DNA from: Schmidtea polychroa
Lineage: Eukaryota
DNA: 64,000 nucleotides
Direction: 5' to 3'
NCBI GenBank assembly: GCA_044892525.1
Contig: CM097885.1
Location: 15,316,001-15,380,000 of the forward strand
Part shown: positions 1 to 64,000 of the stretch, piece by piece
How the letters are laid out: every line of letters starts with the position of its first letter
Position numbering within the stretch: position 1 is the stretch's first letter
Made by a program: the position numbers and the translations under genes
Notes under the pieces: model-generated
Told to the model about the DNA's origin: nothing
Databases searched by the model: none
What the model saw: only the letters and a program-made list of their open reading frames with translations

Positions 1-21783
<21,783 letters not shown>

Positions 21784-22223
21784 CATGTTCTGCATAATTC
21801 GTATTTTTTTCTAAAATGATTTAGAATATCTATTAACTTTAGCTTATTAAATAAATGTTTATATTTTTTATTATATTTCTATTATTTATTTATTAATTTT
21901 ACACGCGGATTTCCACGGAAAGATGAAATAATATAATTAATTATATGTGAAATTAATACTGAGAGCTTCACATCAATTTACAAATTTTATAAAGATTGAT
22001 AATACAGTGTCGAGCAAAGGTTTTTACTAGTGATACTTAAAATCAGATATTTATTAATATATATTTATGTATGTTTCGTACGAAGACCAATCTTCTCAAG
22101 AATGTTAAATGTTAAAATGTTAAAAGCATTGAAGTATAACTTCGCTAATTTTAAGCGAGCAAAAGTTTTTGCTTGAAATCGAAAAGTTTAAAATGGTTGC
22201 GACTTCTCATTAACTTTATTACA

Positions 22224-22777
22224 CTAGTTGGGGTATCAGGCGTTGCACGATTTAAAAAATAGTTAACAGATTCAAAATAAAGAAATTTATTTTTCAATTC
22301 ATACATTTAAAAAAAAATAATTTAAAAAATACATAAAAATTTAATTTTAAAAAAGTACATGTAATTTATATATCACTTATAATAAAGCTTGTCGATAGAC
22401 TGTATTTTTGGTTTGTCGAAAATCTCCAGCTAATACCACAACTGTTCCTCCCATTAGTTTTGTATTTCCTTTTCAAATCCTGAAGATTTGAAGCAGTTGT
22501 ACACTAATCCTATTCTATAAACCTAACATGATCTACTACTTTTATTTGTCACATTGTTGCCAATTTCACCTTCTTGGGGTATCTACTGTAATAAATCAAG
22601 GTGACCCTGAGTAGGGTTAGGGTACCCTATGGGTGGTCACCTGGGGTTGAAACATATCCTATGACCTGTTCCGAGTCAAATGAGGGCCACGTGCAAAATT
22701 TCAGCACTCTAGGTCCAACGGTAGGGAATTCTATGGGTAACAAACAAAAAAACGTTCATCTTTATATATTATATAGA
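22224..22777 (-). mobile_element. Non-autonomous Helitron inserted in the Tc1, retaining a RepHel helicase fragment
   Basis: Same termini as 13407-13672; the internal extra sequence encodes NTKLMGGTVVVLAGDFRQT (Pif1-type motif). Confidence 0.8.
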
Positions 22778-22780
22778 TAA

Positions 22781-23758
22781 TTAATATTTAGAATGCATTC
22801 CACAATGTTTAATAATGTCATTTAGTCTCTTTGGAATTGATCTGTATAGATCAAATATCATTTGGTCCAGTATTAGGTTCCATTCTGTTAAGATACTGTC
22901 CCATAATTCGATAGATGTTTTCTGAATTCTTTTATATACTTTGTCCTTCATGATCGACCATAAATTTTCTATTATGTTTATGTCAGGTGATTTTGGGGGC
23001 CAATCACTTATGGCGCAAATATCTTTCCTAACCAGAAATTCTGTAGTAGACTTCGAACGATGGCATGAAGCACCGTCTTGCATAAAAATAATTTCCGGAG
23101 AATCAAGGTCTCGAAGGCCTATTTCAATAACAGTTTGATTAGCAGCAGAATTTAGTCTTCTTGGACATTTTATCAACATTCGTTTTTCATTCCCTTAAAT
23201 TGCTCCCCACTCTAATATTGAAATATCTCCTTGTCGCACTGTTTTACACGTAAATTTGTTCTTAAACGACTATTTATAGGTTTTAGAACATAATGACGCC
23301 GAGTGGTATATAAGTCAAAAAGTACCTCATCAGTAAACATTACATTATTCCAAAATTCTTGAATTTTTGATTTATAGGATTTGCACCTAGTTATTCGTTT
23401 CCGCATTTGAATCTTATTTAAAAGCGGTTTTTAGCTCCTAATATTCCATATAAGACACTTTTTCTTAAAATTCACCGAACTGTCCAAATTGACAGTTTCT
23501 CGTTCGTTTTTACCTCTCGAGATATTTCTCTTACAGTGTCATAGGGATTTCTTTTTGAATGTATTAAAATTGATATTCTTTCACCGTAGATTTCAATGGG
23601 CGTCACTTTGCTGTTGATTTTTAACTGATTCACGTTGTAAATACTTCCGCCATATGTAACTTATAGCTGTAACAAAGCATTTTAGACACCTTCATTTGTG
23701 TTTTGCCTTTCAATAACTTATCTACTATTAATTCCTTAATTTCAAAAATTTTTGGCAT
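22781..23758 (-). pseudogene. Tc1 transposase pseudogene (35 residues counted between the second D and the E)
   Basis: ATG at 23758 (MPKIFEIK), VMFTDE, FMQDGASCH, WPPKSPDINIIENLW; frameshifts. Confidence 0.85.
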
Positions 23759-25149
23759 TTCTAAAGGATATATATTAAAGGGTTATTAAATAAATATAAA
23801 AAATGAATTATCAATCAAAAATATGTGAAAACATGATATAGAAAAAATTTCTAGCAAAATATTTTGCTCTCTTAAAATTAAACAAATGCAATTTTTAAAA
23901 ATTTTACTTTACTATTATATTACATTTTTAACATTTAACAGTCTTAAGAAGACGTAAATACATATTAATGAATATCTGATTTTATGTATCACTAGCAAAA
24001 ACCTTTGCTCGTCATTGTATTAAAAATCATTAAAAATCGATGTAAAATGAAATTAATATATTGATAGTTTTATTCTCAAAGATATTCGATTATTTGTGAT
24101 TTAAAACATATATAGAGAATTCTGCCTTTTCCTCTCTAAAAATAGTTTAGCAGAATGTGATATCTAGACTTATGATGGAGTTTCTACTATAACTCCAACT
24201 TTAGAAACATCTATTTGAACTTAAATAAACAACTTACTGTGACCGTTAGGATTTAAAATTTTAGTGTCCGCAGATGCTATAGAAGGTTTTACATCTTTGT
24301 CATTTTCAAATTTAGGTTCAATGTCTAGAGTAATGTACAGGTAACCTTCGTATAACATGGTAGTTAGATTCCACTGAAGTTCTGCGTTATGTGAGACTTA
24401 GGTGAAATAAAGAATAGGATAACGTTCCTAAATTGAAATTACCAGAAATTAAACTGCTCAGCTTTAGATTAACACTTTCCTGGCTAATGATGCCATATGG
24501 AATCATGATATATTTCATACAGATATAGACATCTATGGACTGGTAGGTATTATATTGTTATTTATGATCGATAAGGAAGATCTATACTTTTAATGTAAAA
24601 TCATTTAATCCCGCCTTTTACCAAATATTTTATTGTTTTTGTCATTTGAAAGAAGCAACAAGTGATTTTCGGACGCCATTTTCAACTCTTAATTCAGCCA
24701 GGAAAGGGTTAACACAGTTATGATTTTCAATTGACTTTCCAAACTGAAAACGGGCACAAATTTTAAATATAAACATAGATTCACTATAGACTTAGACAAC
24801 TAAGATTGGATTTTTTAAATATATCTTTAGAGATTGCTATAGATACATAGTTATTACTAATGTTCGGATTCGAGATGAGTTTAGAACAACTCCAACCATT
24901 ATTAGATAAAATTTATATTTCATAGTATTGTCATAATCAATTCAGCTATTTTTAAAATTAATATATTTTTACAATATAATCAGTAAAGGATAAAGAAAAA
25001 TAAATTAAATAAGGTATTTATACAAAAACATGATTGACTAATGCCAGTGAAATATTTCGAACAATGTGTTCAAAATAGTTGTTCAAATCTTCAGAAGTTC
25101 AAGTTTCAAGCGCCATATTCATCCACTCAACAAGACTTTGAGTATTATT

Positions 25150-27093
25150 AGTAGATGGTTAGGAGCCCGCTAACTCACATACCCGCCGGGGTTTTTCTCA
25201 GAAATTTAATAAATTTTTACAATTTTCAAGGTATCTACATAAATATTTTCAGAGTTTTTATGTAGGTCAACTCAAAATACTTAGAAATTTTTTCAAAATA
25301 TGTAGGTCAAATATATCTGGGGTAGAAAAACTGACTTTATGCGTGCAATAAATAAGGGAGCATTCAACAACTTTTAGGAATCGAAAATTTTTATAATATA
25401 TTTTCATTAATTAGTCTAACTCAAAGTAGGTCAAATATATATATCGGGGGTAGAAAAAACTGACTTTATGCGTGCATGTGTGTAATGAACAATAATTAAG
25501 GGATCATTCAACAGCTTTTAGGAATCGAAAATTTTTAAAAGTAATGGATAACTCATTTTAAATAACGCGCGCGGTGATTATTATTATTATATATACTCCG
25601 AGTTTATCCGACAAGATATTTTGACCCCCTAAGGGTATTGCTAGCAAGGGTACTGCTCACACTCAACATGTCGCAAATTATTATTATTATTATTATTAAT
25701 TATTATTATATATACTCCGAGTTTATCCGACAAGATATTTTGACCCCCAAAGGGTATTGCTAGCAAGGGTACTGCTCACACTCAACATGTCGCAAATTAT
25801 TATTATAATAATTATTATTATTATTATCCAGTACTAACAAGCAGATATTTTTTGAAGGAACAAATTAATATATTTAAAAACAATAAGATTATTAAGTTGA
25901 AAACTTTGAAATTTTTATAAAAATATGTAGGTCAAGTAAAAATAAGTAGGTCAACTCAAAATACTTAGAAATAATTTTTGAAAAAGTAGGTCAAATCAAA
26001 AACTTTTGAAATTTTTTAGAAATAAGTAGGTCACATACACACATACACACCAATTAATTCTAAAGATTTCAAATATTTCATTGTCAAAACCAAGTAAATA
26101 AACACCTAATTGATCATTAACTCTAAACGACTTAATAAAACCATGGATAATTAATAGAAAATTAATAAAAACTGGTTCTAAAGTAAAACTTAAATCTAAA
26201 TTACTGTGCAATTAGACTCAGTACAACCTAATAAACCTAAAACGATATAATTTCACAGGAACTATTATTGACTCATAGCTAAATACTGACTATTTCCCTT
26301 GAAACATTGATATATTACCAATAAGAAAATTGTCGATTTAAATAGAGATATTCAAAACATTTCTACCTTAACCGATCCTTCACCAAATATTTCTACCCCT
26401 TTAAACATCCAACCGACTATATTCCTTAAAAATCATATATTCCCATCTTAACCGAACCCTCACTAAATCCAACCGGCTATATCCCTTTATTTCACCCACT
26501 TGAGCCCTTTAATATATCAATTCTCTTAAAATCCATAGAAAATTCTTCAAAATATGAATTTTATTTAATTGTTACAGATACCAAACATTTTTCCATTGAA
26601 ATAATTTAGTAGCTAAATTCATCTAGTAAGAGCCCACTAGAAGATCAAAATTCACTAAAATCAATATTTTCTACAAATATTTCACCACATTTACCATAAA
26701 ATATCTAACTAGTGATGAAATATATTGATTGATCATAATTTTTCATCGATTCAGCCAATTATAGCAATTATCTTTCAAATTAAATCACAAATTTCAAGAT
26801 ATTTTCAAGTAGATTTCAAATAAAATTCATGATAAAATTAGCTGGTTTCAACTTTAGATTTTCAATATTTAAAAGTTCATCAATGTGTAAATGGAAATAT
26901 TCTTAGAAAATATATGAAAAAATTATTTAGTCAAATTATTAATTATTATTTTTATTATTTAGTCTTTAAAAATTATAAAAAATTATAAAAAATTATGAAA
27001 AATTAAAAATTTTTGAGTTGACCTACTTTTTTCAAAAAAAATTTTTTTTTCCCCGGGGGGGTATGTGAGTTAGCGGGCTCCTAACCATCTACT
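25150..27093. mobile_element. 1.9-kb non-autonomous element with Polinton-type termini
   Basis: TIR AGTAGATGGTTAGGAGCCCGCTAACTCACATACCC; 6-bp TSD ATTATT (25144-25149 and 27094-27099). Confidence 0.75.
25580..25825. repeat. ~119-bp tandem duplication bounded by (TTA)n
   Basis: TATACTCCGAGTTTATCCGACAAG...CATGTCGCAAATTA occurs twice. Confidence 0.9.
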
Positions 27094-27814
27094 ATTATTA
27101 TACTGATTATGGGGAAGTCTGCCTTTGACAAAAAACTTGATTTTAGAGAAGGCTTGCTCGACTGGATTGAGTTTATATGAGTAAGTTGATAAGAAATTCA
27201 AAGAGCATCTTTCTGAATTCACAAACAGGTTCCTCACATCAACAGTTTTATGTATTGTGGCGTTATTCAAAATAACCCAAGATCCATACAAAGATTGATC
27301 ATTATCAATGCAAATTAATAATTCTAACAAGCAAACATTATGGAATTGAAAGTAGAATCACTAATTACCTTAGAATGGATTTCTTCTGCTATTACAAGAA
27401 ACTATCATAGTGATATTTCTTCCCCTTATCATTGGAACTGTAAATATAGCTCTCATTCCCTTTTTTGAGTTTTCAAATGATCTTCTTAGATGAAGCTTAA
27501 AGCTTGATTCGTTAATAAATATTTGTTTTAATGTTTCAATGTATAATTAGTGGCATAAACTCTTCGCTTTTTTAAGGTTTCGATAGAGTTTACTCGATCG
27601 TTGATCCTTGAAAGGGATTTACGCGTAATCTGCATTTGGCAAATTGTATTGTGTACTGTTGATGCTGCAACTCTTACTCCAAATTTCTCAGGGAATTTTA
27701 TTTGGCTATCTTTCAGTATTATTGTTGTACATTGAGATATCAGACTTTCAATGCACAACAAACCTTGAACATTGATTTTGTTAGCAAACATTTCTTTCCT
27801 TGCAGGCTCGATTC

Positions 27815-28366
27815 TTAGAAATAACTATTTAGGACGGTGCAGCCAGCAGATACTTCGGGGCTCATTACAATTGCATCTTTAATTTTCTCTGAATACATAC
27901 GTCTTGTTATAATATCCTTAACAATCATGTCTTCCGTTTGATTTGAGGAAAGAACTTCGGACACTAAGTTCCTCACACTGATTACAAAATTTTCAAACCT
28001 TTCGTTCGATCTCTGCTTTATCAGACTCATGTATTCGATATTTTGCAAAAACCTTTGGATTTTACATATTTTAAAATAAACCAACATTTTACCTCTTGAT
28101 CTGAGGTCGGAGTCTTTTGTGTTTCCTTATAAAGTCTTTTCCATAACTCTCGTACGTCTTCATGCAATAACAAATCAGACGATGCTCCTAAATTGAACGA
28201 AATTATATTCACAAATTCTTTGATAGATACAAGCCAGTCCTTTGCATGTTCTTCTTTTCCTCCAAAATACTTATTTATCACTTAAAAAATTAAATCTTGA
28301 ATATTCTTTGGCAATTTCTGCCTTTGCTCTGATCTCGTCAGAGCTGCAATTTCCTTGTGGTCGCCA
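27815..28366 (-). pseudogene. LTR-retrotransposon gag-like fragment with PBS
   Basis: TGGCGACCA (PBS-like) at 28366-28358 on the minus strand; YFGGKEEHAKDWL and KQRSNERFENFV..VRNL gag-like motifs in two frames. Confidence 0.55.
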
Positions 28367-28494
28367 GTAACATTTCCATTAATATTCATTAAATCTAACA
28401 TTCTATTTCCAAAAATATATTTAATATCAAATCCGAATATTTGAACAAAATAACAGTCTAAATATCGTCACTTTTAATTCAATAAGTATTTTAA

Positions 28495-30376
28495 CACTAG
28501 GACGGCCGGAAATATTTTATACCTTGGAAGGCCAAACCGGTCAATTTGACCGGTGCACATATGCTCCTTATTTTCATGCTGAGATTTCTATGATGCAACT
28601 CATTTAGCAATACTTTCTTTGTGCTACTAACACGCTTTAAAAATTTAACTATTTTTATTCTAACAGTAGTTAATTTATTAAACTACTTACAACAATGAAA
28701 TAAAAATTTTTGTTTAGCTGACACAAAGCTACACTATTTTAAACATTGTCTTTGCGTTTATTCAGACTGGTATGTATGTATACTTCATTTCTTGTTTATA
28801 AATATTCTCTTGCTTTTATTCAAAGATAGTGCTTATTAAAAGTGTAATTAAGCAAGCATTAAAAGTTCTAAGTTTTGAAATTTGGTAAATTAAAAGAATC
28901 AAACGAAAAACTTAACGAAATGTCATAAGACAATATCTAATAATTGTTATAGAAAATCTTTGAACTTCTTGGGATAACAAACATTATAAAACCGTGTTTT
29001 CATTAAAATCCAATAATAAATTTGACGTTTCTTATTTTACTGACGGAGTTTTTATCATTATTTTAGAATCAAATATGCCAACTAAAAGAATTGCTACTCA
29101 ACGTGCTTTACAGAAGCTATGGAATATTGACGCTGCTCTCTCCGAAGATGAAGATCAGCCTATGGGAAGTGATGATGAGCCCGAAAGAAATGATTCTGAC
29201 GAAGAGTTACATGAATGGAACTCTGATGATAATGGAAGTTCGTTAGAAAGTGACAATGAGTCAGTCAATAGCTCAATTTCTTCATTAGAAAATCAGCTTT
29301 TATCTAGCAGGGATGGCACTCTTTGGAATCGAGTAGAAAACAATCACGCTATTAGTGTTGGCAGATTCCCTGCGCACAATATTTTTAGTGGAACACCTGA
29401 TGTGAAAGCTTTTGCAAAGCGCAAAATTGACTCACCCCTGAGCGCTTGGCGCTTGATAGTCTCTGAGGGAATGCTGAAGTTAATTCAAAAATACACAATT
29501 ATGAAAGGAAAAGAAGCTTCGTCAGACTGGTGTATCAGTCTACAAGAATTAGATGCTTTTCTTGGATTGCTGTATCTCCGTGGTGTGTTAGGCTTTCGCC
29601 GACATTCTATCAATTCAATCTGGTCATCTCAATTTGGATCTCCTTACTTCAGAGAAGTCATGTCTCGGAACCGTTTCCGTGAGATACTGCGCTTTCTTCG
29701 TTTTGATGAACAATGTTCTCGACGTCAAAGAGTAGAACAAGATAAATATGCCCATTTTCGTGAAATATTTGACTTGTTTGTTTCAAACTGTCTTCAAGTT
29801 TATACTCCTGAGCTCTCAACGCTCATGTTATTTTCAAAGATGCTACGGGATCAACTATAAAAAGAAGGGATTTTATTTTTGAATTAGCTACATCTCTTTG
29901 TGAGGAGTTCAAAAGCCGTCGAGAGCAAGTCCCATCTCTGGTGAACTCTGTTCTGAACAACCTAAATTAAAGAAGCGAAAAACTTGTTCTGCTCCTCATT
30001 GTGATAACAAATCCGGAGCTATATGCCATGTATGTAGTAAAGTTTACTGTGGAAAACATTCCCAAATGACTGTTAAATGCTTCGGTTGTGTGTAAATTAT
30101 ATTTGGTTTTATATTTTCTAGTATGTAAGATGATTATGTGTGACTTTCTTGTGTTTTTCAAGATACCGGTCAAATTGACCGGTTCGGCCTTCCATGGGGA
30201 TGGCCTCATTATCTCAGTCGTGACAAATGCTATAATTGAAGCTTTGATATGCACAACAAGTTCACTAAAAATGAATAATTGTCACAAAATATGAGACGTT
30301 AATTCCTTTTCGTTTTCTCACAAAATAAAAATGAAATTGCTTAACGGTCAAAATGACCGCTCTGGCCGTCCTAGTG
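28495..30376 (+). mobile_element. Internally deleted piggyBac transposon
   Basis: TTAA TSD; TIR CACTAGGACGGCC; subterminal ACCGGTCAATTTGACCGGT inverted repeats. Confidence 0.92.
29074..30096 (+). pseudogene. piggyBac (PGBD-like) transposase lacking the DDD catalytic core
   Basis: Acidic N-terminus, MSRNRFREILRFLRFD, then a break after YTP (~29810) joined to the C-terminal LNAH..RRDFIFELA and Cys-rich CHVCSKVYCGKH. Confidence 0.85.
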
Positions 30377-30892
30377 TTAAACACAAGACTTCATCTTTTC
30401 ATATCTCACTATATATAGATAGATAAGACCAGTGAAAAATTGTGAATTTCAATTGCTTTTATCAAGACTTCAATATAACATTCAAGACATAACAAAAAAC
30501 TATAGCACGCATTTTTAGAAAAGAACTTGAAATTGATTTTGATATCAAATATTTTAGCAAGTTCTAGTAAAGGTTGTATAATTCTTCATTTATTTTATAA
30601 ATTTTGATTTTTTAATGAAAATTCTATACCACAAGACTTAGTTTTGTATTTAAACAAGAATACCAGTGCATATTGAGATCCTGGTTAATTTAGGGACCTC
30701 GACATTTGTTTTAAATAAAAATCTTTCTATAAGACCCTATTTCTGAAGAAAATTTATTTATGTTATTGGAATTTATTAATAAATAAAACTTTTTGTTTTG
30801 TGTCTTATTAGTTTGGTATAAAAAGTACTTGGAGTTAACTTTATCTGCAGACAATTCAATAATAATCCACCGGTAATTTGGGTTGACAATGA

Positions 30893-31930
30893 TGTTGGGC
30901 TAGAACCGAGAATCGAGAGCTTGTTTTAATGAATCAAAAATACATAACATAAAAATCGCACCAAGTTAAATCAAAACACCAATCAATACAAATTAAAGTA
31001 CATAACACATTGATGATAAATAAGACCCGGGTGATAAAATAAAGGAACGAAAATAAAGGTCGCAATCACTAACACAATTAGGAGAAACATCGCATTCGGA
31101 ATATCTAACAACTAAAAATTAAAATAATAATAAATAAAATAATGGGTAATGAATTAATTAATAATATGGGAAATTTCTAAATAAATAAATTTAAAATTTA
31201 AAATAAATTATCTAGTAAACTGGAGAAATAATAAAAAATGTAGAATGAAAGTAGTAAAATTAGATAAACCATAAAATTTATAAAACTAAAACTAAAAATA
31301 AAACCAACAAAATTATTTAAATTATACAACTTATAAAACCAAATTGTTTAAATTAATGAAACTAAAGTAAAATTAACTGAACTTATTTAAATTACAAAAC
31401 TTGTAAAAATAAATTAAAATTAGCAAAAAACTATTTTGATTATAGAATTTATAAAAATAAATCTTAAAAGTTAATAAAAATTAGAATTGTGATTAACTTA
31501 AATTAATTAAATTAAAAAAAACAATAATTGCACACATGCATGCATGCATGCAAAAATTAACCAGAATTGCCTCGCATTCTAATTGGATATAGTAGCAGAG
31601 AATGCGTAGGCGTACAATTCAATCAGTATAAATATGGATTGAAATTTCAGTTGTTCAACTTGTTAAATTAGTTTTCAGTTTTACACAACAAATCGTTTGT
31701 CAGGTAACGAACATATGCTCTCAATTTTCGATTTTATGCCCTTGTGGATTGGACTGGTAATTTTATTTTAATATGAAATTTTAGGTAATGTTTTAAGTTA
31801 AATAAATTTTATATTCAATTTAGTTTAGTTTTTTTTTCATTATTGTTTAATTTCATTTAGTTTCAAGTTTGAAATAATAGTTTTTATTGAGTTCAATTAT
31901 ATTATTTGTTGATTGTGAACGATAGTAACG
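30893..31930 (+). mobile_element. LTR-like repeat (TGTTGGGCTAGAAC family)
   Basis: Shares its start with 33786 and 56509; TATAAAT at ~31627 followed by TCAGTT; then TGG and a GC-richer leader. Confidence 0.5.
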
Positions 31931-34900
31931 TGGAGTTGAGGAACTTCATGTCATGGCATGAGGTGCCTTCGGGAGCTCAGCCGGTGGACATGAGGTTCTT
32001 CAATCACGCAGCTGGATTGGGCCGAAATGTGGGGGCTTCCTCACGGGTCCTATCGCTGGAAGTACTTTGGCCAAACATAGGTTAGGACTGAGAATACAGG
32101 CAGATCCCTGCTCAAATTTTTTTTGAAGTACAATTTAAATATTATGGGAAGCGCGGATTAACTTGGAAATAAGGGCCAATCCCTGCTCAAATTTTTCAAA
32201 GGATAATTTAGATATTGTAGGAAGTGTAGAGCAATAATTATTAATAGAAAAATAAGGGCGCATCCCTGCACAAAATTTTGAAAGGAAACAATAGAAAACA
32301 ACTAGAAATGAAGACCATAACCGAATGAGATAGAAAAGTAAAAATAGAAAATGATCAATGACGTAAGACCTTCTATCGGCCGTCTAGAACCCGAAGAGAA
32401 AATACAATGGGGAGTAGTTTTAGCAATAGAGCTCACCTGCTCATTGTTTTTTCGCCTTTGTGTACAGTACCAACATGGTCGTCGCCATGGGTACACAAAT
32501 GGTTAAATTGCAATAGTCATGGAGGTGCTTAGGAAAGAGTCGAGTGAATATATATGATTACCCCTAATGCATTTAAAAATTTAAAATGACACCCCTAAGT
32601 AACCAACAATGATTAGACCCCGCGCTTTCAAATTTCTAACAGCTCTGCTCAGGCCTTTACTTTAATTTCAATCTCCCAACTTTAGTTCCGATTTACGAAA
32701 TTTCCTTGAACAATCTCTGAAAAATATCGCTGAAAAATATCAGCTGTTTCGATTTGAGTTTGTTCAAACAGCAATTCTAGATTTTGTCTGACAGATGCAT
32801 AAATGATTTGAACTTTTTATACTTTAGATTGAAATTTGAAAGGCTCAGATGTCGTCTTGGTTTACTGAACAAATTACTTAACTTTAAAGTATACTGTTTC
32901 GGTTATTGTATGCCTCCTGGTCAAGTTGTTTGCCAGATATATATTACATATTTCAAATTATATTTATAGTATTTACAGAGTTTTTGGGTCAATTTTGTAA
33001 TTTTAAACCTCAATTTCGTAATTTTAGAACTCAATTCGTACATTTATTTAATTTACCCATATAATTAAATTTTTATAAGGTCATTGCCGTATATTGAAAA
33101 ATCAATTTCTTATTTTAGAAAGTTAATTTCGTAATAAATTTATTATTTTGTTTCTCTATGTTACGAGACCCTTAATGATTATGGAATCGAATCAAGACTT
33201 AGCCAAGACACTAATTTCAATTTTTAAAGCGATTCCGAACAATCCAATCTGCAAATCAAACGACAAATGAAATAATACAAGTAGTGGAAGACATGTCTAT
33301 GCAATCGCAAGCCCCAAGAATCAGGAGGCAATCTTAAAATAGAATCTACCCAAGCCGTAGATATCGTATCATTCAAGCATATAATAATGGTCAATCAGTA
33401 TCTTCATTATCAGCGCAGTACTATTCATAGTATAATTGATACTTTTAAAAAAACTGGAAGGTCTTCTGTTATTCCAAGAGGTGGATTGATGCACAGTAAA
33501 ATAAATGAGGAGGAAAGGGAATAAGTGTCTAAAAGATTTGCACTATTCATTGAAGCTTATTAAGATAATATATCAAAGAAATTATGTTGATGTCATCAAA
33601 ACCAGAAGAATTTATTCTGAAAACTTTTATAAACTCGTGGAAAGATTTACACCAAATAAAATTATTTTTCTCGAATAGGTAGGCTTCAACGTAAGTTTCA
33701 GAGTTAAACACGCGAGCGACCCTGTGGGAGAGACTACCACAACAGTAGTTAGAAATATTAGGTCGAGGAATATTTCAGTATGTTGTGTTGGGCTAGAACT
33801 GATTTCTAGGCCCAAACTATAATTTGTGACTGGAATGCGTAGGTACATAGCACGCAAAAAGTACAGTTAAATATAAAAATACACCAAGTAAACAATATTA
33901 ATTAAAAGAGAAAACAACAAAAATATAAACCCAGAAATTAAATAAAATAATACGAATGCAAGATGTTGTGTAAGAATCTAACTCAAAAATAGCAAAGAAA
34001 CATAGAATTACAAAAAACAGACTCGAATAGCTTAGAAAGATGGTAAAACATCGAAAAATTCTAGAAAATCCCAGAACATTTCATAAGAATGGCGATAACC
34101 ATCATGAAAGCCACATAAAACAATAAAAGTCATCAAAATAAATGAATTAGTAATAAAAATAAAAATTCTTAAAAAGAAATTCAGAAAACATCCATTAGAA
34201 TAAAAATTAAATTAAAAGTAATATGGAATGTTCTGGAACCGTTCCAAATCCATCATGGAGGTAAAATTAGCAAGAAATAATTAGAAAAAAAACATATAAA
34301 AATAAAAATTATGGCGCAAAAATCGCCATTAAAAATGTCAAAAATAGAAAATTCTAGAATAAAAAGAATTCGAGTTTGTTTTAATGCATCAATACATACA
34401 CGTGTACTTGCACACACAAAAGTAGATATATATACCGACGCATTTTGGTTACAAGTTAATCTTTATGCCAAAATATTTTTTTGCTCTATTAGAAAACTTT
34501 CGAGAACCTATTAAAGTAAGAAAGATTGTTATATTTTGTGCATAATTATATGTTAAATGTATTTCCTTTTCCTTTTTTTTAACTAATACAAGATGGATCA
34601 ACATTGAACGAACTCGTTATCGATTTTGATCCGTCTTGCATCAAAAATTCTCATTTATAAGTTTAACGTCATTGAGCAAGCAGCCTTGACGTCTGCAGGC
34701 CACTGCCTGGCAAGCACCTCTATATTATAAATGGTGGGATCGTCGGAGGTCGTACCGACTCAGTGGTATAGGCCACTGGGTTCGTCGATGAATTACCTCT
34801 GGGCGATGGAGTTCTTCGAACTCGTTATCGTTATTATAGTACGGTAGTATATTACCGAGTACATTCACATTAGGGTTTGTCGTAGGGAGCACAGTGAGGC

Positions 34901-36089
34901 CCCGAAAGCAAGCAATGTTCTTTAAATTGACTTTTCTCATGCACAATATACACATAACATATACACTAAAAATCAACGATGATACATTACCCTAGGGATG
35001 ATAAACGGAGTAAAGCTCCAGACTCAAATGTCACCAAAATTAACTTTACCAATACGTTCGTCGAATCCGGATGGATAAATGTTCTAAGGAAAAGTTTTAA
35101 TAATAGTGTAAAGCAAAAGTTCTTCTTTAATAATTGATTTAGCAGCGATAGTCTTCATAAAAGCGTTCGACGGGCGTATTCGGATATCAAATGAACCCTG
35201 ATCTATCTATAAAAATATAATCGTAAACCCCTAAAAGTAGAAATTAACATTGGAATTTCATTAAAATATGAATTTTACTTATATATTTATTTTTTTTTTG
35301 AAATTTATAAATTATCATTGGCTATAAGCGTATCGATTATGAATTTAAATTTTGAAAATATAAATTGTAAAGTCATATATTTGAAGTAGGAGTTATAAAT
35401 CTGAGTTAATTACCTAATTATAAATTGTATTCATAATGCGATAGGAATACAAGTTACATGTAGCTGTAAAGTACACCTTATGAACTTAAAATTTGTAAAA
35501 AGTATATGAACTACACCCTTATATCGACTAAACGATAAATCCTAACTCTAAAGTAATTATGCAAAGATAAATGGTAATCCGAATTGCCTAAAATTAGTTA
35601 CAAAAGTGTAAATTACAAATTTAATTCGCTAAAAATATAAATTCATATTGACTATAAATTATAAATTACAACTATAAGTTGATTTATAAAAGTATAAATT
35701 GTGATCATAACTATATAAAAATATACCTTTTAAAGTATAAAGTATAAAATTATATTAATTTCAATATTAGGAACTATAAATTTGATTTTACAAAAATGTA
35801 AATTAAAAACTTATATTCGTTGTAGTAGTGTCTATTATCATCTTAATTTTACCAAAAGTAAAAATCTAAACTATACCAACTTATCTTAATATCTATCCAA
35901 TTTAGGCTATATCATAGAAGAAAATTGTAAATTTTGATGAATGACCCCCTCAGAAGCATAGTCATTAGCCATTAACCAAATATACTAGATTAGCATAATA
36001 TATATTTTTTTATTATGGTTACCATCATAGAGTACAAATTTCCTAGATGACCCCCCTCAAGTTATATATCTAGCTAAGATAGGTTACTG

Positions 36090-36093
<4 letters not shown>

Positions 36094-36172
<79 letters not shown>
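36094..36172. repeat. (TA)n microsatellite
   Basis: Seen directly. Confidence 0.95.
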
Positions 36173-36181
<9 letters not shown>

Positions 36182-36199
36182 AAATATGTATGTGTGTAT

Positions 36200-37040
36200 A
36201 TATGTATTTATATTGCTCATAACCTTGATTTTATAAATTAACCCCTATAATATTCCGTATATAAATATGCGTACTAATATTACTTATATATACTACTCAT
36301 AAAATCGCAAACCTTCTAGAGTCTAGAATTATTATTAAATGTATTATTTATGTATTTATTATGTATAAAATTTACAAATCATTTACGTCTATTAATAAAT
36401 ATATTAATTATATATACATTACTCACAAAATTCATAGATCATCTACGACTACTACTGAATATATTACTATATATATATTTTACTTATAAAATTTACAAAT
36501 CAATATAATCATTATATATACCCTGCTTGTAAAACTCATAAATCCTCTATGACTATTAATAAATGTATTACTATATATATTACTTATAACATTTATAAAT
36601 CCTTTATATCTATTAATAAATCTATTAGTTATATATACATTGCCTATAAAGTCTATCAATCATCTATAACTATTAATAAATATAGTAATTAGATATACAC
36701 TACTTACAAGGCTTATAAATCATCTATGATTACTAATCAATAGACTACTCATGAATACATTACTTATAAAATTTATAAATCTTCTATAACTATTTATAAA
36801 TATATATACACTACTGATAAGGCTTATCAGTCAATATATCACTTAGGTATGCATTATTTATAAATATTATAAGTCATCAATAATTACTAATAAATACATT
36901 TCTTATATATGCATTACTTATAAAGTTTATAAATCACCTATAACTATATTATCTATATGTTGCTTATAAGGTTTATAACTCGTCTATGACTATTTGATAA
37001 ATATATTAGTTATATACATGTTACTTACAAAATTTAGGAA
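36200..37040. repeat. Diverged ~60-bp AT-rich tandem repeat
   Basis: Recurring TACTTATAAAATTTATAAATC.TCTAT.ACTATTAATAAAT..ATTA.TTATATATACAT. Confidence 0.75.
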
Positions 37041-37462
37041 AAATTCCCTATAATAACCATACCCAATGATCTGTATTAATACTATTCAAATATACTACCA
37101 GTCAAATCACCTATTTAAGATGAAAATTTATAATTAATAATTTTTCCCAGTTCCTGGTTGCAATATAAAAATGAAAAGGTAAAAATTTATCTTCCAATTT
37201 CCTTTACTCAGAATACAAGTTGTCAAATCATTTTAAATTTGCACGTATGAGTTACAATATCAAGATTATAATATACGAATCATTTTAACTTGACATGTAT
37301 AAATTACGATACCAGTACAATTACAAAGTAAGAACGAAAAGTTAAAGGAAAAATCATTTTCCAATTTCATTTATTCGAAATACAAATTTACTGGAGCAAT
37401 TTACACTTAATAACTTCTCTCTAAAGTCCAATTCCCCCAGTTATAGTTGATTGAAGGACACA

Positions 37463-38405
37463 AGTAGTGTGGTTATATACCCAACCAAAACAGCCCCCCA
37501 ACAAAAACATGCCTCCAAATCACTTAAGCTATTAGAAAAACAACCTAAAACTTATACTTTTATAGTATTTTAACCCTATATTTTGAAAACAACCACCCTT
37601 AATGACTCTAACTGTTTTAATCTTCAAAGCCTCAAACTCAATAGCTTCAAACTAAAAAGAGAATAGAAAAGAAAATGGCATTATGAAAAAGTTAGAGGGC
37701 TATTTGATCTTTATCAGATTATTGATTTTAAATTATATAAATTAAAAAATAAATGAAAAATAGTAAAACTGCTCTGAGGGGACAGTGGTATTTTTTTTTT
37801 TTTTTTTCACTGTCCCCTCAACAGTTTTTTTTGATCCGGATCATTTTTTTTATTTATCAACCTCTTTCGTTTATCGAATCTCTTCCAATATACAAGCTGG
37901 CCAGACTCATACATCAGAATCAATCCGATAATAGCAGCACACCTTATTATTCGCTTCTCGCTCGAATACGATTTCATCGGCGTTTTAAGTGTGCTGCTCG
38001 AAAGTACAAATGAATTCGAAAGCGAATTCGAAAGAGGTCCGAAAACAACTGAGAAATAAATGTGCACATTAAAGAATCGATCCGAGGGTGTTCGAAAGAC
38101 AGGTGGCGATAATTACCGGTTCGCCACCATCACCCGTTTCAATATTTTTTTTTTCATATTTATGTTTAAAAAATAATTAATTAATAAAAAAATAAAATAA
38201 AATAAAATAAATAAAATAAAATATACAAGTACTTTATAAATATAAGATACCCACACTATTTTCAATATTATTTTCAAATTTTTAATATTATTTTATTTTG
38301 AAAAAAAAACTAACCTCAGATGTGATTTGAACCGCTAGCATTTTGAACCACTGTGTCAGTCTAGCCCACTGCGCCATCAAGGTTTGGATTTTTTGTCATT
38401 TTTTA
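37463..38405 (+). repeat. Polinton left TIR
   Basis: Reverse complement of 51123-52054; the outer ~800 bp are near-identical, the inner ~130 bp diverged. Confidence 0.95.
38301..38385 (-). ncRNA. Putative Pol III tRNA-like unit (left-TIR copy)
   Basis: A box TGGCGCAGTGG (38376-38366), B box GGTTCAAATCA (38333-38323), T9 run (38309-38301). Confidence 0.5.
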
Positions 38406-38450
38406 AATTTTTATTATAAAAAATGAATAATATAAATCTTAAAAAATAAA

Positions 38451-41400
38451 ATGAAAACAGGGTATCCAATAAAAAATTTTTTTCTAAAAATGAATTGTAA
38501 TATTTGCAATAAAGTTTTTAAAAATAAAACTGGATTAATTTCTCACTTAAAATCGAAAGCTCATTTATTAAAAGAAAATAATCTTAATGATACAAATTCA
38601 AAAGTTTGTCCTAAATGTAAAGGAAGATTTCTACATTCTGGATATAATAAACATTTTGAAAATTGTATCGGGAAAAATAGAGAAATATTTACAAGTCCTC
38701 ATTGTAACTTTTCAACAAAACTAAATTTCTATTATTTAGAACATATAAAAGAATGTAAAAATAAAAAACAAAATTCTGACGATGAGGAATGTCATTCAGA
38801 AGGAGAGCCTGATCATGTTGAAAGAGAAAAATATAACTGGGATAATTTTAATCATATAGATGAATTTCAATTAAAAATTAATGGGCCTGCAACTCCTGGA
38901 GAATATATAAATAAAAATAAAAAAAATATTAAAAATTCTTTCACTGAAGCTTTAAAAAATTATAAACCGACAAGGTATAATGTTATAAAATATAAAATTA
39001 TAATCAAAGCAAAATACTGGCGAGGAGCAGAAGAAAAGACAACACCCTTAGATGTTGAAATTGGAATACCTTTTAAATATTTATTTTCAATTAAAGGATT
39101 TGATAAAACCATCAAAGAAATAATTAAAGCAGCAGAAGCAAAACAAGAGGAAGTAGAAAATGAATTAGGAGATTCAAACTTAGTATTCAACTCTTTCCAA
39201 ACTTTAGTGATTGATTATTGGAGAGGATTACCACCCAATCCTAAATCTTATATTCCTACACCCTTTAAATCTAAAAATGTTATAAATGTACAGAATAATG
39301 ATAACAAATGTTTCATCTGGTCAATACTTGCACATTTACATCCTCAAGCAACAAATCCCCAAAGAGTTTCAAAATACAAACAATATGAAAATGAATTAAT
39401 ATTTCCCAAAGGATTCAAACACCCAATGAAACTAGAAGACATTCCAGAATTTGAAAAATTAAATAATCTTAAACTTAATATTTATGAACATGTTATAGGG
39501 AAAGAAATTATTCCAATTTATATTTCAGATAGTGGAACCAAGGATAACGGAGCACAGGACAACGAGATATATCTTTTAATCTTGGAACAAGAAAATAATC
39601 AACATTATGTTTTAATAAAATACTTTCAAGCTTTTACATCTCCAGAGAATCCAACTAGTGGAGGAGGAACATGTAAAAGATGTCTTCATTATTCAACAAC
39701 TAAAAACTCTATGATTAAACATACAAGATTTTGTGAAAAAGATGATCCAGCTTTAATTAAAATGCCTAATAGTCCCAAGATGTATTTTAAAAACTTTTCA
39801 AATTTACTACAAACAGTTGGAGTTCTTTATGGTGACTTTGAATCTATAAACCATAAACAAGATTTGGTTTATCAATATTTAAAAATAATAGAAAAAAATA
39901 AACTCATGGATTTATGGAACTCCTCAGGAGAGAAGATGAAACCAGAGAGGATGAAAGCCTTTCTAAGAAAAAGAAATAAACCTAATAGTGTTAAAAAAAC
40001 TAAACAATTACCATCTGCTTATAAATTATTATTTAAAAGTAATTATCCTGAACTCATAGAATCTAGAGAATATTCAATTCTAGGAGGTACCCCTGAAGAA
40101 GTCTTGAATCATTTTACTAAAAATATAAATGATCTAGAACATGAAATATTTAAAATATTAAAAACAAAGTATCCTCAAAATATTTCTAATCAACAACAAC
40201 AAGAATATGAAAATACTTCCAACTGTTGGATGTGTAAACAGAATATTCTTCCTGATGAAAAAGTTATAGATCATGATCATTTAAAAAAGGAAAATAATTA
40301 TCGAGGAGCAGCTCATAAAAATTGCAATCTTAATTGCCATACTCCTAAATTTATACCTGTTATATTTCATAATCTTTTTGGATATGACATACATCTATTT
40401 ATTAAACATTTAGCAGCAAATGCTAAAAACTCTTTCAAAGTTATCGGCTTAACAAAGGAAAAATATAAATCAATTGAATATGGAAAATTAAAATTTATAG
40501 ACTCGTTAAACTTTCTCCAAATGTCTTTAGATGCAGTAGCAAAAACAATGAAACCAGAAAATTTTAAAATCACTCGAGAATTCTTGGAAAAAAATAATAT
40601 TCCTCTAGAAGAATATCCTACATGTTTAGCAAAAGGAATATATCCTTATGACTATGTTGACTCGTTTGAAAGATATAATGAAACAAGTCTTCCTAGCCAA
40701 GAAGATTTCTATTCACAACTTCAAAAAAATCATATTACAAATCAAGAATATTCTCGAGCAAATAAAATGTGGGAATTATTCAAGTGTAAAACTTTAGGAG
40801 AATATACAAGTATGTATTTATCCTTGGATGTTTATATTCTAGCAGATTGCTTTGAAGAATTTACAAACTCTTTTGTTCTTAAACCTTATAATTATATAAC
40901 TGCACCCTCTTTAGCTTGGGATACTATGTTATATACCATTTGGACTTCAAATATAGAAGATGCTGATAAAATTATAGATCTTTTAACTAACCTCGATATG
41001 TTTAACCAAATTAAAACAAACATTAGAGGAGGAGTCTCTTCAGTAATGGGGAATAGAGAAATAAAAGCTAGAAATGCAATAACTACTAGCCGAAGACTAT
41101 CTAAACACCCTGATGATCCATATATGAAAATTAACAATGAGGAATTAAAAGAATTATTAGAAACAATGAAAAATCCTATATTTATACTTTATATAGATGC
41201 AACAGCTTTATATTCAGGAATTATGACTCAATTTTTACTAATGGGTGATTTCACTGAAATAGAGAACCCAACAGATGACCTTATGAAAGAAATACTTTCA
41301 ACATCGAAAGATTCTCCAATAGGTTACTTTATAGAATGCAACCTCGACTATCCAGATGATATAAAATCAGGAACAAGATATTTTCCTTTAGCTCCCATAA

Positions 41401-42770
41401 GAAGAAAGATTGATATCAACGAACTTTCTGAATGGCAAATCTCACAAGATAAACCTCCAACAATGAAACTTCTTTGTGATCAAACAGATCGAAGGTTTTA
41501 TCTTTGTCACTATAGACTCCTCCAATTTTATCTCTCACGAGGAATGATATTAAAAAAAGTTCATAGTGTCATAAGATTTAAACAAGCTCCATTCATGAAA
41601 GCTTTTATCGAGGAGAACATTAGGTGTCGAAACATTGCAAAAAGAGAAGGTAATCTTTTTAAAGATAATAATTATAAAATTTTAAACAATTCAGTCTTTG
41701 GGAAGACAATGGAGAATGTTGATAAATATACTCATATTGAACTCCTAACTAATACTGCCAAAGATATTAAGCGTTATAATCGTATGCTAGGAAAGCCTAC
41801 ATTTATAAACGCACAAGTATTTTCTGAAAATCTTACTGCAGTAGAATTAAAAAATTATGAGAAAACATATAACAAACCAATATTTATAGGGTTTACAATT
41901 TTAGAACTTTCAAAATTACAAATGTATGAAACATATTATAACATCTTACAACCTATATACGGAGCAAATATATCAATGCATGCAATGGATACAGATTCAA
42001 TGTTTTTAACAATAAGAACTCATGATTTACAAAAAGATATGAAAGAAAATCCTATACTTTCAAATTTAATAAATTCATCTGGAGAACTATTTTCGTTTAA
42101 AGATGAAAAACCTTTTACTCCTATAGAAAATGGAATATTTATTCGTGCTAAACAATATTCATACGAAACATTTAGAAACCCTGAATTTATAACTAGATCA
42201 TTTATATTTAAAACTCCAGAAACAGAAGAAACCATTACACATAGATATCCTATATTTCCTAAAGAAGAAAAACCTGTAAAGGATAACAGATGTAAAAGAA
42301 TACAGAGAGTGGTTTCAAAGAATCTTTCTCATCAAGATTATATAGATACATTGAATCCAAATCATAAAGATAAAATTGATGAAATACATCAACTTAAAAG
42401 TGAAAACCATGATATTCACTTGATAGAATCTCAAAAAGTATCATTATCAAATTATGATGATAAGAGATTCATACTAAGTGATTTAAAGACAACTCTACCT
42501 ATTGGAAATAATTTAATCCCTATAATAAAAAATCTAGAAAAGTTGAATAAGTTATATGATACAAAGATTACTGATCTTGATATTTATAATGTTGAAATTA
42601 TTTATCCCAAGAGAGAAATCGAGAAGCCTTTATATTCTCAAGTTTTTAATCCTATATGTTTAGAACTTAAATATTTTAATACTGATCCTGAATATATAAA
42701 AGGTCTAAGTGATAAAGAATTTAAAGATCATAAATTAATGATTCAAAGGTTGGCTTTCAACCATAACTGA
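38451..42770 (+). CDS. Protein-primed family B DNA polymerase (pPolB) with N-terminal C2H2 zinc finger; likely start ATG at 38490
   Basis: Exonuclease motifs YGDFES and FHNLFGYDIH; C..C..DHDH..YRGAAH..CNL; KGIYPYDY; YIDATALY; KILNNSVFGKTMEN; MDTDS; YDDKRF. Confidence 0.97.
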   Translation: MKTGYPIKNFFLKMNCNICNKVFKNKTGLISHLKSKAHLLKENNLNDTNSKVCPKCKGRFLHSGYNKHFENCIGKNREIFTSPHCNFSTKLNFYYLEHIKECKNKKQNSDDEECHSEGEPDHVEREKYNWDNFNHIDEFQLKINGPATPGEYINKNKKNIKNSFTEALKNYKPTRYNVIKYKIIIKAKYWRGAEEKTTPLDVEIGIPFKYLFSIKGFDKTIKEIIKAAEAKQEEVENELGDSNLVFNSFQTLVIDYWRGLPPNPKSYIPTPFKSKNVINVQNNDNKCFIWSILAHLHPQATNPQRVSKYKQYENELIFPKGFKHPMKLEDIPEFEKLNNLKLNIYEHVIGKEIIPIYISDSGTKDNGAQDNEIYLLILEQENNQHYVLIKYFQAFTSPENPTSGGGTCKRCLHYSTTKNSMIKHTRFCEKDDPALIKMPNSPKMYFKNFSNLLQTVGVLYGDFESINHKQDLVYQYLKIIEKNKLMDLWNSSGEKMKPERMKAFLRKRNKPNSVKKTKQLPSAYKLLFKSNYPELIESREYSILGGTPEEVLNHFTKNINDLEHEIFKILKTKYPQNISNQQQQEYENTSNCWMCKQNILPDEKVIDHDHLKKENNYRGAAHKNCNLNCHTPKFIPVIFHNLFGYDIHLFIKHLAANAKNSFKVIGLTKEKYKSIEYGKLKFIDSLNFLQMSLDAVAKTMKPENFKITREFLEKNNIPLEEYPTCLAKGIYPYDYVDSFERYNETSLPSQEDFYSQLQKNHITNQEYSRANKMWELFKCKTLGEYTSMYLSLDVYILADCFEEFTNSFVLKPYNYITAPSLAWDTMLYTIWTSNIEDADKIIDLLTNLDMFNQIKTNIRGGVSSVMGNREIKARNAITTSRRLSKHPDDPYMKINNEELKELLETMKNPIFILYIDATALYSGIMTQFLLMGDFTEIENPTDDLMKEILSTSKDSPIGYFIECNLDYPDDIKSGTRYFPLAPIRRKIDINELSEWQISQDKPPTMKLLCDQTDRRFYLCHYRLLQFYLSRGMILKKVHSVIRFKQAPFMKAFIEENIRCRNIAKREGNLFKDNNYKILNNSVFGKTMENVDKYTHIELLTNTAKDIKRYNRMLGKPTFINAQVFSENLTAVELKNYEKTYNKPIFIGFTILELSKLQMYETYYNILQPIYGANISMHAMDTDSMFLTIRTHDLQKDMKENPILSNLINSSGELFSFKDEKPFTPIENGIFIRAKQYSYETFRNPEFITRSFIFKTPETEETITHRYPIFPKEEKPVKDNRCKRIQRVVSKNLSHQDYIDTLNPNHKDKIDEIHQLKSENHDIHLIESQKVSLSNYDDKRFILSDLKTTLPIGNNLIPIIKNLEKLNKLYDTKITDLDIYNVEIIYPKREIEKPLYSQVFNPICLELKYFNTDPEYIKGLSDKEFKDHKLMIQRLAFNHN

Positions 42771-42864
42771 AACCAACGATATTTAATTTTTTAATAATAA
42801 AATGTCGACAATTAATTTAAGCAACTATAGCAACCTGATCTACTTTTTTAAAAATACACCCATT

Positions 42865-43461
42865 TTATAAATAAGAATTCTTTAACCATTTTTCTCGAGA
42901 TGTTTTTTTATTACTTATAACATTAGCCACCATGCCCTCCCTTTTTAATCTTATAACCTCATTCTTTATATCTTGTATTATTTGATTTGATTTCATTATT
43001 TCATCATCAGTTAAGATTCCATCTTCCAAAGCTTTTAATTGAAATAAAAATAATTTAGAGATTCCTAATTCTATTGATAAACAAACTTCTCTATATAAAC
43101 TTTTCTTTTTAGAAGTATAAGATAATGAAACTATTTCAGTTAAGAAACCATCAGCCACAGAAATACTTCCAAGTATTACAGGTGCAAGAGTAACAACTGG
43201 TAAAGTTATGGGTAAAATAACTGTTAATATTGCAGATGCAAATCCTAAAGAATAACCTATAACTTTTAAAACTGTATTCCCTTTATTCCATCTATTTTTA
43301 ATTTTTTTATAATGCTTTAATAAATCTTGTAAATGTAAGGTTTCTGATTTAAATTCTTTTACTCTCATAATTTCAAGTTCTGTGGGAGCCGAGGCCTTGG
43401 AAGAATAATATCCTGATGATCTCAATTCTGGGTAAATTTTTTCTTCTCTTACTTCTTCCAT
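42865..43461 (-). CDS. Polinton hypothetical membrane protein with YPEL and ASAP motifs
   Basis: 198-aa ORF; AAAATG start context; basic helix followed by a long hydrophobic stretch (VLKVIGYSLGFASAILTVILPITLPVVTLAPVILGSI). Confidence 0.8.
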   Translation of the reverse strand: MEEVREEKIYPELRSSGYYSSKASAPTELEIMRVKEFKSETLHLQDLLKHYKKIKNRWNKGNTVLKVIGYSLGFASAILTVILPITLPVVTLAPVILGSISVADGFLTEIVSLSYTSKKKSLYREVCLSIELGISKLFLFQLKALEDGILTDDEIMKSNQIIQDIKNEVIRLKREGMVANVISNKKTSREKWLKNSYL

Positions 43462-43469
43462 TTTAATAA

Positions 43470-44480
43470 TTAAAAAAATAAGACTTTATTCTTCTGAGCA
43501 TCATCTGGCACCAATACTCGGATATCAAAAGAAACTCTTGTTGAGAGGATATCTTTATACAATTCTCTCAATGCTTTACGAACTTCATCAACATCAACCT
43601 TTTTTTCATAAAATATTAAATCTATATATTGTACAAGTGAACTAGAAAAATGAATATTCTTACTTTTAACTTTATGTAGTCCATGTGAATGAGTATTAAC
43701 ATACCAATCTCCGTGTGGTAAATCATAACTAGTCATTATAACATCACCCTTTTCAAGCTTACTATTATAATCACATTTCACAAACCATTTCATTCTTTCA
43801 TTATCATCATCAAACAAAAAGAAATAAGGATCAATAATTTTTACAACCATAAAAACACCCCATTCTTTACTGTTTGTTGTTATTAAACTTGGTTCTATAA
43901 AATGTTTATATGTATGGGGTAATAATGTTTTATTCTGTTCTAATTCAGCAGCTCTTTTTCTAATACTATGTGTGGTGTTAATGTGTGTTCCATGAGACTC
44001 TAAATTTGAAATTCTTTTATTAAATGATGTAATCATCTCATTTATTATTTTATATATTGTATTAAATTTAGTATTCATAATTTGTTTATCTTTAGAATTT
44101 AATATAGCAGTATTTAACTTTACAACTTGTTCAGTTAACAGACTTTGTAACTTGTCAAATTTATCATTAAATCGTTGTTCGATATTATTAAGCTTTGATT
44201 CCATTGAATCAATTTTTGTTGTTAATGAACTTTCAATTCTTGTTGTTGTTAAATCAGTATATTTTTTAACACCATCTACATATTTCTTATTAACTGCATC
44301 AGCTTCATCAGTTGGAAAAGATAATTCTTTTATCTTGTGTCCATTTAAAATTAAATCACCCTTCATTGAATCACCTCTTTCATTAATATATTTATTTTCT
44401 GTTAAAGTTAATATTTCTTCTGTATTAAACCCTGTTTTTATTGTTCCACCACCTCTATTACATGGAATATAAGAACTCAT
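43470..44480 (-). CDS. Fibre/spike-like protein
   Basis: GDSMKGDLILNGHKIKELSFPTDEADAVNKKYVD fibre-type motif, long coiled-coil, globular C-terminus; adjacent to mCP. Confidence 0.7.
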   Translation of the reverse strand: MSSYIPCNRGGGTIKTGFNTEEILTLTENKYINERGDSMKGDLILNGHKIKELSFPTDEADAVNKKYVDGVKKYTDLTTTRIESSLTTKIDSMESKLNNIEQRFNDKFDKLQSLLTEQVVKLNTAILNSKDKQIMNTKFNTIYKIINEMITSFNKRISNLESHGTHINTTHSIRKRAAELEQNKTLLPHTYKHFIEPSLITTNSKEWGVFMVVKIIDPYFFLFDDDNERMKWFVKCDYNSKLEKGDVIMTSYDLPHGDWYVNTHSHGLHKVKSKNIHFSSSLVQYIDLIFYEKKVDVDEVRKALRELYKDILSTRVSFDIRVLVPDDAQKNKVLFF

Positions 44481-44504
44481 TTATTAATAATATAAAATGA
44501 ATCT

Positions 44505-45269
44505 TCAAACCTGTTCCAAATGTAAATACATTGAAATCTCTTCTCCATTAAAATCAATCAATTCTCCTTCTTGATTAAGAATTTTAAAATTAATATCCAT
44601 TATATATTTTCTACATAAAGGTAAATAATTTGGAGGATTCATTCTTTCAACTATTTTATATCCCATAGGAACTGTGTTTGAGGGAAAGGAATATAAAACA
44701 TTTGTTTGTTTACCATTATTATAAGAACCTGTTATACAATCGCAATGAATATTTATTGTGTTTGTATTTATTATTTTTATAATATGTTCTGATGTTATTA
44801 TTTTATCTTCTTTTATTGTTATATCCATAGGTTTAAATCCTAAAACTGTGTGAAAGAAACAATTATCTAAAAAACTAATTTTTATATTCTTCAAAGTCAT
44901 TACACATTTTGAAGTTGGTATATCCATTTTAATTTTAATACCTTCATTTGTTTTTTTAGAAAGTATATCATTTAAATCTTTTATCTCATATGCCCCAGGT
45001 TCTATTGTTATAATTTCTGGTTTATGCCCATCACGAGTTTGAATAGTAAATTTATTATTATCTTTAGTTATATTAAAAATAGTATTATAAGCACAAAACC
45101 ATAATAGCCCCAATTCATAATTTAAATTTTGATCTAATTTAATTGAATCTTGAAAGTTTATAGTAAAGTCTGATTCTTTTGAATTTATAGATAAAGTTCT
45201 TGAATATTTATCTGACATTATGTTTACCATTTTTTTTAAATTATCTTCCGGAGGGTTGTGAAGCTCCAT
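44505..45269 (-). CDS. Minor capsid protein (penton, single jelly-roll)
   Basis: IEPGAYEIKDLN, INIHCDCITGSYNNG..NVLYSF, YLPL, ILNQEGELIDFNGE. Confidence 0.88.
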   Translation of the reverse strand: MELHNPPEDNLKKMVNIMSDKYSRTLSINSKESDFTINFQDSIKLDQNLNYELGLLWFCAYNTIFNITKDNNKFTIQTRDGHKPEIITIEPGAYEIKDLNDILSKKTNEGIKIKMDIPTSKCVMTLKNIKISFLDNCFFHTVLGFKPMDITIKEDKIITSEHIIKIINTNTINIHCDCITGSYNNGKQTNVLYSFPSNTVPMGYKIVERMNPPNYLPLCRKYIMDINFKILNQEGELIDFNGEEISMYLHLEQV

Positions 45270-45317
45270 TTCTTTAGTAGTAAATTCATATAGTAAAAAT
45301 CCTTATAGTAAAAATCC

Positions 45318-45782
45318 TTATAGTAGAGATTCTAGATCATTAAAAATTTCTTGAATTATAGATTCAAAATCCTGCGTATGCCCCTTTCCCTCTCCCTTAT
45401 TCAATCTATACAAAACATATAAACTTAAAATACCACATATTTTAGTATTCAAAGGTTGAACTTGTAAAGAGTTAAAAGTATAACCATTTGGGGAATCAAT
45501 CGGAGAACCCGTCAAGAGATAATCTTCAACTTCTTTAGTAGGTTTAATCCCAAAAGAATCAAAGTAGATAGATTTCTTATATATACAAACCCAATGAGAT
45601 CCTTTTTCATTTGAATTTTGATAATTGATTATTATATTCAGGGGACTCTCCAGACTTGATAATTCATCATTCATTAATATTTTAATTTTTAAATTTAAAT
45701 AATTTGCATAATCTTTTAAATCAAAATTTGTTTTTGCATTTATTCCAAATGTTTTTAAAAAATCTAATATTGAAGGAGTCAT
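45318..45782 (-). CDS. Adenain-like cysteine maturation protease
   Basis: GSHWVC, YFDSFG, QVQ...ICG (His-Asp-Gln-Cys catalytic order). Confidence 0.93.
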   Translation of the reverse strand: MTPSILDFLKTFGINAKTNFDLKDYANYLNLKIKILMNDELSSLESPLNIIINYQNSNEKGSHWVCIYKKSIYFDSFGIKPTKEVEDYLLTGSPIDSPNGYTFNSLQVQPLNTKICGILSLYVLYRLNKGEGKGHTQDFESIIQEIFNDLESLL

Positions 45783-45804
45783 TTTGTATTTTAAAACTTC
45801 GTAT

Positions 45805-46698
45805 TTATAACTTCGTATACTTATTAAATTTATCTTTTGAAATTATTCCTTGTTTTAACAAATCTTTAGAAATCTTTAAAATATCAGAATCTAAATTATT
45901 ATGTCCTGCTTTCCTTGCAGCTAATAGTTTTCTTAATTCAATAAAAAGATTGATGGGATTTGGTTTACCACCTTCACTAATTAATCCCTCTCCCTCTGTA
46001 ACAACATAACCCTTTTCATTTTTATTTAAATAATTCTTTAAATCTTGAATATATTTTGCTTTAGAACTAGCTCTTATTAATTTTATTAAATTTAAATATT
46101 TTTTAATTTCTTCAACATCATCTGAAGAATATCCACAAAGTAATCTATAAAAATCATCTGTAAATTCAAAGTCTAAATATTCATTATTATAAACATTTTG
46201 TGAATGAATACGTGATTTATTTTCTGAATTTGAATATAAAGTAAAGTTTTGTTTATTAATTGTTATTATTTGATATCCTTCAGTATTAGTATTAAATGTG
46301 GGTCTAATTGAAGGAGGTAAATCATCTCTAATTTTAGGATCAACTTTAAGAGCTTTTGTTTTTAAAAACATTTCTTCTTCTTCCACATTAGAAATTCTTC
46401 TGCGTTTTCTTTGATTTCTTTCAGAATGACTTTCAGGATGGTTTTCACTGGATTCTTTTTCTTTATCCTGCCACTCTAGTTCTTTTATTTTTTGTTTTTT
46501 ATCTTCTAACTCTTTAAATTTTGCTTGCTCATTGAAATCTTCCAACTCTTTTATAGCTTTAATTGTTGGCCCCTGTTGTTGTGTTATTACCTCATTTAAT
46601 ATTATAGATTCAGCATGTTGAGTTGTATCTTTTTTATTATATTTATCTTGTTCTGATTGTAATTTTTTTAAAAGTGCTAATCTTTCTTCATATACCAT
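45805..46698 (-). CDS. Conserved Polinton protein of unknown function (possible core protein)
   Basis: C-terminal GEGL..PINLFIELRKLLAARKAGHN..I..I..DL...GII resembles a motif recurrent in Polinton proteins; NLS-like QRKRRR. Confidence 0.8.
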   Translation of the reverse strand: MVYEERLALLKKLQSEQDKYNKKDTTQHAESIILNEVITQQQGPTIKAIKELEDFNEQAKFKELEDKKQKIKELEWQDKEKESSENHPESHSERNQRKRRRISNVEEEEMFLKTKALKVDPKIRDDLPPSIRPTFNTNTEGYQIITINKQNFTLYSNSENKSRIHSQNVYNNEYLDFEFTDDFYRLLCGYSSDDVEEIKKYLNLIKLIRASSKAKYIQDLKNYLNKNEKGYVVTEGEGLISEGGKPNPINLFIELRKLLAARKAGHNNLDSDILKISKDLLKQGIISKDKFNKYTKL

Positions 46699-46720
46699 TT
46701 TAATGGTATCAAAAATGGTA

Positions 46721-47299
46721 TCATAGTTCGAAGGGCTTCAAGTATAATCCTTTACCATTTTTAGTTTTACAAAGGCATCCATTCTTTAAAGATTTACATA
46801 TTTTTTTTAAATCTTCTTTATCTTTCGAAGATAAAGATTCAGATGTAGAAATTTGATTTTTTAAAAAATCATTTAAACCTCTACCTTTATAAGGATCAAG
46901 ATAGAGACCTTTGCCCTGAGACTTTTGCCGACTCCCCTCATATGGATTAAGATAGAGACCCTTTCCAACGGACACTCCCCCTTTAGCTTGCCCTACCTTC
47001 TTCATTGAATCGATTTCAGTTTGTAGTTTTTCTTTTTCTAGGTCTGTCTTTTGAGATTCTTTAGCTTTTTGAACTGTAGTTGCAATTCCTCCAGCTATTC
47101 CAGCAGCACCTGATAAACCAGCAATGATTGCAGGTATTAAAGCAGCTAATGGAAGAATGCCACCTTCTTTAGCTTCGTGGAGCTTCGCTCTAACTTGTTC
47201 TTTTACATGTTTTCCAATAAAATATTTTTTACCATCAATTACTACTGATTTATTTTTATTTGAATTTATTAATTCTTGCAAAGATTCTTCAGTTGTCAT
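46721..47299 (-). CDS. Adenovirus pX/mu-like virion core or membrane-active precursor
   Basis: EGGILPLAALIPAIIAGLSGAAGIA resembles adenovirus pX GGILPLLIPLIAAAIGA; repeated GKGLYL motifs. Confidence 0.8.
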   Translation of the reverse strand: MTTEESLQELINSNKNKSVVIDGKKYFIGKHVKEQVRAKLHEAKEGGILPLAALIPAIIAGLSGAAGIAGGIATTVQKAKESQKTDLEKEKLQTEIDSMKKVGQAKGGVSVGKGLYLNPYEGSRQKSQGKGLYLDPYKGRGLNDFLKNQISTSESLSSKDKEDLKKICKSLKNGCLCKTKNGKGLYLKPFEL

Positions 47300-48106
47300 T
47301 TTATAATAAACAAAATGGATATTTGGAAACCAATTTTAAATAGACATAAGAGTAAATTTAATAATAAAGTATTTCCTGATAATTTTAGATTATTAATTGT
47401 TGGTTCTTCTGGATGTGGAAAGAATGTACTTGTTTTGAGAATGTTACTTGAAGATGATTTTTTAGATTATAATAATTTAATCTTTTATTCTACAACCATA
47501 AATCAACCAGAATTACAACTTTTGAAATGTGGATTTGAAAATAAATTAACTAAAAAACCAATAATTGATATTTTTAAAAATCAACATAGGTGTCCTGAAG
47601 AAGTTTTTCAACCTTGTGATATGGTTGATTGGTATAAGGAAAAGATTTTAGAATCAGATATTAGTAATAAAAATGATTATATTTGTGAAGAAGGGCAGGA
47701 GGCAATTCAAGTTTTATTCTCTAATAAACCTGAAGATGTTTTACATTGTGATTTACTTCCTAAAGATAAAAAGAATCTAGTTATATTTGATGATGTTGTC
47801 AACATGAAAAATCAAGAGATTCAAAAGAGTTACTTTACACGAGGTCGACATAATAATTGTAATGTTATTTATATATCTCAAACATATTATGCTTTAGATA
47901 AAAATTCAATAAGAAATAATTCCAATTGTTTTATATTTTTTAAATTAGATCGCCGTGATAAGAATATGATTTATAATGATTTATTTTCAAATGTTGAACC
48001 TGATAAGAATATGTTTGATATGTTTGTTGATAATCATTGGAAAGAAAAATATAATTATATTTATTTGGATAGAGAAGAAGCTGAAATATGGAAAAGTTTG
48101 TTTTAG
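47276..48106 (+). CDS. A32/FtsK-like DNA packaging ATPase; likely start ATG at 47315
   Basis: Walker A GSSGCGKN, Walker B LVIFDD, RGRHNN, YISQ, IRNN. Confidence 0.93.
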   Translation: MQRFFSCHFIINKMDIWKPILNRHKSKFNNKVFPDNFRLLIVGSSGCGKNVLVLRMLLEDDFLDYNNLIFYSTTINQPELQLLKCGFENKLTKKPIIDIFKNQHRCPEEVFQPCDMVDWYKEKILESDISNKNDYICEEGQEAIQVLFSNKPEDVLHCDLLPKDKKNLVIFDDVVNMKNQEIQKSYFTRGRHNNCNVIYISQTYYALDKNSIRNNSNCFIFFKLDRRDKNMIYNDLFSNVEPDKNMFDMFVDNHWKEKYNYIYLDREEAEIWKSLF

Positions 48107-48117
48107 GGCTTGTCGAC

Positions 48118-49041
48118 TTAAAAATCTGTTTTCTGTAGTTCATTATTATAAAATCTACCTAATATTTTTTCATTATTTAAATCAAAGATGGTATATGTTA
48201 TTGGAGTTGTATGATGTATTTTATTTATAATAAAAATTTCATTTGTCCATTTTGCTGTGAATCCTTTTTCAAATTTATTTTTATATTTAAATATTCTTAC
48301 TCGGTCACCAATTTTAAACTTTGGTTTTTCAATAACATCATTTTCAATATTTACCACTTTAATGGTTTCAGGCTTCATGGAAGCATTTAGAGGTGTTAAT
48401 TTTATAGAACTATGTACATCATTATTATGTTCATTTACAATCTTTTGTAACAATTCATTGTTCCATTTTTGTTTTCCAATAGCAGTAAAATATTTCCACA
48501 TTTTATTTTTTAATGTTCTATTTAATCTTTCAACTACGACTGCTTTTCCTTCGTTTTCTGTTGAATATAATTTAATATCATTTTCATTTAAAAACTTTGT
48601 AAAAACTTTGTTATAAAATTCTGTTCCTTTATCACACCATAAATATTTTGGGATTCTTTGATTTTCTTCAAATATATTTTCAAATGCTTCTGTAATAGAA
48701 TATCCTGTTTTATTTTCTAAACATCTTGCAAAAGCAAATCTTGTATATAAATCTATTACAGTTAAAATTATTATTAGATTATTATTTTCATCTAATCTAA
48801 TATCTAGACGTGTTCCTGGTCCAGTATAGTTGTGTTTAAATAAATGTCTTTCACCTGGATATTTTTCTGTAGTAAAAGGTTTTAATATTGAAGATGTTGT
48901 TTTTAAAGATTGCAAATCGCCTCCAGCTCGTGGAATTAGATCACCTCCTGTATGTTTTTTAGTTTTTAAATGACTTGCTTTATGATGTCTTGTAACTTGA
49001 CAATTACAACTTTCACATCTCCAATATTTATTTAGAGACAT
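48118..49041 (-). CDS. Chimeric ORF: zinc finger + PLA2-like N-terminus fused to a retroviral-type (rve) integrase lacking its first catalytic Asp
   Basis: CESC..H..H; HNYTGPGTRLDIRL; ILTVIDLYTRFAFA, LWCDKGTEF, VVERLNRTLK, KFKIGDRVRI, FYNNELQK. Confidence 0.88.
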   Translation of the reverse strand: MSLNKYWRCESCNCQVTRHHKASHLKTKKHTGGDLIPRAGGDLQSLKTTSSILKPFTTEKYPGERHLFKHNYTGPGTRLDIRLDENNNLIIILTVIDLYTRFAFARCLENKTGYSITEAFENIFEENQRIPKYLWCDKGTEFYNKVFTKFLNENDIKLYSTENEGKAVVVERLNRTLKNKMWKYFTAIGKQKWNNELLQKIVNEHNNDVHSSIKLTPLNASMKPETIKVVNIENDVIEKPKFKIGDRVRIFKYKNKFEKGFTAKWTNEIFIINKIHHTTPITYTIFDLNNEKILGRFYNNELQKTDF

Positions 49042-49070
49042 TTTAAAATGTTAAAATATCAGGGATTATA

Positions 49071-50363
49071 TCAAGAATCTCCCCTAACATTTTCAATTAT
49101 TGAAATCTTTCCACCATATAATTTCATTTCTATTTTCTTTTCTTCTAATATTAATGTATATACTTTAGCTTTAAAATTAGAATCCTTTGTTACATGAAGT
49201 GTAACATCAACATTATTTATGGCTAGGCGATCATCTTGGTCTGAAACATTTATACAAAATATAGAATATAAATTTTTGAAATCTTCTAAACTTAATTGCG
49301 GTTCAACTTTGAAATCATAACATGTTTCAATATAATTTAGATATGGGAATATGTTTTCATTATTTTCAATATTAAATTCCATTCTATTTATTGGATAATA
49401 AGAACTATTTAATTGAATTTGGATTGTTTTTAAATTATCAACTCCAATCTTTTGAATAAACAAGTTGTTATTTTTTTGGAAAGATGAATCTACTTCTTTG
49501 AATCCAATCAAGATATATCTTGGTCGGTATGCTAAATTTGCTACCTTTATAGAATATGTTGAACCCTCTGTCATACTAAATTCACTACAGATTCTATTTA
49601 AATAATTTACATTTATAGACTTGTTGGAATTTAATCTTTCAAGGAGTTTAATCTCAGAATGTGGGTTTAATGTCCATTCAGGTATATGTAATTCAAGTGT
49701 TGATAATTTTAATTTAGCTTTTGTATCTACAGCTCCATAGAACAATTTTTTATCACCTTCTACTCTATTACAGATGAATTCTATAAAAACATTATGAAGT
49801 ATACGATTATAGTTTTGAAGGAATCCAAACAAGTGTTTTAATTCAAAATAACCTTCAAATTTTTTAGATTTATAAAGTTCAGCTCTTTTATGGTAACCAT
49901 GGTTTACATCTAAACCATCTTTATCTAAATCCCCTTTATTAACATCAGGAATCCAACCTGTTAATTCACCATATTCGTTTTTATAATCACAACCAGTCAA
50001 AATAAAATTTAACATTGTAGAATATACTCCCGGATGCAAAACAGTTTCAATTTCTGATGATCCTAGTTTTAATCTCATGTTGGAGAATAAATTTGGAAAG
50101 AAATTATTTTCTAGGGTTATATCTTTGTTTGCTTCAATTTCTAATTCGATTTTATAATATAATTTGGCATTACAAATATCTATAGGGTTTGATGTTTGAA
50201 GAGATTGAAAAACTATATCACCCCTACGATTTAAGTTTGCAATCGATCCTGACGTAGGGGATATTTTAAGTACATCATTTTTCTTGATTTCATGAGTAAA
50301 TTCTTTATTATAATCAAGATTTAATTTATTTTTTTCTTGAATTTTAAGATTTATATTATTCAT
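49071..50363 (-). CDS. Major capsid protein (hexon-like double jelly-roll)
   Basis: 430 aa; NNFFPNLFSNMRLKLGSSEIE, LKHLFGFLQNYNRIL, RPRYILIGF, LNSSYYP, FKNLYSIFCINVS; position within the Polinton. Confidence 0.88.
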   Translation of the reverse strand: MNNINLKIQEKNKLNLDYNKEFTHEIKKNDVLKISPTSGSIANLNRRGDIVFQSLQTSNPIDICNAKLYYKIELEIEANKDITLENNFFPNLFSNMRLKLGSSEIETVLHPGVYSTMLNFILTGCDYKNEYGELTGWIPDVNKGDLDKDGLDVNHGYHKRAELYKSKKFEGYFELKHLFGFLQNYNRILHNVFIEFICNRVEGDKKLFYGAVDTKAKLKLSTLELHIPEWTLNPHSEIKLLERLNSNKSINVNYLNRICSEFSMTEGSTYSIKVANLAYRPRYILIGFKEVDSSFQKNNNLFIQKIGVDNLKTIQIQLNSSYYPINRMEFNIENNENIFPYLNYIETCYDFKVEPQLSLEDFKNLYSIFCINVSDQDDRLAINNVDVTLHVTKDSNFKAKVYTLILEEKKIEMKLYGGKISIIENVRGDS

Positions 50364-50419
50364 TTTTATATATTAAAATTTACACACACACAATAGGATT
50401 AATTAAATATATTTTGTAA

Positions 50420-50501
50420 GTCATTATAGCGGAGTGGGAATAGGCTTCAATTTTATCACCGGGAGTACCGGGTTCAATTTTCGATTTTGGTCAATTTTTT
50501 T
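50420..50501 (+). ncRNA. Putative Pol III tRNA-like unit 1 (degenerate)
   Basis: A box TAGCGGAGTGG at 50427, B-like GGTTCAATTTT at 50471, GGTCA then T7. Confidence 0.4.
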
Positions 50502-50653
50502 CGATATTTTTTTTCAACGGAATCTGATTCAGCGTACTGATTTTAGTATATATTTAAATTTTCAGATGGATCTGAGTGGTAGTTGTCGAGAAAATGAATA
50601 ATTAATTATCAATTTCATCAATAAATAGTCACACATTAACAACTTATTTTATA

Positions 50654-50735
50654 TTGAGTATAGCTTAGTGGTAATAGCACTCGACTGCATTGCCAATACC
50701 AATGGGTTCAAATCCCATTTCGGTCATTTTATTTT
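50654..50735 (+). ncRNA. Putative Pol III tRNA-Cys-like unit 2
   Basis: GTATAGCTTAGTGGTAATAGCACTCGACTGCA resembles the tRNA-Cys 5' half; perfect T-arm AATGGG-TTCAAAT-CCCATT; TTTT terminator; acceptor and anticodon stems do not pair. Confidence 0.6.
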
Positions 50736-50896
50736 CAAATTTTTTTTAACGAAATATTGATCAGCATACTCGATTTAGTACTTGTACAAATTTTTAATGA
50801 GATTGGTCAACGGCAACTCTTGGAAATTTAAGATCAAAAACGTTTTAACTTAAGCTACCAAAAATTAATATATCCAATAAAAAAATATTTATAAAA

Positions 50897-51166
50897 ATGG
50901 ATGAGTTAAAAGAAAGAATGAGAAATGAATTGAATGAAGTTAAACATAAGAGAATGAAAAGAAGAGAAGAAGAACCATTAGAATACATCAAAGAGTTGAT
51001 GGTAGATAATGAAAAGTATCGACATTTTTATATGAAGGCTGTAGATGTTGCTGATATAAGATTGAAGAAAATGAAACAATTACAGGAAAGAGTTAAAGAA
51101 CTTGAATCGATTATTTATAGTCTAAAAAATGACAAAAATCCAATCCTAGATAGCGCAGTGGGCTAG
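50897..51166 (+). CDS. Small charged coiled-coil Polinton protein (89 aa)
   Basis: AAAAATG context; upstream TATCCAATAAAAAA motif shared with pPolB. Confidence 0.65.
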   Translation: MDELKERMRNELNEVKHKRMKRREEEPLEYIKELMVDNEKYRHFYMKAVDVADIRLKKMKQLQERVKELESIIYSLKNDKNPILDSAVG

Positions 51167-52054
51167 ACCGGCACAGTGGTTCAAATGGATAGCGGTTCAA
51201 ATCCTAACTGTGGTTAGTTTTTTTTTCAACATAAAATAATATTAAAAATTTGAAAATAATAGTGTGGGTATCTTATATTTATAAAGTACTTGTATATTTT
51301 ATTTTATTTATTTTATTTTATTTTATTTTTTTATTAATTAATTATTTTTTAAACATAAATATGAAAAAAAAATATTGAAACGGGTGATGGTGGCGAACCG
51401 GTAATTATCGTCACCTGTCTTTTGAACACCCCCGGATCGATTCTTTAATGTGCACATTTATTTCTCAGTTGTTTTCGGACCTCTTTCGAATTCGCTTTCG
51501 AATTCATTTGTACTTTCGAGCAGCACACTTAAAACGCCGATGAAATCGTATTCGAGCGAGAAGCGAATAATAAGGTGTGCTGCTATTATCGGATTGATTC
51601 TGATGTATGAGTCTGGCCAGCTTGTATATTGGAAGAGATTCGATAAACGAAAGAGGTTGATAAATAAAAAAAATGATCCGGATCAAAAAAAACTGTTGAG
51701 GGGACAGTGAAAAAAAAAAAAAAAAATACCACTGTCCCCTCAGAGCAGTTTTACTATTTTTCATTTATTTTTTAATTTATATAATTTAAAATCAATAATC
51801 TGATAAAGATCAAATAGCCCTCTAACTTTTTCATAATGCCATTTTCTTTTCTATTCTCTTTTTAGTTTGAAGCTTTTGAGTTTGAGGCTTTAAAGATTAA
51901 AACAGTTAGAGTCATTAAGGGTGGTTGTTTTCAAAATATAGGGTTAAAATACTATAAAAGTATAAGTTTTAGGTTGTTTTTCTAATAGCTTAAGTGATTT
52001 GGAGGCATGTTTTTGTTGGGGGGCTGTTTTGGTTGGGTATATAACCACACTACT
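51123..52054 (-). repeat. Polinton right TIR
   Basis: Mirror of the left TIR (paired coordinates sum to 89517 in the outer part). Confidence 0.95.
51144..51226 (+). ncRNA. Putative Pol III tRNA-like unit 3 (right-TIR copy)
   Basis: A box TAGCGCAGTGG at 51151, B box GGTTCAAATCC at 51194, CTAAC/GTTAG hairpin then T9. Confidence 0.55.
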
Positions 52055-53054
52055 GACACAGAAGGTCCAGTTTACATTTGTCCGGTTAGTTTAGATTCCC
52101 TTCTAACCATCGGTATCAAAGTAACATCTTCCAAAGGTTGATATGTGCATATCTTCTACGACGGTTTGTCCGGATAAATCTTCTTGAACTACGATCGGCT
52201 GAAAACAACACATAAAGGTAAATAATAGGAGATCGGTTCAATTACCTGAAATCTTAATGGTAGCAAATGTTCATTAACCATGGACACATAAACAAAATTT
52301 TTTAAAGTTAAAACATTCTCTCAATCTAAAGGTTTATAATAAATGAATAATTTTAAACAAACAGTAAAGTTAAAGCATTCTCTCAATTTAAAGGTTTATC
52401 GTAAATGAATAATTTTAAAGAAACAGAAAAGGAAAATTAATAATGAGAATATAATTATCGAAAATGGTGATCAACGTGATATCTTAAATAAAAATTGTAG
52501 TAATCTATAATGAAAAATTTTAGAATGTCGAATTTGAGTGATCAGAGTGAAGCAGATCAATGCGAGATGACGAATGCACGCCTCCTCTCCAGGCACATTT
52601 GGCACCACATTCACCGATGGAGCCAGGGACGAGACCTGGATTGTTCGAATTGGGTGATCAGGGAAGGCCCCGAGACAAATGCCCGGTGTGGGTGAAGACC
52701 GAGCCGGATAACAATTGGCTCGTCGAGGCCCGAGATCGCACCATGGGGCTTAGATCCGTGCCGTCAGAGCCGGTCGGCCAATAGAGGAGGTAGAAATGGA
52801 GCCGACACCAGCGAAAAAACGGGGCCGACCCCGCAAGAAGGCCCCCCGAAACTGAAATCTCGACGATCTCAGGGAACTGTCTCACATTTTGTTTTGATTT
52901 TATTGATTTTTCGCGACCCCTGACTAACATTTTACTTAATAAACGTCTTGTTTTCTTTTGTTTTGTTTCGTTAATCTGGGTGTTATAATCTTAATAATCG
53001 ACTTTACGGAAAATTATAATCACCCGTAGAACCTTAGGGTTATATCCCTCTCAG

Positions 53055-53603
53055 ATGAGCGTAGTTGCTTGGACATGGTTACCAAACTTTTGCCTCATAG
53101 GAGCCTGCAAATATAACGAAATAAAATATGGTAAAAGTCGGTTGATTATATATTTCAATTCAGTGTATAAACTATTCAAAGGCCTCCGGAAGGACAGGGA
53201 GCAGGCGCAGCAGCAGGCCGAGCGACTACAACTCAGCGTCAACCAGTTCAAAGAACGTTGCCGGAATATGGAGCAGACTTGGATTTGCCCCGAGGTGGCG
53301 CACAAATACTTAAAACAGATTGAGCAGCTGCAGCTCCAGAACACCCAAGATAAAACCGAAATACGAGCCCTGAAACTACTGATGCGGGCCATGGAGACCA
53401 AATTAAATCAACAGACCATCGACGAGCATGTCACGGCAGCCATCCGGCCCATGGCTATAGAACTGGCCGATATGCACCCACCCAAGCCCAAGGCCAAGCG
53501 AAAACGGTTAGGCCGAGATGGTCATGAACGGCTCAAACGACTGAGGCTAGCAGAACAAAGGCTAGAAGAAGAGGCAACAAAGACAGTACCGCTTAACAGT
53601 TAA
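53055..53603 (+). CDS. GC-rich coiled-coil ORF of unknown function inside the retroelement-like insertion (possibly an exon starting at ~53164)
   Basis: 182-aa ORF with coding-like composition and NLS-like KPKAKRKR; ttcag acceptor at 53163. Confidence 0.4.
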   Translation: MSVVAWTWLPNFCLIGACKYNEIKYGKSRLIIYFNSVYKLFKGLRKDREQAQQQAERLQLSVNQFKERCRNMEQTWICPEVAHKYLKQIEQLQLQNTQDKTEIRALKLLMRAMETKLNQQTIDEHVTAAIRPMAIELADMHPPKPKAKRKRLGRDGHERLKRLRLAEQRLEEEATKTVPLNS

Positions 53604-55039
53604 TGTACAGGACCGGTGAATATAAATAAAATTGTAGATAGTTGAGGTTGAATTCTTGTATGTTGAATGATGAAGATGAGTGATGAGATGTGCATTGCGT
53701 TTTTGGGAAAACAATAGAAGTAGGGGACCAGTGAAATCGGACACAGATCTTCTATCGATAGTCCGTGGACCCAAAGAGTACTCGACAATCATAGTGCAAG
53801 TAGTGCGCTCACTTTTTGCGAGTACTAACCCAGTTGACACATTACCAACGGTGATTGCTCATCGGGTGTCAATTGGCAAAATCAAGCTTGTATCCTGGGT
53901 TACGCTGGAAACAGCACGAAAGGGTGAGATGTCTGACCACCTGTAACCCACCAGTTGCAATATGACACGATGCGGCATGCTTTTTAAAAAATTAAGTGAC
54001 ATGCCCTATAATTAAATTATATTTCAAAATTATCTTAATTCTATCTTTGAATGCTTAAGAGAATGAGATGTGGAAAATTTTGTTATGATTATGGATAACG
54101 TGGCATTTTACAGATGCACGCCATAAGAACATTATTAGAAGCTAATGGGCATCAAGTGATTTATTTAACACCATATTCCCTTCATTAAATCCCTTTGAAG
54201 AATCATTATCTACATGGAAAAATGTTGTGAGAAGAGCTAATTGTGCTAATGTTGAAGATCTCATGGTGGCTTTTGAGGATGGACGGAACAGTATAACTGT
54301 AGAAGATTGTGAAGGTTATTACAGGCACATAAAACGTGAATTACCAGTTGTAATGGAAAATCTGCCTTTTAATTGAGTGTTAAAATTATTTATTAATTTT
54401 TTTATTTTTTCCCAAATAAAACATTTAATGCTTGTATTTTTTTATTACGAAATTGACTTTCTAAAAATCGAAATTGATCTTTTAAAAATCTATTTATATG
54501 GGTAAGTTAAATAAATGTACGAAATTGAGTTTTAAAATTACGAAATTGACCCGAAAAACCTGTATTAAAAAGAGAGCTTGAAGACTATAAATCAGTTTTT
54601 TGATACTAACAAATAATTCATTTTTTCATTCATGTCTCTCCATAATTTGTACAGCTCTTGTTTTATCACTGATTGTTCAACTCTCGGGATAATTTGTCAT
54701 TTTTTCCATTTCTGCTTCTAGCCTTTTCCATACTTTTTTCTATTTCCCACGTTATCTCTGAAAGTTCGGAGATGCCGATTTTTCTTTCGTGTTTTGTTTT
54801 TGTTATCCAATTTTGTAATTCCTTTTTGCTCTTTTTCACTTATTAATTTTAATTGATCTTTCTCCGCTTTATTGTTGAATTTCATTTGTTTTGTTATATC
54901 TTCTTCATTTACAAATTTCTTGTTTTTTCTGTTTTCATTTCCAAGTTTCAGAATGTTATCACAATCATCCTATCGGTTTTCCTCCAAGTTATTCTAATTA
55001 TTTATAATATTATTTATTATTTAGGTATCCTCAACAATT

Positions 55040-56345
55040 GCAATATCTAGGCCACTTGTCACTTCGATTCCCAATGCATCAAAAGTCTTTGAGATTATCA
55101 ATTCACGAATGTGATGCCTGTATAGTTGAGGAGTTAGATCTTTTTGAAGCTTCTACTGAAGTAAAATACATGCTTTATTTCTTTGGCCGTGTTATTCGCA
55201 GAAGTGTCAAACGACATAAAATAAATACGATCACCCAGGTGCCATTTTTGAATCAACTGGTAAACTGCTTCAATTTGGTATTCTGTGGAACTTCATAGTA
55301 TTTGCGGCACTCCTAAACCTTTTATGACTCCGTTTCCAGAAACAAGAACTGCAAAAGGATCAACATTCATTTCATGTATAATCAAAGATGCCAACATTTC
55401 CCCATCTCAATGTACAATTAAAGGTCCATCTGGATTAAATGACTGTTTAATTCATTTGTAATTGCCTACTGATGTTTACGTCGTGATTGCCTAATAGACT
55501 CTTTATTTAATACATATTTTTTTAGGATTTTTACCAATTCCTTTGATAGCAGCAGCAAGGATGTAAGTTGCAGATCGATCGCTCACTTTTGTTCTATCAA
55601 CAGCTGATGATAGTGTTGGACTAAGTAAATACATTGGTATATACACACTTTTGGGAAGGAACTTGCAGAAAAGTTAGGTGAATTATCTTCAGAACATTCT
55701 GGCGATGCTTCCCCGCTTTCAAAGGAGCTCAACTTTACTTTCGCTGACAATTTCAGTCGTTTTCTTCTCCTTCGTTTCTCACAATTTCTCGTATCTCCTA
55801 TTCAGCACGTCTTTTCTCAACTCTAAATACCTTCATTTCAAGTCCGCCCATAGTCCCTCTACGTCCTTTCTCTCTTTGAGCAGTCAAAAAGTCGCTTTAT
55901 TCTTGTAGTTTCATCATTTCAAAAGCATTTGCATGTGCTACATCAAACAAATCTTTCAACTTACCAGTGAATTTATGTTCGTTTCTAGTTTGTATTTGCG
56001 TTCTTTTACCACTCTTAGATTTTGTCACATCAAATAAAAGCCTTTAATTGTTTGAATTATATGACAGTCTTTCCTCGTTGGTATTCTTGCCTTATTCAAA
56101 TGTTTGTGATTTCACATGCAGTGATTCGCGCACTTTCTTGAAGCGTTTTCTTCTCCGTGCCTTATAAGCAGTAAAAACAACTTTAAATCTAGTAAAGTAA
56201 CAACATTCAACAGAAGATTATATAAATAAGTTTTTATAAGAATACCATATTTGACGATATGAAGGAAGTTTTGATCCAGTAATATTCTCCGTGATAGATC
56301 CAACTAACCAAACTCCTATTGTTTGCCTACCAGCAGCCATATTTA
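55040..56345 (-). pseudogene. Degraded hAT(m)-like transposase
   Basis: LFDVAHANA..DFLTAQREKGRRG, AVDRTKVSDRSATYILAAA, RHHIREL; many stops and frameshifts. Confidence 0.6.
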
Positions 56346-56508
56346 ATATGACTAAAAAGTGAAAAATAATAATTATGAAGTATGGTACAAAGACGAAATT
56401 GGTATTAAATCATAATTACTTTTAATTTAAAGAAACAAATTACAATCAAATTCATTTACTTTTAATAGTTTAATTGTTCTAAACATATCATTTTACAGTT
56501 TAAAGATA

Positions 56509-57365
56509 TGTTGTGCAAAAACTGATTGTAGTCCTAGGTATTATCAATTTGACGAAATACGGCGGAACACAACACACAAAATAGCAGTAAGTTGAGTAAA
56601 ATTAGAAACACGTCAAAACACCAAATAATCATAAATAATAGAATTTACATAATATCAAAATAATAAACACAAGTTTAAAGGAAAATCAAACAAAAGCAAA
56701 AAGTATCACATGAATTTAGTTCAAATACAACATATATACACAACAGCAGTACGCAAATTTGAATTAAATGACGATAAGAAAGGAGACGATCGGAAATTAA
56801 AAAGATTTCAACGAATAACATTAAAAAATAACTGGGAGATAACAATTATTGCCGTAAAACTGAAAAATTCAATAAAAATAGCGAAACCCATCATGGACAC
56901 CAAGTAATGTAACAAAGTTAACAAAAAATATCAACATTCAATAATTGAATTAACAAAAAGCAAAGAGAAATAACATAGGAAATAAAAGAAAATAAGATTT
57001 GGCACAAAAATCGACGAAAATAACAGAAAATAGTCTAAAACGCCCATATTCATCATGGCGGCAAATTTAAGTAAAAATAAAAAATATATAAAAATCAGAA
57101 AATAAAATTAATTATAAATTACAAGAAATTGCCATTAAAATTGATAAAAATAGAAATAAGTAGAATAAATATAATTCAAATTTGTTTTACTGAATCAATG
57201 CACGCACAGATACCCGCATAATAAAATTATAGAATATATATCGATGCATTTCAATCCATTTAATCCAATCGAAATATTCTGAAAACCACGAGCCGAATAA
57301 TTTTTTTTTTGAATTATTGTTTATGTAATTTGAATAGTGAGCGGATTTTGGTTTTGTTGTTAACA
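56509..57365 (+). mobile_element. Solo-LTR-like copy
   Basis: TGTTGTGCAAAAACTGA...TAACA; internal similarity to 33786-34590 (CATCATGG.GG.AAA, GCCATTAAAA); no clear TSD. Confidence 0.55.
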
Positions 57366-57958
57366 TATTTATGCTATATAATGGTTAATAGATTTGTTAG
57401 AGGGTTTCAGCATTTTTATCTTTCTCTAAAGCGCAATTACTCTAACTCTAGGTGACCAAGATTATTAAAATTCCTAAAGCCAACAAATTAATTAACTAAA
57501 ATTACAATGGGATCCTGCTCAAAAATTCAATATGATTAAATAACCCTTGCATTGGATAGTTAAATGGATATAATATATTTGGTAGAATGGGATTCGCGTA
57601 TCTTAATCTGGAAGCCGTTTAAGCAAATAAAATATAAAAATTAGTAAAAATTATATTTCAAAAATTTATAAAAAATAAAAAATCTTTATTAATAATTCTA
57701 AAAAATATAAAAAAATTATATTAAAATAAATAATTTTAAAACTATTTTTAATAAAAAATATTAAAAAAATGAACTGTTCAAAATGAGGTCATCAAATCTT
57801 TCCAGAGAACGAAATTATTACACTAGAATGCTTTTATTGAGTCTTCTACAGTTGTATCAACTTGATGGAGTTATTGAAATTTAGTCAGATATTTATCCGA
57901 AAAGTAATAATTGACCAAATTATTTATGTAATAAGATTTTTTAAAAAGCCATATACAT

Positions 57959-60809
57959 TAGGGTGGAGTGAAAATTTTTTTTTCTTAATATCTTGTTTGG
58001 ATAGCTATAAAAACATGGTAACACATGCAATTAGTAATGTGGCAAACAATTAGACAATTTAAAGCATATCTTGAGGTTCCACAATTGACCTAAAGTATAG
58101 GCATATTTCGATAAAAAAGCAATAATCTTTAAAAAAACATTTTTTTATAAGTAACATATTTATGTTATGGTTTAACTTTTTAACAGTCTGTACATAACAT
58201 TACAAGTAAAAAGAACCATATCTGTGAAGGGAAACCACATGCAAACTGTCTAACATGTTTTTATAACTACAAATGATGTTGGGCTTTGGTGTCCAGTTTT
58301 GGCATTTTCAATCTCGATTCCAAGCGTGCTCTAATGAATCCGTCGCGTTTTTCTGGACCACACACCATTTCGGATGCTTCTGTCACTAGCTTGATATGTC
58401 TCCCTACTGCCTTGGTGTGACAAGGATAGCGGGCGAAATCCAGTCTTGGCGTTTCTTCTTCCCGGATCATGGTTAACAAAGTATCTTCGTCAATGTCCAC
58501 TACGATTGGAGGCTCTGTGATCGGAGTTTTCTGCCAATCGATCATGTCTATGTAGCTAGTAGCCTCAAAGTTGATTACTGGCACGCAGAAAGATCTAACT
58601 GAAGTCGTACGTTTCTGCTTTCTGGATTTCAGTATGCGTCGCAGAGCTAACTCGCGTATATCTGATCTTTCATCGGTAAGCATCGCAAGCAACAGATTTT
58701 CTGGATGACTAAAGAATGCGTTGCGTTGAATTACCGGGTCAATAACTTTCTTCAGCTCGTCTGTGAGGTAGCGTGATTTCAGTATCGTACTGTGGACATG
58801 TCGAGCGCCGTCTTTACACGAAGGGGTATTCTTTATTTCAAACCATGCAGGTGCATAAACTGTTACGATGAAGGTAGCAAGCGTCTTTAGTTCATCCGAC
58901 GGGCTTCTTGTGGCAACATACAGACGTAGTATGCGATTAGCCGTGGTTAACCATCTCGAATGGTTGATAAGACCAGGATTGCGAAGTGAATGGTCGACAG
59001 GACAAATACCAACACTTACAGCAGTACACAAATCGAACAGGTATTTCTGATCTGTACTTAAATCGTCGGAATTTGCACTTGACGGTAGAACACAGTTTAT
59101 CGGCATGTAGTCAACGATGGGAAGCTTCTCACAATTCAACAATGACTTTCCAATGGGACCAGAAAATCCTTTTGGACCATTGGTAGGTCCATCGAGATAC
59201 TGAAACAAATGTCTTAACGGTAATTCGTTTGCATGCAACTGACATACGAACCACTGTAGCGGTCTGTGTAACGTCACTTCAAGTAATCGAATGATGCCTC
59301 CTCGAATGCCCGTATTAGTGGCTGTCCCATCACAACCTATTGCTTTTATGCCACTCGTGTCAACATTTCTTTTATTCAAATATGCAATCAACTCAGCCGT
59401 GATAACTTTGCTTGACCCTGCAGTTGGTGTAATGTGACCGAAATATGTAGCTCCTGGTTCGGCTATAATCGATATATGTTCTTCAGTTATTATTTTCCGA
59501 TGAAATTTACCATCGCATTCTTTAATTTGGGTCATTGTATTGTCTTTTCTGCCGTCAAAATATAACCCAGTGATTGTGTTACTGACTTCGGCACATAATG
59601 CGCCACGCTTATTACAACGTTCTCGACGCACTTTACTTCTGTCAATCACTTTAGAAACATCATGTTCGTGGATTATTCCAACATCTTGAAGAACAGCACT
59701 GGCGATTCCTGCTGCCGCCCTGTCGGATACGCCATGTCGATCACACGCTAAAGCCAACGACGGTAGCTTAACTCTCATCTGCTTGTCATTCAATTTTCGC
59801 TGTTGTTTAATTTGGCTTATACAATCGTCATCAGAGTCATCATCGCCGGTATCCATTTCCTCTTCCATTCCAGAAATCTCGTCACAGACATCCGACTGTT
59901 TATCACCGATGTCATCAATGGCAGATTTGGTACACATCTGCCTCTGTGTCGACTCTTTACGGATATACCGCTTTTGTAATATACTGGATTCAAACTCATC
60001 AACTCCAGCTATGATCATACAGCGTGAACCCCGCTGATCTTCTAGAAAGTCACGTTCAATTGTGGGTATCTTTCTTGACTTCTCACAGTGACACTGAGAC
60101 ATACAAGAGCACTTGCAGGAGAAAATGTCAAAGAGTTTAATCGATTCATCTTTAAACTGCGATATTTTCTCTCTGTATGGTTCTGAGTCCTTCCTAGATT
60201 TATACGGCTTCAGCAATTTCATGAACGTCTTGTGGTACACGTTCAACATTTCATGAACACGGCGGTGGCTTACATGTGGTATGGAAGCTTTGTCCCATAT
60301 TTGTTCTACTTTCATTGACACTGTTTCTGCCACGTTGCGATGTGAAGGATCTTTATTGTTCAATTCGCATTTCAGTCTCTGCTTTGTCAGGTTGTAGAAT
60401 TTCATAACATCTGCATAAGTCGGTAGTTGATTGTCGGGCATCTCGGATGGACCACCAAAGATGACACAAGACACTTTCTTTCTGGTTACAGCCATTGCAA
60501 CTCTAAAAAGGAAAACCAGAGGCATTTAAAATCCATAGTGTATGGGTGGCAAATATTTTGCTATTAAAAGTAATGAAAATATTATTTAAATGCCATCAAT
60601 GACTTCAATAATATGTCAATAATAGCAAATACATTATCGTTTTCTTATCAATGGTTACATTTTAAAGTTGGTTGTGGAACCTCAAGACATTATTTAAATT
60701 ATTGTTTTTCTTTACAGAGTACTTCATTGGACCTCATAGCAAGTTTTTATAACTATCCAAAGTCTACTAAGTCAAAAAATTTTTTTTCGGTCATTTTCAC
60801 TCCACCCTA
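57959..60809 (-). mobile_element. Full-length hATm-type DNA transposon
   Basis: 17-bp TIR TAGGGTGGAGTGAAAAT; perfect 8-bp TSD ATATACAT (57951-57958 and 60810-60817). Confidence 0.92.
58267..60525 (-). CDS. hAT-superfamily (hATm-like) transposase, uninterrupted ORF; likely start at 60495
   Basis: YFDGRKD, GCDGTATNTG, CQLHANELPLRH (CxxH), SRWLTTANR, PCHTKAVGRHIKLVTEAS. Confidence 0.9.
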   Translation of the reverse strand: MPLVFLFRVAMAVTRKKVSCVIFGGPSEMPDNQLPTYADVMKFYNLTKQRLKCELNNKDPSHRNVAETVSMKVEQIWDKASIPHVSHRRVHEMLNVYHKTFMKLLKPYKSRKDSEPYREKISQFKDESIKLFDIFSCKCSCMSQCHCEKSRKIPTIERDFLEDQRGSRCMIIAGVDEFESSILQKRYIRKESTQRQMCTKSAIDDIGDKQSDVCDEISGMEEEMDTGDDDSDDDCISQIKQQRKLNDKQMRVKLPSLALACDRHGVSDRAAAGIASAVLQDVGIIHEHDVSKVIDRSKVRRERCNKRGALCAEVSNTITGLYFDGRKDNTMTQIKECDGKFHRKIITEEHISIIAEPGATYFGHITPTAGSSKVITAELIAYLNKRNVDTSGIKAIGCDGTATNTGIRGGIIRLLEVTLHRPLQWFVCQLHANELPLRHLFQYLDGPTNGPKGFSGPIGKSLLNCEKLPIVDYMPINCVLPSSANSDDLSTDQKYLFDLCTAVSVGICPVDHSLRNPGLINHSRWLTTANRILRLYVATRSPSDELKTLATFIVTVYAPAWFEIKNTPSCKDGARHVHSTILKSRYLTDELKKVIDPVIQRNAFFSHPENLLLAMLTDERSDIRELALRRILKSRKQKRTTSVRSFCVPVINFEATSYIDMIDWQKTPITEPPIVVDIDEDTLLTMIREEETPRLDFARYPCHTKAVGRHIKLVTEASEMVCGPEKRDGFIRARLESRLKMPKLDTKAQHHL

Positions 60810-60945
60810 ATATACATGGCTCTAAATGCAGATCTTTGTGTAATATAAATATTATCCATAAACGTCCGCATTTAGGTTTTTCTTCATAACTATTAAGTTG
60901 TATGTTATTTGTTAGTTTCGTAGTTTTGTTATGTAATAAGAAAAT

Positions 60946-61732
60946 TGTTGTGCCCGAAAGAGTCTCCGTTAAAACTTGTAGCGGGACAATCGGGGTGCGT
61001 GCTGTGTACTAATAAAGTCACTACCAATAAAATAAAAATAATAATGAACAATAATAATTATAGTATCACAACTTTTATTAAACAAAACAAAAATTAATAC
61101 TACTTGGATCAACTAGTTATAGTAGGTACTAGGTAAAAGAATTTTCGGTTTATATTGAAACCTATATTTTCTATATTAGGACTTCGATCTTTCGAACCTT
61201 CTTAATTAGAGAAATCAGAAATTTTATATTAGAACCTGAATCTCTCGAATCTTCTTAATTTGAGGGGAAATCTGGTTTTTCTATATTATAATAAGAATCT
61301 TTTGAATCTTCTTAATTGGAGTTGAAATCTGAATTTATATATTAGGATCAGAATCTTCTGTATCTTCCTAAATAGAGTTGGGATCCGAATTTTCTATATA
61401 AAAATCAGAATCTTTTGTATCTTCCTAATTAGAGTTGGGATCCGAATTTTCTATATTAAAATGAGAATCTTTTGTATCTTCTTAGAGCGGAAATCCGAGA
61501 TTATCAAATTTTTTATTTAGCTTAATTTCTTAATTCAATTTCTTAATTCAATTACTTTCGATTTTTTTTTAATTTTTCAATTTACTATAGCCATAATTTA
61601 CTATAGTAAATTATCGCTATATAGTTTTTTTTTGGAAATCTGGATTTCCAAGATGGTGGCATTTTATATTTTAGTATTCACAATTCCTAATTGTGAACAC
61701 TAAAATACTAACAAAAATAACTGTACATTACA
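60946..61732 (-). mobile_element. Solo-LTR-like repeat with an internal ~50-bp tandem array (61140-61500)
   Basis: TG...CA ends; related to 9850-10356; GAATCTTTTGTATCTTCCTAA..AGAGTTGGGATCCGAATTTTCTATAT units. Confidence 0.55.
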
Positions 61733-61788
61733 ATAACCTTCAGCTATATCGTTATGGCTGAAAATGTCATACTTACCATACTTATATC

Positions 61789-62128
61789 CAGTGGTGAGCT
61801 GTGAAAAAAACAACAACGGGCTCGCAAAAAAAATTTAGGTGTTTTTCGTCCAGAAAAAAAATGCTTTTTTCCGAATTTGCTTTTTTAGTAAAATATAAAA
61901 GCGTTCAGAAATTTTTTTTTGATATACAAATGCGGTAAAATTGTTTTAAAAATGTTTACTACCACAAACATCTTGTTTTACATAAAAAAGACGTTTGTGA
62001 AAATTGTAAATAAATAAATGTAAACAGCAAAATCACAGTTGAAAGAACAACAAGGGGCTCGCAAAACTTTTAAAAAGTTAACAAGGGGCTCTGCCGAGCC
62101 CCCGCGGGACATGCATAGCTCACCACTG
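61789..62128. mobile_element. hAT-type MITE
   Basis: TIR CAGTGGTGAGCT; perfect 8-bp TSD CTTATATC. Confidence 0.88.
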
Positions 62129-63137
62129 CTTATATCCCAATTTGGCGACATAACTCTTTTTCGATCATTACTATTATGATCATAAAGATTTATCGTAGTT
62201 GGTTGAGATGGATCAAAAAGATAGCTACATGCCACTAGATGCAGATCTTTGTATAAAATAAATATTATCTCTCAACTTCCACTTTTACGTTTTTTGATAT
62301 CTGATATTTTTCGATTTTTGATATCTGACTCTTGCACCTTGATCACCAAATTTTCTAGCTTCACATCGTCCTAGGTCAAGGACGAGAAGACATCTATCAT
62401 ATCGAATGAAGCTTTCTTTCAACTATATTTTAGATTGTTCATCAACAAGTATTTGATAACATACAACAACAGATTAAACTAATGCTTGCCTGAATGCATA
62501 AATTTGTGAGTTCTTCCCAACACCATGAACTCGGATTTTTATATCCAATTGCTTTACTCTTTCGTCATCACGAATTAACAAAAATTCTGGAGTTTAGTTT
62601 TTAAAGGAGTTGGTTGGACTACAACTATATCGTGTCAGCTAACTATCGTATAAGGATGTTGACAAGAATACTTATATCACTAGTTGGTGATATAACTCTA
62701 CCTCGATCATTACTACTATCATCATTAGCATTAATCGTGGTGGGCTGAGAATGATTAGGCGGCATAATCACAGATGAATTAATAGGATAATATGACCATT
62801 GGATAGTTTAATTGATAAACAACATTTGGTAGAATGGGATCCACGTATCCTTATCTGGGACAGTTTGATCATTTCCTTCATGAATAGCTTCATTTGTATC
62901 AATTTTTAAGGCCCTATGATATACTATGATCATAAACATTTATTGTAGTTGGTTGAGATGAATTAATAAGATAGCTACATGCCCCTAGATGCAGATCTTT
63001 GTGGAAAATTTTTATTAAAATTTTTAAAATTTGTATTAATTTCTAGCGTCCTAATATAACATTAGAGTAATAAATATATTGAACTTTCTGATAATTAATC
63101 GGAGAATTTCTGAAAGTTTTTGCTTTTTAATATCGTT

Positions 63138-64000
63138 AGTAGGTAGATGTGAGCCCCATGAATCAGTATGAGTTATCGCGCATATATACCCCCCCCTCCC
63201 CCCCTGCTGATAAGTTATTGCGCGTTTGATCGATGAGTTATCGCGCATATATTGATTTTTAAGTGCAAAGTGCAAAATGTGCAAAATGTGCAAAATGTGT
63301 AAAATTTATTCAGGTGTGCTTTTCTTACATTAAAGATTTCACCCAGACATTGTCCACGAAAAAAGATTTGTTATTTGTCGACACAGATTAATTTATATGA
63401 AATCAACAAAAAGATTTCTTTTCAATATATATGTCACGTTTTTAAGGAATAATTTTTGGAACATTGGGAACCAAGTATATTTAGTCGAGACATCCTTAAC
63501 AAAAAAGTTGCGTCTTGATTCAACTAAGAAGATTCTTTAATAAAGATCTCGAAAAATTTCTTGGTTCTCCTAGGAATTCAGAAAGTGTAATCAATCAATA
63601 TTTTTGGGCTATCTTGAGAACGAGACATATTTAGTCGAGACATCCTTAACAAAAAAGTTGCGTCTTGATTCAACTAAAAAGATTCCGAAATAAAATCCTC
63701 GAAAAGTTTCTTGGTTCTCCCAGGAATTAAGAAAAGGTAAAATCAATCGATAATTCTCAAAAATTCGGCTATGTCCGAATGTATTATGAATTATCACGGA
63801 TTTTGATTGATGAGTTATTGCGCGTTTGATCGATGAGCTATCGCGCATATATACCCCCCACCCCCCTACTGATGAGTTATTGCGCATTTGATCGATGAGT
63901 TATTGCGCATATATTGATTTTTAAGTGCAAAGTGCAAAATGTGCAAAATGTGCAAAATTTAGTCAGATGTGCTTTTCTTACATTAAAGATTTCACCCAGA
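63138..64000. repeat. Complex duplicated repeat block running off the window
   Basis: The GAGTTATYGCGCRT and GTGCAAAAT block occurs at ~63168-63350 and ~63810-64000; a ~150-bp duplication occurs at ~63477 and ~63627. Confidence 0.8.

What the first reader, a model, noticed from the sequence alone, without database searches (positions are those of the whole stretch)
37463..52054. Near-intact endogenous Polinton/adintovirus with a full virion module
Seen: perfect 6-bp TSD, near-identical outer TIRs and eleven ORFs without stops, including MCP, mCP, protease, ATPase, a pX-like and a fibre-like protein. Established: this gene set characterises virion-competent Polintons. Inference: a recent insertion, so intact relatives may exist in this genome.
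Basis: partly seen in the sequence, partly recalled or inferred. Interest (0 to 1): 0.7.

Follow-up and report, generated by a model that had tools for sequence, protein, structure and literature searches.

The report
Integrase-dead Polinton with tRNA-like units
This is a real, young copy of a virus-like jumping element with a full set of capsid genes, but a hidden deletion has disabled its fused phospholipase-integrase gene, and it carries four tRNA-like promoter units that may make small RNAs.

Summary
The element is real: 14,592 bp, perfect 6-bp TSD, (AGT)2//(ACT)2 ends, ~930-bp TIRs, eleven stop-free ORFs. The 430-aa ORF is a double jelly-roll capsid (Pfam) and the 254-aa ORF folds like mavirus/adenovirus penton. 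'Near-intact' fails at one gene. The 307-aa integrase ORF lacks ~156 residues, in frame, against a 463-aa relative 93-96% identical on both sides. The missing part holds the PLA2 His-Asp and the first integrase Asp. Contigs from three studies continue with extra sequence at exactly that point. This copy is therefore integrase-dead and needs a helper, within a many-copy family. (1) The family's integrase is a PLA2-integrase fusion (76 of 120 listed relatives), with a fixed-position GxG motif between the domains (61 of 74; 7.8 expected), a candidate protease site. (2) Four Pol III A/B-box tRNA-like units lie in the element, none in 49.5 kb of flank. The scan noted such units before in another Polinton end of this genome (e1-7879910). 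I found neither feature in print. Expression, cleavage and virions are untested. New variant of a known kind.

The parts
37457..37462 (.). Left target-site duplication (GACACA)
37463..38393 (.). Left TIR, about 930 bp, begins AGTAGT
37763..37830 (+). Strong hairpin with a T-run loop in the TIR (mirror at 51687-51754)
   Evidence: z -5.97, 0 of 200 shuffles as stable
38310..38383 (-). Pol III-type tRNA-like unit U_L (A box at 38376, B box, then T run); points outward, back to back with pPolB
38392..38450 (+). pPolB upstream region: near copy (about 45 nt) of the MCP upstream region and first 7 MCP codons, forming an 8-codon upstream ORF
38451..42770 (+). Protein-primed DNA polymerase B, 1439 aa; vOTU-like Cys/His, Exo I-III and Pol A-C motifs present
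   Evidence: Pfam PF03175 E 2.7e-13; motifs, recalled patterns, also seen in relative L002
42865..43461 (-). 198-aa conserved hydrophobic protein, no named family
   Evidence: no Pfam; Atlas 0.92-0.93 to unnamed clusters; relative in L022
43470..44480 (-). 336-aa fibre-like protein (tail-fibre neck-like motif, coiled coil); weak assignment
   Evidence: full length against P0312 (330 of 336 identical)
44505..45269 (-). Minor capsid protein (penton, single jelly roll), 254 aa
45318..45782 (-). Adenain/Ulp1-type cysteine protease, 154 aa; His63, Asp75, Gln109, Cys116
   Evidence: motifs; relative in L002 hits Peptidase_C5 at E 0.01, below cutoff
45805..46698 (-). 297-aa protein of unknown family
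   Evidence: relative in L003
46721..47299 (-). 192-aa pX-like core protein with four GxGL motifs
   Evidence: Adeno_PX E 0.04, below cutoff
47315..48106 (+). A32/FtsK-type packaging ATPase, 263 aa
   Evidence: Pfam PF04665 E 8.3e-9; Walker A/B
48118..49041 (-). Internally deleted PLA2-integrase fusion, 307 aa; break at about 48772-48777 between residues 87 and 91; lacks PLA2 His-Asp, the GxG junction and the first integrase Asp
49071..50363 (-). Major capsid protein (double jelly roll), 430 aa
   Evidence: Pfam PF21738 E 5e-26; 415 of 430 identical to P0001
50420..50494 (+). Pol III-type tRNA-like unit U1, back to back with MCP; first of two ~234-bp tandem duplicates
50654..50726 (+). Pol III-type tRNA-like unit U2
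   Evidence: Rfam tRNA 26.7 bits, E 0.059, below gathering 29
50897..51166 (+). 89-aa ORF; its last codons overlap the A box of U_R
   Evidence: no informative Pfam
51144..51217 (+). Pol III-type tRNA-like unit U_R at the inner edge of the right TIR, pointing outward
51378..51665 (+). Strongly folding 288-nt TIR segment, candidate structured RNA or DNA signal (mirrored in left TIR)
   Evidence: z -4.91, 0 of 200 shuffles as stable
51134..52054 (.). Right TIR, ends ACTACT
52055..52060 (.). Right target-site duplication (GACACA)

Best explanation
A recently inserted but defective copy of a many-copy Polinton (Alpha-PolB adintovirus type) family. Shown: integrase-type ends, a polymerase with all motifs, and a full-length capsid, packaging and protease module. 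Shown: an in-frame deletion that removes both the PLA2 active site and the first integrase Asp. Inferred: this copy cannot integrate by itself. It was either placed by an integrase supplied in trans or lost the segment after insertion, but could still supply capsid and polymerase. Inferred for the family: a PLA2-integrase precursor is packaged and cut by the virion protease at a conserved GxG site, freeing PLA2 for membrane entry and integrase for insertion. Inferred: four internal Pol III promoters yield ~75-nt RNAs or act as TFIIIC-bound elements beside the polymerase and capsid promoters.
For: Ends and TSD. Capsid folds. P0042 matches at 46/49 and 140/148 residues on either side of the gap and hits both rve (profile from position 2) and Phospholip_A2_4, while the window protein hits rve only from position 20. 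Columns invariant in 19 relatives (H101, D102, Y105, D226) fall in the gap; 62 of 72 parsed relatives keep the first Asp. Contigs of X1, X3, X5 and X14 (three studies) run on with other letters at 48772/48777. 136,907 X1 contigs were laid, across all identity bands. Fusion in 76 of 120 listed hits (hand count). GxG in 61 of 74, 57 of them at offset 40-56; 7.8 expected. Pol III units: 4 in the element, 0 in 49,458 flank nt, Markov mean 0.03, max 1 of 100.
Against: The GxG motif may simply be the structural end of the PLA2 domain; its P4 residue is mostly Lys, unlike the hydrophobic P4 of adenain sites (recalled). In L001 the PLA2 and integrase parts are separated by a stop, so 3 of 4 loci with both parts are single ORFs. 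The units do not fold as tRNAs: ARAGORN finds none, and only 1 of 4 folds better than shuffles. No such unit in 121,840 nt of 37 more distant loci, though most lack element ends. Contigs of X5 and X14 skip 50374-50861, so U1/U2 are absent from some copies.
Confidence: 0.8

Rival explanations
1. The copy is fully functional, and the 307-aa protein is a natural short integrase isoform.
For: The ORF is open and in frame; the second Asp and the Glu are kept; the other ten ORFs show no large lesion against relatives.
Against: The first Asp of the DDE triad is absent. The junction joins a cut PLA2 start directly to the second core strand. Near-identical copies carry extra sequence there. Staying in frame is a 1-in-3 chance.
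Confidence: 0.04
2. The four tRNA-like units are decayed passengers (captured tRNA or SINE heads, duplicated with the TIR and by tandem duplication) without function.
For: No cloverleaf. U1/U2 are missing in some copies. None in distant relatives. The two TIR units are the most diverged part of the TIR.
Against: Between non-TIR pairs, A boxes match at 8-10 of 11 and B boxes at 8-10 of 10, while spacers match at 36-49% (partly circular, since units were picked by their boxes). All four keep 32-33 nt spacing and a T run. Only 1 of 13 TIR substitutions falls in a box, at the degenerate purine (not significant alone). No copy in the flanks.
Confidence: 0.35
3. The units work as DNA elements: TFIIIC/TFIIIB-bound barriers or activators that keep the back-to-back pPolB and MCP promoters open, rather than through their RNA.
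For: U_L starts about 70 nt from the pPolB ATG and U1 about 57 nt from the MCP ATG, both divergent; the two upstream regions share about 45 nt. Poor RNA structure fits promoter-only selection.
Against: U2 and U_R have no adjacent divergent gene; terminators are kept, which suggests transcription; copies lacking U1/U2 exist.
Confidence: 0.3
4. The break is an assembly artefact of a collapsed repeat.
For: Very high-copy family; no record bridging the junction was among those listed.
Against: The rest of the copy, its TSD and its TIRs are coherent, and the copy is 99.6% identical to X3 contigs; only the best-supported rows were listed.
Confidence: 0.08

Closest known systems
Polintons/Mavericks (PMC8097293, passages)
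   Same: 6-bp TSD, (AGT)2//(ACT)2 ends, TIR within the 46-1,447 bp range, size within 12.7-24.6 kb, pPolB, ATPase, protease, MCP, mCP, integrase
   Different: Integrase fused to PLA2 in the family and catalytically broken in this copy; four Pol III-type units
Alpha adintoviruses (PMC8502044, sections 3.1 and 3.2 read)
   Same: PF03175-type PolB with OTU-like motifs, adenain, FtsK, hexon, penton, rve integrase, a PLA2-like and a pX-like function
   Different: There PLA2 is joined to pX (PLA2X); here PLA2 is joined to the integrase and pX stands alone
Viral Pol III RNAs: adenovirus VA RNAs (recalled), gammaherpesvirus tRNA-like TMERs and EBERs (search listing and abstracts only)
   Same: Internal A/B-box promoters and T-run terminators in a DNA virus genome
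   Different: About 75 nt, no Rfam match at gathering level, no transcript shown

Membership tests
Polinton/Maverick | TIRs with conserved end motif and 6-bp TSD | tested here: met
   end motif as in PMC8097293
Polinton/Maverick | Protein-primed PolB with Exo and Pol motifs | tested here: met
   PF03175 E 2.7e-13; motifs
Polinton/Maverick | rve-family integrase gene present | tested here: met
   PF00665 38 bits, cutoff 32.6
Polinton/Maverick | [quoted passage not shown] | tested here: met
   PF21738 92 bits, cutoff 27; not folded here
Polinton/Maverick | [quoted passage not shown] | tested here: met
Polinton/Maverick | A32/FtsK packaging ATPase | tested here: met
   PF04665 E 8.3e-9; Walker motifs
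Polinton/Maverick | Adenain-type cysteine protease | tested here: inconclusive
   His-Asp-Gln-Cys motifs in order and synteny, but no profile hit above cutoff
Autonomous (intact) Polinton copy | Complete DDE triad in the integrase | tested here: not met
   first Asp deleted
Autonomous (intact) Polinton copy | Expression and particle formation | not testable with these tools
   no raw RNA reads available
Alpha adintovirus | OTU plus PF03175 PolB | tested here: met
   OTU Cys/His by recalled motif, shared with L002
Alpha adintovirus | PLA2X gene (PLA2 with C-terminal pX) | tested here: not met
   PLA2 is fused to the integrase and pX is separate; accessory trait of the Mayetiola-class module
Alpha adintovirus | Animal host | not tested
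   host not identified here; earlier scan notes call it an animal genome
Type-2 Pol III gene | A box, B box, 30-40 nt spacing, T-run terminator | tested here: met
   4 of 4 units, 0-1 mismatch
Type-2 Pol III gene | Transcription by Pol III | not testable with these tools
   only contigs were available
tRNA gene | Cloverleaf with acceptor stem and anticodon arm | tested here: not met
   ARAGORN 0 genes; best Rfam 26.7 bits, below gathering 29, for 1 of 4

The most novel reading that the evidence does not exclude
A widespread Polinton clade packages a PLA2-integrase polyprotein that its virion protease cuts at a conserved GxG site, so membrane entry and integration come from one precursor, as in retroviral polyprotein processing; and this family also transcribes its own Pol III small RNAs, a counterpart of adenovirus VA RNAs in the lineage thought close to adenovirus ancestry.
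Probability: 0.25. Interest if true: 0.75.

Novelty: new variant of a known kind. Interest (0 to 1): 0.47.

Why it matters
Whether animal Polintons make infectious particles is open. An integrase physically tied to an entry phospholipase, kept across many divergent relatives, makes most sense if the integrase travels inside a particle into a new cell, and it gives a simple biochemical test. Pol III units would add a small-RNA layer not found in print for Polintons in my searches. The case also shows that counting stop-free ORFs overstates intactness: an in-frame deletion passes such a filter.

Tried and rejected
No whole genome is held, so copy number was not measured. Single-sequence AF2 of the 254-aa ORF failed (pLDDT 36.9); it worked with a 121-sequence alignment. 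PDB sequence searches gave nothing for the MCP profile and nothing relevant for the protease. Viral-contig scans: no relative, no match for a TIR-unit pattern, 2 loci (L036 a true relative, L037 weak). No RNA holder listed. Run X14 is only guessed to be RNA and also covers the flank, so it was not used for expression. Summed contig depth was not read as copy number. The X1 joint 50370 to 51123 was not counted as a variant: left-end contigs could be mis-laid there because the pPolB upstream region copies the MCP start. An 88-residue extra in the L002 polymerase was rejected as a second deletion: X1 record 1 spans that place without a gap. A short exact match between L022 and the TIR unit spacer was judged chance by a rough estimate. 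Rfam and ARAGORN found no tRNA in related loci (8 loci; 35 loci), but few hold element ends. Atlas hits for the 336-aa protein were under 0.9. No TBP-like ORF was seen among the 11 ORFs, unlike the family in earlier notes. Earlier-finding look-ups by sequence and place gave nothing.
Full report
Observation. The element spans 37463-52054 (14,592 bp). GACACA flanks both ends, and the termini read AGTAGT and ACTACT, the commonest end motif given in PMC8097293 (passages). The TIRs run about 930 bp. Their outer 834 nt differ by 5 substitutions and 2 gaps; the inner ~90 nt differ by 13 substitutions. Eleven stop-free ORFs cover 11,910 nt. No whole genome is held.

Gene assignments. pPolB hits PF03175 (E 2.7e-13), the ATPase PF04665 (E 8.3e-9), the 430-aa ORF PF21738 (E 5e-26) and the 307-aa ORF rve (E 2.1e-9). 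The 254-aa ORF had no Pfam hit. It has 1,327 relatives at E up to 0.001; with 120 of the 150 listed as alignment (longer and partial ones left out) AF2 gave pLDDT 93.5. Foldseek ranked mavirus penton first (E 5e-11), then adenovirus penton bases. VIA-align ranked mavirus, PBCV-1, Sputnik and aviadenovirus chains at Z 11.7-13.6, above unrelated rows at Z 6.8 or less. The protease rests on His-Asp-Gln-Cys motifs and synteny; pX-like and fibre-like labels are weak. Polymerase motifs are all present (patterns recalled). Apart from the integrase, pairwise comparison with relatives showed no large lesion; the one candidate, in pPolB, is spanned without a gap by an X1 contig.

The hidden lesion. The best relative of the 307-aa ORF is P0042, 463 aa, 5 members. 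It matches at 46/49 residues before and 140/148 after a gap; 3 window residues stand against 159, a net loss of 156. P0042 hits rve from profile position 2 and Phospholip_A2_4; the window protein hits rve only from position 20 and no PLA2. Columns invariant in 19 relatives, including the PLA2 His-Asp and the first integrase Asp, lie in the gap; 62 of 72 parsed relatives keep that Asp. In one search (4 of 24 listed runs laid, all contigs), records end with other letters at 48772 or 48777 in X1 (52), X5 (7), X3 (two long contigs) and X14 (1), from three studies; X1 may be the source sample. Seven long X3 contigs differ from the window at 32 of 7,806 nt. So close relatives carry the segment and this copy does not. 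X1 laid 136,907 contigs over all identity bands, which fits a large, diverse family, but gives no copy number.

The family's fusion protein. 76 of the 120 listed hits carry both PF00665 and PF08398 (hand count; 2,953 hits in all, search limited to 168-538 aa). In fetched loci, L003, L021 and L036 hold both parts in one frame without a stop; L001 has a stop between them. Of 74 proteins that parsed, 61 have a GxG motif between the domains, 57 at offset 40-56 after the His-Asp motif, against 7.8 expected from shuffles; 46 of the 120 were dropped as lacking a parsed PLA2 or first Asp. The pX-like protein has four GxGL motifs. Adenain cuts at Gly-containing sites (recalled; PMC8537868 passages, did not give the consensus). 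I infer a precursor cut at maturation. The motif may instead only end the PLA2 fold. In print, Polinton PLA2 appears as a separate gene or as PLA2X (PMC8502044 sections 3.1-3.2; PMC4642659, PMC3671162, PMC5803895 passages). PMC4642659 proposes that such lipases are packaged for entry. Searches and word finds showed no integrase fusion. The PMC8502044 supplement was held cut, with one PLA2X row; its maps may show more. The library lacks most subscription papers and Repbase.

Pol III-type units. A strict scan (A box, B box, 25-45 nt spacing) found 4 units in the element, all followed by T runs, none in 49,458 nt of flank; Markov controls gave mean 0.03, maximum 1 in 100 (a looser scan gave mean 0.21, 0 of 300 reaching 4). 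Two sit at the inner TIR edges pointing outward; two form a diverged ~234-bp tandem pair upstream of MCP (score 129 against shuffle maximum 58). Boxes are conserved and spacers are not, with the caveat that the units were chosen by their boxes. They are not tRNA genes. Against a general role: none in 37 distant loci, 121,840 nt, although most of these are coding fragments without ends, and some copies lack U1/U2. I noted the units, before looking at earlier notes; the scan had reported such units in another Polinton end of this genome (e1-7879910), which is not independent support, and a sequence look-up with this TIR found no look-alike. Searches (listings and abstract starts) showed no paper on Pol III units in Polintons.

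Mechanism. Shown: ends made by an rve integrase; complete replication and virion genes; a broken PLA2-integrase. Inferred: the copy is non-autonomous for integration, moved in trans or damaged after insertion. Inferred for the family: protein-primed replication, packaging by the ATPase, maturation by the protease, entry aided by PLA2, integration by the co-packaged integrase (the first three from PMC11161782 and PMC8502044 passages). For the Pol III units I put decay at 0.35, a DNA-level role at 0.3 and a functional RNA at about 0.35.

Verdict. A member of the Polinton/Alpha-adintovirus kind, not an intact one. Intact Mavericks are already known in numbers (134 in 17 vertebrates), so the headline claim is ordinary and partly wrong. 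The PLA2-integrase fusion with a conserved junction and the Pol III units make the family a new variant worth testing. Interest 0.47.

Noticed in passing
window 38392-38450 and 50340-50385: The pPolB upstream region is an inverted near copy of the MCP upstream region and first 7 codons, leaving an 8-codon upstream ORF that stops just before the pPolB ATG; perhaps a relic of longer TIRs or a shared promoter.
   Followed up: partly
window 50374-50861: Contigs of X5 and X14 skip this 486-nt cassette (U1 and U2), leaving MCP head to head with the 89-aa ORF.
   Followed up: partly
window 45011-45048: Loose ends in X1 and X5 on both sides of this stretch of the penton gene suggest a replaced, variable loop among copies.
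   Followed up: no
window 51461-51943: Summed contig depth over the TIR is about ten times that of the interior in X14 and about three times in X3; may reflect TIR-bearing derivatives, but depth is no copy number.
   Followed up: no
window 51378-51665 and 51687-51754 (mirrored in left TIR): Strongly folding segment (z -4.9) followed by a hairpin (z -6.0); candidate longer RNA or replication signal.
   Followed up: partly
L002 4520-4700 and 5436-5515: In a relative, non-coding DNA upstream of pPolB holds a ~114-bp tandem duplicate and a long imperfect hairpin (Rfam mir-754 48.6 bits, below gathering 84).
   Followed up: no
window 22781-23194, 28964-29860, 58267-60525: Other transposon-like frames in the flanks (Tc1-like, piggyBac-like, and a 752-aa transposase-like ORF); names recalled from motifs, not searched.
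   Followed up: no
window 545-1350 and 36330-37080: A 31-bp tandem array and a ~60-bp degenerate array, the latter just left of the element.
   Followed up: no

What the first reader, a model, noticed from the sequence alone, without database searches (positions are those of the whole stretch)
50420..51226. Cluster of tRNA-like Pol III genes inside a Polinton: candidate VA-RNA-like viral small RNAs
Seen: three same-strand units lie between the MCP start and the inner end of the right TIR. A boxes are TAGCGGAGTGG (50427), TAGCTTAGTGG (50661) and TAGCGCAGTGG (51151). B boxes are GGTTCAATTTT (50471), GGTTCAAATCC (50705) and GGTTCAAATCC (51194). A-to-B spacing is 44/44/43 nt, as in tRNA genes, and each has GGTYA 17-18 nt after the B-box start followed by an oligo-T run. 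The sequence between the boxes differs among units, so the promoter and terminator architecture is what is conserved. None folds as a full cloverleaf. Established: adenoviruses, which share pPolB, protease and jelly-roll capsids with Polintons, express Pol III VA RNAs from type-2 internal promoters to counter PKR and RNAi. Inference: this element may encode ~75-85-nt Pol III RNAs acting as RNAi/piRNA decoys or tRNA mimics, or may use TFIIIC sites as insulators. I am not aware of this being a described Polinton feature.
Basis: partly seen in the sequence, partly recalled or inferred. Interest (0 to 1): 0.9.

Follow-up and report, generated by a model that had tools for sequence, protein, structure and literature searches.

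The report
Decayed tRNA-type mini-genes in a Maverick
A young, very abundant virus-like Maverick/Polinton transposon in an animal genome carries up to four worn-out tRNA genes that have lost the tRNA fold but kept the start and stop signals of small-RNA genes, so they may still be switched on, though no RNA data could show it.

Summary
The composite motif occurs 4 times in the window and 0 times in 500 shuffles.

Corrections:
- Unit 3 lies inside the right TIR (51134-52054).
- A fourth, mirrored unit lies in the left TIR (38383-38301, minus strand).

The units are decayed tRNA genes. Only U2 touches the Rfam tRNA model, at 26.7 bits against a cut-off of 29; a sister variant reaches 32.4. ARAGORN finds none, and U1 and U3 fold no better than shuffles.

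They are fixed parts of the element, not a copy-specific SINE. Whole-genome exact counts are 1,909 (U1), 1,347 (U2) and 2,954 (U3-type). Subfamilies carry one to four units, and a U3-type unit beside the capsid-gene start is near-universal.

Among 18 U3 variants, the boxes and T-run vary less than the rest (3/27 against 27/60 columns, p=0.0015).

Sampled relatives lack the units: 37 metagenome loci and 80 kb of divergent Mavericks in the same genome.

A VA-RNA-like structure is not supported. tRNA genes in polinton-like viruses are already described. Expression is untested.

Best reading: tRNA-derived Pol III units kept for their promoter and terminator, probably acting in cis.

The parts
37463..52054 (.). 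Complete Polinton/Maverick copy (14,592 bp) flanked by the 6-bp target-site duplication GACACA
   Evidence: TIRs; termini and duplication; pPolB, rve integrase and DJR capsid protein
37463..38393 (.). Left terminal inverted repeat; its inner end holds unit U3L
   Evidence: Three collinear inverted-repeat segments of 99%, 92% and 89% complementarity
51134..52054 (.). Right terminal inverted repeat; its inner end holds unit U3R
50420..50501 (+). U1. A box 50427-50437; degenerate B box GGTTCAATTTT 50471-50481; GGTCA 50489-50493; T7 50495-50501. By hand in tRNA register: acceptor 5/7, T stem 4/5, D stem 2/4, anticodon stem 2/5 pairs.
   Evidence: no Rfam or ARAGORN call; fold z +0.47; 1,909 exact copies of its 26-nt 5' core in the genome
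50654..50735 (+). U2, the most tRNA-like unit. A box 50661-50671; B box 50705-50715; intact T arm ATGGG/CCCAT; GGTCA 50722-50726; T-run interrupted in this copy only.
   Evidence: Rfam tRNA 26.7 bits, with acceptor and anticodon stems broken; sister variant with a 9-bp insert scores 32.4 bits; fold z -2.25; 1,347 exact copies of its 26-nt core
51144..51226 (+). U3R. A box 51151-51161, which forms the last codons and stop of ORF89; inner B-like box 51178-51188; B box 51194-51204; GGTTA 51212-51216; T9 51218-51226.
   Evidence: fold z +0.98; 2,954 U3-type units in the genome
38301..38383 (-). U3L, the mirror copy of U3 in the left TIR, about 75 nt upstream of and divergent from the pPolB start. 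A box TGGCGCAGTGG 38376-38366; B box GGTTCAAATCA 38333-38323; T9 38309-38301.
   Evidence: fold z +0.72
50502..50653 (+). Spacer after U1, homologous to the spacer after U2. U1 and U2 are tandem duplicates with a 234-nt period.
   Evidence: Local alignment z 5.2 against shuffles, 49 of 67 aligned columns identical; direct repeats
50897..51166 (+). ORF89, an 89-aa lysine/glutamate-rich ORF between U2 and U3. It is present in some subfamilies and absent in others.
   Evidence: Translation; lowest divergence among 19 copies, 0.0023 mismatches per site; no Pfam family; absent in L071, L073 and L076
49071..50363 (-). Major capsid protein gene. Its start codon lies 64 nt from the U1 A box, in divergent orientation.
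   Evidence: PF21738, E 5e-26
38451..42770 (+). Protein-primed DNA polymerase B gene, preceded by a copy of the capsid-gene promoter and start region
   Evidence: PF03175; inverted repeat 38393-38457 / 50329-50393

Best explanation
The units are tRNA-derived RNA polymerase III mini-genes that form an integral part of this Maverick family. An ancestor carried a tRNA-type gene next to the capsid-gene promoter. The ~225-235-bp segment holding it was duplicated repeatedly: U1/U2 in this subfamily, and double U3 units in others. In the long-TIR subfamily it was copied to the polymerase end when the TIR spread inwards.

tRNA function has been lost, because the acceptor and anticodon stems are broken. 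The A box, the B box, their spacing and a T-run at the tRNA 3' end are retained.

Inferred: TFIIIC, TFIIIB and Pol III still assemble on the units and make unstructured RNAs of about 75-85 nt. The property kept by selection is recruitment of the Pol III machinery beside the capsid and polymerase promoters, in the manner of a tDNA-type open-chromatin or barrier element that resists silencing or read-through. The RNA product itself is not the selected property.
For: Shown:
- The architecture matches tRNA-gene geometry and is far beyond chance: 4 matches against 0 in 500 shuffles.
- tRNA ancestry: U2 scores 26.7 bits, and 32.4 in the insert variant, on Rfam tRNA, with the D and T arms intact and the acceptor and anticodon stems broken.
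- Host tRNA genes terminate in T6-T8 a few nt after the 3' end, like the units.
- The units are part of the element. All 19 region-anchored copies carry the whole MCP-to-terminus context, and the flanks retrieved for 17 of them show at least 15 different insertion sites.
- Exact whole-genome counts are 1,909 (U1), 1,347 (U2) and 2,954 (U3-type), with 0 for the reversed-pattern controls.
- Only 2 (U2) and 8 (U3) copies sit in another 5' context.
- A U3-type unit lies beside the capsid-gene start in 11 of 12 MCP-anchored loci.
- Among 18 distinct U3 variants, 3 of 27 box and T-run columns vary against 27 of 60 other columns (Fisher one-sided p=0.0015). The one A-box change (TAGC/TGGC) stays within the TRGC consensus.
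- A more divergent subfamily (L094) keeps an A box, a B box and a T8 around a different interior. Its second unit has a different but still tRNA-type A box, TGGCTCAGTTGG.
- The RNA bodies show no stable or conserved fold and no complementarity to the element. This fits selection on the DNA signals rather than on the RNA.
- 13 outward-facing pairs (- then +, 10.4-13.8 kb apart) occur among the first 88 unit-bearing ends, against 0 inward-facing pairs.

From the literature: tDNAs and TFIIIC sites act as chromatin barriers (PMC2040200 and PMC3395662, search listing and abstracts only).
Against: - No transcript, TFIIIC or Pol III occupancy data exist here.
- Copies within the family are 98-99% identical, so retention of the boxes among them says nothing about selection. 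Private mutations hit boxes at about the neutral rate: 1 of 25 U1 and 1 of 25 U2 A boxes are broken.
- The 18 variants are related by descent and gene conversion, and were extracted with a pattern that required boxes. The p-value is therefore optimistic.
- The invariant inner stretch CACAGTGGTTCAAA is not explained by promoter selection.
- The bracket layout is not universal. Two short-TIR elements lack a left-end unit, and 62 of the first 88 unit-bearing ends are unpaired.
- No unit was found in sampled relatives: 0 of 37 metagenome loci by pattern and ARAGORN, 0 tRNA-like Rfam hits in 19 of them covering 66.6 kb, and 0 in 80 kb of divergent Mavericks in the same genome. There is thus no deep conservation.
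- U1's B box lacks the terminal CC.
Confidence: 0.4

Rival explanations
1. Neutral relics. One or more host tRNA genes were captured and duplicated by an ancestor of this family and are simply decaying. The boxes persist because they are the most conserved parts of any tRNA gene and the family is young. The units do nothing for the element.
For: - The stems are decayed, and ARAGORN and Rfam give no calls for U1 and U3.
- Unit number varies freely, from 1 to 4, among apparently successful subfamilies. U1 and U2 are absent in 6 of 12 MCP-anchored loci, whose capsid genes are still open.
- Sampled relatives have no such units.
- Within-family box mutations occur at about the background rate.
Against: - In every unit type the decay has hit the stems but spared the 9 specified A-box positions in 4 of 4 units, and 7-9 of the 9 specified B-box positions.
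- U1 and U2 interiors show no similarity above shuffles, while their spacers remain about 73% identical.
- Boxes and T-run vary less than the rest among the U3 variants.
- L094 has replaced interiors but still has A, B and T signals.
- Every unit keeps a T-run of 4 or more at the tRNA 3' end.
Confidence: 0.3
2. The RNA products are the point: virus-encoded Pol III small RNAs acting like adenovirus VA RNAs or gammaherpesvirus tRNA-like RNAs, as decoys for RNAi/piRNA factors, La, RNase P/Z or other host factors.
For: - The Pol III gene architecture is complete.
- Several paralogous units have different interiors, as would be expected if different RNAs are made.
- There is precedent for clustered tRNA-like Pol III genes at one end of a dsDNA virus genome, the MHV68 TMERs (PMC4337559, search listing and abstract only).
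Against: - No stable fold for U1, U3R and U3L (z +0.47 to +0.98), and no conserved structure among the 18 variants.
- The length is about half that of VA RNA (length recalled).
- No Rfam viral RNA family matched at E<=10.
- No complementarity to element genes above chance.
- The units are dispensable in half of the MCP-anchored copies, for U1 and U2.
Confidence: 0.17
3. A host tRNA-derived SINE that happened to insert into the master copy.
For: A tRNA-like head with A and B boxes is what SINE heads look like. U1 and U2 share about 70 nt of downstream sequence.
Against: - A T7-T9 terminator follows each head directly, so no SINE body could be transcribed.
- Genome-wide, only 2 of 1,349 U2 cores lie in another immediate 5' context, and the reduced 19-nt U3 core gave only 8 such matches.
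- The segment varies by deletion and duplication at fixed junctions inside the element. It shows no SINE-like insertion with target duplications.
Confidence: 0.03
4. Working tRNA genes that supplement the host pool for the element's codon usage, as proposed for tRNAs of polinton-like viruses and phages.
For: tRNA genes are known in polinton-like viruses and virophages (PMC12220804, passages read). A U2 variant passes the Rfam tRNA cut-off at 32.4 bits.
Against: - The anticodon stem has 2 of 5 pairs and the acceptor 2-5 of 7 (by hand).
- ARAGORN finds nothing at default or 95% thresholds.
- U1 and U3 are not recognised as tRNA at all.
Confidence: 0.02

Closest known systems
tRNA genes carried by polinton-like viruses, virophages and MELD viruses (PMC12220804; PMC8502044, figure 6 legend)
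   Same: tRNA-type genes sit inside elements of the Polinton/PLV realm, presumably captured from hosts.
   Different: Those are called as genuine tRNAs by ARAGORN or Rfam and are interpreted as codon compensation. The units here have lost the cloverleaf and keep only promoter and terminator. They occur in an animal Maverick, in up to four copies per element, partly inside the TIRs, and in several thousand copies per genome.
Murine gammaherpesvirus 68 tRNA-like genes (TMERs/vtRNAs) (PMC4337559, listing and abstract; details recalled)
   Same: A cluster of same-strand, tRNA-like, non-decoding Pol III genes lies near one end of a dsDNA virus genome.
   Different: TMERs link the tRNA-like part to pre-miRNA hairpins before the terminator (recalled). 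Here the T-run follows the tRNA-like part at once, and no cloverleaf-like fold is predicted.
Adenovirus VA RNA I/II
   Same: Both use an internal type-2 (A box, B box) Pol III promoter in a virus related to Polintons by its polymerase, protease and capsid.
   Different: VA RNAs are about 160 nt and highly structured, and that structure is the basis of PKR binding (recalled). These units are about 75-85 nt with no significant fold and gave no Rfam viral RNA match at E<=10.
tDNA and extra-TFIIIC chromatin barriers (PMC2040200, PMC3395662; listing and abstracts)
   Same: Consensus B boxes are present. The units sit at the edges of the gene block next to Pol II promoters, and in the long-TIR subfamily they bracket all genes. 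What is retained is the DNA signal rather than the RNA.
   Different: No occupancy or barrier assay exists here. Many copies carry a unit at one end only.
tRNA-derived SINE heads and BC1/ID-type RNAs
   Same: A tRNA-derived sequence has lost the cloverleaf but keeps the A and B boxes.
   Different: The units are not independent retroposons. They move only as part of a DNA element and have terminators directly after the head.

Membership tests
tRNA gene (Rfam RF00005 / ARAGORN) | Scores at or above the family's gathering cut-off (29 bits) | tested here: not met
   In the window, U2 scores 26.7 bits and U1 and U3 give no hit at E<=10. A sister U2 variant with a 9-bp insert reaches 32.4 bits.
tRNA gene (Rfam RF00005 / ARAGORN) | Cloverleaf with paired acceptor and anticodon stems | tested here: not met
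   ARAGORN finds 0 at default and 95% thresholds. The cmscan alignment marks non-pairs in the acceptor and anticodon stems of U2.
Type-2 RNA polymerase III gene | A box TRGCNNAGTGG and B box GGTTCRANNCC (consensus recalled) on one strand, 30-60 nt apart | tested here: met
   The A box matches 9 of 9 specified positions in all four units. The B box matches 9/9 in U2 and U3R, 8/9 in U3L and 7/9 in U1. Start-to-start spacing is 44/44/43/43.
Type-2 RNA polymerase III gene | Oligo-T terminator just after the RNA 3' end | tested here: met
   T7, T4+T4 (T8 in most of the 19 sister copies), T9 and T9. Host tRNA genes end the same way.
Type-2 RNA polymerase III gene | Transcription by Pol III / TFIIIC binding | not testable with these tools
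   Only assembled contigs of runs whose RNA nature is a guess were available.
Adenovirus VA RNA-like viral decoy RNA | About 160-nt RNA with a stable, conserved imperfect stem structure | tested here: not met
   The predicted RNAs are 75-85 nt. Fold z-scores are +0.47, -2.25, +0.98 and +0.72. Consensus folding energy of the 18 variants is -5.9. No Rfam hit other than tRNA and chance-level matches.
tRNA-derived SINE | Dispersed as an independent unit in many genomic contexts | tested here: not met
   Only 2 of 1,349 U2 cores lie in another immediate 5' context, and the reduced 19-nt U3 core gave only 8 such matches. All 31 sister loci examined place the units inside the element.
tRNA-derived SINE | Head, body and tail transcribed as one Pol III unit | tested here: not met
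   A T-run of 7-9 follows 0-2 nt after the tRNA-like 3' end.
MHV68 TMER-type gene | tRNA-like part followed by pre-miRNA hairpins before the terminator (feature recalled) | tested here: not met
   The terminator directly follows each unit. The only strong hairpin (51689-51752) lies about 460 nt beyond the T9 of U3R.
tDNA / ETC chromatin boundary | B box bound by TFIIIC, with barrier activity | not testable with these tools
   B boxes are present. Bracketing pairs are seen in 13 elements among the first 88 unit-bearing ends. No chromatin data are available.
Polinton/Maverick element (host of the units) | pPolB, rve integrase, DJR capsid protein, TIRs and a 6-bp target duplication | tested here: met

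The most novel reading that the evidence does not exclude
An animal Maverick/Polinton family encodes its own RNA polymerase III transcription units. These are tRNA genes stripped down to promoter and terminator, multiplied to as many as four per element and partly built into the TIRs. They give this genome at least about 6,200 extra TFIIIC/Pol III sites. The element uses them either to keep its capsid and polymerase promoters open and insulated against host silencing, or to flood the cell with small tRNA-like RNAs. Either use would be the first such device described for a Polinton.
Probability: 0.3. Interest if true: 0.8.

Novelty: new variant of a known kind. Interest (0 to 1): 0.55.

Why it matters
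How Mavericks/Polintons are expressed, and how they escape silencing while reaching thousands of near-identical copies, is unknown.

This family offers a concrete, testable handle. It carries small Pol III-type units beside the two key promoters, and natural subfamilies carry 1, 2, 3 or 4 units. One small-RNA library and one TFIIIC or Pol III ChIP in this animal would show whether a DNA transposon/virus has recruited the Pol III machinery.

If the units are active, several thousand extra TFIIIC sites would also matter for the host's chromatin organisation and Pol III budget.

If they are silent, the case documents how readily Polintons capture and carry Pol III gene fragments. A 7SL fragment sits in another element of the same genome.

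Tried and rejected
- RNA evidence. The look-up of sequencing runs listed no holder on record as RNA. I laid three runs guessed to be RNA and one DNA-like run on the whole element. All are assembled contigs, which cannot show starts, ends, strand or level, and short RNAs are lost. Nothing can be concluded about expression of the units.
- Depth in run X2. Contig depth was much higher over the TIR bins than over the genes. The tool states that such depths cannot rank parts, so I do not use it.
- Deep conservation. Relatives of the capsid protein (25-52% identity) in 37 metagenome loci have no A/B units and no ARAGORN tRNA. Nineteen of them (66.6 kb) have no tRNA-like Rfam hit. Their gene order differs and their termini are not sampled, so absence at the ends is not shown. 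Viral contigs gave no relative.
- Closer lineages. Searching the genome with capsid proteins 73% and 56% identical to the window's returned only this same family. The closer relatives P0002 and P0003 could not be placed on DNA.
- Source tRNA. I fetched 11 host tRNA genes (Lys-TTT, Arg-TCG, Gln-TTG arrays). None resembles a unit beyond the boxes. By eye and from memory U2 looked tRNA-Cys-like; this was not tested.
- A 9-nt match between the element's terminus and the sequence upstream of host tRNA-Lys proved to be chance. There is no matching inverted end and no other similarity.
- Integration near tRNA genes. No tRNA or A/B motif occurs in 11.6 kb of flanks of 17 copies, or elsewhere in the window.
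- Antisense or guide idea. The longest complementarity of the units to the element is 9-11 nt, equal to the shuffles.
- Acceptor-stem covariation in U3 variants. The 5' leader and 3' trailer pair partly in most variants, but the registers differ and I could not show compensatory change (by eye).
- Literature. Four searches found no paper describing Pol III or tRNA-like units in Polinton/Maverick TIRs; listings only were examined: Polinton + tRNA-like, Polinton + polymerase III, Maverick + Polinton + tRNA genes, adintovirus + small RNA.
Full report
**The observation.**
- A boxes lie at 50427, 50661 and 51151.
- B boxes lie at 50471, 50705 and 51194.
- Spacings are 44/44/43.
- GGTCA/GGTCA/GGTTA lie 18/17/18 nt after the B-box start, each followed by a T-run.
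- A composite pattern (A box, 28-40 nt, GGTTCRA, 10-20 nt, TTTT) occurs four times in the 64-kb window and never in 500 dinucleotide-preserving shuffles. All four A-box matches in the window belong to these units.
- ARAGORN finds no tRNA in the window and Rfam finds nothing at gathering score.

**The host element.** The surrounding element is a genuine, intact Polinton/Maverick.
- It encodes pPolB (38451-42770), an rve integrase (48118-49041) and a double-jelly-roll capsid protein (49071-50363).
- Its terminal inverted repeats are 37463-38393 and 51134-52054.
- It has AGT...ACT termini and a 6-bp target duplication GACACA.

**Two corrections.** Unit 3 (51144-51226) lies inside the right TIR, not inboard of it. 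Its mirror image therefore exists on the minus strand of the left TIR (38383-38301), about 75 nt upstream of the polymerase start. This copy of the element thus has four units. The two U3 copies point outward and bracket all protein genes.

**What the units are.** They are decayed tRNA genes.
- With permissive thresholds only U2 matches the Rfam tRNA model, at 26.7 bits against a cut-off of 29. Its D and T arms are intact and its acceptor and anticodon stems are broken.
- In sister copies with a 9-bp insert just before the A box, the same unit reaches 32.4 bits. ARAGORN still rejects it at default and 95% thresholds.
- Reading U1 by hand in tRNA register gives acceptor 5/7, T stem 4/5, D stem 2/4 and anticodon stem 2/5 pairs.
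- As free RNAs, U1, U3R and U3L fold no better than shuffled sequence (z +0.47, +0.98, +0.72). U2 folds modestly better (z -2.25).
- The host's genuine tRNA genes (Lys, Arg and Gln arrays) end in T6-T8 a few nt after the 3' end. The T-runs after the units are therefore what a Pol III terminator looks like in this genome.

**Do they belong to the element?** Yes.
- All 19 other copies found with this region carry the whole context from the capsid gene to the terminus at 52054. This sample is biased, because the region itself was the query.
- The flanks retrieved for 17 of them show at least 15 different insertion sites.
- Exact whole-genome pattern counts are 1,909 for the U1 core, 1,347 for the U2 core and 2,954 for U3-type units. 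Reversed-pattern controls gave 0.
- Only 2 U2 cores and 8 U3 cores have a different base immediately upstream. There is therefore no separate dispersed SINE family with these heads.

**Subfamily structure.** Twelve loci were anchored on the capsid gene instead of on the units. They show a modular region between the capsid promoter and the terminus.
- Six loci (L072-L077) have U1 and U2.
- Six loci (L066-L071) join position 50380/50381 directly to 50861 or to about 51124, and so lack U1 and U2.
- Two loci (L073, L076) lack ORF89.
- Two loci (L068, L070) carry two tandem U3 units.
- Eleven of the twelve have at least one U3-type unit next to the capsid-gene start. L069 has a small insertion there with element-like termini.
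- In two short-TIR elements the left end has no unit. The left-end copy therefore arose when the long TIR spread inwards.
- Among the first 100 U3-type units listed on contig 1, there are 88 unit-bearing ends. Twelve are tandem doubles. There are 13 outward-facing pairs 10.4-13.8 kb apart, 62 unpaired ends, and no inward-facing pairs.

**Evidence that the signals are maintained.**
- U1 and U2 are tandem duplicates. Their spacers align at z 5.2 with 49 of 67 columns identical, but their interiors show no similarity above shuffles.
- By eye, U1 and some U3 variants share AGTGGGAATAGRC and a doubled TTCAA motif. The paralogues therefore differ mainly by indels and local replacement.
- Across 18 distinct U3 variants, 3 of 27 columns in the A box, B box and T-run vary, against 27 of 60 elsewhere (Fisher one-sided p=0.0015). 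The A-box change keeps the TRGC consensus.
- A more divergent subfamily (L094, about 83-86% identical) has one unit with the same leader and boxes around a different interior. It has a second unit whose A box has become TGGCTCAGTTGG, which is still tRNA-type.
- Caveats apply. The variants are not independent, and they were extracted with a box-requiring pattern, although homology-based retrieval found an A box in 33 of 33 places. Private mutations within the young family hit boxes at about the background rate.

**Evidence against an RNA-level (VA-like) role.**
- The 18 variants share no convincing structure (alifold -5.9).
- No Rfam viral RNA family matched at E<=10.
- The units show no complementarity to the element beyond chance.

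**Evidence against deep conservation.**
- 0 of 37 metagenome loci encoding related capsid proteins carry such units.
- 0 tRNA-like Rfam hits occur in 19 of them.
- 0 units occur in 80 kb holding very divergent Mavericks of the same genome.
- In the metagenome relatives the gene order differs and the ends are not sampled.

**Interpretation.** I commit to the following reading: these are tRNA-derived Pol III mini-genes retained for promoter and terminator.
- Their most likely role is cis-acting recruitment of TFIIIC and Pol III next to the capsid and polymerase promoters, in the manner of a tDNA barrier or open-chromatin element (confidence 0.4). The identity part is much firmer than the functional part.
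- The main rival is neutral decay of captured tRNA genes (0.3).
- tRNA genes in polinton-like viruses, virophages and MELD viruses are already in print (PMC12220804, passages read; PMC8502044, figure legend read). The kind is therefore known.
- What is new is the stripped-down form, the TIR location and the multiplicity in an animal Maverick. My four literature searches found no description of that.

**Expression.** It remains untested, because only contigs of runs of uncertain type were available.

Noticed in passing
window 51689-51752 (mirrored at about 37765-37828 in the left TIR): A strong GC-rich hairpin with an A17 loop sits in the outer TIR: -39.4 kcal/mol for 51650-51790, z -7.1. It gives weak below-threshold matches to several miRNA-precursor families on both strands.
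   Followed up: partly
window 38393-38457 versus 50329-50393: The region just upstream of the polymerase gene is a diverged inverted copy (75%) of the capsid-gene promoter and first codons. It leaves a short remnant reading frame (MNNINLKK, then stop) before the polymerase ATG. The promoter, U3 and TIR seem to have been copied to the left end as one block.
   Followed up: partly
window 50897-51166: ORF89 is a lysine/glutamate-rich 89-aa ORF with no Pfam family. It is the least variable segment among 19 copies (0.0023 mismatches per site), yet it is absent from some subfamilies. Its last codons are the A box of U3.
   Followed up: partly
L091 749-1060, L092 958-1201, L069 (reverse complement) about 2850-3080: Short-TIR subfamilies end in a ~315-bp terminal unit bounded by AGTAGTG...CACTACT. 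A ~230-bp MITE-like insertion with similar termini replaces the unit region in L069.
   Followed up: no
L094 (G000:C1:13107450-13108000): A more divergent subfamily carries two units after the capsid-gene start. One has a different interior between the same boxes. The other has the A box TGGCTCAGTTGG.
   Followed up: partly
That stretch has no nucleotide similarity to the present element.
   Followed up: partly
G000:C4:76.658-76.669 Mb; contigs C474, C333, C140: The host tRNA genes that scored best lie in long tandem arrays: tRNA-Lys(TTT) every 424 bp and tRNA-Arg(TCG) every 278 bp. One Arg-array member reads as Gln(TTG) through a single anticodon change.
   Followed up: no
L031 3810-3889: A metagenomic relative of this element has a hairpin that matches the mir-754 precursor model at 48.6 bits (cut-off 84).
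   Followed up: no
window 28994-29860: An ORF with a piggyBac-type transposase domain (PF13843, E 7e-21) lies outside the Maverick.
   Followed up: no
window 37400-38381 and 51148-52100, run X2: In one run guessed to be RNA, summed contig depth over the TIR bins (1,276-2,512) far exceeds most gene bins (0-400). The DNA-like run X4 shows no such excess. The tool warns that contig depth cannot rank parts, so this is only a prompt to look at raw reads.
   Followed up: no
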